DNA of 64,000 bases from an uncultured delta proteobacterium. GTDB lineage: Bacteria; Myxococcota_A; Polyangia; Haliangiales; Haliangiaceae. Shown in pieces: positions 1 to 64,000 of this stretch; position 1 is the first letter of the stretch, and the number at the start of each line of letters is the position of its first letter. The DNA lies in the NCBI GenBank assembly GCA_963772655.1, contig CAVYYE010000003.1, positions 2,737,341 through 2,801,340 on the forward strand, in the 5' to 3' direction. Below the pieces are notes generated by a model, which saw nothing but the letters and a program-made list of their open reading frames with translations, had not been told where the DNA came from and ran no database searches. Both the position numbers and the translations under genes were made by a program.

Positions 1-2
1 CC

Positions 3-470
3 GGCATGTACGTGCTGCAGCGCGCGACCGATCCCGATATCGGCCACTTCAGCCTCGCGGTCGAGGACTACGCGCACTCGACCGCGCCCAACCGCCGCTA
101 CCCCGACCTGATCACCCAGCGGCTCCTCAAGGCCACGACCGCCGGGCAGCGGATCCCGTATTCCGACGACGAGCTGATCGCGCTGGCGCTGCACTGCACC
201 GAGCGCGAGAACGCCGCCCGCAAGGTCGAGCGCAAGATGCGCAAGGTCGCCGCCGCCGCGCTGCTGACTCCGCGGATCGGCGAGACCTTCGACGCGATCG
301 TCACCGGCGTCACCGGCAAGGGCACGTTCGCCCGCCTGCTCCATCCACCCGCCGAGGGTCGCGTCGTGAAGGGCGAGGCCAAGCTCGACGTCGGCGACGC
401 GATCCGCGTCAAGCTGGTCGCCACCGAGCCGACCCGCGGGTTCGTCGACTTCGCCGCGGTGACATCGTGA
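3..470 (+). CDS. RNase II/R family 3'-5' exoribonuclease, C-terminal fragment. The gene starts upstream of the window. It includes the RNB catalytic motif region and the S1 domain.
   Basis: The translation ...HFSLAVEDYAHSTAPNRRYPDLITQRLLKA... matches the conserved RNB-domain segment HFGLA...YxHFTSPIRRYxDL of RNase II/R. It is followed by an S1-like segment (GETFDAIVTGVTGKGTFARL). The ORF is open to the window edge. Confidence 0.7.
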   Translation, partial: GMYVLQRATDPDIGHFSLAVEDYAHSTAPNRRYPDLITQRLLKATTAGQRIPYSDDELIALALHCTERENAARKVERKMRKVAAAALLTPRIGETFDAIVTGVTGKGTFARLLHPPAEGRVVKGEAKLDVGDAIRVKLVATEPTRGFVDFAAVTS

Positions 471-1405
471 CCTCACGCCGGCGGAAGGCATCCGACGAGT
501 CGGGGCTCGAGTACATCTTCGACGACATCACGGTCACGTGCACCAACGTCGACCGCATCATGTTTCCCGGCGAGGGGATCAAGAAGTCGGAGGTGATCGG
601 CTACTACCACTTCATCGCCGACTACATGCTGCCCGAGCTCCAGCAGCGTCCGGTGTCGGTCGAGCGCTTCACCAAGGGCATCGATCGGGGCGGGTTCTTC
701 CAGAAGCACTACCAGAAGCACTATCCGGCGTGGCTCGACAAGGAAGAGCTCGGCGAGAAGACCCGTGTCGTCTACCCGATCGTCGACAACACCGCCGGGC
801 TCGTCTACCTCGCGAACCAGGGCTCGATCGCGTTTCACATCTGGACCAGCCGGCGGGACACGCCCGAGTATCCGGACCTGATCGTGTTCGACCTCGACCC
901 GCCCGAGGGTCGGTTCGATCTGGTGCGCCAGACCGCGCTGATCGTTCGCGACCTGCTGGACGAGCTCGGGTTACCGGCGTACGTCAAGACCACCGGGTCG
1001 AAGGGCCTCCACGTGGTGGCGCCGACCGACGGGCGCGCCACCTTCGGCGAGGTGTCGCGGTTCTGCAATCGGGTGGCGAAGCTGTTGTGCGCGCGCCACC
1101 CCGACATCATGACCGTGGAGTTCTACAAGAAGGACCGCAAGGGTCGGCTGTTCTTCGACACGCTCCGCAACGCGCTCGGTGCGACGCTGATCGCACCGTG
1201 GTCGCTACGCGGCCGGCCGGGAGCGCCGATCTCGATGCCGATCCACTGGGACGAGGTCGAGGATCCGGAGCTGCGCCCCAACGGCTTCCTGTTGCGGGAT
1301 ATCCGCAGGCGCCTCGACCAGCGCGGTGACCCGTGGGCCAAGCTGCGCGCACGGGTGGGCTCGCTCGACGATGCGGAAGCCGCGCTCGCCAAGCTCGAAC
1401 CGTGA
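467..1405 (+). CDS. Stand-alone LigD-type NHEJ primase-polymerase domain protein (PolDom).
   Basis: The protein is 312 aa. It has FFQKH and KTTGSKGLHVVAP motifs like the LigD polymerase domain (KTSGGKGLHVYVP). Its GTG start overlaps the upstream TGA in a GTGA arrangement. Confidence 0.75.
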   Translation: MTSRRRKASDESGLEYIFDDITVTCTNVDRIMFPGEGIKKSEVIGYYHFIADYMLPELQQRPVSVERFTKGIDRGGFFQKHYQKHYPAWLDKEELGEKTRVVYPIVDNTAGLVYLANQGSIAFHIWTSRRDTPEYPDLIVFDLDPPEGRFDLVRQTALIVRDLLDELGLPAYVKTTGSKGLHVVAPTDGRATFGEVSRFCNRVAKLLCARHPDIMTVEFYKKDRKGRLFFDTLRNALGATLIAPWSLRGRPGAPISMPIHWDEVEDPELRPNGFLLRDIRRRLDQRGDPWAKLRARVGSLDDAEAALAKLEP

Positions 1406-1461
1406 TCACCGGGAGTGGGAACACTCCCCCTACCTCCGTCGTGATAGCGTCGTTGCCGACC

Positions 1462-2307
1462 ATGCTCGGCGCCGCGATCGGGAAGTTCAAAATCCAGAGT
1501 CGACTCGGGAGCGGTAGTTTCGGCGAGACCTGGCTCGCCGCGCACGAGGAGACCGGCGGGCGAGTCGCGATCAAGCTGTTCCGCCCCGAGGTCTCGCAGC
1601 ATCCGATCTTCAACTCGCAGGTCGTCGACGAGGCGCGGCTGATCTCGCGGATGGCCAACGCCGGCGTCGCCCGGATCTGGGACGCCAACGTACTCCCGAA
1701 CGGTCAGGCCTACATGATCCGGGACTTCCTCGATGGCGAGACGCTGACCCAACGGATCGCGTACGGCCGCCACTCGGCCACCCAGCTCGCCGACATCGTC
1801 GAGCAAACGGCGAACGCCTTGGTCGCCGCCGCCAACGCCGGCGTGTTCCACAACGACCTCAAGCCGAGCAACCTGTTCATCGTCAAGGACGGCGATCGCG
1901 CCAGCGGCGAGCGCATCGTGGTTGCCGACTTCGCGCACGGGAAGCTGGTGTCGGCGTTCCCCCAGCTCGGCCATCCGGGTTACCTCGCGCCGGAGCAGCA
2001 GCTCGGCGCCAAGAACGACTGGCGGATCGACGCCTACGCGCTCGGCTGCATCGCGTTCGAGCTCGGGTGCCAGCGTCCGGTGTTCCTCGGCGATAGCTGG
2101 GACAAGGTCCGCAACAAGCACGTCAAGGACCTGGCGCCCAACCTGCGGTCGTTCGTTCCCGATGCGAGCGCCAGCCTCGACCGGCTGATCGCGCGCATGC
2201 TCGAGAAGAATCCGATGGAGCGGCCGAAGAAGATGCAGGACATCGCCAAGCTGTTCCAGCTGATGGTCGGCTACGAAGCGCCGCTCGGCGAGACCGTCAA
2301 GGACTAG
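1462..2307 (+). CDS. Ser/Thr protein kinase (Hanks-type).
   Basis: It has a Gly loop GSGSFGETW, the catalytic lysine motif VAIK, an HNDLKPSN catalytic loop and an APE motif. The start is placed at the internal ATG 1462, because the first 43 codons of the ORF are Arg-rich and do not look like coding sequence. Confidence 0.8.
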   Translation: MLGAAIGKFKIQSRLGSGSFGETWLAAHEETGGRVAIKLFRPEVSQHPIFNSQVVDEARLISRMANAGVARIWDANVLPNGQAYMIRDFLDGETLTQRIAYGRHSATQLADIVEQTANALVAAANAGVFHNDLKPSNLFIVKDGDRASGERIVVADFAHGKLVSAFPQLGHPGYLAPEQQLGAKNDWRIDAYALGCIAFELGCQRPVFLGDSWDKVRNKHVKDLAPNLRSFVPDASASLDRLIARMLEKNPMERPKKMQDIAKLFQLMVGYEAPLGETVKD

Positions 2308-2312
2308 GAGTC

Positions 2313-3986
2313 TTGGCCCACATCACGTGGTTCGATCCGCCGCCGGATCGCGCCGCGCTGCCCGCACGGCTGCCATCGCCGTTCGCGGTACCGCCGCACC
2401 CGCTCGCCGAGCGCGCCGCCCGCGAGCTCCGCGATCGCGTGATGCGTGGCGAGCTCGACTCCGATTCCGCCGCGATCGTGGGCGACGCGCGACTCGACGC
2501 ACCCGGTAACGGCAAGATGTTCGGGGTGCTGGTCGTCGCCGACGGTGATGGTCGACTCGGCTATACGTGCGCGTTCTCCGGAATGCTCGGCGGACGGTGG
2601 CACGTGCCGGGCTTCGCGCCGCCGGTGTTCGACGAAGCAGCACGCGATCGGTTCTGGCCGGCCGGCGAAGCGGAGCTCGGCGGGATCGATCGCGAGCTCG
2701 CCACACTCGAGACGCGGATCGCCCCGGTGCGCGACGAGCTCGCGGGCCTCGACGATCGCCACCTCGCCGCACGCGAGCACCTGCGCGCGACCCACCTCGA
2801 ACGCCGGCGACAGCGCCGAGCCCGCCGCGAGGAGATCGCCGGCGATCCGGCCGAGCTGCGCGCGCTCGCGCACGCCAGCAGCGCCGACACCTCCGAGCGC
2901 AAACATCTCCTCGCCGAGCAGCGCGCCGAGCGAGCGCCGATCGCCGAGCGGCTCGTCGCCCTCGAACGCGACGCGACCGCGATCGAGCACCGCAAGGCCG
3001 CGCGGTCGCGCGAGCTCTTGATCGCGATCCACGACACCTACGTGCTCTCCGACGCGCGGGGCGAGCGCCGCACGTTGCGCGAGCTGTTCGCACCCGCCGA
3101 GCCGCCCGGCGGCGCCGGCGACTGCGCGGCTCCCAAGCTGCTGGCGTACGCGTACGCGAACGAGCTGCGTCCGATCGCGTTCGCCGAGATCTGGTGCGGT
3201 GGCCCGCCCGCCGCCGGCGGCCGTCACGACGGCACGCTGTACCCGGCGTGTCGCGGCAAGTGCGGGCCGATCCTGGCCCACGCGCTCGGCGGGCTCGACA
3301 CCGATCCGCTCCCGGTGTTCGGCGTGCCCGTGGTCGGCGATGACGAGCCGCGCACCGTGTTCGAAGACCCATGGCTCGCGATCGTCGACAAGCCGGTCGG
3401 CCTCCTGTCCGTGCCCGGCCGCGGCGATCACCTGCGCGACTCGGTGGCCGTGCGCATGCGCCGGCGCTATCCCGACGCCACCGGTCCCCTGCTGGTCCAC
3501 CGGCTCGACCTCGATACCTCGGGGCTGCTGGTGGTCGCCAAGGACCTCGCGACGTACCACGCGCTGCAGGCGCAGTTCGCGCGCCGCACGATCGACAAAC
3601 GCTACGTCGCGTGGCTCGAGGGCGAGGTCGCGGGCGAGTCCGGAACGATCGATCTACCCCTGCGCGTCGATCTCGACGACCGCCCGCGCAACATCGTCGA
3701 TCCGATCCATGGACGGCCGGCGATCACCGACTGGCGCGTGCTCGAGCGTGCCGGCGGTCGCACGCGGGTCGCGTTGTATCCGCGCACCGGTCGCAGCCAC
3801 CAGCTCCGAGTGCACTGCGCGCATCCGCGCGGGCTCGACGCGCCGATCGTCGGTGATCGGCTGTATGCCCGCGCGCCGCACGACGAGTCGCGCATGCTGC
3901 TACACGCCGAGGCGATCGCGTTCGATCACCCGCACACCGGCGAGCGGATCGCGCTCGAGTGCCCCGCTCCGTGGACGCCGTTGTGA
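2313..3986 (+). CDS. RluA-family pseudouridine synthase with a ~300-aa N-terminal extension.
   Basis: The C-terminal half carries the RluA catalytic core (HRLDLDTSGLLVVAKD...RYVAWLEGEV...). The protein is 557 aa. Its last ~80 codons are re-duplicated downstream in the tandem repeat. Confidence 0.8.
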   Translation: MAHITWFDPPPDRAALPARLPSPFAVPPHPLAERAARELRDRVMRGELDSDSAAIVGDARLDAPGNGKMFGVLVVADGDGRLGYTCAFSGMLGGRWHVPGFAPPVFDEAARDRFWPAGEAELGGIDRELATLETRIAPVRDELAGLDDRHLAAREHLRATHLERRRQRRARREEIAGDPAELRALAHASSADTSERKHLLAEQRAERAPIAERLVALERDATAIEHRKAARSRELLIAIHDTYVLSDARGERRTLRELFAPAEPPGGAGDCAAPKLLAYAYANELRPIAFAEIWCGGPPAAGGRHDGTLYPACRGKCGPILAHALGGLDTDPLPVFGVPVVGDDEPRTVFEDPWLAIVDKPVGLLSVPGRGDHLRDSVAVRMRRRYPDATGPLLVHRLDLDTSGLLVVAKDLATYHALQAQFARRTIDKRYVAWLEGEVAGESGTIDLPLRVDLDDRPRNIVDPIHGRPAITDWRVLERAGGRTRVALYPRTGRSHQLRVHCAHPRGLDAPIVGDRLYARAPHDESRMLLHAEAIAFDHPHTGERIALECPAPWTPL

Positions 3987-5409
3987 CCTGGCTCGCATCG
4001 CGGTTCCGAGGAACCGCTTCGTCGATCCCGGTGTGGCCTCCACGCGGTCACCGACGCAGAGGAGATCGCGTGCACGCTTCGCTGCGCCAGGTGAGGTCCC
4101 CTCGGCGTCTGCCGAACAACTGCAAGCGCCCGCGCGCACGGAGCTAGGTTCGTGCAGGACAGGACCGACCGGCGTAGACACAGCCGCCTCGAGGACCCCA
4201 CCCGGCTTGCCCGCGTTGACGAGATCGCGATCAGTTGCAGGTCGGGAACGCAGGTGACATCGCGATCGGCCGCGCAACATCGGCGATCCGGTCCACGGGT
4301 GACCCGCGGTCACCGACTGGCGCGTGATCGAGCGTGCCGGCGGTCGCACGCGGGTCGCGTTGTATCCGCGCACCGGCCGGAGCCACCAGCTCCGCGTGCA
4401 CTGCGCTCATCCGCACGGGCTCGACGCGCCGATCGTCGGTGATCGGCTACGCCCGCGCACCACACCACGAGCCGCGGATGCTGCTGCACGCCGAGGCGAT
4501 CGCGTTCGATCACCCGCACACCGGCGAGCGGATCGCGCTCGAGTGCCCCGCTCCGTGGACGCCGTTGTGACCTGGCTCGCATCGCGGTTCCGAGGAACCG
4601 CTTCGTCGATCCCGGTGTGGCCTCCACGCGGTCACCGACGCAGAGGAGATCGCGTGCACGCTTCGCTGCGCCAGGTGAGGTCCCCTCGGCGTCTGCCGAA
4701 CAACTGCAAGCGCCCGCGCGCACGGAGCTAGGTTCGTGCAGGACAGGACCGACCGGCGTAGACACAGCCGCCTCGAGGACCCCACCCGGCTTGCCCGCGT
4801 TGACGAGATCGCGATCAGTTGCAGGTCGGGAACGCTGGTGACATCGCGATCGGCCGCGCAACATCGGCGATCCGGTCCACGGGTGACCCGCGGTCACCGA
4901 CTGGCGCGTGATCGAGCGTGCCGGCGGTCGCACGCGGGTCGCGTTGTATCCGCGCACCGGTCGGAGCCACCAGCTCCGCGTGCACTGCGCGCATCCGCGC
5001 GGGCTCGACGCGCCGATCGTCGGTGATCGGCTGTATGCCCGCGCACCGCACGACGAGCCGCGGATGCTGCTGCACGCCGAGGCGATCGCGTTCGATCACC
5101 CGCACACCGGCGAGCGGATCGCGCTCGAGTGCCCCGCTCCGTGGACGCCGTTGTGACCTGGCTCGCATCGCGGTTCCGAGGAACCGCTTCGTCGATCCCG
5201 GTGTGGCCTCCACGCGTCACCGACGCAGAGGAGATCGCGTGCACGCTTCGCTGCGCCAGGTGAGGTCCCCTCGGCGTCTGCCGAACAACTGCAAGCGCCC
5301 GCGCGCACGGAGCTAGGTTCGTGCAGGACAGGACCGACCGGCGTAGACACAGCCGCCTCGAGGACCCCACCCGGCTTGCCCGCGTTGACGAGATCGCGAT
5401 CAGTTGCAG
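3721..5409. repeat. Tandem direct repeat with a 584-bp unit and ~2.9 near-identical copies. Each unit holds the 3' ~250 bp of the RluA-family gene plus ~335 bp of downstream sequence.
   Basis: The phase is seen directly: cgagcgtgccggcggtcgcacgcgggtcgcgttgtatccgcgcacc recurs at ~3740, 4324 and 4908. The C-terminal peptide ...HAEAIAFDHPHTGERIALECPAPWTPL* is re-encoded in ORFs 4334..4570 and 4908..5156. The copies differ by only a few substitutions. Confidence 0.9.
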
Positions 5410-5722
5410 CGATGTTCTCGACGAAACGTGCGACGCGAAGACGAGGCGGATCGATCCGCACTGTCGAACGGTCTCCGATAGTTCGATGCGAACGAGGGTT
5501 GTCGTCGAAAAACTCGATCGCGATGCAGTTTTGCCTTGACGCATCTCGCGGTGCCATCGCGCATCGATCGATGTCGCGAACCTGACGTGCGACCAGCCGC
5601 GTCGTGTGGAGCGCTGCGCGCACGAAATCGCCACGACCGTTTCTCGACGAGAAAATACGAAAACGGCGCACGTGCGCGAATCGAGAGCGTCGAAAACTCG
5701 CGTGGTACAGGAGGCATCTAGC

Positions 5723-5728
5723 AAGGAG
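5723..5728 (+). promoter_or_regulatory. Shine-Dalgarno sequence AAGGAG, 7 nt upstream of the HNH gene ATG.
   Basis: The sequence is gcAAGGAGtgtcgggATG. Confidence 0.5.
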
Positions 5729-5735
5729 TGTCGGG

Positions 5736-7271
5736 ATGGAGTCGACGAACGCGTGCGAGGTAGCGAACACGATCGCGAACGAGCTGCCGGATGAAACGAA
5801 CGCGAGCTGGCGCGAGATCGATCGCCGGCTCGGCACACTGGCGCGGCAACGCTGCGCGCTCGACGCCGAAGAGGCGCGCTGGTTGCGCGCCGCGGCGCGG
5901 TGCCGGATCTGGCAGCAGGTCGGCTGTGCGAGCCTGCTCGATTATCTCGAGCGCCGTCTCGGGTATGGCCCGCGCGCCGCGCAGGATCGCGTGCGGGTCG
6001 CGTTCGCGCTGGAGGAGTTGCCGGCGCTCGCCGACGAGCTCGAGCGCGGCATGCCGTACACCGCGGTGCGCGAGCTCTCTCGCGTCGCCACACGCGACAC
6101 CGAGCACGACTGGATCGCCGCGTGCCGCGGCAAGAACGTCCACGAGATCGAGCGAGCCGTCGCCGGTCACCGGCCCGGCTCGCGTCCGAGCGATCCGGGC
6201 GAGCCCGAGCTCGCCGGGCGACGCTTGCCGCTCGAAGACATCCGCCCGGCCACGCAGGCGGCGTGGCGCGAAGCGCGTCACAAGTTGCAGGCCGCGCGCG
6301 GAACCCACGTTTCCGACGACGAGCTGCTCGCTGCCCTGTGTGGCGTCTATCTCGAAGGCGCCAAAACGCCGGACGACGACGTGAATGCGGGTCGGGCCAA
6401 GTACCAGGTCGCGGTGACCGTGTGCGATCGCTGCCAGCAGGGCTGGCGAGATGGCGCCGGGCGCACGTTCCCGCTCGACGCGGCCGACACCGAGCGCGCG
6501 CTGTGCGACGCCCAGCATCTCGGTGCGCTCGACGGCGAGCCCGCACGCGCCACGCAGGACATCGCACCGCGCGTCCGCCGCTTCGTCGTGCGACGCGATC
6601 GCGGCACGTGCCGCGTGCCCGGTTGTCGATCCGCCGCCAACCTCGAGCTCCATCACATCGTGCCGCGCTCGCGCGGTGGCTCGCACCAGGCGTCCAACCT
6701 GATCCAGCTCTGCGACGGTTGCCACACCGCCCATCACCGCGACCTGATCGACATCGCCGGTACGTCGGACAAGCTCGTGGTGACCCGCCGCCACGAGCTC
6801 GGGCCCGTCGAGCTCGACCCCACCCGCGCCCACGTGGACGCCAGCACCCTCGATCACGCCCACGTGGGCACCGGCACCCTCGACCGCGCCCACGTGGGCG
6901 CAGGCACCCTCGATCGCACCGACGCGGGCGCAGGCACCCTCGACCGCACCGACGTGGGTGCCGGTACCCTCGACCGAACCGACGCGGGCGCCGGCACCAT
7001 CGACCGAACCGGCGCGGGCGCCGGCATCATCGACCGAACCGACGCGGGCGCCGGCATCATCGACCGCACCCACGTCGGCGCGCGACACCGACAGGGCGTG
7101 TTCGATCGCGTGGCCGCGCGAACGCAGGCCCTCGACGCGCTCGTGACGCTCGGCTTCAAACGCCACGAAGCGCGGTCGTACGTCGACGGCGCGATCGCCG
7201 AGCTCGGCCATCGCGCGACGGACCTCGAGGCTCTGTTGCGAGCGGCGCTCCAGCGAGTCCCTCACAGGTAG
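5736..7271 (+). CDS. DUF222/HNH endonuclease family protein (13E12-repeat type). It has a C-terminal 9-aa tandem repeat array and a RuvA domain-III-like tail.
   Basis: The HNH motif is present: CRVPGC...LELHHIVPRSRGG...CDGCHTAHH. An Arg/Ala-rich N-terminal domain resembles DUF222. The C-terminus carries 9 copies of (GAGTLDRTD)-like repeats, then ...ALDALVTLGFKRHEARSYV, which resembles RuvA domain III. The ATG at 5736 is preceded by AAGGAG. Confidence 0.8.
   Translation: MESTNACEVANTIANELPDETNASWREIDRRLGTLARQRCALDAEEARWLRAAARCRIWQQVGCASLLDYLERRLGYGPRAAQDRVRVAFALEELPALADELERGMPYTAVRELSRVATRDTEHDWIAACRGKNVHEIERAVAGHRPGSRPSDPGEPELAGRRLPLEDIRPATQAAWREARHKLQAARGTHVSDDELLAALCGVYLEGAKTPDDDVNAGRAKYQVAVTVCDRCQQGWRDGAGRTFPLDAADTERALCDAQHLGALDGEPARATQDIAPRVRRFVVRRDRGTCRVPGCRSAANLELHHIVPRSRGGSHQASNLIQLCDGCHTAHHRDLIDIAGTSDKLVVTRRHELGPVELDPTRAHVDASTLDHAHVGTGTLDRAHVGAGTLDRTDAGAGTLDRTDVGAGTLDRTDAGAGTIDRTGAGAGIIDRTDAGAGIIDRTHVGARHRQGVFDRVAARTQALDALVTLGFKRHEARSYVDGAIAELGHRATDLEALLRAALQRVPHR
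6837..7083 (+). repeat. Intragenic 27-bp in-frame tandem repeat, ~9 copies, encoding xVGAGTLDR(T/A)D.
   Basis: The unit ggcaccctcgaccgcaccgacgcgggcgcc and variants are visible directly. The array keeps the reading frame of the HNH gene. Confidence 0.85.
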
Positions 7272-7619
7272 ACCGGCGTCCCGAGAAGTTCGTCGCTCCC
7301 GGAGAGCGCGCGTTCGCATCAGGCGACTGGCGCTCGTGGGCCGCGCGCCCGCAGTCACCGCTCCGAGGCAAGGATCGACGCGACCGATGCCAACCGGCGC
7401 GGCCAAGAAGCCAGGACCACGCTCCGCGTTCTCTCCACCGCGAAGCCAAGAGCCCACGATCGCGCCCGCGTGGGTTCCGACGTGTGAGGGACTAACCCAG
7501 GTCTTGATCTTCCTCTCTCCTCGAGAACATCGTTCTCGTCCCTGGAGCGCCCGCCCCACCGATGCCGACCGGGATCCGCAAAGCCAGCAGCACGCTTCCC
7601 GTTTCCTGCGGTGCGTACG

Positions 7620-7763
7620 ACTCGATCGGCTTGCCCGCGTTGACGAGATCGCGATGCGCCGATCGTCGGTGATCGGCTGTATGCCCGCGCGCCGCACGAC
7701 GAGCCGCGCATACTGTCACACGAGGCGATCGCGTTCGATGACCCGCACACCGGCGAACGGCTC
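7620..7763 (+). repeat. Degenerate partial copy of the RluA 3'-end repeat. It is older and more diverged than the 3721..5409 copies.
   Basis: cttgcccgcgttgacgagatcgcgat is followed by gcgccgatcgtcggtgatcggctgtatgcccgcgcgccgcacgacgagccgcgcatactg.... This encodes APIVGDRLYARAPHDEPRIL.HEAIAFDDPHTGERLVFE. It has ~80-85% identity to the copies at 3840-3960 and 5000-5120. Confidence 0.75.
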
Positions 7764-7856
7764 GTGTTCGAGCGACTCGCCACGTTCCGAGTCCTCTACC
7801 GGATCCTGAAGACGGCGGGGTTGACACCCTGCACCCTGTCTCGGATCTTCGTTGCG

Positions 7857-8693
7857 TTGTCCCGTTCGTGTTGGCTCGTGCTGCTCGCCGCGTGTTCGTC
7901 AGCCGCGACCGCGCCACCGCGTTCGGAGACTCCCACATCGGTCGCGCCGTCCCCGCGAGTCCGGGCGCCCGCCTCCGACGAGCTCGCGCGCTCGCCGACG
8001 CTGCAACCACTTGCCTGGTTACTGGGCACGTGGTCCGGGAACGGCGCCGAGGTCACGTTCGCGGCCGTCGAGGGCGCGATCTACGGTGTCGAGATCGGAA
8101 GCGACGGCCACGTCGATCTCGTCGTGCTGGACGATGGCGAGGGGCGCAAACCCGCCGACGGTACGCTCCGCTGCTTCGTGCTTCCCGGCGCCGAGGTGGT
8201 CGACGACCGTCCCTGCGCGCTCCACGATCGGGTGCTCGAGCTCGACGATACGCGGTACTCGCTCGTCGGCGACGGCCTCTCGATGACGCGGGGCGCACGA
8301 ACCGTGGTGCTGTCGCCCGCCTCTCCGTCGTCCGCGCCCGCGATCGCCGCCGCCGATCGCGCGTTCTCGCAGGCAACGCGCGAGCATGGCGTCGCCGGTT
8401 GGGTCGGTGCGTTCGCGACCGACGGGGCGATGATCTCCGAGGCCGGCAAGATCGCCGGCGCCAAGGCGATCGAGGAGGAGATGTCCGCGTTCCTCGCTGC
8501 CGGTACGCTCGCGTGGGCGCCGAACGTCAGCGGCCAGCACGCCGGCGTCGGCTACACGATCGGCAAGGCCACCTACACGCCGAAGTCCGCCACTGCCAAG
8601 CCGTTCGGCACGACCTACGTCACGCTGTGGAAGCGCGAAGGCGACGCGTGGAAGGTCGCGCGTGACACCGGTCGCGCCGTCAACGCACCGTGA
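7857..8693 (+). CDS. Lipoprotein with a C-terminal SnoaL-like/DUF4440 (NTF2-fold) domain.
   Basis: A signal peptide plus lipobox (WLVLLAAC) follows a TTG at 7857. The upstream in-frame extension to ATG 7764 is the read-through tail of the degenerate RluA fragment, so the 7857 start is preferred. The alternative is 7764. The C-terminal WAPNVSGQHAGVGYTIG...TTYVTLWKREGDAWKV pattern is typical of the NTF2-like fold. Confidence 0.6.
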   Translation: MSRSCWLVLLAACSSAATAPPRSETPTSVAPSPRVRAPASDELARSPTLQPLAWLLGTWSGNGAEVTFAAVEGAIYGVEIGSDGHVDLVVLDDGEGRKPADGTLRCFVLPGAEVVDDRPCALHDRVLELDDTRYSLVGDGLSMTRGARTVVLSPASPSSAPAIAAADRAFSQATREHGVAGWVGAFATDGAMISEAGKIAGAKAIEEEMSAFLAAGTLAWAPNVSGQHAGVGYTIGKATYTPKSATAKPFGTTYVTLWKREGDAWKVARDTGRAVNAP

Positions 8694-8709
8694 CCGTGCG
8701 GTCGTGGCG

Positions 8710-9360
8710 CTAGTCGCACGCCGGAAACGCCGCGGTCATCGCGGCGAACGTGTTCTGCGTGGTGCCGCCGCACCGGCAGTCCGCGGGCTGCCCTGCCTGG
8801 TCGACGCACGGCACTTCCTCGTCGACGAACGACCGCGTGGGTGCGCAGTCCTGCGACAGGTCGAGGAAGTCGTTGCAGTTGGCACCGATCGACAGGTTGG
8901 CCGCCATCTCCGCGTAGCCGATCAGCGCCATCTGGCAGGCGCGCACCGCGGTGGGGAGCGCGTCGCCGAACACGAACTCGAGCTGGTGACCGGGACGGCA
9001 GCTCGCCGGCACCACCATCGTCGTGCCCGCAGATCCCGCCCAGTACGTCGTCGTGAACACGATCTCGACGTGCGGCACCGCGCCGGGATCCGTCTCGACG
9101 ATCTGGATCGGGAACGGCGCCAGCCCACCGCGGATGCACGCCGCCGTCTCGGCAAAATCGGGCCGGCTGTACGGCGGCAACTGCATCGGCCCGTCGACGA
9201 GCAGGCTGAGGTTCTGGATCGCGTCGTCGAACGTCCCGGCATCGTACGCACCGCCGCCGGCGTTGAGGTACAGGATCGCCGGCTGACACGCGGCGTCTGC
9301 CGATGGCGCGTCACCACCGCCGCAACCGAGGGCGAGCACGAGGACCGCGGCGGCACGCAC
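8710..9360 (-). CDS. Cys-rich secreted lipoprotein, hypothetical.
   Basis: A GTG start leads into a signal peptide plus lipobox (RAAAVLVLALGC). The mature part has 12 Cys. The overlapping plus-strand ORF 8662..9564 is Arg-rich antisense noise. Confidence 0.6.
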   Translation of the reverse strand: MRAAAVLVLALGCGGGDAPSADAACQPAILYLNAGGGAYDAGTFDDAIQNLSLLVDGPMQLPPYSRPDFAETAACIRGGLAPFPIQIVETDPGAVPHVEIVFTTTYWAGSAGTTMVVPASCRPGHQLEFVFGDALPTAVRACQMALIGYAEMAANLSIGANCNDFLDLSQDCAPTRSFVDEEVPCVDQAGQPADCRCGGTTQNTFAAMTAAFPACD

Positions 9361-9606
9361 CCCTCCAGTGTACGCCGGTCGCGTCCAGCAAGTGAACCCA
9401 ACTGCTCGCTCGCTACTTCGCCTCCAGCATCCGTCGAGCTGCTTGCCGGCACGACGAGGCGAAGGCGCGGCTCGAACGACTCGCGAAGTCACTCGACGAG
9501 CAACGCCTGGCGCCGCGTGGTCGCTGCGCGAGGCTCGACGAGACGCTCGCGGATCCTCGCCTGATGCAAAAGCACGAACGGGAGCTATGTCTTGGTGCGC
9601 GAGGCG

Positions 9607-10176
9607 ATGAGAACCACCCAGTTTGTCGTCCAAGCGTCGATCGCCTGCGTGATCGTCGCGGTGCTCCCGACGTGTTCGGGCGGCGGCACGTCCGCAGCGG
9701 CGACGGTCAACGGTCAGCCGCTACAGCCGCTCGCAGAGGGCGAACTGAAGCTGATCTTCGGCCCGAAGCCCGACGACACGATCCTCGTTCACATCGATGG
9801 CTCTTTCGAGGTCGTGCATCCGGAGCACGCGTCCATGCGTGCGTGCGGAGGAGACTGTTCACGGCGCGTCGAACGGTTCACCGTCACGGGAGACAAGATC
9901 GTACAGGGCTCCCGCGAGCTGTTGTCGCGGGCCGCCAACGGTAACGTCGACATGTGGGGACTCGGCCAGATCACGATCGATCACGATGGCGTGCTCATCC
10001 AGTCCGGGCAGCGGCGCGCCGTCGATCCGAGCGGTCGCTTGCCACACGCCGACGGCCAGCCCGACGTGACGATCGTCGGCGCGACGACACCGGAGTTGCG
10101 CCGACGCGCGATGCTCGTCCTCGTGTTCGTCAACCTCGCAACGGCGGCGTCGGCTCTCGATCAAGCGTCTCATTGA
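9607..10176 (+). CDS. Hypothetical secreted protein or lipoprotein.
   Basis: The ATG is at 9607. The N-terminal hydrophobic segment is QASIACVIVAVLPTC. No recognisable domain was found. Confidence 0.5.
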   Translation: MRTTQFVVQASIACVIVAVLPTCSGGGTSAAATVNGQPLQPLAEGELKLIFGPKPDDTILVHIDGSFEVVHPEHASMRACGGDCSRRVERFTVTGDKIVQGSRELLSRAANGNVDMWGLGQITIDHDGVLIQSGQRRAVDPSGRLPHADGQPDVTIVGATTPELRRRAMLVLVFVNLATAASALDQASH

Positions 10177-10490
10177 CCGAGCGCGAGCCGTACGAACAGG
10201 ATCGCGAGCGATACGCACGCTCACCCTCATCCGGCCCCACGCCGAAATACACCAGCTCGTGAGTGCCGATGATCATTCGATCGTCCAGGACCGGAGGCGA
10301 CGCCGTCGAGCACGAGCCCGGCAGCCGAAAACCACCTGGCTCACTTCGTCTCGAGGAACCAACTCTTCTTGGCCTTGGGTGCCGTGTCGAAGTCGGACAT
10401 GACGGACCTGTCGACCGTAACCGTCATCGGTTGCGCCGTTTCAGACGCCCGGCAGGACTGTTGCCTACGCCTGCTCGTTAGTGCCGATGA

Positions 10491-12818
10491 TCATTCGATC
10501 GTCCACGCCGATGGCGGGACGTGGAACTTCGTCGTGCCGGTCTCGATCAGCGAGGCACCACCGTGCAGCGACCCGGCGAGCGTCGGGATCACCTTGTACT
10601 TGGCGTTGAAGGTCTGACCGGGCTGCAGCGGGTTGACGTAGAGGTCGACCTTGCCGTCGGCGATCTGGAACCGCGACAGCTGACCCGAGTCGACGAGCGC
10701 CTCGAGGCTCGGGCGGTCGGGTTGCACGCCCGCGGGCAGTGCGTGCTGGATGTGGACCGGGCGACCCGACGGCGCGATGGCGACGAGCGGCACGTCGATC
10801 GGACGGCCGACCTTGCCGGTCAGCGTGTCGGGGAGCGACAGCTCGAGACCCTTCTGCGTGGTCTGCTTCTCCCAGGGCACCCACGCCTGGAGCGTGAGCG
10901 CGTAGCCGAGGCCGGGGACGGCAGGATCGGCGGCGATCGTCCACTCGTGCGAGCCCGACAGACCGGAGGCGGCACCGTCGAGCACGAGCACGTCCTTGAG
11001 CTGCGTGCTGTCGAACTGCCCGGTCGCGACCGGCGTGCCGTCCATCGCGAGGGTGATCTTCACCGACGACGGCAACGGCGACTTGAACAGCTTCAGGATC
11101 GCGCGCATGCACGACAGGTTCGTGATGCCGTCACCCCAGCCGTAGACCGGCGTGTAGCCCGACAGCAGCGTGGTCCCGAGATCGGCGAGCGGCGCGTTCT
11201 TCACACCCTCGAGCGCGAGCACCGCGAGCGCGGTGGCCTCGACGCGCGACGGCCGCCTGCCATCGGCGCGCACCACGTTCTCGGCGACCTCGAGGAACTT
11301 CGCGCCGTCGGTCGTGGCCTCGATCGCGTCGAGGACCCGCTTCCGCAGGGTCGTGGCGAGCGTCGACTTCGGATCGATCGCGCCGCTCGCGAGGATCGCC
11401 GCGGCGGTGTAGCCGTCGGTGACCTGCTCGGAAGTGCGAGCGAATGCACCCTGCGCCTTGGCCCGCACGCCCATCGCGCGCTGACGAGCGCGCGCCTCGG
11501 AGCTCGGATCGATGCTGGCCGTCGCCGCACGCGTGGCGTCGGCGGTGGTCACCAGCACGCGCTGCAACGTCCACCCGGTCGCACCGGAGAACGTGCCGTC
11601 GGGTCGCTGGTGCTGCGCGAGGTAGGCCTCCGCGCGCTCGCCGAGTCGCGACAGCACCGGGTTACCCGGATGCGAGAGTGCGGCCTCGGCGAGCATGGTC
11701 GCGCGCGTGACGTCGAGCGTGCGACCGTGATGGATCGCGCGCTGCGCGGTGACCAGCGACAGCTCGCGCAGGACATCGGGATCGGGCTTGTCGCCGAGCT
11801 GGAGCAGGAGCTTGGGCGCCACGCCGGCGAGAAGTAGCGCGTAGCTATCCTCGGCGACGCCCGCGCGGGCGACCGACACGCCGAGCTCGGAGCGCAGCAC
11901 CGCGAGCGCGCCCGGGTACACCAGGAGCCGCACGCGATCGGTGCTCGGGTCGGAGCCCGCCGGACCTTCGATCGTGGCCTTGCGCGGCGCGGCCAGCGTG
12001 CCCGAGCGTGTCACGGTCACCGGCTTGCCCGACGGGATCACGTCGATCGTGTGTGCGACGGCATCGGTGCCACCGAGCGCGACCCGCAACGCGATCGTGC
12101 CGGCGCGGTTCGCAGTCAGCGTCGCGTAGTCGACGAGGTTGCCCCGCGCCGGGATCGACTTCGGTCCACCACCACCGGCGAGCTGGGCACCTTCGATCTG
12201 GTAGCTCAGGTTCGCCGTGATCGGCTTGTCGGTGGTGTTGACCATCTGCACCGGCAACCGGATCTTGTCGCCGGCGATCAGGAACGGCGGCACCACGGGA
12301 TCGACGTAGCTCGGTAGCGTGCCGAGGAAGCTGGTCGTCGCGCCGGCCTGCGCACCGGTACGCGAGTGCGCGAGTGCGAGCACGCGCCACGTCGTCAGGC
12401 GATCGGGTACGTGCACCGGTACGGTCGCGGCACCCGCGTCGTCGGTGACGACCAGCGGCTCGAACAGGAAGCTCTCGGGAAACCACGAGCGCGTCGGGGT
12501 CTCCGCCGCGTCGTCGGCCGGGCCCGCCGCCCCGTTGATCGTCTTGGACGCGGGCTTCTTGGGGGGCATGGACTTCGCGTCCATGTGTCCCCTCGTGCGT
12601 TCGTTCTTGCCCATCTTCCCTTCGTCCATCGCCATGGCGGTCCCGGCACCGCCCGCCATGTCGTCGCCGTCGAGCTCCTTCTGCGCCTCGGCGACCGCGG
12701 CCGGCCTGTCGGCCATCGGCTCCTCGGGAGCCTTGTCGGAGGTGGAGGTTGCATCCTTCGCGTTGCACGACAGCGCGAGCGCCGCGACGGCGAGGGTTGT
12801 CCGCATCGAACCTCTCAT
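10491..12818 (-). CDS. Alpha-2-macroglobulin family protein, C-terminal half (bait-region-like low-complexity N-terminus, FPETWLW-like motif, TED/receptor-binding region). No CxEQ thioester motif is present.
   Basis: The motif WFPESFLFEP matches the FPETWLW motif that follows the bait region in A2M. The protein is ~775 aa from ATG 12818. That start (MRGSMRTTLAVAALALSC) overlaps the upstream stop in an ATGA arrangement. A search for CGEQ/CxEQ found nothing. Confidence 0.7.
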   Translation of the reverse strand: MRGSMRTTLAVAALALSCNAKDATSTSDKAPEEPMADRPAAVAEAQKELDGDDMAGGAGTAMAMDEGKMGKNERTRGHMDAKSMPPKKPASKTINGAAGPADDAAETPTRSWFPESFLFEPLVVTDDAGAATVPVHVPDRLTTWRVLALAHSRTGAQAGATTSFLGTLPSYVDPVVPPFLIAGDKIRLPVQMVNTTDKPITANLSYQIEGAQLAGGGGPKSIPARGNLVDYATLTANRAGTIALRVALGGTDAVAHTIDVIPSGKPVTVTRSGTLAAPRKATIEGPAGSDPSTDRVRLLVYPGALAVLRSELGVSVARAGVAEDSYALLLAGVAPKLLLQLGDKPDPDVLRELSLVTAQRAIHHGRTLDVTRATMLAEAALSHPGNPVLSRLGERAEAYLAQHQRPDGTFSGATGWTLQRVLVTTADATRAATASIDPSSEARARQRAMGVRAKAQGAFARTSEQVTDGYTAAAILASGAIDPKSTLATTLRKRVLDAIEATTDGAKFLEVAENVVRADGRRPSRVEATALAVLALEGVKNAPLADLGTTLLSGYTPVYGWGDGITNLSCMRAILKLFKSPLPSSVKITLAMDGTPVATGQFDSTQLKDVLVLDGAASGLSGSHEWTIAADPAVPGLGYALTLQAWVPWEKQTTQKGLELSLPDTLTGKVGRPIDVPLVAIAPSGRPVHIQHALPAGVQPDRPSLEALVDSGQLSRFQIADGKVDLYVNPLQPGQTFNAKYKVIPTLAGSLHGGASLIETGTTKFHVPPSAWTIE

Positions 12819-15800
12819 GGCCTGTTCTCCTCGACCCAGCGGGCCCAGTTCTGGACATCCTCGGGAAGTCGCGTGCCGACGACGATCACGGCACGCGGAT
12901 CGGTGAGCGCGAGCAGATCGCGCGGTAGTCGGTGCAGTCGCAGGGGTCGGCCGTACGCGTCCGCCGTCGGTTCGCCGCGCGCCTCGCATGCCGCGAGTGC
13001 CTGCTTCCACAGCCGCGCCATCGTCGCCGGCTGCATCTTCTCGGTGGGCGGTGCCGACGCCTCCCACGTGCGTGCCTGCGCGTGAAGCTCGGCGAGCACG
13101 ATGTAGAAGTGATCGGTGAGCTCCTCGACCGGATCGAACTGCGTTCTACCGTGAGCGTCGACCACCGCGTCGAGCGCGGGCGGCTCGGGGATCTGGGTCA
13201 CGCGCAGCACCGTCGCCGCCGCGGCGTTGCGACCGCGGATTCGACCGAGCGCGAGCGCCTGTCCGTCGAGCACGCCGAACGCCGGTGACGACGTCGTCAC
13301 TTTCGGTCGTAGCCGGCCCATGCTGTCGGGGCCGGGCAGCGGCACCAGCTGGCCGAGGCTCTGATCGACGCCGATGAGGCCCACCGCTGCCTTGCCGCCC
13401 TTGCCACCGATCGATGTCTTGATCACGAGCTCTGCGCGATCGCCCGGCTTGTAGGTCGGCTGCTTCGGCGCGATCGTCACCGCGAGCTCCGCCTTCGGCC
13501 GCACGTACACCAGCGAGCGAAGTCCACCGCCCGTGACCTCGCACCAGCCCTCGACGGAGGGGTCGAGCTTGACGTGGGTCTCGTGCTTGTCCTTGTCGAG
13601 CTCGAGCTTGTCCTGCTTCCACTTCAGGCAGTGGATCTCGAGCTGCTTCGGTAGCTCGCCGCGGAACTCGGGACCGCGGATCAGGCGCGCCGTCACCATG
13701 TCGCCGGGATTCGCGATCACCGGGGTCACCCGCATCCGCAGGTCGGGCACCTGGCCAGGGGCGATGCGCAGCTTCGTCGACGCCGGCTTGCCGTCGACCT
13801 GCGTCGACACGTCGAGCTCGTAGCCGAGCATCGTCGTCGGCTGCGGCATCGCGGCCTTGACCGCCGAGGGGGCCTCGAGGCTGAAGTGGATCACGCCGAC
13901 CGCGTCGGTCTCGGCTTCGTCTTCGAGCGCGACGTTGCCGCGGATCCGCGACTGCACGCAGCCCATCGCCGCCGCGGTCGTGGCATCGCCGTTGGGATCG
14001 CGCGACCACGCACCGAGCTCGATCGACTTCGACTTCGCGCGCACCCGCCAGGTCAAGAAGCTCGGCAGCTCTCCCTCGAGCGCGGGCAGACAGTCGCGCG
14101 CGTCGTGTGCCTTCTCGGCGATCGCGGACTGGAGCCCCTCGGGAACGTCGAGCACGCCCTCGATGTTTGCCGACAGCGTCGGTAGATCCGGATCGTTGAT
14201 CGTGAACGGAATGCGGTACAGGCGCTCGCCTCCCGCCGGCAACCGCTTGGTGCGCAGCACGCCCGCGATGCAGCCCGCGAGTGCCGACTCGCCGCTCGCC
14301 GCCGCGATCACCGCGCCCGCCGCCGATACGCGCAAACCGACCTCGACGCTGCCGTCGCCGTCGTACCACTTCGCGCACGGCTCGAGCGCGGGCAGCCAGC
14401 GGTCCATCTCGACCTGATCCGCGAGCGATGCGCCCTCACCGGCGATCAGCTCCTGCGGCTCGCCGCGATTGACCAGCGGTGGCCGCGGCGGTGGGCGGTA
14501 TGGCGCCGCCGGGATCACGATGTTGACCGGTGCGCCCGGATCGATCTGCAGGCTCGCCACGCCGTCCTCGTCGAGGTCCGCCTCGATGCCCGGATCGTTC
14601 GGCTGCCACGTCCGCTTCACGTGCACCTTCGCGTTCGACACCACGCGGCCATCGGGCGTCACCACGCGCACGTAGAGCCGGTTGTTGAAGCTCTCGACCA
14701 GCCCGTTACCGAGCTCGGTCACTGCGGACGCCTCGATCGCGTCCTGGCTGAGCATCACCGACGCGCTTCCCTCGACGCGATCGCCCGCGGGGTCGACCGC
14801 CGAGATCCGCGCGACCAGCGTCGCCTTGCCCTGCAGATCCTCCGGCACCTGGGGAAGCGCGAGCTCGAACTGTCCGTTGGGCTGGCTCTCCGCGTGCTTC
14901 GGCAACAGCTTCGCCTGCCAGTCCGCCGGCGGCGGCCACGATCCGTTCACCTGCCACTGGACGTCGAGCTTCGCGCCCGCGACCGGAGCGCCCGAGCTGT
15001 ACACCACGGCACCGCGGATCTTCGGCGTGTCCCCGATCTGATAGAACGGCCGGTCCGTCGACGTATCGACGCGGAACCGCGGCAGCGTGAACGGCTCGAC
15101 CGTGAACGGCACCTCGTCGACCGCCTCGTTCGACACCCACGCGACCTTCCAGGTCCCGGTGTCCGCGCCCTTGTCGAGCGGAAACGATCCCGCCACCACG
15201 CCCCAGTCACCGGCCGGCGCTTTCTCCTCGAGCAGGACTTCGCCCGACGGGTCGGTCACGCGCCACAGTCCCGGCCGTCCGTCGATCGGCGCCAGGTCGC
15301 GTGCGCGCAGCACCACCGCGCGGAACTTCACCGTATTGCCCGGCTCGTACAACGGGCGATCCGTGATCACGTGGATGCGTGCCGGCGTGTACAGCGGCAG
15401 CTTCGCGTCCACCACACCCTTACCGAGCTTGGTCTCGTACTCCGCGTGCAGCGTGTAGTCGCCATCCGGAACCTCGGGAAGCGTGAGCTCCGCCGCCTGC
15501 TCGTCGCCGATCCGCCGCCAGTCGATGTCGAGTGGCGTCGCCTTCTGCTTGGCGTCGACCAGCGTCACCGTGACGTTCGCGTTCGGGATCGGTGTGGTCT
15601 TCGCGGCGTCGGCGTCCTCGGTCGTGTAGTGCGCGACCGCCCGGAACCGCAACCGCCCCTTGGCGCCGCGCCGCAGCCCGTTGCCGTCGAGCATCGCCGT
15701 CTGCCGCGGTACGCCGTCCGGGCATTCCCGCACCGCGATGCCCCACCGATGCAGGGCCTCGCGGCACACCTCGTTCGGCACCGCGATGCCGATGATGAAC

Positions 15801-15871
15801 ACGCCCGCCGCGAGCGGGATCCATAACGCTTTTCTCATGTTGGTCGGCGCCCCCCATGCACAGGGTACCAA
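12815..15871 (-). CDS. Alpha-2-macroglobulin family protein, N-terminal half (MG-domain array), with a signal peptide.
   Basis: The protein is 1018 aa. The MG-domain signature YTPARIHVITDRPLYEPGNTVKFRAVV is like the A2M motif TDRPIYRPGQTV. The N-terminus has a hydrophobic signal (MRKALWIPLAAGVFIIGIAV). The gene ends with a TGA that overlaps the next ATG. Confidence 0.75.
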   Translation of the reverse strand: MVPCAWGAPTNMRKALWIPLAAGVFIIGIAVPNEVCREALHRWGIAVRECPDGVPRQTAMLDGNGLRRGAKGRLRFRAVAHYTTEDADAAKTTPIPNANVTVTLVDAKQKATPLDIDWRRIGDEQAAELTLPEVPDGDYTLHAEYETKLGKGVVDAKLPLYTPARIHVITDRPLYEPGNTVKFRAVVLRARDLAPIDGRPGLWRVTDPSGEVLLEEKAPAGDWGVVAGSFPLDKGADTGTWKVAWVSNEAVDEVPFTVEPFTLPRFRVDTSTDRPFYQIGDTPKIRGAVVYSSGAPVAGAKLDVQWQVNGSWPPPADWQAKLLPKHAESQPNGQFELALPQVPEDLQGKATLVARISAVDPAGDRVEGSASVMLSQDAIEASAVTELGNGLVESFNNRLYVRVVTPDGRVVSNAKVHVKRTWQPNDPGIEADLDEDGVASLQIDPGAPVNIVIPAAPYRPPPRPPLVNRGEPQELIAGEGASLADQVEMDRWLPALEPCAKWYDGDGSVEVGLRVSAAGAVIAAASGESALAGCIAGVLRTKRLPAGGERLYRIPFTINDPDLPTLSANIEGVLDVPEGLQSAIAEKAHDARDCLPALEGELPSFLTWRVRAKSKSIELGAWSRDPNGDATTAAAMGCVQSRIRGNVALEDEAETDAVGVIHFSLEAPSAVKAAMPQPTTMLGYELDVSTQVDGKPASTKLRIAPGQVPDLRMRVTPVIANPGDMVTARLIRGPEFRGELPKQLEIHCLKWKQDKLELDKDKHETHVKLDPSVEGWCEVTGGGLRSLVYVRPKAELAVTIAPKQPTYKPGDRAELVIKTSIGGKGGKAAVGLIGVDQSLGQLVPLPGPDSMGRLRPKVTTSSPAFGVLDGQALALGRIRGRNAAAATVLRVTQIPEPPALDAVVDAHGRTQFDPVEELTDHFYIVLAELHAQARTWEASAPPTEKMQPATMARLWKQALAACEARGEPTADAYGRPLRLHRLPRDLLALTDPRAVIVVGTRLPEDVQNWARWVEENRP

Positions 15872-16037
15872 CTACGCAGACGCTCGAACCGCGGGTCCGG
15901 TTCGAACTACATCGTCATCAATTGTAACGATGGAGCTGACCCAAGGAGTCAGGCGTCGGGCGGGTCCAATCACGGTCGAGGACGTGGCGGCCACGCCGAC
16001 CCCGGATCCGGACCCGCCGGCTCCCGGCGTCAGTAGC

Positions 16038-17258
16038 TCACTGCGGCGCGGGTGAGATCTGGCCGGCGCCGGCGATCGACGCACCGAACACGCGCACGAT
16101 CCCGCCGCCACCACCACCACCACCGCCACCGCACAACTCGGCGCTGGCGGGGTCGCCGTCGTGCGACGGGGAGCCCTCGGCGAAGCCACTGCCACCGTGA
16201 CCGCCACCGCCGACGCCGCCATCGCCTCCCGCGGCAGCAACCAACACCACCGTCGGATCCTTGCCGGACTTGCCGGCACCGTCGGGATTGTCGCCGTTGC
16301 CACCGCCGCCACCACCACCATTCGCGTGTACGAAGCCGGTGATGTCGATCGACGGGGCGTCGAACCCGATGAAGCCACCCGAGCCACCACCGCCGGCACC
16401 GGCACCACTGTCGACACCGGGACCTCCGAACCTCCCGCCGGCACCCGATGCGGCGACGGTTCCGGGGATCGAGATCGAACCGCCGGCGATCAGATACACC
16501 GCACCACCACCCTGACCACCCGCGCCCTCACCACCACCACCGACTCCATCGCCGCCGGTGCCACCACGACAACCGCCGGTCACGACCGTGACTGGCGTCG
16601 GGACCAGGGCCTTGCCTCCGAGCGTCCCGCCGGCGCCCGCCTCGCCATCACCGCCCGCACTGCCGAAGCTCCCGCCCGCACCACCACCGCCACCCGCAGG
16701 GACCGCCGCTGCGCTCTTGCCGCCGTTTCCGGTACAGGTCGAGCGCGCACCGGGACCGGTCGAGCCACCGAGGTGACTCGAGGCGTCGATCGTTCCGGGA
16801 ATGTCGATCGACTGATCGGCGATCAGCACGAGTGGATTGGGACCGTGGACGGACACGACTCCACTGATGCTGATCGTCCCGGCTTCGAGAACACATAGCG
16901 ACGGGCCGGCGTCCTGCGGAAGGATCTCGGTACATCCGCCCGTGCCGACGTTGTCGGTATCGATCACGTTGTCGCCGGCGAGCGATAGATCGCCCGTGAG
17001 TGGTGCGGGGAAGCAGAGATCGTGCAGCATGCCGGTGCCGTAGCAACGCGCCGTGTTGCCATCGCCGTCAGCGGGGGGCTGCGGTGCGTCGGTTCCGACC
17101 GGGTCGGTCGTCGTGCAGATGCCTCCACCCCCAGATGCGACGCACTGCTGACCACTCGGGCACACCGGCGCCGCCGGATCGCACGGCGCACCCATTGGCG
17201 CCGATGGGGAGAAGCAGCCCGCAGCCGTCGACGCGAGGAACAGACCGATCGCACGCAC
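16038..17258 (-). CDS. Gly-rich secreted lipoprotein (long GGxGG tracts, beta-helix-like).
   Basis: A signal peptide plus lipobox (MRAIGLFLASTAAGC) is followed by long Gly-rich repeats (GGGGAGGSFGSAGGDGEAGAGG...). Confidence 0.6.
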   Translation of the reverse strand: MRAIGLFLASTAAGCFSPSAPMGAPCDPAAPVCPSGQQCVASGGGGICTTTDPVGTDAPQPPADGDGNTARCYGTGMLHDLCFPAPLTGDLSLAGDNVIDTDNVGTGGCTEILPQDAGPSLCVLEAGTISISGVVSVHGPNPLVLIADQSIDIPGTIDASSHLGGSTGPGARSTCTGNGGKSAAAVPAGGGGGAGGSFGSAGGDGEAGAGGTLGGKALVPTPVTVVTGGCRGGTGGDGVGGGGEGAGGQGGGAVYLIAGGSISIPGTVAASGAGGRFGGPGVDSGAGAGGGGSGGFIGFDAPSIDITGFVHANGGGGGGGNGDNPDGAGKSGKDPTVVLVAAAGGDGGVGGGGHGGSGFAEGSPSHDGDPASAELCGGGGGGGGGGIVRVFGASIAGAGQISPAPQ

Positions 17259-17342
17259 CGAGAGCGATCTTACGCGAAGGTCGACGACTGCGCGCGGGCT
17301 TGTCCCACCTCGCGCTCGACGCGCGGCGACACCGACATGTCG

Positions 17343-18038
17343 CTACGGCCGAGAAGTCGCGACCGTACGCACGCTTGTCGCGCCGGGCACGATCGGGAAC
17401 GCCCACCGTACCAGCGGCGTTGTTTCCGCGACGAGCTCGCCCGAGACCGGCGTCTCCGGTAACACGCCCGGCACCGAGGCGAGCCGGATGATCGCGCGAC
17501 ACCGATCGTTCGCATCGTGGACCTCGACCACGCCCGCGCCGGCGACGACGTGCGCGATCACGGGAGCATCGGCTGGCTCGCGAAACTTCTCGCGCGCACG
17601 GATCTCGGGAAACGGCACCAGCTCGTTCACCGGAGTCGCGGTCGTCCACCGGAGTGCCTTGCGCTCGGCGTTTCCGACGGCGTGATAGGTCCACTCCACA
17701 TGGTCCGGTCCTCGGACGACGACCTCGAACGCGTAGAACGAGCTCCACGGATCGCCGAGCAACGGAAACATCAACACGAGGCTGTCGCGCGACAGCGGCA
17801 CGCTCGCCGAACCCCACGTCGTTCCGTCGGCGTTCGCGAGCACGAGCGTGTCGGAGGTGTGTCGCCAGCTCGACTGGCCATCGGGAGGTTTCGCCACGGT
17901 GCGACGGTACGACGCACCGTCCGACGGAGCGCGAGAATTCGCGCAAACAATGCATGCGGGATCGCCGGGCGCGTTTCGTACGATGAAGTTCGCGAATGAG
18001 ACGACGGATGGTTTGGTCGAAGCTCGCGTGTGCGGCAT
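17343..18038 (-). CDS. Hypothetical protein.
   Basis: The translation looks like a real protein from MPHTRAS... onward. The upstream part of the ORF is Arg-rich noise, and it overlaps the cytochrome gene on the opposite strand. Both the start and whether this is a gene at all are uncertain. Confidence 0.35.
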   Translation of the reverse strand: MPHTRASTKPSVVSFANFIVRNAPGDPACIVCANSRAPSDGASYRRTVAKPPDGQSSWRHTSDTLVLANADGTTWGSASVPLSRDSLVLMFPLLGDPWSSFYAFEVVVRGPDHVEWTYHAVGNAERKALRWTTATPVNELVPFPEIRAREKFREPADAPVIAHVVAGAGVVEVHDANDRCRAIIRLASVPGVLPETPVSGELVAETTPLVRWAFPIVPGATSVRTVATSRP

Positions 18039-19609
18039 GGCTGACAGCGTGCGCCTCCGATCCCGCGCCCAGACCCGAGCCGCTCGCGCCCCTTCCTGCA
18101 CCGGTGTCGGTCGACACCGACCGGTTTCGCGACGCCAACGCCTGCGCGCAGTGCCACCTGGTCCCGGACGACGCGACACCGCTCCACGACGCTGCCAACC
18201 GCAACGTGTCGCCGGTGTTGCTCTGGCGCTCGTCGCTGATGGCATTGGCCGCGCGCGATCCGTACTACCTCGCCGTGTTCGAGGAGGAACGCACCCGCGC
18301 ACCCGATCGCGCCGACGAGATCGACGCATTGTGCACGCGGTGCCACGCACCGGCGGGGTCCGAGGAGCTCGCCGATCGCAGCGAGCACCTGTCGTTCGAC
18401 GATCTCGTGGCCGGCACCGGCGACGCCCCGGCGATCGGACGTGAAGGCATCACGTGCACGCTGTGCCACCAGATCGCCGATACCGGTCTCGGCGAAGAGC
18501 GCGGGTTCAGCGGCGGCTTCACCGTCGGCTACGGCCGCAACATCTTCGGTCGCTACACCGATCCGAACACGTCGCCGATGCAGCTGATCGTCAACTTCAC
18601 GCCGACATCCGGCCCCCACGTCGCCGAGTCGAAGCTGTGCAGCACCTGCCACACCGTGATCGTTCCCGGTCCGAGCGGCGAGGTCGTGGAACAGGCGACG
18701 TTCCTCGAGTGGCGCTCGTCGCGCTTCGCGACCGACGGCAAGCCATGCCAGAGCTGCCACGTGCCGACCACCGACGAGGACGGCAACTCGATCACCGTGC
18801 TCGGCGTCGCCGGCACGCCGTCGGGGCTACCGCCGCGCACGCCGTTCGGCCGCCACACGTTTGTCGGCGGCAACTCGTACCTGCTGCGCTTGCTCTCCGA
18901 TGCCACCGCGTGGTCCGGCGCCGGGATCTCCGCCGACGAGCTGCTCGCGAGCGCCGCTCGCGACGACGTCCACCTCGGCGAGGCCGCTCGGCTCTCGGTG
19001 GCGTCGCGCGATACCACCGGCATCACGATCCGGGTCACCAACCGGACCGGACACAAGCTGCCCACCGGCTATCCGTCGCGCCGGATCTGGCTCCACGTCA
19101 CGATCGAAGATGGCGGGGCGACCGTGTTCGAATCCGGCAAGGTCGACGAACGAGGTGCGATCGTCGACGCCTCCGGCGCGCCGATCGCCGATCCGCAACC
19201 GCACCGCGACGTGATCTCCGGTGATGGCGAGGCCCAGGTGTGGGAAGCCAAGCTGGTCGACAGCGACGGCGTGGTCACCCATCGCGCGCTCGATGCCCGC
19301 CGCTACTCCAAGGACGACCGCATCCTGCCCGACGGCTTCGCGCCGACCGGCAGCGATCTCGTGCGCACGCTCAGCCTCGGCACCGACGGCGACGCCAGCT
19401 TCGTGGCGGGATCCGACGACGTCCGCTTCGAGCCGCCGGGCGGTCTACCCGACGGCGCCACCGTGCACGCCGAGTTGCTCTACGAGGCGACCTCGCCGGC
19501 GATCGTCGACGCGATCGACGACGCGCGCACCGCGGCGGGGAGCCGGTTCGTCGATCTCGCGCGTGCGCGACCGATCGTGCCGGTCGTGATGGCGACGCTG
19601 GTCGATTGA
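18008..19609 (+). CDS. Multihaem c-type cytochrome lipoprotein (5 CxxCH motifs).
   Basis: The five haem-binding motifs are CAQCH, CTRCH, CTLCH, CSTCH and CQSCH. A signal peptide plus lipobox (MVWSKLACAAWLTAC) is present. Confidence 0.75.
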   Translation: MVWSKLACAAWLTACASDPAPRPEPLAPLPAPVSVDTDRFRDANACAQCHLVPDDATPLHDAANRNVSPVLLWRSSLMALAARDPYYLAVFEEERTRAPDRADEIDALCTRCHAPAGSEELADRSEHLSFDDLVAGTGDAPAIGREGITCTLCHQIADTGLGEERGFSGGFTVGYGRNIFGRYTDPNTSPMQLIVNFTPTSGPHVAESKLCSTCHTVIVPGPSGEVVEQATFLEWRSSRFATDGKPCQSCHVPTTDEDGNSITVLGVAGTPSGLPPRTPFGRHTFVGGNSYLLRLLSDATAWSGAGISADELLASAARDDVHLGEAARLSVASRDTTGITIRVTNRTGHKLPTGYPSRRIWLHVTIEDGGATVFESGKVDERGAIVDASGAPIADPQPHRDVISGDGEAQVWEAKLVDSDGVVTHRALDARRYSKDDRILPDGFAPTGSDLVRTLSLGTDGDASFVAGSDDVRFEPPGGLPDGATVHAELLYEATSPAIVDAIDDARTAAGSRFVDLARARPIVPVVMATLVD

Positions 19610-19662
19610 CCCGACTTCGCTTCCGCGAGCGACCTCACCGCTGGGTGCCCGCTCGCGAAGTC

Positions 19663-22129
19663 TCAGCCCTTGATCTTCTCGTTCTTCGGATCGTAGAGCG
19701 GCCGCAGCGACGCCTTCGCCGGATAGCGCGTGCCCGCGATCTCGACGTCCCACGTGCCACCGTTGACGAACGCCGCGTCGATCGGTGCCTTGTCGGGCCG
19801 CTCGATCATCGCGAGCCCGATCGCACCACCGAGCGTGTGGCCGTAGGACGCCGCGCGGATGTAGCCGAGCGCCACGTCGTCGCGTCGTACGACCTCGGCG
19901 TGGAACATCAGCGGCTCGGGATCCGTGATCAGGATCTGCACGAGTCGCCGGGTCGGCGTCCCGGCCGCCTTCAGCGCGGCGACGGCCTCCTTGCCCTGGA
20001 AGCTCGGCTTGTTCAGATCGACCGCGAATCCGAGGCCGGCCTCGAGCACGGTGTCGGTGTTGTCGATGTCGTGACCGTAGTCGCGATAGCCCTTCTCGAG
20101 CCGCAGGCTGGCGAGCGCCTTGAGACCGGCGTGGACCAGCCCGACCTGCTCGCCGGCGGCGACGATCCGATCGTAGACGTGCGCGGTCTGCTCGGCCGGG
20201 ATGTACAGCTCGTAGCCGAGCTCGCCGAGATAGGTGATGCGGATGCACAGCACGCGCGCGAAGCCGATGTCGATCTCGCGAGCGTGCCGGAACGGAAACG
20301 CCTCGTTCGACATGTCGGCCGACGTCACCAGCGACAGCAATTCGCGCGATCGCGGTCCCTGGATGTTGATCTGCCCGTAGCCACCGGTGACATCGCTGAC
20401 GTGCACCTGCTGCTCGTCGCGCGCGTGGCGGAGCATCCAGTTCTCGACATGGCGATGCACGGTATCCGAAGCCACCACCCAGTAGCGCTGGTCGTCGAGC
20501 TTGGTGACGGTGAGGTCGGCTTGCAGCTTGCCGGCCTCGTCGAGCCACTGCGTGTACGTGATCGTGTTGGCGTTCGCCGTCGACGTGGTTCGCGCTGATC
20601 CAGTTCAACAACGCTCCGGCGTCACGTCCCTCGACGCGAAACTTCGACATGAACGACATGTCCATCAGGATCACGCCCTCGCGCGCGGCGCGATGCTCGG
20701 CGGCCCAGTAGCCAAACCAGTGCGGCCGCTTCCACGTCAGCTCGTGGGTCGGCTCGACGCCCTCCGGCGCGTACCAGTCGGCACCTTCCCAGCCGCTGAC
20801 GTCGCGAAACCCGGCCCGCCGCGCGACCAGCCGATCGTGGAGCGGCGACAGCTTGGCGCCCCGCGCGGTCTGCGGCGTGTGTGTCGGATAGTGGCACTTG
20901 TAGACCATGCCGAGCGACTCGACGGTGCGCGTCTTCCGGTACTCCGGGTTGGACTGGTACGGGTGCAGACGGTCGATGTTCATCCACGTGACATCGATGT
21001 CCGGACGCCCGTGGACGATCCAGTGCGCGACGATCTTGCCCATGCCGCCGCCGGTCAGGATGCCGACCGAGTTGAGCCCGGCGCACACGAAGAAGTTCCG
21101 TAGCTCGGGCGCCTCGCCGACGATCGGCCGTAGATCGGGCGTGAAGCTCTCGGGTCCGCAGAAGAACTTCTTGACGCCGGTCGACATCGCGATCGGCACG
21201 CGCTGCATCGCCTTCTCGACGTACGGCCCCATCCGATCCCAGTCGGGCTGGATCTCGCCGAACGAGAAGTCGTCGGGGATCCGGCCGACGTTCCACGGCG
21301 CGCAGATCGGCTCGAACAGCCCGATCATCAGGCCGCCCACTTCTTCGCGGAAGTAGACGTACGAGCCCGGATCCTCGAGCACCGGCCAGTCCTTCGACAG
21401 TTCCGGAATGCGCTCGGTGATCAGGTAGTAGTGCTCGGCGGCCTGGTTCGGGATCGACACGCCGACCATCTCGCCGAGCTGACGCGCCCACATGCCGGCG
21501 CAGTTGACGACGTACTCGCACTCGATGTCGCCGCGCGCGGTCTTGACGCCGGTGACCCGACGCAACCGACCGTCGCGCACGATGTCGAACCCGGTGACCG
21601 CGGTGTCCTCGATCAGGGTCGCACCCGCCGCGCGCGCCCCCTTGGCGAGCGCCATCGTCACGCCGACCGGATCGGCGCGACCGTCCTCGGCGACGTAGAA
21701 CCCCGCGAGCACGTCGTCGACGTTGGCGAGCGGGAACCGGCGCTTGACCTCCTCGGGTGGGATCTCGTGCACGTCGATCCCCATCAGCCGGTTGAACGCC
21801 GACACGCGGCGATACTCCTCCAGCCGATCGGGATCCGACGCGACCTCGATGAAGCCGGTGCGCCGGAACCCGGTCGACTGCCCGGTCTCCTCCTCGAGGC
21901 GCTCGTACAGATCACAGCTGTACTTGCGCATCCATGTCGAGGTTTCCGACGTGGAACCGAACGTGACCATCAGCCCGGCGGCATGCCAGGTGGTCCCCGA
22001 TGTCAGCTTGTCGCGCTCGAGCAGCACGACGTCTTTCCACCCCATGTGAGCGAGGTGGTACGCGACGGAACATCCGATGATGCCGCCGCCGACGATGACG
22101 ACGCGCGCCCGTGCCGGTAGCTCTGCCAT
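19663..22129 (-). CDS. FAD-dependent oxidoreductase fused to a GcvT-like aminomethyltransferase domain (dimethylglycine/sarcosine dehydrogenase family). The reading frame is broken by a 1-nt frameshift near 20556..20590.
   Basis: The N-terminus is VVIVGGGIIGCSVAYHLA (FAD Rossmann fold). The C-terminal GcvT-like sequence ...TYTQWLDEAGKLQADLTVTKLDDQRYWVVASD... continues in ORF 19663..20478. The two frames join within gtcgacggcgaacgccaacacgatc. Confidence 0.7.
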
Positions 22130-22189
22130 AGCCCGGCAGACTATCAGCACGCCAATCCGCGAGCCGAGGCCCGCGTTGCTATCAGCGGC

Positions 22190-22459
22190 TTACTGGAGCT
22201 TGGCGATGCACTTCCCGGCTTCTTCCATGATCCCCATGATCTTCTTGCCGGTCTCCTCGTCGGGCTCCTTGTCGCCGTAGTCCTTGGCGAGGTCCATGAC
22301 AGCTTCGTCGAGCTTCTTGTTGACGTCGTCGGCACACGCCTTGTCCTTGCAGGCGCAGGCCTCGTCCTTGAGCTTCTCGAGCTTGCCGACGCCACCTTTG
22401 CTGCAGGCGCCGAGGGTGAGGAGGAGAGCGGTGGAGATACCGAGCAGGGTCTTCTTCAT
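22190..22459 (-). CDS. Small lipoprotein (89 aa), Lys/Asp/Cys-rich.
   Basis: The N-terminus is MKKTLLGISTALLLTLGAC (signal peptide plus lipobox). The local GC content is lower than the background. Confidence 0.6.
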   Translation of the reverse strand: MKKTLLGISTALLLTLGACSKGGVGKLEKLKDEACACKDKACADDVNKKLDEAVMDLAKDYGDKEPDEETGKKIMGIMEEAGKCIAKLQ

Positions 22460-22595
22460 GCGGATACTGGACGTAGCTCGATCGGCCATGTCGCGGGAAG
22501 CGACAACATCGGCCAACCGAATTCGGCGCCCCGCTGCAAGCGACGTGGGCTGGCCTACATCCGGCGCGGCAGTCCTCCGATTGTCCTGGAGAAGT

Positions 22596-23009
22596 CTAGG
22601 GATGTGCCGGCGGCGGCACCGGCGGCGGCATCATCGTCGCCCCACCCGGCGCGCCCGGGGCGCCGGGTGCCGGCGTGGAGGGAGCATCGGTCGACGACGG
22701 CTTCTTGATCAGCTTGTCGCGATCGACCTCGACCGTCTCCTCGAGCTTGGCCTTGTCGACCTCGGTCGCGCGGTCGAGGTCGTGGCGCTTGACCCAGTAC
22801 GCGTCCTTGTCCTTGTCGAGCGCGACGTCGAACACGAACTGCTTGCCCTTCTTGTCGGTCACCGTGATCGTGGCGTCCGGCGTGACCTTGCGATTCGGGT
22901 CGGCGGGCGTCGCATCGATCGACGAGACGTTCGACAGGATGGTCTCGATCGGGAACGAGTCGAGCGACTCGCCCTTCGCGAATTCGAGCGGCTTGCCGTC
23001 GATCATCAC
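22596..23009 (-). CDS. C-terminal segment of the DUF4340-like protein. It is probably the continuation of 23006..23764 across a Gly/Ser-linker-coding repeat in which the frame is lost.
   Basis: When this frame is extended upstream it reads SGSGSAAGSATGSGSAAGSGSAAGSGSGSAEPPRTWKVMIDGKPLEF..., a Gly/Ser linker, with one in-frame TGA. The frame-1 tail is Arg-rich noise. Confidence 0.5.
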   Translation of the reverse strand: MMIDGKPLEFAKGESLDSFPIETILSNVSSIDATPADPNRKVTPDATITVTDKKGKQFVFDVALDKDKDAYWVKRHDLDRATEVDKAKLEETVEVDRDKLIKKPSSTDAPSTPAPGAPGAPGGATMMPPPVPPPAHP

Positions 23010-23764
23010 CTTCCACGTCCGCGGCGGTTCGGCGGATCCGCTGCCACTCCCCGCGGCACTGCCGCTCCCCGCCGCGCTACCACTTCCCGTGGCGCTACCG
23101 GCCGCACTGCCACTGCCACTCCACTTCCCACGTCACTCGGAGGTGCCGCTTCCGGCGTGCGATCGAGATCGATCATCGTCGGGCCGCGGGCGATCTGGAT
23201 CCGGTTGACGTCGTCGCGCGGAACCGAGCTGTACTCGTGCGCCACCCATTCGCTCGGCGCCGACGACACGGAGCTCGCCGTGATCCCGGAGGCCGCGAGG
23301 ACATCGGTGGAGTCGGCGAGACGCACCGCGGTGCGATGCAGGCCGGCCGCCGAGCCGATGTAGATCGTGGTGTCCTTGCCGTTGGCGGTGATCACGAGCT
23401 TCTTCTCGAAGTCGTCATCGGCAACCTTGAGCTGCTTGTGGCGGCTCGCCTGGGTGGCGATCGGCTCGCCCGCCGTCATCGTGCCGAGCGGAGCGAGCGC
23501 GTTCGTCACCTTGGCGGTGTCCGCCGGGTAGTTGTACTGCGAGGCCAGCACCCACGAGGTGCCCTTCTTGACGAGGTCGACTTCGGGTTTCGAGCGTCCG
23601 TCCTGGAACACCTGCAGGCGGGTCACCGACGAGGCATCGAAGCCCGCGAGGATCGGCGCCTGCTGGAACGAGACGGTCTCGTCGCTGCGCAACACCGTCA
23701 CGTACAGGGCGAGGGCGACCTGCACGAGGAGGAGCCCGATCAAGATCTTGTTGAGGCGGCTCAC
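23006..23764 (-). CDS. DUF4340-like protein, N-terminal part. This is the usual partner of GldG-type ABC-2 accessory proteins.
   Basis: The GTG start overlaps the upstream TGA in a GTGA arrangement. The N-terminal TM/signal anchor is ILIGLLLVQVALALYV. The sequence goes out of frame in the Gly/Ser-linker repeat at about 23040..23160. Confidence 0.55.
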   Translation of the reverse strand: MSRLNKILIGLLLVQVALALYVTVLRSDETVSFQQAPILAGFDASSVTRLQVFQDGRSKPEVDLVKKGTSWVLASQYNYPADTAKVTNALAPLGTMTAGEPIATQASRHKQLKVADDDFEKKLVITANGKDTTIYIGSAAGLHRTAVRLADSTDVLAASGITASSVSSAPSEWVAHEYSSVPRDDVNRIQIARGPTMIDLDRTPEAAPPSDVGSGVAVAVRPVAPREVVARRGAAVPRGVAADPPNRRGRGR

Positions 23765-26524
23765 GACGCGGCCCCCTTTCCGTCGACGACGGGTTGTACG
23801 CGCTGGCGTCTCATCCACGCGAACCCGATCACGGCACCGAGCAGCACGATGGCGATCACCGCGTTGATGACCTTCCAGTTGTCGCGCTGGTCGGGATCGA
23901 GGGTGATCGCGTGCGCCGTGGCATCGTGCCCGCGGATCGACAGCAGGTCGGTATCGGCGAATGCCCAGTCGACCGCGTTGTGGATCAGGCCGATGTTGGC
24001 GAGCGCGAGGTCTTGCTCGAATTGCTGCGCGTGGCTCATCAGCGCGTCGGTGGCGAACACCGACGAACCGAACACCACGATCCGCGTGTCCTTGGGCGAG
24101 CGCTCGAGGATCGGGGTCTTCGAAATCACCCTTCTTCAGCGAGCTGTGGAACGAGCCGACGATCGACACGGCGAGCGGGTGACTGCCGCGCTGTGCATCG
24201 ACCGGCGGAGGGAACCCCTTCTCGGGATCCGGTTCGACGCTGAGCGACGACGACAGCCACGACTCGTCGGACGACGAGAGCAACACGTCGACGTCGTGCT
24301 CGTCTTCGCCGACCTTCGCCTTGGCCTCGACCGGCGATCCGAAGTGCATCACCGCGCCGGGGATGCCGCCGGTGATCAGCGACGACGACATCTGGTCGCC
24401 GCTGACCTTCACGAAGAACGGATACGGGATCTGCTTGAACTCCTGCACCATCATCCCGCCACCGACGTCGCGCATCTGCGGGATCGGGAACGTCTCGCTC
24501 TTGGTATCGAGCACGAGCTTGTTGTCGACGGCGATGCCCCACGACTCGAACAGCTTCTCGAGGCCCGTGGTCACCTTCTCGATCGAGATGCCGCGCCCCG
24601 GCGCGAGTCGGAACCGCCCGTCGAGAACGACCAGCGAACCGCCGCGCATCACGAACTGATCGATGTTCTTGACCGAGCCGGCATCGAGGTCGGCGGGACC
24701 GCACAACACCAGGACGTCGATGTCGTCGGGAACCCGGCCTCCGAGATCGACGTCGCGGACGTCGTAGTTGCCGGCCAGTGACTGTCGCAGCGACTTGAAC
24801 GACTGCGGTGGTGGCTGGCGCTGCATGCCCTGCGGCCCCGGCGTCGACGGTGCCGGCGGCGTCCACATCCCGACCACCTTGGTGAAGCCCGGTGCGCCGC
24901 GCTTGATGCCATCGACGATCGCCGACTTGAGGCCGGCCTCACCGGTGGTATCGGGGAGCTGGATGCGAACGGTCTTGTCGCCGAGCTCGACGATCACCGC
25001 GTAGTAGTAGTTCTTGCCGCTGAGCAGCTCCGAGTACGGCCGCAGCCCATACTTCTGATACAGGTCGATCATCTCCGACTCGCCCTTCGGCGAGACCGTG
25101 CTGACCGTGAGCTTGCCGCCGGACTCCTTGGCGATCTCGGCGGTGACCTTGTCGAGCTTCTTCTTCGCTCCCTTGAGGTTGTCGGGGAGCGTGTCGGGCG
25201 TGATGTAGACCGTCAGCTTCGCCGTGCCCGGGATCGACGCGAACAGCGACCCCATGCTCGAGAACGCCTCGACCGTCTTCTTGATCGCCTTGGTGAGCTG
25301 GTACTCGTCGTTGCGCAGCGTGATCTCGATCTTGTGGAGCTCGGGCTGTCGGACCTGGATCAGGTCCATCAGGTTGAGCACCTGGTGCTGGTCGCCGTAC
25401 TGGATCGCGATCGAGAAGTACGCGTTGACTACCGAGCGGCCGCTCGTGGTCGCGAACTCCATCGGCGACGGGCTGATGTCGTAGAGCTCCTTGGCCGCGC
25501 GCTTGGCCTCGTCGTCGTCGGTCGGGTCGATGATCTGGAGATCGACCTTGCCGTTGCCCGCGGCCTCGTACTCTTCGAGCAGATCCTTCAATTGCGGGAT
25601 CAGGGGCGCGAGATCCGGGTGGGTGTCCTTGCTGATGTACGCGCGGATGTGGAGCTTCTCGTCGAGCCCGGACACCAGCTTGCGGGTCGTGCTCGACAGG
25701 CTGTACGCGCCGTCCTGCGTGAGATCGATGCGGGCACTCCGCACCGGCGCGAGCCAGACGTCGAGCGCGATCGCGTTGACCGCGAGCAGCGCCACCGTGA
25801 GCAGGAGGTCGAACCGCCGCTTGCGTGCCGGCGGGCTGTTGCCCCACGACACCCGTCCGATCAACACGACGTTGATCCCGAAGCCGACGACGATGATCCC
25901 CGCGTAGTACGCGAGGTCGCGGAGGTCGAGCACGCCACGCGCGACGCTCTCGAACCGCGCGCCGGTTCCGAGCAGCCGGCCGATGTCACCGAGATCGCCG
26001 ATCACGTACGTGAACACGCACACCAGCGCGGTGCCGACGAACGCGACGATCTGGATGCTGGTCGCCGCCGAGATGCACATGCCGATCACGAGGTACGCGG
26101 CCGACAGCAGCAGCGCCGCGAAGTAACCGCCGATCACCGGACCGGTGTCGAGGTTGCCCATGTGCGCGACGGTGAACGGGATGCCGAGCGTGAGGCCGAG
26201 CGCGATCGCGATCAGCAACATGCCGGCGGCGAACTTGCCGGCCACGAGCTTCCAGCGCGGGACCGGTAACGTCAGCAGCACCTCGAGGGTGCCCGCGCTG
26301 CGCTCCTCGGACCACAGCCGCATCGCCAGGGCCGACACCAGGATGATGAGCAGCTTCGGCATCCACTCGAACAGCGGACGCAGATCGGCGAGCCCGCGCG
26401 CGAAGAACTTCTCGTACCAGAAGAACGTGTAGAGAACGCCGACCAGGAACGCGCCGAGGAAGATCAGCGCGACGGCGGAGTTGAAGTAGCCACGAAGCTC
26501 CTTCTTCGCGATCGTCCAGATCAT
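23761..26524 (-). CDS. Fused ABC-2 permease (GldF-like) and GldG-like accessory domain protein. The reading frame is broken by a 1-nt frameshift near 24126..24170.
   Basis: The N-terminal permease sequence is MIWTIAKKELRGYFNSAVALIFLGAFL, with multiple TM segments. A large GldG-like soluble domain follows. The C-terminal TM anchor (WKVINAVIAIVLLGAVIGFAWMRRQR) is encoded in a shifted frame (ORF 23761..24129). Confidence 0.7.
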
Positions 26525-26694
26525 CGTTCACCTCCGCGCGAGCCCCGGCCGGGCATACGTTCGAGCTCGTTCGTGACCGCGCGCTGCGGCCGTGTCTCGC
26601 CTCCGGTCATCGTTCACCTCCGCGCGAGCCCCGGCCGGGCATACGTTCGAGCTCGTTCGTGACCGCGCGCTGCGGCCGTGTCTCGCCTCCAGTC
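26523..26694. repeat. 86-bp tandem duplication (2 copies, 1 mismatch). It covers the whole gldA-gldFG intergenic module, including the SD sequence and start codon.
   Basis: Copy 1 is 26523..26608 and copy 2 is 26609..26694. This is seen directly in the sequence. Each copy, read on the minus strand, is an ATGA-bounded 30-codon mini-ORF (MTGGETRPQRAVTNELERMPGRGSRGGER). Confidence 0.9.
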
Positions 26695-27628
26695 ATCGCA
26701 CCACCTCCTGCTGGGCGAGCTCGCGGAACACGCGCTCGAGGGTCTTCGGCTCGGGCCGCAGCTCGCCGAGCTTCCAGCTGGTGGAGCGCAGCGCATCGAA
26801 CAGCACGGGACACAGCTCGGTGGTCGAGCTCGACGTCACGCGCCAGCGCTTGAAGTCGGTGGGCTCGGGGAGCTCCTCGACCTTCGTGATGCCTTCGATC
26901 TTGCCGAGCCTGTCTTCGACGCCCTCGGCGCCGACCTCGATCGACACGATCGCGGAGTTCGACTCGCGGAGCTCGGCCAGCTTGGCATCGGCGCGAAGCT
27001 CGCCGTTCATGATCACGAGCACGCGTTCGCAGGTGGCCTCGACCTCCGACAGGATGTGGGTCGACAGCAGCACCGTGGAGTGCTCGGAGAGCTGCTTGAT
27101 GAGATCGCGAATCTCGACGATCTGCGCGGGATCGAGACCGGTGGTCGGCTCGTCCAGGATCAGGATCTCGGGCTTGTGGATGATCGCCTGCGCGATGCCG
27201 ACACGCTGGCGATAGCCCTTCGACAGCGTCGAGATCGGCTGGACCACGCGATCCTCGAGCCCGGTCGCCTTGACCACGTCGACGACGCGCGCCCGGCGAT
27301 CGCCGAACGGCACGTCGCGCATCGCCGCCATCATCTCGAGGTACTCCTGCACGAGCATCTCGCCGTACAGCGGCGCGCTCTCCGGCAGGTACCCGATCTT
27401 GTGCTGGGCGCCGGTGCGGTCGGCGACGACGTCGATGCCGTGCACCCGAACCTCTCCCGCGTCGGGCTCGAGATACCCGGTGAGGATCTTCATCAGGGTG
27501 GTCTTGCCGGCGCCGTTGGGCCCCAAGAGGCCGATCACCTCACCCTTCTCGATCTCGAAGCTGACCCCGGCGAGGGCGCGTATGTGTCCGTAAGCTTTTG
27601 ATAATCGTTGCGCGGCGATCGCAGTCAT
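26693..27628 (-). CDS. ABC transporter ATP-binding protein (GldA-like).
   Basis: Walker A is GPNGAGKTT. The ABC signature LSKGYRQR and Walker B ILILDEP are present. Confidence 0.85.
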   Translation of the reverse strand: MTAIAAQRLSKAYGHIRALAGVSFEIEKGEVIGLLGPNGAGKTTLMKILTGYLEPDAGEVRVHGIDVVADRTGAQHKIGYLPESAPLYGEMLVQEYLEMMAAMRDVPFGDRRARVVDVVKATGLEDRVVQPISTLSKGYRQRVGIAQAIIHKPEILILDEPTTGLDPAQIVEIRDLIKQLSEHSTVLLSTHILSEVEATCERVLVIMNGELRADAKLAELRESNSAIVSIEVGAEGVEDRLGKIEGITKVEELPEPTDFKRWRVTSSSTTELCPVLFDALRSTSWKLGELRPEPKTLERVFRELAQQEVVR

Positions 27629-27684
27629 GCGGCCAAACAACCTGCCCTACCGGGCAGCGAATTTCAGCTCCGGGCAGTTTTTTT

Positions 27685-29046
27685 TCAGTGGAAGGTGACC
27701 TCGACCGAGGTCGTCACGATGTTGTTCTGGCCCTGGCCCCGGACGTCCGACGGCGGGTCGGTGATCGAGTCCGTGATCACCGGAACGTCGTACCAGTAGT
27801 GGAGGTACGTCAGCGCGAGCCGCGTTCGGCCCACCGTGTAGCGCACGCCGCTGTGCAAGCCGAGATGGGAGAACGTCGGCGAGTCGAGCGTGAGCGACTT
27901 GGTCGGGGCCGGCGTGTGGTCGCTATGCGCGCCCATCATCAGTTCGACGCCGGGCATCTTCGAGATGTCGTGAACGCGCACGCCACCGGAGATCTGCCAC
28001 GAGTCGTGATAGTCCTTCTGCGTCGTCAGCTCGCGGATCAAGAACGAGCCCATGATGTCGGTGTGGGCCTCGTCGTACTGGCGATACAGCCAGTAGCGGA
28101 ACTCGCTCCCGACCTCGACGTGTGGCGTGACGTCGTAGTTCGCGCCCGCCGCAAACGTCCACGGCAACATCTGCGACGTCTCTTGCCGCGCCTCGGCGTA
28201 GCCTCCCGGATCGGCGGCGTCCTGGCCGTAGGTCAACTTGATCGGGCCTTCGATCTTGGCGTCGACGCGCCCGGTGACGCTGGCGCCCAGCGTGAGGCCG
28301 GGGATCGGGGCCGCGAGCACGCCGACGTTCCAGGTCGGAGCCCACGTCGATCCGGCGAGCTCGAGTCGCGCGTCCGAGCCCAGCACGCTGGTCGCGTCGG
28401 CCCCGGAGATGATCGGATACACGTCCTTCTGGCCCTTGAGCCGCAGGTTCATCACACCGAACCCGGCACCGAACGCGACGTACTTGTTCAGCTGGTACGC
28501 GGCGCTGAGCTGCCCGAGCGGCGAGATCGTGTAGCCGTCGATCAGGTGGTACTTCGTGATCGCGTTCGGGTCGAACTTGGCGCCCGTGCCGTTGGGGACG
28601 TAGGCCGAGAACGCGCCGTACAGCTTGCCCGGCAAGATCTCCGCGGTGACCGCGAGCATCGGGATCACGCCCATCGCGCGCGTCGGCGACACCGTCGGGT
28701 AGTAGCCATCCGCATCGACCGGTGCGTCGATGAACCGGCTGCTCTGATCCCACTCGTGGAGCTGGAAGCTGGCATCGAGCATCGCGAGCCCGAACGATGC
28801 GTAGACCCGCACACCCGGACCGAGCACCAGGCCGGCCGGGTTGTGAAAGACGGCGTTGGCCTCGTCGGGGCGGCCGGTCACGGCCCCCATGCCCGTGCGG
28901 CGCGCGCCGACCTCGGGGATTCCGAAGCCGCCCGCGAACGCCGTGCTCGTGGAGGCGAGGATGGCGATCGCAACAAGTTTCGCTCCGCTCACGGGCCACA
29001 CCAAACCGCGAATCGGCTTCGTGCGTCGCTCGATAGTTCCCGCCAT
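27685..29046 (-). CDS. Outer-membrane transport protein of the FadL/TodX (OMPP1) family.
   Basis: A signal peptide (VAIAILASTSTAFA) is present. The mature N-terminus GGFGIPEVGARRTGMGAVTGRPDEANAVFHNPAGL and a C-terminal aromatic residue are typical of FadL-family beta-barrels. Confidence 0.7.
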   Translation of the reverse strand: MAGTIERRTKPIRGLVWPVSGAKLVAIAILASTSTAFAGGFGIPEVGARRTGMGAVTGRPDEANAVFHNPAGLVLGPGVRVYASFGLAMLDASFQLHEWDQSSRFIDAPVDADGYYPTVSPTRAMGVIPMLAVTAEILPGKLYGAFSAYVPNGTGAKFDPNAITKYHLIDGYTISPLGQLSAAYQLNKYVAFGAGFGVMNLRLKGQKDVYPIISGADATSVLGSDARLELAGSTWAPTWNVGVLAAPIPGLTLGASVTGRVDAKIEGPIKLTYGQDAADPGGYAEARQETSQMLPWTFAAGANYDVTPHVEVGSEFRYWLYRQYDEAHTDIMGSFLIRELTTQKDYHDSWQISGGVRVHDISKMPGVELMMGAHSDHTPAPTKSLTLDSPTFSHLGLHSGVRYTVGRTRLALTYLHYWYDVPVITDSITDPPSDVRGQGQNNIVTTSVEVTFH

Positions 29047-29099
29047 CCCGGCGGTGGCTGGAACTATCGCCAGACGACGTGAGGTCCGGCACCAGCGCA

Positions 29100-30575
29100 T
29101 CACTCGTCGTCCTCGAATGGACTGGTCTCGGTGGTGTCGCCGTCGCTGTAGCGCTTGGCCTCGACGGTGTCATCGCCGGGCTGCGATCCGCGACGAGCTT
29201 GGGGCGGAATCGGTGGCGGTTGTGCGCGGCGTCGTGCGCCCGGTCGCAACGCGCCGAGTCGCGTCCGGACGAACGGCTCGGTCGGTAGCTCGGGGCGCCG
29301 GGCCGTCGGATCGGTCGGTGGCTCGACTTCGGGCCCCGGCGTCTGCTCGGGACTCGCCAGGTCGATTCGTGGTCGCGTCTTCGTCGGATCGGTACCGGGA
29401 TCGATCGGCGTGCTGGTGGTGTCGTCGTAGCCACCGCGACCGGCGGCGACCAACAGCGCGGTCGGGTACGCCTTCTCCTCGGTCGGCGGTTCGACGGCCC
29501 AGTTCGACGATCCGGTCGCGCCGATGTGAAGCTTGGGCTCGGTCTCCGGATCGGAGCTCCACAGTCCGGACCAGTTGACGAACGGCGAGCCGGCGACCGG
29601 CGTGCCGATGTCGAGCGCGTCGCCACTGTCCTCGTCGACGTCGACCTCGAGCTCGAGCTCGTAGCCCGCGTACGGATCGGAGCTGGTCTCCGGTCGCAGC
29701 GATTGCTTCGCGCGTACGACGTCGAGCGTCGAAGCGGACAGGTCGCGTGCGATCGCAGCGATCGAGCGATGCAACGACAGCGCCGATTGCCAGCGATTGT
29801 CGGGATGCTTGGCGACCGCGCGCAACACGATCGCGTCGAGCTCGCTCGGGCACGCCGGATTGAATCGCGAGGGCGGCGGCACCACCGTGTTGTAAATGGT
29901 TTCGATCATGTCCCAGCCGCGAAACTTGAACAGCCGCCGGTTGGTGAGCAGCTCCCACATCACCACGCCCGCCGAGAACAGATCGGCGCGCGCGTCGATC
30001 GACCGCGCGCGCAGCGCCTCGATCGCCATGTAGCCGAGCTTGCCCTTGGCGCGGCCCGAATCCGTCGCGAGGTCGCCGCGGACAGACTTGGCGACGCCGA
30101 AGTCGATGATCTTGAGGTGACCGTCGTCGCTGACCAACAGGTTCGTCGGTGTGAGGTCGCGATGGATGAGCGCGGCGGCGTGTGCGTGATCGAGCGCGTC
30201 GGTGAGCTCGAGCATCAGCGACAGCACCGCGCCGAGCGGGAGCAGCCGCTCGCGCTTGCTCGCGTTGCGCATCAACGTGATCAAGGAGACGCCGCGGACC
30301 AGCTCCATCGCGATGAAGTAGGTGTCCTCGATCTTTCCGAGCTCGTAGATCTGGATGATGTTGGGGTGGCGAAGCTGAGACGCGAGCTTGGCCTCGCGGA
30401 TGAAGTCGCGCAGAACCCGCTCGTCGTCGGCCATGTGCGGGAGCAGCCGCTTGAGGGCGACCTCGCGTTCGATGCCCCCGCCCGCGGCGAGCGTGGCGCG
30501 GTGGACGGTGGCCATACCTCCAGAGCCCACGCACTCGTGGACGACATACGGTCCGAAGCGGGAGTCCGCGTCCAA
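29100..30575 (-). CDS. Ser/Thr protein kinase with an acidic, Pro-rich C-terminal tail.
   Basis: The motifs are GSGGMATVH (Gly loop), ALK, HRDLTPTN and DFG. The MVP gene lies divergently upstream. Confidence 0.8.
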   Translation of the reverse strand: MDADSRFGPYVVHECVGSGGMATVHRATLAAGGGIEREVALKRLLPHMADDERVLRDFIREAKLASQLRHPNIIQIYELGKIEDTYFIAMELVRGVSLITLMRNASKRERLLPLGAVLSLMLELTDALDHAHAAALIHRDLTPTNLLVSDDGHLKIIDFGVAKSVRGDLATDSGRAKGKLGYMAIEALRARSIDARADLFSAGVVMWELLTNRRLFKFRGWDMIETIYNTVVPPPSRFNPACPSELDAIVLRAVAKHPDNRWQSALSLHRSIAAIARDLSASTLDVVRAKQSLRPETSSDPYAGYELELEVDVDEDSGDALDIGTPVAGSPFVNWSGLWSSDPETEPKLHIGATGSSNWAVEPPTEEKAYPTALLVAAGRGGYDDTTSTPIDPGTDPTKTRPRIDLASPEQTPGPEVEPPTDPTARRPELPTEPFVRTRLGALRPGARRRAQPPPIPPQARRGSQPGDDTVEAKRYSDGDTTETSPFEDDE

Positions 30576-40520: not shown

Positions 40521-41546
40521 CTACTTCGAGCCCGAACAATCGACCTTGGAGTCAGGAACGCTGGCGCGGCACTTTTTCGTTCGCAATGCCTCGGCCCGCT
40601 CACGAAGCGATTTCGCGCGTTCACGGTCGACCGGCTCGAACAGGCGAGCAGCGGCCAGACAGTCAGGGATCTGACCAGTTTCGTAGTATTTTCGGCGGCA
40701 GCTGGTCAGGTAGGCGCGACGTGCGAGCTCGAGATCGTGCAGTTCCTTTTCGGCGAACTCTCCCAGCGCGTGGCACTGGCCCTCGTCGAGTGCACACCCA
40801 AACTCGCGCATCCGCCGTTCCTTCTCGGGATCGTCGTCGTACGAGATATCGCAGGCGTATGCGTCCAGCAGGTCAACACACGTCGACATGCGTACCTGCG
40901 CACTGACTTCTGTCGCGTCACAGTCTGGTGCATAGCCTGCCCGACATCCGATCTTTCGAAGCTCGAGCGCGCGTTTGTAATAGGGCGAGGTCTTGTCGCG
41001 AAGAGAAGCGATCTTGCACGAGATGACATCGCCCATCTCGCACGCCTTGACCAAGAGCTTCTCCGCGTCGGGGTTGTCGTGTTTGCGGAAGTCGATGGGA
41101 AAGTGGTTGGCTTGCCTGAACGCTTCGAACCGGCACGCGTAGCCGATGCCCTGTTGGCATAGGGTCGGTGCCAGGTTGTCCTCGTCGCTCCACTGCCGGC
41201 CGGCATAGCGACAGGCCAAGATGCGCCCTTCCACACACTGGGACCGCAAGCTCTGCTCGATGATCTGTCCGTATCCTCGGTCATCGCTGAAGTCCACGAA
41301 GTTCGAGATCGCGACGCAACCGGGCAGGTCACCCTGCTTGCAGGCTCGCTCGAACAGCACGAGCGCTCGTCTGCGATCTTGAGGAACGCCATCGCCGATC
41401 AGGAGTCTGCGGGCCTGCTCGACCAGCGTCGGCGTCGTCGCCGGAGGTGGAGGCGTTGGATGTCGGGTGGTCGTTGGCGTCGTCGATGTGCCAGAACACG
41501 CCGACATCGCGACGAACAATATGATGAAGAGCGGTCTCGGACTCAT
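40521..41546 (-). CDS. Cys-rich Sel1-like repeat lipoprotein (paralogue 2).
   Basis: A signal peptide plus lipobox (MSPRPLFIILFVAMSAC) is present. About 150 bp (41296..41446) are nearly identical to 40085..40235, so this is a recent tandem duplication or gene conversion. Confidence 0.65.
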   Translation of the reverse strand: MSPRPLFIILFVAMSACSGTSTTPTTTRHPTPPPPATTPTLVEQARRLLIGDGVPQDRRRALVLFERACKQGDLPGCVAISNFVDFSDDRGYGQIIEQSLRSQCVEGRILACRYAGRQWSDEDNLAPTLCQQGIGYACRFEAFRQANHFPIDFRKHDNPDAEKLLVKACEMGDVISCKIASLRDKTSPYYKRALELRKIGCRAGYAPDCDATEVSAQVRMSTCVDLLDAYACDISYDDDPEKERRMREFGCALDEGQCHALGEFAEKELHDLELARRAYLTSCRRKYYETGQIPDCLAAARLFEPVDRERAKSLRERAEALRTKKCRASVPDSKVDCSGSK

Positions 41547-41559
41547 CGCGTTCGTGCTC

Positions 41560-43032
41560 CTATCCGAGCTTCTTGATGCGAAGACGCGGCGCATCGACGT
41601 CGTGGATGATGGTCGTCCCGCTCACGCTCTTGTTGACGCTGGTCTTCTTCGACTGATCCGTCTTGTTCGAAGAGGACACCTCGGTTTCGAGGCTCGTCGC
41701 GATCTCCGTCTCCACGTCGTGCTGGACCTCCTTGGAGTACGTCTCGGAAAGCTCCTTGGCGACCGATTTCAGCGTGTTGATCTTCTTGCCTGTCTTGCCG
41801 GAGAGCGACGTGCCGGTCGTGTCGCTCCCTCCATCACCACTCGAGCTCTCGCGTTTGACCGAGCCCCGTCCCGTGATCGTGTCCCACAGCGAGCCGGTGA
41901 GCTCGAGGGCCGCGCTGACGATGGGAATGTGCTTCGCGAGACCTTTTCCCTTCGAGAGCACCCACGAACCTGCCTTGGTCACGACGTGCTTGAGCTTGTC
42001 GAACAGACCCGTTTCCCCACTCTTGTCCTTGGCGTCGTCCGGCTTGTCGCCCTTCGCGGGATCGATCGCGACCGTCCACTTCACCGACTGTTCGTAGGTT
42101 GTCTGGTGCTGGCCCGTTCGAGAGAACAGTTGCTCCTCGATGTTTTCGAACACCTTCTGGACTCCCGTCGTCAGGCTCTTTTTGAAGGAGTCGACGATCT
42201 TCTCTTTCGTTGCCTGCCTCTTCTTGGCCGCGACGTTGGTCGTCGTCTTGACTCCCGACTGGTCGCTCGAGGCCGAGCCGTCTTCCGAGCTTTCGCTTCG
42301 GGTCCAGTGCACCTCGCGTTGATGATCAGCGCCAGGATCGATCATCACGGAGAACTTCGAGTCCGAGTCCGCCGCGTAGTCGGCGCCAGCGACCGAGAAC
42401 CGCCGGGTTTTGTTGTCTCCTTCTGGCCGAATCTGGACCGTGATCACCGTCCCCGGATACAGGTCGGCGAGCTGAGCCTGTACATCCGCAGCGAGGGCGT
42501 CGTAGTCGCCGCGATCCTCTAGCTGCGCCTGCACCAGTTGACCTGCAAATTTGCTCGCCTCCTTCTGGTCTCCCTGTTTCCCCCCCTTCATGTTGACCAG
42601 GACCTGAAACTTGTTCTTGGTGGGGTATCCCACCGTGGCACTAACCCGGCCCGGCCCCTTCTGTAGGTCTGCACTGCCCAGCAGCACCGCACCGTCTTTC
42701 GCCATGTTGCCGCCCGTGAGGATCGTCGACGACGAGCCGTTCGGGACGATCTTGAGCTCGTCCACGACCAGTTGATCCTCGGGTGTACGAGCCGGGCTCC
42801 GTGAGCGCTTGCCTGCCACCGCCTCGTACTCGACGTACCACTGCGTGTGAACGCGGTCCGCGGCCGGCGTTGCAGGTGCAGCACTCGCTGGCGCCGCCCC
42901 GGTGGACGACCACAGACGATCGACGTGGGGATGATCGTGCTCAGCGTCCGCTTCGGACTTCTGATCGTGATCGTCGACCTTCGGCGTCTTCGACGGATCG
43001 TGGGTTTTGGGCTGGGTCAATTCGAGCGTCAT
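41560..43032 (-). CDS. Hypothetical 491-aa protein. It has no signal peptide, no Cys, a Ser/Thr/Lys-rich C-terminal half and GC visibly below the background.
   Basis: The ORF is clean from ATG 43032 (MTLELTQPKTHD...). It sits head-to-tail, 13 bp upstream of the Sel1 paralogues. No domain was recognised. Confidence 0.55.
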   Translation of the reverse strand: MTLELTQPKTHDPSKTPKVDDHDQKSEADAEHDHPHVDRLWSSTGAAPASAAPATPAADRVHTQWYVEYEAVAGKRSRSPARTPEDQLVVDELKIVPNGSSSTILTGGNMAKDGAVLLGSADLQKGPGRVSATVGYPTKNKFQVLVNMKGGKQGDQKEASKFAGQLVQAQLEDRGDYDALAADVQAQLADLYPGTVITVQIRPEGDNKTRRFSVAGADYAADSDSKFSVMIDPGADHQREVHWTRSESSEDGSASSDQSGVKTTTNVAAKKRQATKEKIVDSFKKSLTTGVQKVFENIEEQLFSRTGQHQTTYEQSVKWTVAIDPAKGDKPDDAKDKSGETGLFDKLKHVVTKAGSWVLSKGKGLAKHIPIVSAALELTGSLWDTITGRGSVKRESSSGDGGSDTTGTSLSGKTGKKINTLKSVAKELSETYSKEVQHDVETEIATSLETEVSSSNKTDQSKKTSVNKSVSGTTIIHDVDAPRLRIKKLG

Positions 43033-43143
43033 GGGTCTTTCCGGTGATTGCTGAGCGCGCCTATCGACACGGCCTGCGTGTGGTTGCGAACACGGCTGTG
43101 GTTTTTTTCGCAACCGTTCGCTCGCGACGCCGACACGGGGGCC

Positions 43144-43674
43144 ATGACGGCATCACAGGCGCGCAAGCTCTCGATTTCCCCGAGGTCGCCCGACACCACA
43201 CCACCCCAACCGAAGGGGATGACCGGCCGCCGCCTCGCTCTCGTGGCAGCCGAAGAAGTCGAGAGCATGAGGAAACACGACCCGATCTGGGTGCCGGTTG
43301 CAGCGGCACCCGGACGCACACCCACCACGAGCGAGGTGTTGCAGCGAACGCGAGTCTCGCCGGACCTTCCTCCACAACTCGAGGCGGAGTTGCTCGCCGT
43401 CATCGTGCGACCGATCGGTGGCGACGAGACTCGACGCGATGGCAACGCCGCTCGTGAACGCGAGCTGTACGGATTGCTCGCGACGCTCGATGTCACGCAG
43501 GCCTTTCACCTGGGTCGGCGTCTGGACGCGATGCGCGCCGACGACGCCCTCGTTCGGGCATTTTCGCGGCTGATCCCGGAGCGCCGGCAGCGCTTGCGCG
43601 CCTTCATCGCCGACACCCGACGCCGCGTGATGCTGAGTAGCCTCGAGCGAAAAGCTGGTCGAACGGCGTCGTAG
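43144..43674 (+). CDS. Hypothetical protein.
   Basis: The ORF starts at ATG 43144 and runs divergently from the 491-aa gene. No domain was recognised. Confidence 0.4.
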   Translation: MTASQARKLSISPRSPDTTPPQPKGMTGRRLALVAAEEVESMRKHDPIWVPVAAAPGRTPTTSEVLQRTRVSPDLPPQLEAELLAVIVRPIGGDETRRDGNAARERELYGLLATLDVTQAFHLGRRLDAMRADDALVRAFSRLIPERRQRLRAFIADTRRRVMLSSLERKAGRTAS

Positions 43675-45609
43675 CTACTGGGTGCCGACCATCCTGGCGA
43701 TCGTGTCGCGCACGATCGGGTGATACAAGCGACGCGCCTGCTCGAACGTCTCTCTGGCGATCCGGTCCCACGGCGCTCCGCGTTTCATCATCGCGGCGTA
43801 CAGCGGGTTGATGTTGCGGCGGCGGCCGACCTTCATCAGATAGCTCTGCACGGCCGACACCACGTCGCGATCGTCGGCGCGCACGGCGATCGGGAGCCAG
43901 TGCATCCCGATCTCCGCGTTGCTCGAGGCGGTGAGATGAAACCGCGCGTCGAGCGCCTGCAGCCGATCGAGCGAGATCGTCGCGGGGAGCGCGCGCAGGA
44001 AGATCACCCAGTCGAGGGTCGACCACGCCGCCGGATCGAACGCGGTGCCGGAGGTCGCGAACGCGGTGGCGATTGCTTCGAGGTCGCCGACCCGCTTCGA
44101 CGGCGCGGGCTCGGTGCCGGGTGGCAGCCCGGGATCGTGGAGCCACGCCGCGAGCTGCGCCGCGGTCATCTTGCCGGGGTACTTGTCGATCAGCTCGCGC
44201 CGGACGTCGGCCTCGAACACGGCCGTCGTGGTCGAGGTGAACGCGAGGCGATCGAAGCGCCGGTGCATGAAGTCGTCGAACGCGGCGCGACCGAACGTGG
44301 TCTCGAGCGTACGCAGGAACATCGAGCCCTTGTCGTACGCGGCGCTACTGGGCACGTCGTCGGGATCGCGATCGGCGCCGATCTCGAGGGCGAGCCGGGT
44401 ATCGGGACCAGGCGTCTCGCCCATCGACTCGAGGAAGTCGACGTCGCCCATGTGCCACAACACCTCCGCGGCCTCGCGGCCGCGCAGGGCCTCCATGATC
44501 CGGCCCTCGACGTAGCTGGTGAAGCCTTCGTTGAGCCAGAAGTCGCTCCACGTCGCGTTGGTGACCAGGTTGCCCGACCACGAGTGCGCGAGCTCGTGCG
44601 CGATCAACGACACCAGCGAGCGATCGCCGGTGATCGCGGTCGGCGTCAGGAACGTGAGCCGCGGGTTCTCCATGCCGCCGTACGGGAAGCTCGGCGGCAA
44701 CACGAGCACGTCGTAGCGGCCCCAGCGGTAGGGGCCGTACAGCGTCTCGGCCACCTTCATCATGTCCTCGACCTCGGCGAACTCGCGGGCCGCGGCGTCG
44801 ACCACACTGGGCTCGGCGTAGACGCCGGTGCGCGGACCGATCGACCGGAACGCGAGGTCACCGACGGCGAGCGCCATCAAGTACGACGGGATCGGGTGGT
44901 CCATCCGGAACCGCCAGACGCCATCGGCAGGCGGGGTCTGGACGTTGGTCGCCGACATCACCACCCACAACCGGTCGGGGCACCGGCTCACCGGCACGGT
45001 CTCGGAGGTTGGTGCTGGGACCGAGACCGTGGGTCGGGGAGGGCAGACGTGGATCGTCGCGTCGTAGGTGAACCGCACGCTCGGCGTGTCCTGGAGCGGC
45101 ACCCAGGTCCGCGCCAGGATCGGCTGGCTCTGGGTGAACAGCATCGGGGCCTTCTTGCCCGCGGTGCCTTGCGGCTCCACCCAGAGCAGAGCGCGGGCAT
45201 CGGGACGGGTCCGGTAGCGAACCGCGACGCATGCGGTGGGCTTCTCGATCACCAGCGCCCGGCCGCGGATGTCATCCGGCGGCCCGAAGGCATAGGCCAG
45301 GGGGTGGCCGTTCCCACACGTAGCGACGCCCTCGATCGCGAGATCGTGGGTGTCGAGGCGGACGGGAGCGGTCGGATCGCGCCGCGACAGGCTCAGGCGC
45401 GCTGTCCCGAACAGGATCCGCTGCGTGAAGTCGACCGTGAGGTCGAGCGACACGTGGCGGACCGCGACCTGGTCGGGTCGCGCGAAGGAATGTGGATCGA
45501 GAACCGCCGCCGGAGGCGCGATGGGAGGGATCGGCTGCTTGACGCTCTGCGACGGGCAGCCGGCGACCGCGAGCGCGACCGCAACGGCGGGAACGACAGT
45601 CCGAGCCAC
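43675..45609 (-). CDS. M1-family zinc aminopeptidase (leukotriene A4 hydrolase/aminopeptidase N-like), lipoprotein.
   Basis: The GxMEN motif is GGMENPRLTF. The HExxH motif is HELAHSW, followed by NEGF...E. The N-terminal lipobox is ALAVAGC. Confidence 0.8.
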   Translation of the reverse strand: MARTVVPAVAVALAVAGCPSQSVKQPIPPIAPPAAVLDPHSFARPDQVAVRHVSLDLTVDFTQRILFGTARLSLSRRDPTAPVRLDTHDLAIEGVATCGNGHPLAYAFGPPDDIRGRALVIEKPTACVAVRYRTRPDARALLWVEPQGTAGKKAPMLFTQSQPILARTWVPLQDTPSVRFTYDATIHVCPPRPTVSVPAPTSETVPVSRCPDRLWVVMSATNVQTPPADGVWRFRMDHPIPSYLMALAVGDLAFRSIGPRTGVYAEPSVVDAAAREFAEVEDMMKVAETLYGPYRWGRYDVLVLPPSFPYGGMENPRLTFLTPTAITGDRSLVSLIAHELAHSWSGNLVTNATWSDFWLNEGFTSYVEGRIMEALRGREAAEVLWHMGDVDFLESMGETPGPDTRLALEIGADRDPDDVPSSAAYDKGSMFLRTLETTFGRAAFDDFMHRRFDRLAFTSTTTAVFEADVRRELIDKYPGKMTAAQLAAWLHDPGLPPGTEPAPSKRVGDLEAIATAFATSGTAFDPAAWSTLDWVIFLRALPATISLDRLQALDARFHLTASSNAEIGMHWLPIAVRADDRDVVSAVQSYLMKVGRRRNINPLYAAMMKRGAPWDRIARETFEQARRLYHPIVRDTIARMVGTQ

Positions 45610-45644
45610 GCGTTGTTATATACGCCGGCCCGGCCGAGGACGCG

Positions 45645-45905
45645 TTACGCGTCCGAATCGGTCTTGGCGCCGCCCTCGTTCTTGATCGTGGACACCTCGT
45701 TGCGAATCATCTGGGCGAACGCCTTGAGCTCCTGCATCGCGTTGCGAACGCGGGTCCCGGCGGCCTTGTTACCGGCGTTGTAGAACTTCTGGAAGTCCGC
45801 TTCCATGCCGGCAACCAGAGCCTGCAGCTCGGCAAACCGCGCGACAGCGGACGACGGTGCGGGCGTGGTGGTGGTTTCGGTCTCGGTCATCTGGTTGGTC
45901 TCCAT
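45645..45905 (-). CDS. Histone H1-like nucleoid protein of the Hc1 family (PF07432-like).
   Basis: AGNKAAGTRVRNAMQELKAFAQMIRNE matches the Hc1 motif KGNKAAAQRVRTESIKLEKTAKVYRKE. The protein is 86 aa. Confidence 0.6.
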   Translation of the reverse strand: METNQMTETETTTTPAPSSAVARFAELQALVAGMEADFQKFYNAGNKAAGTRVRNAMQELKAFAQMIRNEVSTIKNEGGAKTDSDA

Positions 45906-46102
45906 GAGGGGTCGGAGCTTGCCTCAAACCTCTGACATTGCCAAACCCGACGGCACAAACCCCGATTTCGGCGAGTTGGCACGGCAGATCCCCTACTTAC
46001 AAACCTGACATAAAGCTGTCTAGTTTGATGGCCAGAGGTTAGCGAGCCCTCTTTATTTGGCCGATGGATCGTTTAGGTTCCCTCCACACGAAAGGAGAGC
46101 AC

Positions 46103-46555
46103 ATGCCCACGATCAAGCGTCCCGAAGGTCACCACACCATCACCCCTGGATTCGCCGTGAACGGCGCGAACGAGGTTCTGACGTTCATCCAGAAGGCGTT
46201 CGACGGCAAGGTCGTCGACCGCTACGAGGCCCCCGGAGGGAAGATCGCACACTGCGAGGTTCGGATCGGCGACTCGGTCGTCATGTTCGGAGACGCCGAC
46301 GCCGCCCACGGCATGCCGCCGATGCCCGCGATGCTGTCGTTCTATGTCGATGACGGACCCGCGGTCGACGCCACCTACAAGCAGGCCCTCGCGTGCGGCG
46401 CCACCACGGAGGCCGAGCCCAAGAACCAGTTCTACGGGTACCGGTCGGCGACCGTGAGGGACAGCGGCGGCAACCGCTGGACGATCTGTGCGGTGGTCGA
46501 GGAGCTGACTCCCGAGGAGATGCACCGCCGCGCGGCCGAGATGATGAAGGGTTAG
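46103..46555 (+). CDS. VOC/glyoxalase-family protein (PhnB-like).
   Basis: The protein is ~150 aa. AHCEVRIGDSVVMFGDA... is typical of glyoxalase-fold proteins. An SD sequence (GAAAGGAG) lies upstream of ATG 46103. Confidence 0.6.
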   Translation: MPTIKRPEGHHTITPGFAVNGANEVLTFIQKAFDGKVVDRYEAPGGKIAHCEVRIGDSVVMFGDADAAHGMPPMPAMLSFYVDDGPAVDATYKQALACGATTEAEPKNQFYGYRSATVRDSGGNRWTICAVVEELTPEEMHRRAAEMMKG

Positions 46556-46641
46556 CCAGCCGAAACGCCCAGCCGAAACGACGAAGCGCCGGAGGTGAAC
46601 ATCCCTCTGGCGCCTCCTGTGGCCTGGTGCCGCGACGCGGG

Positions 46642-48882
46642 CTAGTAGCTCGCGATCAGGGACACCCCCGCGTACGACTTGTAGCCACGAACCATCACGT
46701 AGTAGTCGCCGGCCGACGTGCCCTGAGTCGTGCACGTCTCGCTATTGCCGTCGACGTAGGGGCGGCACGAGTAGCTCGAGGTGGTCGGGCGCTGGCCGAA
46801 CTTCGTATAGAGGTCGGCATCGCCGCTGCCCCCGCTGATCTGGACGGACAGCGTCTTTCCAGCCGGCGTGGCGATCCGGTAGTAGCGCGTGCTGCCCGAG
46901 GAGCCGCTGAGCCCGGTCTCGGCGACCCCGTTGTCGAGGTAGGGGTCACCCGACGACGGGGGAGTGGTCGCGGCATCGTAGGTCGCGGTCAGCGTGACGT
47001 TCGAGTACGTCGCGTAGGCGTCGAGCATCACGTAGTAGGTGCCGGCGGCGGGCGGCATGAAGTTGCAGGTCTCCTCGTTGCCGTTCTTGTACGGACGGCA
47101 ATCGTAGGTCGACTTGGTCGGCTGCGAGCCCGAGCGGACGTAGAGGTCGGCGTCGCCGCTGCCACCGGTGATCGAGATGTTCAGCGAGGTCTGGCCGGCG
47201 GGGACCTGGATCATCCAGTACTGCTGCGTGCCCTTGCTGCCCGACAGGCCGGTCTCGGGGACGCCGTTGGCGAGCGTGCCATCGCCGGGCGGCGGCGGCG
47301 GCGGGGTGCTGCCGCCACAGCTGTTCGGCGCGGTGCCGACGTTGATCGCCGCGAACGCGCAGCCGACGGCATCGCGCGTCGCCTGGTCGTACCCGAGTGC
47401 GGTCGCCGCCTGCTCCATCGCCGTGCGGAAGTTCGAGTACTTCGACGTCGACGTCAGGATGTCGGTCTGCGCCTTGTAGATGATGCGGATCGCCTTCTCC
47501 ATGCCGATCCCCGGCACGTTGACGGAGGTCTTCCCGCGCGGGTGGGTGCCGCCCTTCGACAGCAGGCAGAACATCAGGTTGGCGGGACCGGAGCTGTAGT
47601 GGACGTCGGTCGAGCCGAGCGAGCTCGACCACACGTCCTTCGACGCGCCGTCGGCGGCCGGATCGCACATGTTGCGGAGGAACGGCGGCAGGATCTCGTC
47701 GCCGATCAGCCACACCTTGGACGTGTTCGACAGCGTACCGTTGCGGCCGCCCTCGACCCACGCCTCGACGAACGCGCCGAAGATGTCCGACAGCGCCTCG
47801 TTCATGCCGCCCGACTCGCCGCTGTAGTTGAGGTTGGACTCGCTCTGCGTCACCGCGTGGGTGAGCTCGTGCGCGGTGACGTCGAGCGACAGCGCGAGCG
47901 AGGCGCACCCCTGCGAGGGGCTGCCGTCGCCGTACACCATCTGCGACCCGTTCCAGAACGCGTTGCAGTAGTTCTGCGAGTAATGGACCGAGCTGGTCAG
48001 CGTCGCGCCGTTGTTGTTGTACGAGTCGCGATTCCAGAACGCGTTGTACGCGTCGTAGGTGTCACCGGTGTGGGCGTACGAGTTGTCGACCGCGGAGTCT
48101 CCGGTCGAGCCCTGGCCCTCGGTACGCTTCAGCGAACCCGGGAGCGACGAGCCGTTGTTGGACGAGTACACCTTGCGACTGCGCGCGTAGTGGATCTGCG
48201 GGTAGTCGGCGACGATCGCGTTGGTATCGACGTCGACGTACACCTTGTCGCGCACCGGATCGGCTCCGCGCATTCCCTCGACCACGGCCTCGTATGCCTT
48301 GTGGAGCACGCCGTCGTCGGTCTCGATATAGACGTCGCGCGTCGACGTGATCGAGAGGTCCGAGAACCGCGAGTCGAGTGCGATCGTCGACTTCGCGCTC
48401 GCGACGGAGACCGCGTTCTGACCGAGACTACCGATGTCACCGCGCGCCGTGCCGTTGACCGCGTTGATCGCGCCCTTGACGTCGACGTGGACCACGAGCT
48501 CGCCACCGATCACCGGCAGGCCGTCGTGGACCTGGTCGTACCGGAAGTGGCGACCACCGTCCTCGTCGGCGTGCATGCTGCGCACGACGAGATCGTCGTT
48601 GGTCAGCCGGAACACCTTGAGGATCGGAGGCAGTGCCGTACGCAGCCGGGCGTCGGCCTGCTGCAGATCGTCGATCTGCATCGCTCCGAGCTTGGCCATC
48701 TCGCCGACGACGTACGTCGGCATGCCGTCGGCACGCGCCTCGATCACCGTCGCGTCGGGTAACCCGGCGACCGCATCGTCGATGTCAGAGCCATCCTTGC
48801 TCTCACCCCCACCTGGTGCACCCTGCGTGCAACCAGCGATCGTGAACCCGAGTAGCAACGAAACGCGGGAGAAGGTTCGCAT
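46642..48882 (-). CDS. Secreted M4 (thermolysin-like) zinc metalloprotease with two C-terminal PPC (pre-peptidase C-terminal) domains, lipoprotein.
   Basis: HELTHAV is the HExxH motif, with a downstream glutamate (GGMNEALSD). The two C-terminal repeats (GLSGS...YY.I.VPAGQT...GGSGDADLY...) are PPC-like. The lipobox is LLLGFTIAGC. Confidence 0.8.
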   Translation of the reverse strand: MRTFSRVSLLLGFTIAGCTQGAPGGGESKDGSDIDDAVAGLPDATVIEARADGMPTYVVGEMAKLGAMQIDDLQQADARLRTALPPILKVFRLTNDDLVVRSMHADEDGGRHFRYDQVHDGLPVIGGELVVHVDVKGAINAVNGTARGDIGSLGQNAVSVASAKSTIALDSRFSDLSITSTRDVYIETDDGVLHKAYEAVVEGMRGADPVRDKVYVDVDTNAIVADYPQIHYARSRKVYSSNNGSSLPGSLKRTEGQGSTGDSAVDNSYAHTGDTYDAYNAFWNRDSYNNNGATLTSSVHYSQNYCNAFWNGSQMVYGDGSPSQGCASLALSLDVTAHELTHAVTQSESNLNYSGESGGMNEALSDIFGAFVEAWVEGGRNGTLSNTSKVWLIGDEILPPFLRNMCDPAADGASKDVWSSSLGSTDVHYSSGPANLMFCLLSKGGTHPRGKTSVNVPGIGMEKAIRIIYKAQTDILTSTSKYSNFRTAMEQAATALGYDQATRDAVGCAFAAINVGTAPNSCGGSTPPPPPPGDGTLANGVPETGLSGSKGTQQYWMIQVPAGQTSLNISITGGSGDADLYVRSGSQPTKSTYDCRPYKNGNEETCNFMPPAAGTYYVMLDAYATYSNVTLTATYDAATTPPSSGDPYLDNGVAETGLSGSSGSTRYYRIATPAGKTLSVQISGGSGDADLYTKFGQRPTTSSYSCRPYVDGNSETCTTQGTSAGDYYVMVRGYKSYAGVSLIASY

Positions 48883-49385
48883 GACGCGAGCCCTTCGTTC
48901 ACCGCAGGTGCCAGCGCGCATTGCACAAGCTGCGCAATTGTCGTCGTCGCGCTGTCAGTGAGGTTCTGCCAGTTGTCAGAGCATGAACGCGTGGCTTCAC
49001 TCGCGATCGTCGCGCGTAAGCGCGAGCACGTTAGAGGTCGGCGCGTGTAGGTACCGGGGTGACAGGTGTGGGAGGTAGTCGCGATTCATCCTTGCTCCCC
49101 GATGTCGGGAGCTAGCTAGCAGCTGTCATCTGCGCGACTACCGGCCTCTCATGTCACATGCAATACCATTGCATCTGTCTGCGCCACCTCGTCACGGCGT
49201 GGAGATGTTCCGCAGACTTCTGCCTCTGCGGTCGAGTGCCGACCACGTCTACACGGTGCTCCTCCGACCCTACACGCGACGCACATCTCGCCCGCTGTCG
49301 TACCCGCGAACCGGATCAGGGGTCGGTCGCTTGATCGCGTGGTTGCGATGCCGGATGCTCCTCGCCTCAAAGAGAGGGAGATGAC

Positions 49386-50939
49386 ATGGGCTTTGCGAAA
49401 CCAGCTCCGAATTCCGCCGACGTGGGCCTCGTCGGCCTCGCCGTCATGGGCCAGAACCTGGTCCTCAACATGGCCGACCACGGCTTCAAGGTGGCGGTCT
49501 ACAACCGCACCACCGCGACCACTCAGAAGTTCATCGATGACAATCCGCCGAAGGTGTTCGGCGATACCGGTGGCTCGCTGATCCCCGGCGCGACGATCGA
49601 AGACTTCGTCGCCTCGATCAAACGTCCGCGTCGCATCGTCATCCTCGTCAAGGCCGGCAAGGCCACCGACGCCGTGATCGACTCGCTGGTTCCGCACCTC
49701 GAGAAGGGCGACGTGGTCGTCGACGGCGGCAACGCCCTCTACACCGACACGATCCGCCGCGAGAAGGCGCTCAACGAGAAGGGGCTCTTGTTCGTCGGCT
49801 CCGGCGTGTCCGGCGGCGAAGAAGGTGCGCGATTCGGCCCGTCGCTGATGCCGGGCGGTGCCAAGGAAGCCTGGGAGATCCTCAAGCCCGTGTGGGTCGC
49901 GTGTGCGGCCAAGGTCGACGAGAAGACCGGCAAGCCCCTCGAGGGCGCCGCGCCGGCCAAGCCGGTCAAGGGTGGCGTGCCGTGCACGACGTACATCGGG
50001 CCGAACGGCGCCGGTCACTACGTCAAGATGGTGCACAACGGCATCGAGTACGGCGACATGCAGCTGATCTGCGAGGCCTACTCGATCCTCCGTCACTCGC
50101 TCGGCAAGAGCCCCGAGGAGATTTCGAAGATCATGAAGGAGTGGAACCAGGGCGACCTGGATTCGTTCCTGATCGAGATCTCGTCGGACGTGCTCCAGCA
50201 GAAGGATCCGGTCACTGGCAAGCCGTTCGTCGACGTCGTGCTCGACGCCGCCGGACAGAAGGGCACCGGCAAGTGGACCAGCGTGAACGCGCTCGACATC
50301 GGCATCCCGGCCGCGTCGGTCGCCGAGGCCGTGTTCGCGCGTCTGATCTCGAGTCAGAAGGAGGAGCGCGTGCGCGCCTCCAAGAAGCTCAAGGGGCCGC
50401 AGTCGCCGCTCGGTAAGGGCATCGAGATCACCGTCGACGCTGTTCGCGACGCGCTGTACTGCAGCAAGCTGTGCTGCTACGCGCAGGGCTTCGAGCTCTA
50501 CGCGCAGGCCTCGAAGGACTACGACTGGAACCTCAACCTGGCGGCGATCGCGCAGATCTTCCGCGGCGGTTGCATCATCCGCGCGCGGTTCCTGCAGAAG
50601 ATCACGGAGGCGTTCGAGAAGGACGCCAACCTCGACAACCTGCTCGTCGATCCGTACTTCTCGGGTCAGGTGCACAAGCTGCAGGACAACTGGCGTCGGG
50701 TCGTCGCGCGCGCCGCGCTCGACGGTACGCCGGTGCCGGTGTTCTCGAGCGCGCTGTCGTACTACGACAGCTACCGTGCCGAGACGCTGCCCGCGAACCT
50801 GCTCCAGGCGCAGCGCGACTTCTTCGGCGCGCACACCTACGAGCGTGTCGACCAGCCGCGGGGCGAGTTCTTCCACATCGACTGGCCGGATCCGAAGCGC
50901 CCGCAGCTCAAGGTCAGCGAGATGGGCATGTCTCGCTGA
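49386..50939 (+). CDS. gnd: 6-phosphogluconate dehydrogenase, decarboxylating (NADP+).
   Basis: The N-terminal Rossmann fold is [22 protein letters not shown]. Conserved Gnd blocks GGNALYTDT and [17 protein letters not shown] are present. The protein is 517 aa. Confidence 0.9.
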
Positions 50940-51082
50940 GGCGAGACAACCCACCTGTCGACGGCGCACGACCACACTGTGCGCCATGTAAGCCGACCCG
51001 GTGTCTGGCCCTCGGTCGCGAGGGCTATGACCGTGGGCTATGATCGACACGCGACGGGAATGCTTCCTGTCGTGGTGTCGGC

Positions 51083-52669
51083 ATGGCCAAGATGATCCCG
51101 TTCCCCGGCGCCTTCCAGGGCGACGACGAACGCACCGTGATGTTGCCGGCCGCGCGGCTCGCGCTGCTGGCCACCGCCGGTCCGCTCGCGGGGCACCGGT
51201 TCGCGTTCGAAGGGGAAGCGCTCACGCTCGGCCGCAGCACCGACAACAGCGTCACGATCCCGAGCGCCGGCGTGTCGCGCAAGCACGCGCGGATCGAGTA
51301 CGCGAACGGCGGCTACTGGCTGATGCCGGAGAACACCGTCAACGGATCGCGGGTCAACGGCGAGCTCGTCACCGAGCCGCGCCAGCTCGCGGATCGAGAC
51401 CAGGTCGCGATCGGCGACTCGACGTTCGTCGTCGATTGCCCGGACCCCAACAAGGATGCCGAGCTCGATCAGGTACTCGGCGAGATCGCGCCACCACCGG
51501 CGCCGACCCAGACGCCGATGCCGATGCCGAGCTACCCGCAGCTCGCCGAGATGGCGCAGCGACCGACGATGCCGCAGATGTCGAGGGAGAGCCGCGCCAG
51601 CCTCCCGGTCATGCACGCGATGTCGGCGCGGATGTCGGCGCCGCAGATCGCCGCGCCACCGCCACGCCGCCGGACCAAGCTGTGGGTCGGTGGCTTCGTC
51701 GGCCTCGTGGTGATCGCGGTGGTGATCGCCGCGGTCACGGCTCCGGCGACCGAGCCGGCAGAGGAAACGCGAGGATCGGGTTCGGTCGAGCCGCTCGCCA
51801 CGACGATGCCGTCACCCGACAAGGCAACCGACCAGGCGGCCCGCGCGACGCCCGGCAAGAGGGCGGTCGATCCGAAACCCGACACCTCCCATCGCGATGT
51901 CGATCACGCGGGCGCCGAGGTTGCGAGTGCCGTCGACGACAAGCCCACCGGCGACAAGCCCACCGGCGACAAGCCCACCGGTGACAAGCCCACCGGTGAC
52001 AAGCCCACCGGTGACAAGCCCACCGGTGACAAGCCAGCGTCCACCGACACCGCCGACGCCGACAGCTCCAAGGCGTCGTCCGACACCACGGCCGGCACCG
52101 ACACGGCCGCCGATGCCGCGACCGGCGTGCTCGCGATCGACACCACACCGATCCGCGCGGGCGAACGCGGCTCGATCGTCGACGTCCTGCGTGTTCACGC
52201 CAGGGTCAAGCGCGGCGGCGCGATCGCGCACTACCGTGTCATGACCGCGGCCGTGACGCGGGCGTGGACGCGGCTGCGCGTCATGCAGCGCAAGTACGGC
52301 CACTCCGAGGAGTACGCCGACTTCATCGAGCAAGCGCGCGTGAGCTACCGGCGCGCACTGGCGCGACGGCCGAAACACGCGGTGACCGCGCCGGCGGCCG
52401 GCACGATCGCGAAGGTGAAAACGCGTCGCGGTCGCGATGTCACCGCCGCGTCGGTGGTCGCCGAGCTCGCGGTCGCGCGACTCACGGTTCCGGCCGCGAT
52501 CGTCGAGGGCAAGGGAACCAAGTGCACCGTCCAGCTGGCGTCGGGGAAGGTGACGGGGAGGCTGCTCCCCGTCGGGGCGAACGAGCGCACGCTCGAGCTC
52601 GACCGGATCCCGACCGGAGCCTCGCCGGGCAAGCTCGGCAAGGTCCGCGTCCACTGCGCGGGCGACTAG
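51083..52669 (+). CDS. FHA-domain protein with one TM segment, a 6x DKPTG repeat and a C-terminal domain.
   Basis: The FHA core is LTLGRSTDNSVTIPSAGVSRKHARIEYANGGYWL. The TM helix is LWVGGFVGLVVIAVVIAAV. The 15-bp repeats encoding DKPTG lie at about 51940..52030. Confidence 0.7.
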   Translation: MAKMIPFPGAFQGDDERTVMLPAARLALLATAGPLAGHRFAFEGEALTLGRSTDNSVTIPSAGVSRKHARIEYANGGYWLMPENTVNGSRVNGELVTEPRQLADRDQVAIGDSTFVVDCPDPNKDAELDQVLGEIAPPPAPTQTPMPMPSYPQLAEMAQRPTMPQMSRESRASLPVMHAMSARMSAPQIAAPPPRRRTKLWVGGFVGLVVIAVVIAAVTAPATEPAEETRGSGSVEPLATTMPSPDKATDQAARATPGKRAVDPKPDTSHRDVDHAGAEVASAVDDKPTGDKPTGDKPTGDKPTGDKPTGDKPTGDKPASTDTADADSSKASSDTTAGTDTAADAATGVLAIDTTPIRAGERGSIVDVLRVHARVKRGGAIAHYRVMTAAVTRAWTRLRVMQRKYGHSEEYADFIEQARVSYRRALARRPKHAVTAPAAGTIAKVKTRRGRDVTAASVVAELAVARLTVPAAIVEGKGTKCTVQLASGKVTGRLLPVGANERTLELDRIPTGASPGKLGKVRVHCAGD

Positions 52670-52672
52670 CGG

Positions 52673-54709
52673 GTGAGCCGTCGCGTATCGATCCTCGCGA
52701 TGGCGATCGCGCTCGCCGCGGCGACAGGGCACGCGCATGCCGACGATGACGACGACGCGAAGGCCGACAAGGCCGACAAGGCCGACGAGGCCGGAACCGC
52801 CGACAAGTCCGATGACACGTCCGGTGACGACACCTCCGGCGACGACAGCGACGCCGCGCCGAAGGAGCCGGCCGCGGTCGCGGTGTTCGACCTCCGACCG
52901 GTGCGTTCGAACGGCCAGACCAATCTCGCCAAGCTGCGCGAGGCCGTCAAGCTCTCGGCCGCGTTGCGCGCCCGCCTGAAAGAGCTGACCGAGGCGCGCG
53001 TGGCGCCGCTCGACGAGGTCAAGAAGATCCTCGGTCGCCTCTATCGTGTCCGAGCGTTCGACTGTCGCGAGAGCCCGGCGTGCCTGCAGCGCATGATGCG
53101 CCAGCTGTATCGCGCACACATCGGACGCGTCGTGCTCGGAACCTACGAGGTGGTCAACGATCGCGTGCAGCTGACGCTCCAGGGTGTCGACACCAAGTCC
53201 GGCGCGTTCACCAAGGTCAAGCTGTTCGAGACCAAGCGTGGAGGCGAGCTCGACGAGGATGCCGCCGGCGAGGTCATGACGGCCGTCGCCGACATGGACC
53301 ACGAGCCCGAGGAGACGGTCGACGACGGCAGCGACCAGACCGACGTGCTCGCGCCGCTGCCACCGCCACCGCCACCCGAGATCCCCGATCGGATCCTGCT
53401 ACTCGGTTGGGCGCGCTCGCACACGGCGATCGGTCTCGCCAAGCAATCCAACGACCCCCTCGACCCGCCGTACGACCGCACGACCTCGCGCCAGCAGCTC
53501 TACCTGTCGGCGCGCTACCAGCGCGCGAAGAAGTTCGCCGCCACCGCGTCGGGATTGCTCGAGTGGAGCCTGTTCGATCACCGCTCGGCCTTCGAGGCCA
53601 CCGTGCGCGAGCTCTACGTCGGTGCGTTCTACAACCACGTCGATCTGCGCATCGGCAACCAGCGGATCCCGTGGGGCAAGGGCGACGCGATCAGCCCCAA
53701 CGACATCCTGAACCCGCGCGAGCTTCGCGATCCGGTGCTCACCGATCCCGAGCTCCGCCGGATCCCGACGTTCGCCGCGCGCGCCGATCTCAACTCCGGC
53801 AACCACGCGCTGCAGCTCGTGGTGCAACCGTTCTTCCAGCCCGGGCGCTACGACCTCTACGGCTCGAACTGGAGCGAGATCCAGCCGTCGTCGCCGGAGC
53901 CGTATCGCGGGTTCTTCCGCCTGCTGTCGCAGCTGTTCGATCCCACGCTGCACGATCAGGTCCAGCAGCTGTTCGCGCAGACCAGCCTGCCGAGGACACC
54001 GAGTGCGGGCGCGCGCTACACGTTCACGGGCCACGGCCTCGACGCCAGCGCGTACTACCACTTCGGCTACGGCGACACGCCCGTGGTCACGCTCGACCCC
54101 GACTTCGCGGCCGCGATCTCGCAGATCGACTGGGCGAACGCCACACCTTCGACGCTGTCGCCCGTGCTCGACCTGCTCGACGCCGGCAAGAAGCCATTCA
54201 CCGCCGACTTCGTGCGCCGCCATCACGTCGGGGTCGATGGGGTCACCACGGTCGGCTCGTTCGCGATCAAGCTCGACGCCGCGTACGAGACCCGCCGCGT
54301 GTTCTACCGGCCGGATCTGGTGTCGTTCACGAGTCCGTCGATCCAGGCGGTGACCAGCATCGAGTACCAGAGCGGCGAGCTCGGTAAGCTGGTGCTCGTC
54401 GAGGGCATCTACCAGCGGATCCTCGACCCGTTGCCGGCCGAAGGGCTGCTCGGGTACCAGCAGGACACGGCCGGCGTCGCGCTGGTCGCGCGGTGGACGG
54501 TGTTCGACGTCATCGAGGGCGAGGTGCGCGCGGTCGCGGTGGCGGCGCCGAGCTCGACGGTCCTGCAGCCGCAGATCGCGTACAAGCCCCGCTCGGGCAA
54601 CCTGACGCTCGCGATCGGCGGGCTGTTGATGCGTGGCGAGCCGACCAGCGTCGGCGACTACTACGGCCGCAACGACTACGTGTACGGCCTGTTCAAGTAC
54701 TCGCTCTGA
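52673..54709 (+). CDS. Hypothetical secreted protein, possibly an outer-membrane beta-barrel (DUF1302-like), with an acidic low-complexity N-terminal region.
   Basis: The GTG start lies 1 codon after the FHA stop. The signal peptide is ILAMAIALAAATGHAHA. The C-terminus ...DYVYGLFKYSL is consistent with a beta-barrel terminal strand. The domain assignment is tentative. Confidence 0.5.
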   Translation: MSRRVSILAMAIALAAATGHAHADDDDDAKADKADKADEAGTADKSDDTSGDDTSGDDSDAAPKEPAAVAVFDLRPVRSNGQTNLAKLREAVKLSAALRARLKELTEARVAPLDEVKKILGRLYRVRAFDCRESPACLQRMMRQLYRAHIGRVVLGTYEVVNDRVQLTLQGVDTKSGAFTKVKLFETKRGGELDEDAAGEVMTAVADMDHEPEETVDDGSDQTDVLAPLPPPPPPEIPDRILLLGWARSHTAIGLAKQSNDPLDPPYDRTTSRQQLYLSARYQRAKKFAATASGLLEWSLFDHRSAFEATVRELYVGAFYNHVDLRIGNQRIPWGKGDAISPNDILNPRELRDPVLTDPELRRIPTFAARADLNSGNHALQLVVQPFFQPGRYDLYGSNWSEIQPSSPEPYRGFFRLLSQLFDPTLHDQVQQLFAQTSLPRTPSAGARYTFTGHGLDASAYYHFGYGDTPVVTLDPDFAAAISQIDWANATPSTLSPVLDLLDAGKKPFTADFVRRHHVGVDGVTTVGSFAIKLDAAYETRRVFYRPDLVSFTSPSIQAVTSIEYQSGELGKLVLVEGIYQRILDPLPAEGLLGYQQDTAGVALVARWTVFDVIEGEVRAVAVAAPSSTVLQPQIAYKPRSGNLTLAIGGLLMRGEPTSVGDYYGRNDYVYGLFKYSL

Positions 54710-55866
54710 GGTGCGCTCCGAGATGCGCTCCGAGGTGCGCGAGTCGCTCCGCGATGCGGCGCGCATCGGCGGAGATCTCGCGCAGGCTGCCGGTGACGCC
54801 GCTGGTGTAGCCGAGGAAGAACAGGTCTGGGGTCGACGGCGGCGGTGCCGCGCCGTGCGTGATCGGCCAGCCCCGGTCGTCGAGCACGCCGAGGTGACCG
54901 ACCATCGGCTCGAGTGCCGGCGAGAACCCGGTCGCGGCGATCACCGCATCGACGGCGAGTCGCTTGCCTTCGGCAAGCTCGACCCCCGTCGGCTTCGAAC
55001 CGCTGGATCTCCGGCACCACGCGCACGCGGCCCGCGCGGATCGCCGCCACGATGCCGACGTCGAGGATCGGAAGCACGCGCTCGGTCAACGCGCGCACGT
55101 ACGGTCCGCGCGCCGGCATCGGCAATCCGAAGGCGTCGAGATCGCCGACGGTGAACCGCCGGAACACCCGGATCACGCGGTCGACGAGCTGTGGCGGCAA
55201 CGCTTCGAGCGCCACGCCCACGCCCTGTACCGGGATGCCGTAGAGATCGCGACGCAGGATCGTCGGCGGTGTCCGTACCGACCACCATACGGTCGCGCCG
55301 TGATCGGCGAGATCGGTCGCGATCTCGGCGCCGCTGTTCCCGGTCCCGACGACGATCACGCGCTTGCCGCGATACGGCTCGCCGTTCTTGAACCGGCTCG
55401 AGTGCGCGAGCTCGCCGGCAAACTGCTCGGTGCCGGGCCAGGTCGGCGTCCGCGGCACGTTGTTGTAGCCGGTCGCGACGATCACGTGGCGGGCCTCGAT
55501 CGGTCCGCGCGAGGTCTCGACGCGAAAGCCGCCGCGGTCGTCCGTGCGCGCGACGCGGTCGATCCGCGCGACCGAGGTGCCGGCCTCGACGGAGATCCGA
55601 TGGTGGGCCGCGTACAACTCCTGGTAGCGCGCGAAGTCATCGCGAGACACCCAGCGACCGAACCGCGGCGGGATCTCGAGCCCCGGCAGCGACGACATCC
55701 TTCGCGTCGTGTGGAGCCGCAGGCGATCGTAGTGACCGCGCCACCGCGTCCCGATCGCCGGGCTCTGTTCGAGCACGCGCGGTGTAAAGCCGAGGCGCTT
55801 CACGCACGCCGCGGCGGCGAGTCCCGCCGGGCCACCACCGACGATCGCCACGACCTCGCGACTCAC
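54693..55866 (-). CDS. Flavin-containing monooxygenase (FMO/NAD(P)-binding oxidoreductase). The reading frame is broken by a 1-nt frameshift at a GGGGG (ccccc on the plus strand) run near 54984..54988.
   Basis: The FAD site is VAIVGGGPAGLAAAAC and the NADPH site is VIVVGTGNSGAEIA. The C-terminal ATGFSPALEP...FLGYTSGVTG continues in shifted ORF 54693..54944. Removing one G restores ...FEADGVELAEGKRLAVDAVIAATGF. Confidence 0.7.
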
Positions 55867-55868
55867 GC

Positions 55869-56642
55869 CTAGAGCTTCTCGAGGTTGCGAACCGTGAACC
55901 CGTCGGCCGCCGGCTTCTTGGACGTCATCTTGTCGAGGAACAGGTCGGTCGTGTGCTTCTCGCGGTGGTTCGTGATCCGACCCTTGCTGTCGTACCAGTG
56001 ACCGTCGACGCGCTTCATCTCCGACGCCTGGTAGGTCTTCAGCAGCGTCTTCGCCTTGTCGTACATCTCCCACTTGAACACGAGGAAGTTGTCGGTCCTC
56101 ACCCAGACCAGGAACCGCGAGTACAGCGAGTCGGAGCGCGTCGGCTTGACCTCGAGCTTGTAGTACTTGTGCTTGCCGATCTTCTCGGTGCCGAGCAGCT
56201 TGGCCTTGCTCTCGCGGAGGTCGCGGAGGTCGAGATCGGCGTACGAGAAGTCGGTCCCGACGAACGAGTTGTTGCGCAGTGCGCCGGCGATCCGCCGCGA
56301 CTTCTTGAGATCCGGTAGGTACAGGAAGCGATCGTCGTCGCCGTCGTCGCGCATCGTCTGCAAGAATCCGACGCCCGCCATGTCGGATGGCTTGGAGAAC
56401 CGCGTCATCGTCTTCGACAGGCCCGGCTTGTAGCGCAGCCGGTCCATGTGGAACACGAGCACGCGCTGGTGGTTCTTGCGGTCGCGCAACACGGCGCGTC
56501 CCTCGAGCTGGCAGTTCATCATCCCGAAGGGATCGCGATCGACCACCTTGTCGACGATCTGGCGCGCGGTGAGCTTGTCGGCGGCTGCCGGTGCGACCGC
56601 CACGAACAGGAGCGCGAGCACTCCGAACAGCTGAGTCCTCAT
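55869..56642 (-). CDS. Outer-membrane lipoprotein-sorting protein (LolA-like, PF17131), partner of the MMPL transporter.
   Basis: The signal peptide is VLALLFVAVAPAAA. The protein is 257 aa. It lies immediately downstream of the MMPL gene with an ATGA overlap. Confidence 0.6.
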   Translation of the reverse strand: MRTQLFGVLALLFVAVAPAAADKLTARQIVDKVVDRDPFGMMNCQLEGRAVLRDRKNHQRVLVFHMDRLRYKPGLSKTMTRFSKPSDMAGVGFLQTMRDDGDDDRFLYLPDLKKSRRIAGALRNNSFVGTDFSYADLDLRDLRESKAKLLGTEKIGKHKYYKLEVKPTRSDSLYSRFLVWVRTDNFLVFKWEMYDKAKTLLKTYQASEMKRVDGHWYDSKGRITNHREKHTTDLFLDKMTSKKPAADGFTVRNLEKL

Positions 56643-58954
56643 GGTCCCCCCACCGTATCAACGGGTTGACGACGTTTCCACCCGAACCACATCCGAGCGA
56701 GCGTCGTGGTGTAGAGCATGTCGGAGACGAGCCCGACGAGCAGCGTATTCATCGCGAGGACGCCGAACACGCGCAGGTCCGGGAACCGCGACACCGTGAA
56801 GATCGCGAACCCGATCGACAGGATGACGGCGGTGAATACCGCAGGTGGACCTACCTCTCGCATGCTGGCCTCGATGATGTCGTCGGGGTCGGCGTCGGGC
56901 TCGGCGGCGCGGCGCTGCTGGACACGCGCGAGGAACTGGATCGACGTGTTGAACAGCCCGCCGATCGACACGCTGAGGAACAGCACCGTCCCGATCCGCA
57001 GCGTGATGCCCGCGGCCGCGATCAACAAGAAGCACGTGATCACCGGCATCAGGTTCGGGATCACGCTGATCGCCGCCGCACGGATCGAGCGCAGGATCAC
57101 CGCGACCAGGAGCACCACGAGTCCGAACGCGAGTGCGAAGCCCCAGATCATGTCGCCGACCAGCGGATCCAGGACGTCGAAGCCGGCCGGATTCTCCTCG
57201 GTCATGTGGACCGTCACGCCGAGCGGTTCGAGCTCGCGGTGCGCGACCGCCATCACCGCGTCCCGCATCGGCCGCCACTCGGCGGTGCCGTGATCGAGGG
57301 TGAAGATCATCACGCTCGATCTCGCGTAGTCCTCGGACACCAGCCGCGCGCGATCGCCGGGGTCGAGCATCTGGAGGTACTGCGCGGACAGGTTCGCCGA
57401 CTTCGGGATCCGGCGTTCCTTCGGATCGCCCTCCATGAACGCGCGGTTCATCTCGGCGACCACGTCGGCGAGAGACACGGTCACCGTGACCACCGGGAAC
57501 TTCGCGGCGGTCTGCTCGATGTCCTCGATCGCCTTCAGCGTGCGCGGATCCTTCATCACGTCGTCGGGCCCCTCGAGGAATAGCCCGCTGCGGATCACGC
57601 CGGAGAACTCGCGCTCGAGGAACCGGATGTCGTCGTCGGTCTGTCCCGGCGGGAGAATGCGCGTGTAGAACAGCGATACCGTCTGGGTTCGCCCGAACAC
57701 GACGCCGGCGGCGATGATCGCGATGATCGAGACCACGATCCCCCGCCGGTGTCGCTTCGACCACCGCCAGGTCGCGGCGAGGGCGCGGTCGACCCGCTGC
57801 GCCAGCCGATCCGTCTTCGTGATCGGAGGCTCCGGCAACATCGCCAGCAGGATCGGCAGCACGATCAACGTGGTCACGAACGCGAGCACCACCCCGATCG
57901 CCATCACCTCGCCGAACGCGACGATCATCGGGAGGTCGAGCGTGCCGAATGCCGCGAACCCGACGGCCGTGGTGATCGACGTCAGGAAGCAAGGCAGGCC
58001 GAGCTCGCGGTAGGTCGCGATGATCGCGGATTCCTTGTCGAGCCCGGTCGCCAGCTTGTCGATGTAGCGGCGCAACACGAAGATCGGATCGACGGCGCCA
58101 TAGACCAGCAGCGTCGCCGGGATCGTCGAGGCCACCATGTCGACCGGGCGGCCGAACAACGGGTACAGGCCAGCTGTCCACAACGCCGCGATCGATAGCG
58201 CGATCACCGGCAGCACGATGCCGTGCATGCAACGAAACGCGAGGAACAGCGCGAGCACGATCAGGAAGATCGCGATCGGCGTGAACACCTTCTGGTCGAA
58301 CAGCAACGCGTCCGAGGCCTCGACCTCGAGCACCGGGGCGCCGGTGATCCGCACCGAGATTCCGTCCGGCGGCGGATGCGCCGCGACCGCTGCGCGCGCG
58401 ACCGCCACGACGTCGCGCAGGTCCTCGAGCGAGCTCGATGTCGGTGGCACCGCGAGCTGCGCGGCGATCACCGTCGCCTTCGAATCGTCGGCCACCAGCA
58501 CGCGTCGCAACAGGACGCTGTCGTGTGCGACCCGGCGCGCGCGATCGGCCTCCGCTTTGGTTTTCGGGATCTCGGGCAGGAGTAACCCGACGTCGACGCT
58601 GTCCTTCTCCCATCGCGTGGCGCGCGCGTTGATCAGGCTGCGGACGTGCGAGAACAGCTTGCTCGGCTCGAGCGCACGCGTCAGCGTGGTGACGTACGTG
58701 AGCGTCTTCGCGTCGAACACGTCGTCGCTCTCGACCACCACGGCGACGAACCCGGCCGGATCCTCGAAGTAGTCATGGTAACGATCGATCGTCGCGACCT
58801 CGGGGTTACCGGGAAAATCGAAGAAGTCGCGAAACGCGAACCGGATCTCGATGTTGCGAGCGGAGTACACGGCCACCGCGCTGGCGAGCAGGATCACGAG
58901 CAGCACGAACCGTCGCCACTTCAGGATCCATCTGACGATGTGCGCCGCGATCAC
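56639..58954 (-). CDS. MMPL/RND-superfamily transporter.
   Basis: The protein is 771 aa. It has 12 predicted TM segments in two 6-TM bundles with large periplasmic loops. The N-terminus is MIAAHIVRWILKWRRFVLLVILLAS. Confidence 0.75.
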   Translation of the reverse strand: MIAAHIVRWILKWRRFVLLVILLASAVAVYSARNIEIRFAFRDFFDFPGNPEVATIDRYHDYFEDPAGFVAVVVESDDVFDAKTLTYVTTLTRALEPSKLFSHVRSLINARATRWEKDSVDVGLLLPEIPKTKAEADRARRVAHDSVLLRRVLVADDSKATVIAAQLAVPPTSSSLEDLRDVVAVARAAVAAHPPPDGISVRITGAPVLEVEASDALLFDQKVFTPIAIFLIVLALFLAFRCMHGIVLPVIALSIAALWTAGLYPLFGRPVDMVASTIPATLLVYGAVDPIFVLRRYIDKLATGLDKESAIIATYRELGLPCFLTSITTAVGFAAFGTLDLPMIVAFGEVMAIGVVLAFVTTLIVLPILLAMLPEPPITKTDRLAQRVDRALAATWRWSKRHRRGIVVSIIAIIAAGVVFGRTQTVSLFYTRILPPGQTDDDIRFLEREFSGVIRSGLFLEGPDDVMKDPRTLKAIEDIEQTAAKFPVVTVTVSLADVVAEMNRAFMEGDPKERRIPKSANLSAQYLQMLDPGDRARLVSEDYARSSVMIFTLDHGTAEWRPMRDAVMAVAHRELEPLGVTVHMTEENPAGFDVLDPLVGDMIWGFALAFGLVVLLVAVILRSIRAAAISVIPNLMPVITCFLLIAAAGITLRIGTVLFLSVSIGGLFNTSIQFLARVQQRRAAEPDADPDDIIEASMREVGPPAVFTAVILSIGFAIFTVSRFPDLRVFGVLAMNTLLVGLVSDMLYTTTLARMWFGWKRRQPVDTVGGP

Positions 58955-58956
58955 GG

Positions 58957-64000: not shown

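What the first reader, a model, noticed from the sequence alone, without database searches (positions are those of the whole stretch)
3721..5409. 584-bp tandem array (~2.9 copies) that repeatedly re-encodes the last ~80 codons of the RluA-family gene
Each unit is the 3' ~250 bp of the pseudouridine synthase gene plus ~335 bp of downstream non-coding DNA. The copies are nearly identical, so the amplification is recent. Such duplications of a gene's 3' end are typical of the att sites left by site-specific integration, or of unequal crossing-over. The alternative is assembly mis-collapse or over-expansion. No integrase gene is present.
Basis: seen in the sequence. Interest (0 to 1): 0.65.

Follow-up and report, generated by a model that had tools for sequence, protein, structure and literature searches.

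The report
Displaced rluA gene-tail array beside HNH gene
The last ~100 codons of a pseudouridine-synthase gene plus ~275 bp of downstream DNA really are repeated three times head-to-tail. The array abuts a multi-copy selfish HNH endonuclease gene with a fourth, decayed gene tail beyond it, so it is most likely a recombination scar from foreign DNA repeatedly replacing the gene's end, not an integrase att site or a functional element.

Summary
TRF finds one array at 3677-5409, period 584, 3.0 copies, 96% matches. Each unit holds the last 310 nt of an intact RluA-family gene (2313-3986), 254 nt of non-coding DNA ('D') and a 22-nt junction.

- The array ends exactly where the leader of a DUF222-like HNH+RuvA_C endonuclease gene (5736-7271) begins.
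- A fourth, decayed rluA tail (7652-7790) lies beyond that gene, preceded by 29 nt identical to the end of D.
- The copies are mosaic: 17% diverged over the first 65 nt, about 4-9% over the next 161 nt, and identical over the last 338 nt.

Differences between the inner tails and the gene fall mainly at third codon positions, so they look allelic. The fourth tail looks like neutral decay. Orthologous loci in relatives have no array and no HNH gene. The HNH gene is multi-copy in the source genome and in Kofleriaceae MAGs. One independent locus (L016) has the same gene-tail duplication around its HNH gene, with only synonymous differences.

Best reading (about 0.5): a C-terminal-displacement scar made by homology-anchored insertion of HNH-bearing DNA, then extended by unequal exchange. 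No integrase gene and no known RNA family were found. Interest is moderate.

The parts
2313..3986 (+). Intact RluA-family pseudouridine synthase gene (557 aa from the first start codon). Its last 310 nt form the coding part of unit 1.
   Evidence: PF00849 E=9e-30. TIGR00005 and RluA models match. 71% and 65% aa identity to orthologs with conserved upstream synteny.
3677..4262 (+). Unit 1: functional gene tail 3677-3986, non-coding D 3987-4240, junction J 4241-4262.
4263..4846 (+). Unit 2: pseudo-tail 4263-4570 (in-frame TGA plus a 2-nt deletion), D 4571-4824, J 4825-4846.
   Evidence: 95.6% identical to unit 1. Stop codon and frameshift.
4847..5409 (+). Unit 3: pseudo-tail 4847-5156 (same in-frame TGA), D 5157-5409. 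It lacks J and abuts the HNH leader.
   Evidence: 96.8% identical to unit 1. One 1-nt deletion in D.
5372..5400 (+). 29-mer CGGCTTGCCCGCGTTGACGAGATCGCGAT at the end of D. Exact copies also at 4203-4231, 4787-4815 and 7627-7655.
   Evidence: 4 exact matches against 0 expected.
5410..5735 (+). Non-coding leader (U) of the HNH gene, 59% GC.
   Evidence: No codon-position GC signature. No Rfam hit. Fold z-score -0.08 when folded together with D.
5736..7271 (+). DUF222-like HNH endonuclease with a C-terminal RuvA_C domain (511 aa). Multi-copy selfish gene. Contains a 30-nt in-frame tandem repeat at 6824-7089.
   Evidence: PF01844, PF14279 and PF07499. DUF222 at 20.8 bits, below threshold. Paralogs P0001-4, P0121 and P0122. 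60 loci in Kofleriaceae and other Myxococcota MAGs. 80.5% nt identity to L064, ending at the stop codon.
7272..7626 (+). Non-coding spacer (P) between the HNH stop codon and the 29-mer. Origin unknown.
   Evidence: No coding signature. Not shared with L064. No significant similarity to the unit.
7652..7790 (+). Fourth, displaced and decayed rluA tail, corresponding to gene 3836-3972. The first ~48 nt are identical to the gene; the rest is ~15% diverged with indels.
   Evidence: 87.9% over 132 nt. 10 non-synonymous vs 1 synonymous codon change, a 3-nt deletion and a 5-nt insertion. 68% aa identity to the L061 tail, against 83% for the unit tails.
7764..8693 (+). Downstream lipoprotein-like gene (weak DUF4440 match). 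This is the resident flank that follows the displaced tail.
   Evidence: GC3 0.86. PF14534 E=1.5e-4.
8710..9633 (-). Homolog (8716-9360) of the 218-aa gene that directly follows rluA, convergently, in relatives. It marks the far side of the lineage-specific insert.
   Evidence: tblastn 74% identity over 217 aa. L061 gene table.

Best explanation
The array is a non-functional recombination scar at the 3' end of a housekeeping gene, of the 'C-terminal displacement' kind.

Proposed sequence of events:
1. DNA carrying an rluA tail, its downstream non-coding segment D and a selfish DUF222-like HNH endonuclease gene recombined into the resident rluA. The gene tail served as the homologous anchor.
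2. The incoming tail became the working end of the gene. The resident tail was pushed downstream and decayed (7652-7790).
3. A second junction (J joined to position 3677) arose and was copied once by unequal exchange, giving the two inner units.
4. Gene conversion keeps the 3' 338 nt of the units identical.

The nuclease plausibly supplies the DNA breaks that start these events (one-sided homing, i.e. homology-facilitated illegitimate repair). A LigD gene for end joining lies 2.5 kb upstream.

Shown: the anatomy, the mosaic divergence, the allelic-type substitutions, absence of the insert in relatives, multi-copy status of the HNH gene, and one independent parallel locus.

Inferred: that the nuclease drives the events, their order, and that D travels with the HNH gene.
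For: 1. Array and fourth copy.
2. The array's right end (5409/5410) is the same nucleotide of D that joins J in units 1 and 2, and there it joins the HNH leader.
3. Divergence is mosaic. Unit 1 vs units 2/3 shows 11 differences in 65 nt, 6-14 in 161 nt and 0 in 338 nt. P~2e-7 under uniform decay. Non-coding D is less diverged than the coding tail.
4. 11 of 17 and 15 of 23 substitutions are at codon position 3 (p=0.008 and 0.002). Synonymous vs non-synonymous codons are 10:6 and 14:8. Several replacements match the ortholog state, for example the V of PVHG (L061) and the P of DEPR (L061 and L062).
5. Copy 4 has the opposite spectrum: 2 of 13 at position 3, 1 synonymous vs 10 non-synonymous, plus indels. 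Fisher p=0.01.
6. Orthologous loci L061-L063 keep the RNB-LigD-kinase-rluA synteny but have a convergent gene at the rluA stop, no repeat and no HNH gene.
7. The HNH gene is multi-copy: 6 protein variants on 3 large contigs, and 24 loci in one Kofleriaceae MAG, sharing a ~1-kb leader.
8. Independent parallel in L016: the last 37 codons plus stop of the upstream gene are repeated beyond the HNH gene. The encoded peptide is identical, with 6 synonymous differences and TAG vs TGA.
9. L026 and L033 have 2-5 tandem copies of the module just upstream of their HNH leader, and L026 has another copy beyond the gene.
10. Tandem repeats lie within 1.5 kb upstream of the HNH gene in 14 of 33 loci, against 11 of 66 control segments.
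11. The upstream neighbour is co-oriented in 37 of 50 loci (p=9e-4).
12. Precedents in the literature: one-sided homing with illegitimate double-strand-break repair (PMC2988022), and homology-facilitated illegitimate recombination with strings of orphaned 3' regions at T6SS and rhs loci (PMC5361080).
Against: - The other HNH copies of the source genome could not be read, so it is unproven that D belongs to the mobile unit.
- What paralogs share is only a leader plus the HNH ORF, ending at the stop codon. The repeat-bounded insert is therefore larger than the HNH core, and the gene could be a passenger.
- Clear gene-tail duplication was seen in only 2 of about 45 loci with both flanks.
- The third-position bias is only suggestive against a model in which the functional copy and the pseudo-copies diverged in situ. 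My own rough estimate puts the expected share at ~46% against 65% observed, which would give p of about 0.09; this was not computed with a tool.
- The loci used for the tandem-repeat enrichment include many paralogs from one genome, so they are not independent.
- The first 48 nt of copy 4 and its 29-mer are identical to their counterparts while the rest is old, which needs an extra conversion or crossover step.
- No cleavage specificity is known for this nuclease.
Confidence: 0.5

Rival explanations
1. An ordinary segmental tandem duplication. An illegitimate join (4240 to 3677, with 22 nt of filler) duplicated the gene end and its downstream DNA. Unequal sister-chromatid exchange then added a third copy. 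The neighbouring HNH gene is incidental, and later allelic recombination in the working gene produced the synonymous differences.
For: Units 2 and 3 share an identical junction and the same diagnostic sites, as expected from unequal exchange. The homogeneous 3' part fits gene conversion within tandem repeats. Tandem repeats are common in these GC-rich genomes (controls). The HNH core shared by paralogs does not include D.
Against: It does not explain the fourth, much older tail beyond the HNH gene with the 29-mer of D. It does not explain why the array ends to the nucleotide where the HNH leader begins. Neutral D is less diverged than the coding tail. The L016 parallel has synonymous-only differences.
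Confidence: 0.25
2. Tandem accretion at an attB site. Integrase-type integrative elements that carry a substitute rluA 3' end integrated repeatedly and then decayed, losing their integrase, so the repeats are attL/attR remnants.
For: Direct repeats of a gene 3' end flank inserted DNA and gene integrity is preserved. A 48-nt block is identical between the gene (3840-3887) and copy 4. Relatives carry PF10136 'SpecificRecomb' genes 1-2 genes downstream of rluA.
Against: No integrase, recombinase or transposase in 1-27 kb. The PF10136 genes are absent from the whole window. The two kinds of junction start at different gene positions (3677 and 3838), so there is no single core. The inner 'elements' are only 276 bp of non-coding DNA. 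The only ORF in the insert is an HNH nuclease.
Confidence: 0.08
3. An assembly artefact: over-expansion, or mis-joining of allelic variants of a single-copy region.
For: 338-nt stretches are identical between units, which is hard to resolve with short reads. No reads were available for checking.
Against: Each unit has private variants: 17 sites in unit 1; 6 substitutions and a 2-nt deletion in unit 2; a 1-nt deletion in unit 3. The flanks are also distinct: gene body, J or HNH leader. The parent contig is reported as 2.89 Mb, which suggests a high-contiguity assembly. A separate diverged fourth copy exists.
Confidence: 0.05
4. A functional RNA or guide array. The leader, with the adjoining host-gene tail, is transcribed by read-through and guides or regulates the HNH nuclease, by analogy with IscB/TnpB omega-RNAs whose guide comes from the flank. 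The repeated units would then be functional modules.
For: The HNH domain is closest to IscB-type HNH (NCBIfam 2e-14; PDB IscB hits). Paralogs share long conserved non-coding leaders. In four loci of that MAG the shared block starts at the stop codon of a long upstream ORF. Upstream genes are co-oriented in 37 of 50 loci.
Against: No RuvC or PLMP region is matched, only the HNH part. No Rfam family (HEARO included) is hit even at E<=1. D and the leader fold no better than shuffles, z = -0.4 and -0.1. The RNAalifold covariation term is only -0.64 on 23 leaders. Tails 2 and 3 are decaying.
Confidence: 0.05

Closest known systems
C-terminal displacement arrays ('orphan' 3' modules) at rhs, cdiA and T6SS effector loci, attributed to homology-facilitated illegitimate recombination (PMC5361080 and references there)
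   Same: An intact gene is followed by a string of displaced 3' fragments, each with its own downstream segment. The newest is next to the gene and the oldest is farthest and most decayed. The copies look allelic rather than duplicated in situ. Homology in the gene acts as the anchor.
   Different: The gene is a housekeeping pseudouridine synthase with no diversifying C-terminus. The displaced tails are almost the same sequence. The downstream modules are non-coding, not immunity genes. Two of the units are copies of each other. An HNH nuclease gene sits inside the array.
Free-standing HNH homing endonuclease genes and one-sided homing by illegitimate double-strand-break repair (phage T4; PMC2988022 citing Parker et al. 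1999)
   Same: A lone HNH ORF lies between host genes and is present or absent at orthologous loci. It is multi-copy and fast-evolving. Flank co-conversion and microhomology junctions are expected outcomes of break repair with homology on one side only.
   Different: The setting is bacterial chromosomes, not phage. The architecture is DUF222-like N-terminus, HNH, decapeptide repeats and RuvA_C. No target site or cleavage has been shown. Dozens of copies sit at unrelated loci.
REP13E12 / DUF222-HNH repeats of Mycobacterium tuberculosis (PMC10589994)
   Same: A dispersed multi-copy gene encoding a DUF222-type HNH protein, with no known transposase. Many homologs of the window protein carry PF02720.
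   Different: The window protein scores below the DUF222 threshold and carries RuvA_C. Association with host-gene 3' ends and tandem leader modules has not, to my knowledge, been described for REP13E12.
attL/attR duplications of gene 3' ends by tyrosine-integrase islands, and their tandem accretion
   Same: The gene 3' end is duplicated on both sides of inserted DNA and the gene is kept intact.
   Different: No integrase, no common core position, and long, diverged, mosaic repeats.
IscB / IS200-IS605 omega-RNA-guided nucleases
   Same: A related HNH domain, and a long conserved non-coding region upstream of the ORF.
   Different: No RuvC or PLMP domain, no HEARO/omega-RNA match, and no support for a structured RNA.

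Membership tests
Integrase-mediated integrative element (att duplication) | Tyrosine or serine recombinase gene at one end of the insert | tested here: not met
   Pfam scans of ORFs across 1-27 kb show none. The PF10136 genes of relatives are absent from the window.
Integrase-mediated integrative element (att duplication) | The same short identical core at every junction | tested here: not met
   Junctions fall at gene position 3677 (units 2 and 3) and 3838 (copy 4). A 48-nt identical block is present only for copy 4.
Free-standing homing endonuclease gene | Intact HNH catalytic and zinc motif in a lone ORF | tested here: met
   PF01844 and PF14279. The CxxC...HH...N...CxxCH...HH pattern is visible in the alignment. 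Codon-position pattern against L064 is 63/47/106.
Free-standing homing endonuclease gene | Presence/absence polymorphism at orthologous loci | tested here: met
   L061, L062 and L063 have rluA with no HNH gene and no repeat. These are distant relatives only (65-71% aa identity).
Free-standing homing endonuclease gene | Site-specific cleavage of the element-free allele | not testable with these tools
   Needs an enzyme assay.
IscB-type RNA-guided nuclease | Split RuvC domain and PLMP domain around the HNH | tested here: not met
   The NCBIfam IscB model matches only profile positions 144-242 of 314. PDB IscB hits cover residues 279-337 only.
IscB-type RNA-guided nuclease | Upstream omega-RNA (HEARO) | tested here: not met
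   No Rfam hit at gathering score or at E<=1. Fold z-scores near 0.
DUF222-HNH (REP13E12-like) | PF02720 N-terminal domain | tested here: inconclusive
   20.8 bits against a cut-off of 24.4, E=2.7e-4. Several homologs carry a precomputed PF02720.
DUF222-HNH (REP13E12-like) | Dispersed multi-copy distribution within a genome | tested here: met
C-terminal displacement array | Intact gene followed by co-oriented orphan 3' fragments with their own downstream segments | tested here: met
C-terminal displacement array | Orphan fragments derive from other alleles, not from in-situ duplication | tested here: inconclusive
   Third-position and synonymous bias, and ortholog-like replacements. The test against an in-situ model is weak.
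C-terminal displacement array | Variable C-terminal domains with cognate downstream genes | tested here: not met
   The tails encode the same RluA end and the downstream D is non-coding.
Simple tandem segmental duplication | Uniform divergence along the unit | tested here: not met
   17%, then 4-9%, then 0% in three consecutive blocks. P~2e-7.
Diversity-generating retroelement (TR/VR at a gene 3' end) | Reverse transcriptase nearby and differences confined to template adenines | tested here: not met
   No RT in 1-27 kb. Only 8 of 17 differences involve an A, and these are split between both copies.

The most novel reading that the evidence does not exclude
The HNH+RuvA_C genes of Kofleriaceae may be an undescribed class of selfish element. 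They would dock directly after the stop codon of a co-oriented host gene and destabilise the adjoining DNA. The results would be tandem leader modules and, as here and in L016, duplicated or displaced host-gene ends. Host-gene read-through transcripts or the RuvA_C domain (RuvB recruitment) might be part of the mechanism.
Probability: 0.2. Interest if true: 0.65.

Novelty: new variant of a known kind. Interest (0 to 1): 0.4.

Why it matters
If the reading is right, gene-end displacement is not confined to polymorphic toxin loci. It can also hit a housekeeping gene when a selfish nuclease gene lodges behind it. It would also point to a poorly known, highly proliferative DUF222-like HNH gene family in myxobacteria. 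That family is related to the unexplained REP13E12 repeats of M. tuberculosis, and its insertion rule and way of spreading are unknown. For genome annotation, the extra 78-82-aa 'RluA' ORFs in the array are pseudogene fragments.

Tried and rejected
- Exact-protein look-ups of the window's RluA and HNH proteins and of the HNH paralogs found no contigs. The source genome is also not among the genome-contig loci. The other HNH copies of this genome therefore could not be read.
- A search with a spurious antisense ORF spanning D and the leader, meant to catch paralogous copies, found nothing.
- The metagenome scan gave only 5 distant loci, with no informative repeats.
- Known RNA families gave no hit. 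tRNA/tmRNA as an integration target is rejected: there is only a doubtful 97-nt kb away.
- D as a structured RNA is rejected, with z-scores of -0.4 and -0.08. D, the leader and the spacer as coding sequence are rejected, with a flat codon-position GC.
- D as a MITE with terminal inverted repeats is not significant.
- The leader U or spacer P as decayed further copies of the unit, and J as a decayed rluA segment, give z of 2-3 with similar values on the reverse strand. They are not significant.
- A structured leader RNA in the 23-copy MAG family has an RNAalifold covariation term of -0.64 only.
- DGR, IscB and integrase readings each failed on a defining feature (see the membership table).
- A defence-system reading is rejected: PADLOC hits cover only the HNH domain.
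- No promoter-like or terminator-like sites were found in 3600-8000.
Full report
OBSERVATION

The tandem array is real. TRF run with a long maximum period reports 3677-5409, period 584, 3.0 copies, 96% matches, score 3266. This is the largest tandem repeat in the window by an order of magnitude. The default TRF run missed it only because of its 500-nt period limit. BLASTN gives 95.6% identity (586 nt) and 96.8% identity (564 nt) to the first unit. The repeat finder gives spacings of 584-586.

The gene is an intact RluA-family pseudouridine synthase, 2313-3986 (PF00849 E=9e-30; TIGR00005 and RluA models). Each unit consists of:
- 254 nt of non-coding DNA, here called D;
- a 22-nt junction, here called J.

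D shows no codon-position GC signature. It folds no better than shuffled sequence (z = -0.44). It matches no Rfam family even at E<=1.

First, the third unit lacks J. It stops at 5409, at exactly the nucleotide of D (after ...CAGTTGCAG) where J follows in units 1 and 2. Beyond that point lie a 326-nt, 59%-GC non-coding leader and a 511-aa gene at 5736-7271. That gene encodes an HNH endonuclease with a C-terminal RuvA domain-III-like module (PF01844, PF14279, PF07499). Its N-terminus is a sub-threshold DUF222 match (20.8 bits against a cut-off of 24.4).

Second, 355 nt past the HNH stop codon there is an exact copy of the last 29 nt of D before CAGTTGCAG. There are four exact copies in the window and none are expected by chance. 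This copy is fused directly to a fourth rluA tail, 7652-7780, which is 88% identical to gene positions 3836-3967.

Third, the units are mosaic:

| Gene positions | Length | Unit 1 vs units 2/3 |
|---|---|---|
| 3677-3741 | 65 nt | 11 differences (17%) |
| 3742-3902 | 161 nt | 6 differences (unit 3), 14 (unit 2) |
| 3903-4240 | 338 nt | 0 substitutions; one 1-nt deletion in unit 3 |

Seventeen differences with none in the last 338 of 564 nt has P~2e-7 under uniform divergence. The presumably neutral D is therefore younger or more homogenised than the coding tail. A single duplication followed by decay would predict the opposite.

NATURE OF THE DIFFERENCES

Between the gene tail and units 3 and 2, 11 of 17 and 15 of 23 substitutions fall at third codon positions (p=0.008 and 0.002 against one third). 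Synonymous codons outnumber non-synonymous ones, 10:6 and 14:8. Several replacements reproduce the state seen in orthologs, for example the V of 'PVHG' (L061) and the P of 'DEPR' (L061 and L062).

Units 2 and 3 are nevertheless dead. They share an in-frame TGA, and unit 2 also has a 2-nt deletion.

Copy 4 has the opposite spectrum: 2 of 13 substitutions at position 3, 1 synonymous against 10 non-synonymous codons, a 3-nt deletion and a 5-nt insertion. Fisher p=0.01 against unit 3. Its protein identity to the L061 ortholog tail is 68%, against 83% for the unit tails.

My reading is that copy 4 is an old, neutrally decaying remnant. The inner tails look like sequences that diverged from the present gene while still coding, so they are allelic. 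My own rough estimate, not computed with a tool, is that a model where the working copy and the pseudo-copies diverge in place predicts about 46% third-position changes. The observed 65% is therefore suggestive rather than decisive.

CONTEXT

Two orthologous loci were found through RluA homologs: P0123 at 71% and P0126 at 65% aa identity. They keep the upstream synteny RNase II-like, LigD primase-polymerase, Ser/Thr kinase, rluA. In both, a convergent gene follows directly at the rluA stop. They have no repeat and no HNH gene.

The homolog of that 218-aa convergent gene lies at 8716-9360 (-) in the window, and the alpha-2-macroglobulin gene at 10494-12797 (-). About 4.7 kb between the rluA stop and that gene is therefore lineage-specific. 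Copy 4 sits where the original rluA end would be expected, next to the resident downstream flank. No integrase, transposase or reverse transcriptase is encoded in 1-27 kb.

THE HNH GENE IS A PROLIFERATING SELFISH GENE

The protein database holds the identical protein (P0001) and five further variants:
- P0121 and P0122, more than 90% identical;
- P0002, P0003 and P0004, 70-76% identical by BLASTP to the window protein.

These sit on contigs of 2.89, 2.68 and 0.79 Mb from NCBI/ENA, four of them on the same 2.89-Mb contig. They differ in the number of decapeptide repeats, which are encoded by the 30-nt tandem repeat at 6824-7089.

A scan of representative genomes returned 60 loci, nearly all in Kofleriaceae and other Myxococcota MAGs. 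Twenty-four of them come from one MAG, JACKDR01. In that MAG the copies share about 1 kb of non-coding leader plus the ORF. In L025, L026, L030 and L041 the shared block starts at the stop codon of a long, co-oriented upstream ORF with a strong coding signature. Across all loci the upstream neighbour is co-oriented in 37 of 50 cases (p=9e-4).

What close relatives share ends at the HNH stop codon. This holds for the window against L064, at 80.5% nt identity, and for L016 against its paralogs. The mobile core is thus leader plus ORF. It is not shown that D belongs to it.

The gene is under some constraint: differences against L064 are 63, 47 and 106 by codon position.

PARALLELS ELSEWHERE

In L016, from a different MAG, the last 37 codons plus stop of the upstream lipoprotein gene are repeated 490 nt beyond the HNH gene. 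The two copies encode the same peptide. They differ at six third positions and in the stop codon, TAG against TGA. That pattern means two alleles kept by selection, not an in-situ duplication that then decayed.

In L026 the roughly 100-nt module just after the upstream stop codon occurs twice in tandem and once more beyond the HNH gene. In L033 it occurs five times in tandem.

Tandem repeats of period 25 or more occur within 1.5 kb upstream of the HNH gene in 14 of 33 full-length loci, against 11 of 66 control segments (p=0.007). Many of these loci are paralogs from one genome, so they are not independent.

Clear host-gene-tail duplication is rare. It was seen in the window and in L016, out of about 45 loci with both flanks.

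MECHANISM

The simplest account is the one proposed for strings of orphaned 3' regions at rhs and T6SS loci. Incoming DNA pairs with the conserved part of a gene, its far end joins illegitimately, and the resident end is pushed downstream (PMC5361080). For homing endonucleases, the same one-sided outcome at microhomologies is documented experimentally in phage T4 (PMC2988022, citing Parker et al. 1999).

Applied here:
1. HNH-bearing DNA with an rluA tail and D replaced the working end of the gene. This left copy 4 behind; its junction is 29-mer|3838, with CGA microhomology.
2. A second junction, J|3677, arose.
3. Unequal exchange duplicated that junction, since units 2 and 3 share both the junction and the diagnostic sites.
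4. Gene conversion homogenised positions 3903-4240.

That the nuclease itself makes the initiating breaks is inference. So is a role for the adjacent LigD gene or the RuvA_C domain. The exact order of events cannot be recovered. In particular, the first 48 nt of copy 4 and its 29-mer are identical to their counterparts while the rest of copy 4 is old, which needs an extra crossover or conversion.

RIVALS

- A plain tandem duplication with an incidental HNH neighbour (0.25) explains units 2 and 3. It does not explain copy 4, the coincidence of the array end with the HNH leader, or the mosaic divergence.
- Integrase att accretion (0.08) fails on the missing recombinase and on the two different junction positions.
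- An assembly artefact (0.05) is unlikely given private variants in every unit. It needs reads to exclude.
- A functional RNA or guide array (0.05) is suggested by the IscB-like HNH domain and by the conserved leaders. It has no support from Rfam, folding or covariation.

VERDICT

The feature is real. It is most probably a non-functional displacement and duplication scar at a housekeeping gene, linked to a selfish DUF222-like HNH gene. It is a new variant of known kinds (C-terminal displacement; one-sided homing). Interest is moderate, and lies mainly in the little-studied HNH gene family and its habit of sitting directly after host-gene stop codons.

Noticed in passing
window 6824-7089 (inside the HNH gene): A 30-nt in-frame tandem repeat, 8.8 copies at 86% matches, encodes decapeptide repeats (DRTDAGAGTL-like) between the HNH and RuvA_C domains. 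Copy number differs among the paralogs (P0121 longer, P0002-P0004 shorter).
   Followed up: partly
L025, L026, L030, L041 (JACKDR01 Kofleriaceae MAG), about 4770-5010: The block shared by HNH paralogs begins at the stop codon of a long co-oriented upstream ORF ('C TGA GCCGCGCG', with a TAG variant in L030). The TGA also occurs in internal tandem copies of the block in L033. So the element may supply the stop codon or may target stop codons.
   Followed up: partly
L022, L023, L027, L034, L039, L040, L045, L053: In many loci a 120-400-nt segment of the HNH leader recurs in inverted orientation downstream of the HNH gene (72-96% identity). This looks like long terminal inverted repeats, or like a second unit reading the other way. 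The window copy has no such inverted repeat.
   Followed up: no
L016 4689-4808 and 7694-7813: The last 37 codons plus stop of a lipoprotein gene are duplicated around an HNH-containing insert. The encoded peptide is identical, with six synonymous differences and TAG vs TGA. A 256-aa ORF (4892-5662) lies inside the insert.
   Followed up: yes
JACKDR01 leaders (e.g. L030 5101-5398, L025 about 5130-5300): The leaders contain runs of 8-9-nt microsatellite-like repeats (GGACGTGGT and GCGGGGAC types) of very variable length between copies. They also hold invariant hairpins (TGTCCGG...CCGGACA; GGCGCCGGGCCC...GGGCCCGGCGCC) and a conserved CTTGACG motif about 150 nt before the ATG.
   Followed up: partly
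window 9633-10491, compared with L061 8318-12311 and L062 7581-9617: Relatives carry one or two PF10136 'SpecificRecomb' genes between the 218-aa gene and the alpha-2-macroglobulin gene. These genes are absent from the whole 64-kb window.
   Followed up: partly
window 10013-10109 (-): ARAGORN calls a 97-nt tRNA-Thr(CGT), but Rfam finds no tRNA anywhere in the window at gathering score. It is probably a false positive.
   Followed up: no
window 467-1405 (+): A LigD primase-polymerase domain gene (PF21686, E=1e-85) lies about 2.3 kb upstream of the array and is syntenic in relatives. The lineage therefore probably has end-joining repair, which is relevant to illegitimate junctions.
   Followed up: no
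window 7656-8693: The decayed fourth rluA tail is in frame with, and runs without a stop codon into, the downstream lipoprotein-like ORF (lipobox LLAAC). ORF callers may therefore predict an N-terminally extended chimeric protein.
   Followed up: no
window 26515-26698 and 35168-35490: Other tandem repeats: period 86 (2.1 copies, 96% matches), and periods 36-42 (73-82% matches). They appear unrelated to the finding.
   Followed up: no

Follow-up and report, generated by a model that had tools for sequence, protein, structure and literature searches.

Based on a comparative analysis of the rluA locus of a Myxococcota bacterium, it was proposed that a homing-endonuclease-like cassette entered the locus by break repair, that rluA kept a replacement 3' end, and that later breaks amplified the adjoining DNA locally. 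We assign this reading a probability of about 0.5. The HNH endonuclease gene of the putative cassette lies between young copies of the rluA 3' end, which are ~1.2-1.4% apart, and an old copy that has diverged by 12%, just as an initial annotation of the window (the whole stretch of 64,000 nucleotides that was analysed) had described.

Organization of the rluA locus

The features of the locus were assigned as follows.

2313-3986, + strand: live rluA, a 557-aa fusion with an RluA pseudouridine synthase domain at residues ~347-553
3677-4240, + strand: tandem unit 1, the 3' portion of rluA (codon ~456 to the stop at 3984-3986), then spacer
4241-4262, + strand: junction filler, recurring at 4825-4846 with one mismatch
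4263-4824, + strand: tandem unit 2, a dead copy of the rluA 3' end, with an in-frame TGA and 2 nt deleted, then spacer
4847-5409, + strand: tandem unit 3, another dead copy of the rluA 3' end, with an in-frame TGA and with 1 nt missing from its spacer
5372-5400, + strand: 29-nt repeat, left copy bracketing the HNH segment (others at 4203-4231 and 4787-4815)
5410-5735, + strand: HNH leader, GC 0.59 against 0.68-0.73 in the neighbours
5736-7271, + strand: HNH endonuclease ORF, 511 aa, Pfam HNH PF01844 at 2.4e-9
6794-7123, + strand: 30-nt tandem repeats coding the decapeptide linker, their copy number varying among paralogs
7272-7626, + strand: trailer, 3' of the HNH stop, with no stable fold
7627-7655, + strand: 29-nt repeat, right copy, joined directly to rluA position 3840
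7656-7790, + strand: rluA 3'-end relic, equivalent to 3840-3972
7821-8693, + strand: lipoprotein gene with a TTG start, the lipobox LLAAC and a weak DUF4440-like C-terminus
8710-9633, - strand: conserved convergent gene, which adjoins the rluA stop directly in the closest relatives

The synthase domain of rluA was matched by Pfam PF00849 (8.8e-30) and by the NCBIfam model rluA_subfam (1.2e-47), and the reading frame of 557 aa was intact despite the adjoining rearrangement. The LigD-kinase-rluA synteny was kept in orthologs of 61-71% identity. A LigD primase-polymerase gene (end joining) was located at 467-1405 of the window and was counted for the break-repair model.

The near-identical repeats of ~584 bp that had been noted to the left of the HNH gene were resolved into three head-to-tail units with a period of 584-586 bp and 96.8-97% identity over 564-1150 nt. 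The spacer of unit 1 (254 nt), which follows the rluA stop, terminated with the 29-nt block and CAGTTGCAG. Unit 3 terminated at CAGTTGCAG as well, and the HNH leader started there, the right edge of the amplified unit being the left edge of the cassette. No template for the 22-nt junction filler was seen across the rest of the window, and neither sigma-70 promoters nor intrinsic terminators were found by a scan of 3900-8000.

The proposal that the whole insert had been tandemly amplified did not hold, since the HNH gene is not part of the amplified unit, and units 2 and 3 do not simply repeat unit 1. The first ~64 nt of units 2 and 3 were 23% different from the live rluA, with a bias to third codon positions, and the divergence of unit 1 from units 2 and 3 followed a gradient of 23%, 3.7% and 0% approaching the cassette. 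Thirteen positions differed within 3678-3839, 8 of them at third codon positions and 3 as I/V/L swaps (binomial P = 0.035). This third-position bias, which rests on 13 sites, together with the I/V/L swaps suggests that part of units 2 and 3 derived from another functional rluA allele. The live gene was 23% different from units 2 and 3 up to 3741 and at most 3.7% from there on, and its last ~80 codons were of the same sequence lineage as these units. The apparently chimeric structure of the live rluA is compatible with a conversion tract, and also with later gene conversion between the local copies.

The 29-nt block CGGCTTGCCCGCGTTGACGAGATCGCGAT occurred in four exact copies, at 4203, 4787, 5372 and 7627, when 0 were expected by chance. 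It formed the end of every 584-586-bp tandem unit, and it was present both to the left and to the right of the HNH gene, thus bracketing the HNH segment. The junction of the block with position 3840 had its only instance at the right copy. The repeat around the cassette might represent a duplicated target, a recombination core or templated filler. A dif/Xer-like site was also considered and was rejected by inspection only, as no inverted-arm symmetry was seen.

The relic of the old rluA 3' end

A diverged copy of the rluA C-terminal coding sequence had been reported to the right of the HNH gene, and the alignment confirmed it. The segment 7652-7780 matched rluA 3836-3967 with 87.9% identity over 132 nt (E 4.6e-42), and tblastn with RluA residues 499-549 recovered the same relic (E 1.3e-14). 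Its first 48 nt (7656-7703) were exactly those of the live copy at 3840-3887. The remaining ~85 nt carried 15 differences, a 3-nt deletion included, the divergence being 12% overall and ~18% outside the identical block. The changes were distributed over codon positions 1, 2 and 3 as 7/3/4, in addition to the deletion, and 10 of them were non-synonymous; the differences therefore have the pattern of neutral decay.

The end of the relic was informative as to its origin. About 45 fusion-type RluA orthologs terminate with [AS]PF-stop, whereas the live copy and units 2 and 3 terminate atypically with APWTPL-stop. The relic terminates with ATF (7785-7787) followed by CGA (7788-7790), which is one base away from TGA, at the stop position of the orthologs, and its homology ceases exactly there. 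Owing to this ortholog-like end, as opposed to the atypical end of the live gene, the relic looks like the displaced original end of rluA. Its boundaries were unlike those of the tandem units, as it starts at 3840 rather than at 3677, lacks the spacer and reaches a native-like stop position.

The relic was in frame with the ORF 7764-8693 and stop-free from 7656 on, hence it reads through into the N-terminal extension of the lipoprotein ORF, as had been observed earlier. The true start of the lipoprotein is probably the TTG at 7821. The relic was considerably more diverged than either the tandem units or the 29-nt repeats; the old end may therefore have been displaced before the HNH gene arrived, and independently of it. 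The perfect 29-nt repeats beside an old relic would fit an HNH gene that arrived after the fresh rluA end.

Comparison with related rluA loci

The RluA proteins of the closest relatives were 61-71% identical to that of the window, the nearest being the metagenomic relative L068 at 71%, and the best match in the GTDB species set reached 65%. The rluA stop adjoins the convergent gene in L068 and L004. In L068 this gene was 61% identical to its counterpart in the window, the gene end being at 9614 and the rluA stop at 9611. The convergent gene was present in L002 too, where the junction with rluA holds an unrelated 297-aa ORF, so this junction is variable among relatives. Because the rluA stop adjoins the convergent gene in the closest relatives, 3987-8709 represents extra DNA, the lipoprotein gene included, and the convergent gene marks its right edge. 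No rluA-derived repeats were found at the HNH-free rluA loci of relatives, a result in line with the insertion that had been read from the window at first.

It had also been assumed that the ancestral rluA end lay next to the lipoprotein gene. The relic does behave like a displaced original end; however, neither the lipoprotein gene nor the HNH gene was found at rluA in any of 62 GTDB rluA loci or in L068. Since in the closest relatives the convergent gene adjoins the rluA stop instead, the adjacency of rluA and the lipoprotein gene can only be a recent intermediate state and not a deep ancestral arrangement.

The HNH gene and its protein

The HNH ORF was stand-alone between host genes, with its own leader and a ribosome-binding site (AAGGAG, 7 nt 5' of the ATG), and it gave no Rfam intron match. 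The leader was indeed AT-richer than its surroundings, as noticed initially. Motifs common to the window and four homologous loci were recognized when the five leaders were aligned, namely (A)TTTxG-CTTGAC around 5527-5545 and CGAAAA..GTGnTAnA around 5693-5712, both conserved upstream of distant family members. Two paralogs in one metagenome genome were collinear exactly across the leader and the ORF. Searches of the leader and the trailer for a structured or guide RNA gave no relevant Rfam match, and the fold z-scores were 0.23 and 0.21. No homolog of the trailer was found elsewhere in the window or at other HNH loci, and the 29-nt block and the spacer showed no conservation at those loci either. 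The GC3 of the HNH gene was 0.865, which is host-like, so there was no compositional sign of foreign origin.

Residues ~25-150 of the protein form a helical N-terminal domain, which is DUF222-like in relatives, and a zinc-finger HNH domain follows at ~280-350. A disordered linker of decapeptide repeats (366-452) leads to a C-terminus that resembles RuvA domain III (455-507; PF07499, 2.7e-7). The motif CxxC...HH...N...CxxCH...H of the HNH domain was intact, and among 32 sequences C292, C297, H306, C326, H330 and H334 were invariant, with H307 and N321 nearly so. Profile matches of the HNH domain in the PDB were to a group II intron maturase (2.1e-7), IscB (8.8e-7) and McrA, the last also being found by Foldseek (6.7e-3). 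The NCBIfam IscB model (NF040563) matched at 2.5e-14 over the HNH part only, and the whole protein scored 53 bits against a cut-off of 175. An RNA-guided IscB nuclease was therefore rejected, as the score was below the cut-off, a RuvC domain was lacking and the leader had no Rfam match or fold. As for defence systems and phage families, the protein matched them at the level of the HNH domain only.

The structure of the C-terminus was predicted with a pLDDT of ~95 over residues 455-506. Foldseek aligned 46-51 residues to RuvA chains with an rmsd of 0.9-2.7 A and 31-41% identity. The target-normalised TM-score to 7pbm_H was 0.75, with weak Foldseek E-values (0.2-5, none <= 0.001). As modelled, the C-terminal domain matches RuvA domain III in sequence and fold.

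Distribution of the HNH family

The source genome carries at least six copies of the HNH gene, four on the 2.89-Mb contig (P0001, P0121, P0002 and P0003), one on a 2.68-Mb contig (P0004) and a truncated one on a 0.79-Mb contig (P0122), provided that the three contigs belong to one genome, as was inferred. A selfish gene would be expected to multiply in this way, and the HNH gene is probably selfish, as had been suspected.

The family comprised ~1,500 clusters at 50% identity (E <= 1e-30), and the RuvA_C domain was present in 26 of 32 members. Pfam PF02720 (DUF222) was weakly matched by 11 of the 32 aligned relatives (best E 1.3e-6) and was not matched by the window protein at E <= 0.01. For this reason the HNH/RuvA_C family is a distant relative of the DUF222-HNH (REP13E12) proteins and not a clear member. 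The label DUF222-HNH given at first was thus correct as regards the intact HNH domain and the several dispersed copies, and it failed as regards DUF222 itself.

Repeats of 140-600 nt were found near the HNH gene at 4 of 6 independent family loci and in 0 of 72 control windows (Fisher P = 1e-5), when non-overlapping repeats of at least 140 nt and at least 84% identity within +-4.75 kb were counted. The controls were rluA-centred 9.5-kb windows of comparable high-GC genomes, which may under-represent accessory regions. The window had been chosen for its repeats, and the count without it was 3/5 against 0/72. Flanking repeats were absent at L065 and L069.

The other family loci that were examined had no duplicated host-gene end, and tblastx searches 3' of their HNH genes for decayed host-gene ends returned compositional high-GC noise only. 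At five other loci the HNH gene was alone among housekeeping genes, with no adjoining recombinase gene. All contigs of the recN-HNH locus (L069-L076) were collinear and showed no strain-level difference in gene presence. Scans with the HNH protein yielded only two loci, weak and short, in metagenomes and no match in the viral collection.

Proposed history of the locus

We proposed that 5410-7626 is a self-contained multi-copy HNH cassette, consisting of the conserved leader, the 511-aa ORF and the trailer, which would resemble a free-standing homing-endonuclease gene. DNA bearing this cassette would have entered rluA in its 3' part, at or close to the codons for APIVGDRLY (3840), the most conserved motif of the protein. 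The incoming DNA would have brought a replacement rluA 3' end and a new downstream spacer of 245 nt, and rluA would have stayed intact because the replacement was supplied. The original 3' end would thereby have been displaced 3.8 kb downstream, where it would have decayed to the relic fused in frame with the lipoprotein ORF.

The most likely route would be double-strand-break repair. On the left side, homologous copying from an HNH-bearing rluA allele could have made the live gene chimeric from about 3742, and on the right side a non-homologous or short-repeat join could have produced the 29-nt/3840 junction. Further breaks at a later time, close to the cassette's left edge, followed by unequal recombination or end joining, would have given the three copies of the rluA 3' part with spacer, which were then homogenised. 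We infer that the HNH enzyme made the breaks and that the replacement end was copied from a foreign or allelic donor. The cassette and the replacement end may have come in one step, or in two, the cassette arriving later at the spacer/relic junction with the 29-bp duplication. As classical homing leaves the target unduplicated, the model has to assume repair that was one-sided or illegitimate. Simple homing would not predict a perfect 29-nt repeat flanking the cassette either, and this counts against the model.

It seems unlikely that the segment is the remnant of a site-specific integrative element which, by means of its own recombinase, integrated at the APIVGDRLY-coding sequence with a replacement 3' end. 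The 48-nt block (3840-3887 and 7656-7703) would then be the att core, the 29-nt repeats would be arm sites and the HNH gene would be cargo, the recombinase gene having been deleted later. Perfect identity over 48 nt followed by ~18% divergence is the pattern of an att core beside a displaced host end, rluA is left intact by the replacement, direct repeats lie at both junctions, and the 29-nt sequence occurs in both putative arms. However, no integrase, transposase or recombinase was found among the large ORFs from 1 to ~33 kb, nor in 3840-7703, where only a short segment with the HNH gene as its sole gene lies between the putative cores. The multi-copy HNH gene also stands without a recombinase among the housekeeping genes of the five other loci. 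Furthermore, the 48-nt block codes the most conserved RluA motif, gene conversion could equally preserve its identity, and perfect arm sites of 29 nt would be unusually long.

Ordinary local duplication by unequal crossing-over or slippage, unrelated to the nuclease, is similarly improbable. The relic would be the oldest duplicate, and the HNH gene would be a passive resident or an independent insertion. The junction of rluA with the convergent gene is variable in relatives, as in L002 with its unrelated ORF, and short repeats ATCGCGATC are present at the unit junction (4224-4232 and 4258-4266). As the relic is much older than the tandem units, a minimum of two events is required in any case. 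Against this, the relic differs from the tandem units in its boundaries, repeats of this kind were found at HNH loci and in none of the control windows, the amplified unit ends where the cassette begins, and the 29-nt repeat flanks the cassette on both sides.

An assembly artefact, in which the 584-bp units or the 29-nt/3840 junction arose from mis-assembled paralogous or strain-variant reads, is very improbable: near-identical repeats are error-prone in assembly and the distinguishing 1-2-nt indels could be sequencing errors, but the 2.9 Mb source contig suggests a long-read assembly, each unit has consistent private substitutions, both unit junctions carry the same filler with one substitution, and the relic is diverged, with unique sequence on either side.

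The cassette model makes the locus an unusually readable scar of the entry of a nuclease gene into a chromosome and of its reshaping. A single locus preserves the displaced end, the replacement end, the bracketing 29-nt repeat and the young tandem array, and relatives show the undisturbed state. On this model a nuclease gene can alter the end of a housekeeping gene and leave that gene alive, and can give rise to read-through fusions with a downstream ORF.

DUF222-type HNH genes have been classed as "repeats" (REP13E12) ever since the genome of M. tuberculosis was first sequenced, and we know of no account of how they multiply in bacterial chromosomes. With the repeat enrichment, the shared leader motifs and the RuvA-domain-III-like tail, what was a vague suspicion of selfishness can be put as testable statements on the cut site and the repair route. 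It is a speculative and rather doubtful extension that the HNH/RuvA-domain-III proteins of Myxococcota form a distinct class of chromosomal selfish nucleases, which spread as a leader and ORF cassette to conserved gene ends by break repair and RuvB docking. If so, the RuvA-domain-III mimic would dock on the host RuvB motor and drive branch migration across the cassette, thus promoting its copying, and the duplicated and amplified flanks (the rluA array and the relic) would be a side effect of cassette spread.

Comparison with known systems

The HNH domain of the window protein was closest in sequence and fold to those of the IscB, group II intron and McrA types. The protein lacks a reverse transcriptase, unlike group II introns, and neither an Rfam match nor a stable fold was found in the leader.

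Islands and prophages that target the 3' ends of tRNA, tmRNA and protein genes resemble the window in several respects: the element-borne 3' end keeps the target intact, the original end is displaced to the far side, and a block of perfect identity (48 nt here) is found at both junctions. In contrast to them, the window segment is tiny, it carries no recombinase, and its only gene is an HNH nuclease that is solitary elsewhere.

The REP13E12/DUF222-HNH genes of Mycobacterium and other Actinobacteria are likewise multi-copy HNH genes in repeated DNA without an associated transposase, and their N-terminal domain is distantly related to that of the window family (11/32 match PF02720). The window family differs by having RuvA_C (26/32) and by its occurrence in Myxococcota, and the window protein itself has no DUF222 match. 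REP13E12 is known as an attachment target of phage phiRv1, and nothing comparable was seen at the window locus.

The Seg and Mob homing-endonuclease genes of T4-like phages share with the window a stand-alone nuclease gene that has its own upstream region and lies beside a highly conserved host gene. The absence of the gene from relatives, of which the nearest has an RluA of 71% identity, may be a presence/absence difference of the same kind, and the apparently chimeric rluA beside it may reflect co-conversion. Unlike these genes, the window gene is chromosomal and belongs to a bacterium of the Myxococcota, not to a phage, and its protein has another architecture, in which the DUF222-like helical domain, the HNH zinc finger and the decapeptide linker are followed by the RuvA-domain-III-like tail. 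Clean homing neither duplicates the end of its target nor leaves a relic, as seen at the window locus. At least six copies of the window type appear to occupy different places in one genome. One free-standing enzyme of this kind, SegB, was recently shown to bring about tandem amplification of the segment beside its own gene by break-induced recombination (PMC13096335), which is a precedent for the amplification proposed here.

Organization of the rluA 3' region

The window had a GC content of 0.68 and came from a member of the Myxococcota. An ORF at 2313..3986 encoded a 557-aa protein with an RluA-type pseudouridine synthase in its C-terminal third. The N-terminal ~340 residues (2313-3350) formed a long fused region without a Pfam match, which is conserved across 62 loci from Myxococcota, Gemmatimonadota and a few further lineages. 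The final ~100 codons of rluA and a 254-nt 3' spacer were found in three head-to-tail copies beginning at 3677, with a period of 584-586 bp, an overall identity of 96.8-97% and a 22-nt filler at both unit-unit junctions; the near-identical 584-bp repeats reported left of the HNH gene in the initial annotation were thereby confirmed. The following features were distinguished:

3677-4240, tandem unit 1, rluA 3' part and spacer
4263-4824, tandem unit 2, dead, with an in-frame TGA and a 2-nt deletion
4847-5409, tandem unit 3, dead, with an in-frame TGA and a 1-nt deletion, ending with CAGTTGCAG at 5409
5410..5735, HNH leader, 326 nt, GC 0.59
5736..7271, HNH ORF, 511 aa, with AAGGAG 7 nt upstream
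7272..7626, trailer, 355 nt, preceding a 29-nt block
7627-7655, 29-nt block
7656-7787, relic, a diverged copy of rluA 3840-3972 (88% identity, E = 4.6e-42)

By their sequence, units 2 and 3 were not plain copies of the live rluA. Unit 1 diverged from them by 23% in the region 3678-3741, by 3.7% in 3745-3905 and by 0% in 3906-4240. Among the 13 differences in 3678-3839, eight fell on third codon positions (seven synonymous) and three were I/V/L exchanges; the third-position excess gave a binomial P of 0.035 in this small sample of 13 sites. Small as the sample is, such a bias points to another functional rluA allele (donor DNA) as the source of the left part of units 2 and 3, and to the live rluA being a chimera joined near 3742. 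Alternatively, concerted evolution, with gene conversion proceeding from breaks near the cassette edge, would yield the same divergence gradient along the units.

The relic was joined directly to the 29-nt block and was in frame with the ORF 7764..8693, the actual product of which was a lipoprotein starting at ~TTG 7821. Both the diverged partial rluA copy right of the HNH gene and its read-through into the N-terminal extension of the lipoprotein ORF, as described initially, were reproduced when the alignment was performed. The C-termini of all fetched orthologs were compared, and in ~45 orthologs of the same fusion type the stop came directly after ...[AS]PF. The relic read ...ERLATF and then CGA, one transition from TGA, exactly at the ortholog stop position, where its rluA homology also ended. 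The live rluA and units 2 and 3 ended in ...CPAPWTPL-stop, which was found in none of the fetched orthologs (one ended in APW). The relic showed 15 differences from the live copy (7, 3 and 4 at codon positions 1, 2 and 3), 10 of them non-synonymous, and an in-frame 3-nt deletion by which the conserved LLHAE motif was lost; this is the pattern of a dead fragment. Because of this pattern and the ortholog-like ending, the most plausible reading of the relic is that of a vertically inherited rluA end that was displaced, in line with the earlier view of the old copy as the ancestral 3' end. The live 3' end shares its lineage with the tandem units. Over its first 48 nt the relic was identical to the live copy, and beyond them it differed by ~18% (post-hoc P = 7e-4). 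These 48 nt and the perfect 29-nt block made up a 77-nt "young" junction adjoining the old relic.

The rluA locus in relatives

The best RluA orthologs were found in Haliangiales and Kofleriaceae MAGs; those of the GTDB species set reached 61-65% identity and the one from a JGI metagenome 71%. Four GTDB loci (L001-L004) had the LigD-primase/Ser-Thr kinase/rluA order of the window, as did the closest metagenomic relative (L068). The rluA stop of L068 and that of L004 abutted the end of a conserved opposite-strand gene, a homolog of window 8710..9633. Neither an HNH gene nor a lipoprotein gene was found near rluA in the 62 GTDB rluA loci or in L068. For these reasons, window 3987-8709 is extra DNA, and the junction that carries it varies from genome to genome. 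In L002, rluA and the convergent gene were separated by an unrelated 297-aa secreted-protein ORF (11673-12566), so the junction is a recurrent site of accessory DNA. The ancestral adjacency of rluA and the lipoprotein gene assumed in the initial annotation was not borne out by the same loci and could at most represent an intermediate stage of this lineage.

The LigD primase-polymerase and Ser/Thr kinase genes were located directly upstream of rluA (467-2307), with synteny kept in relatives; an end-joining polymerase gene thus neighbours a locus rich in filler-DNA junctions. Two large PF10136 (SpecificRecomb) genes occupied L068 10318-14311, between the convergent gene and an A2M-like gene, where the window had only ~850 nt. 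An AT-richer stretch (GC ~0.61) between these two genes in the window held a 40-nt direct repeat (10248-10287 and 10466-10505, 93% identity, 218 nt apart). Further away, an 836-aa ORF (30746-33253, forward strand) had matches to the Major Vault Protein shoulder (1.4e-24) as well as to vault repeat domains, so that its product is a bacterial MVP-like protein.

The HNH gene and its product

The leader was AT-richer than its surroundings, as had been noted before. In the structure model, residues 25-150 of the protein formed a helical N-domain (pLDDT >95). The catalytic and metal residues of the HNH zinc-finger domain were invariant across 32 relatives. A linker, predicted to be disordered and built of decapeptide repeats (e.g. 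LDRAHVGAGT), was encoded by ~ten 30-nt tandem repeats (6794-7123) and connected the HNH domain to a C-terminal three-helix domain (residues 455-507) matching RuvA domain III both in fold and by sequence (PF07499, 2.7e-7). The latter was superimposed on RuvA chains with an rmsd of 0.9-2.7 A and 31-41% identity over ~50 residues, at weak Foldseek E-values (0.2-5); against the isolated domain of a RuvAB complex the target-normalised TM-score was 0.75. This C-terminus was present in 26 of the 32 relatives. Since RuvA domain III contacts RuvB, the nuclease may, by analogy, dock on the host branch-migration motor. A 28-nt near-perfect palindrome (7189-7216) was located in the RuvA_C-coding 3' part of the ORF.

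The protein had no match to Pfam DUF222, and 11 of the 32 relatives matched it weakly; hence the DUF222 (13E12) assignment made initially describes a distant kinship, not membership. The HNH domain was nearest to those of IscB, group II intron and McrA nucleases. Unlike IscB and group II intron systems, the protein lacked RuvC and reverse transcriptase domains, and the leader carried no RNA signal.

The family comprised 1,494 clusters at 50% identity (E <= 1e-30). At least six copies were present in the source genome: P0001, P0121 (in the 90%-identity cluster of P0001), the truncated P0122, and P0002, P0003 and P0004 (~84% identity in aligned columns). Linker-repeat number (about 2 to 12) was the main difference among the full-length copies. 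At five further independent loci, namely L065, L067 (= L066), L069-L076, L077 and L079 (= L078), the HNH gene stood alone among housekeeping genes, and no recombinase was found. Two leader motifs were shared by five loci including the window, (A)TTTCG-CTTGAC ~190 nt and CGAAAA..GTGnTAnA ~45 nt before the ATG. L067 and L079, paralogs of one metagenome genome, were collinear exactly from the leader start to the stop codon; the multiplying unit is therefore the leader with the ORF. Three independent metagenome contigs of the recN-HNH locus (L074, L075, L076) ended ~90-240 nt past the HNH stop, as expected if the DNA just 3' of the gene were repeated or variable in populations.

Repeats around family members

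Four of six independent loci had non-overlapping repeats of at least 140 nt and at least 84% identity in the 4.75 kb on either side of the HNH gene. Among 72 control windows of 9.5 kb, taken from comparable high-GC loci, there was no such case (Fisher P = 1e-5). The window itself had been chosen for its repeats; without it, the counts were 3/5 and 0/72.

Repeats at HNH loci
Window: 564 nt, direct
L067: 147 nt, direct, one copy abutting the leader exactly
L077: ~600 nt, inverted, with the final ~25 HNH codons inside the repeat
L079: 150-225 nt, in both orientations

The end of a host gene was included only in the window. In L077, inverted arrays of a ~378-nt unit (4350-5730 and 7359-7993, 85% identity over ~600 nt) flanked the HNH homolog; as the unit contains the last ~25 HNH codons, partial HNH 3' ends have been copied on both sides. 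The HNH genes of L067 and L079 were surrounded by ~150-nt repeat copies in both orientations (L067 6870-7755; L079 5202-5358 and 8665-9171), and CATTGCTCC was repeated 16 times directly before the L079 leader.

Origin of the locus

In the best-supported reading, given a probability of about 0.5, a homing-endonuclease-like cassette would have inserted into the 3' region of rluA by break repair, and later breaks would have amplified the array. On the left, homologous copying would have supplied a replacement end for rluA; on the right, a non-homologous or short-repeat join would have left the original end as the relic. Later breaks near the left cassette edge would then have amplified and homogenised the rluA'-spacer segment. 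That the enzyme caused the breaks is what we infer. End-joining capacity (LigD) was encoded 4 kb away. Every observation of the initial annotation held, and its interpretation was borne out in part.

Simple homing leaves the 29-nt bracket unexplained, the block being identical to that closing the spacer of each unit (4203, 4787, 5372). The bracket could be a long target duplication, an end-joining templated filler, or a recombination core, the cassette having been inserted later at the spacer/relic junction. The contrast of the young 77-nt junction with the old relic speaks for this last, two-step history.

A decayed recombinase-driven island carrying the HNH gene as cargo would account for the 48-nt core and the replacement rluA end; however, no recombinase was found from window position 1 to ~33 kb and the HNH gene multiplies alone at other loci, which makes such an origin improbable. 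Local duplication independent of the nuclease fits the variable rluA/convergent-gene junction, but it was held to be just as doubtful, given that the relic boundaries differ from those of the tandem units, the repeat edges coincide with the cassette edges and repeats are enriched across the HNH family. Mis-assembly is unlikely, as the units carry consistent private substitutions and the relic is bordered by unique sequence.

The locus is best explained by a free-standing nuclease gene of homing-like type, accompanied by replacement of the target end and by segmental amplification. SegB of phage T6, a free-standing homing endonuclease, drives recombination-dependent segmental amplification beside its own gene (PMC13096335), and an amplification of the same kind is proposed here for the rluA'-spacer array. 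The present gene is chromosomal and encodes an unusual fusion to a RuvA-domain-III-like module.
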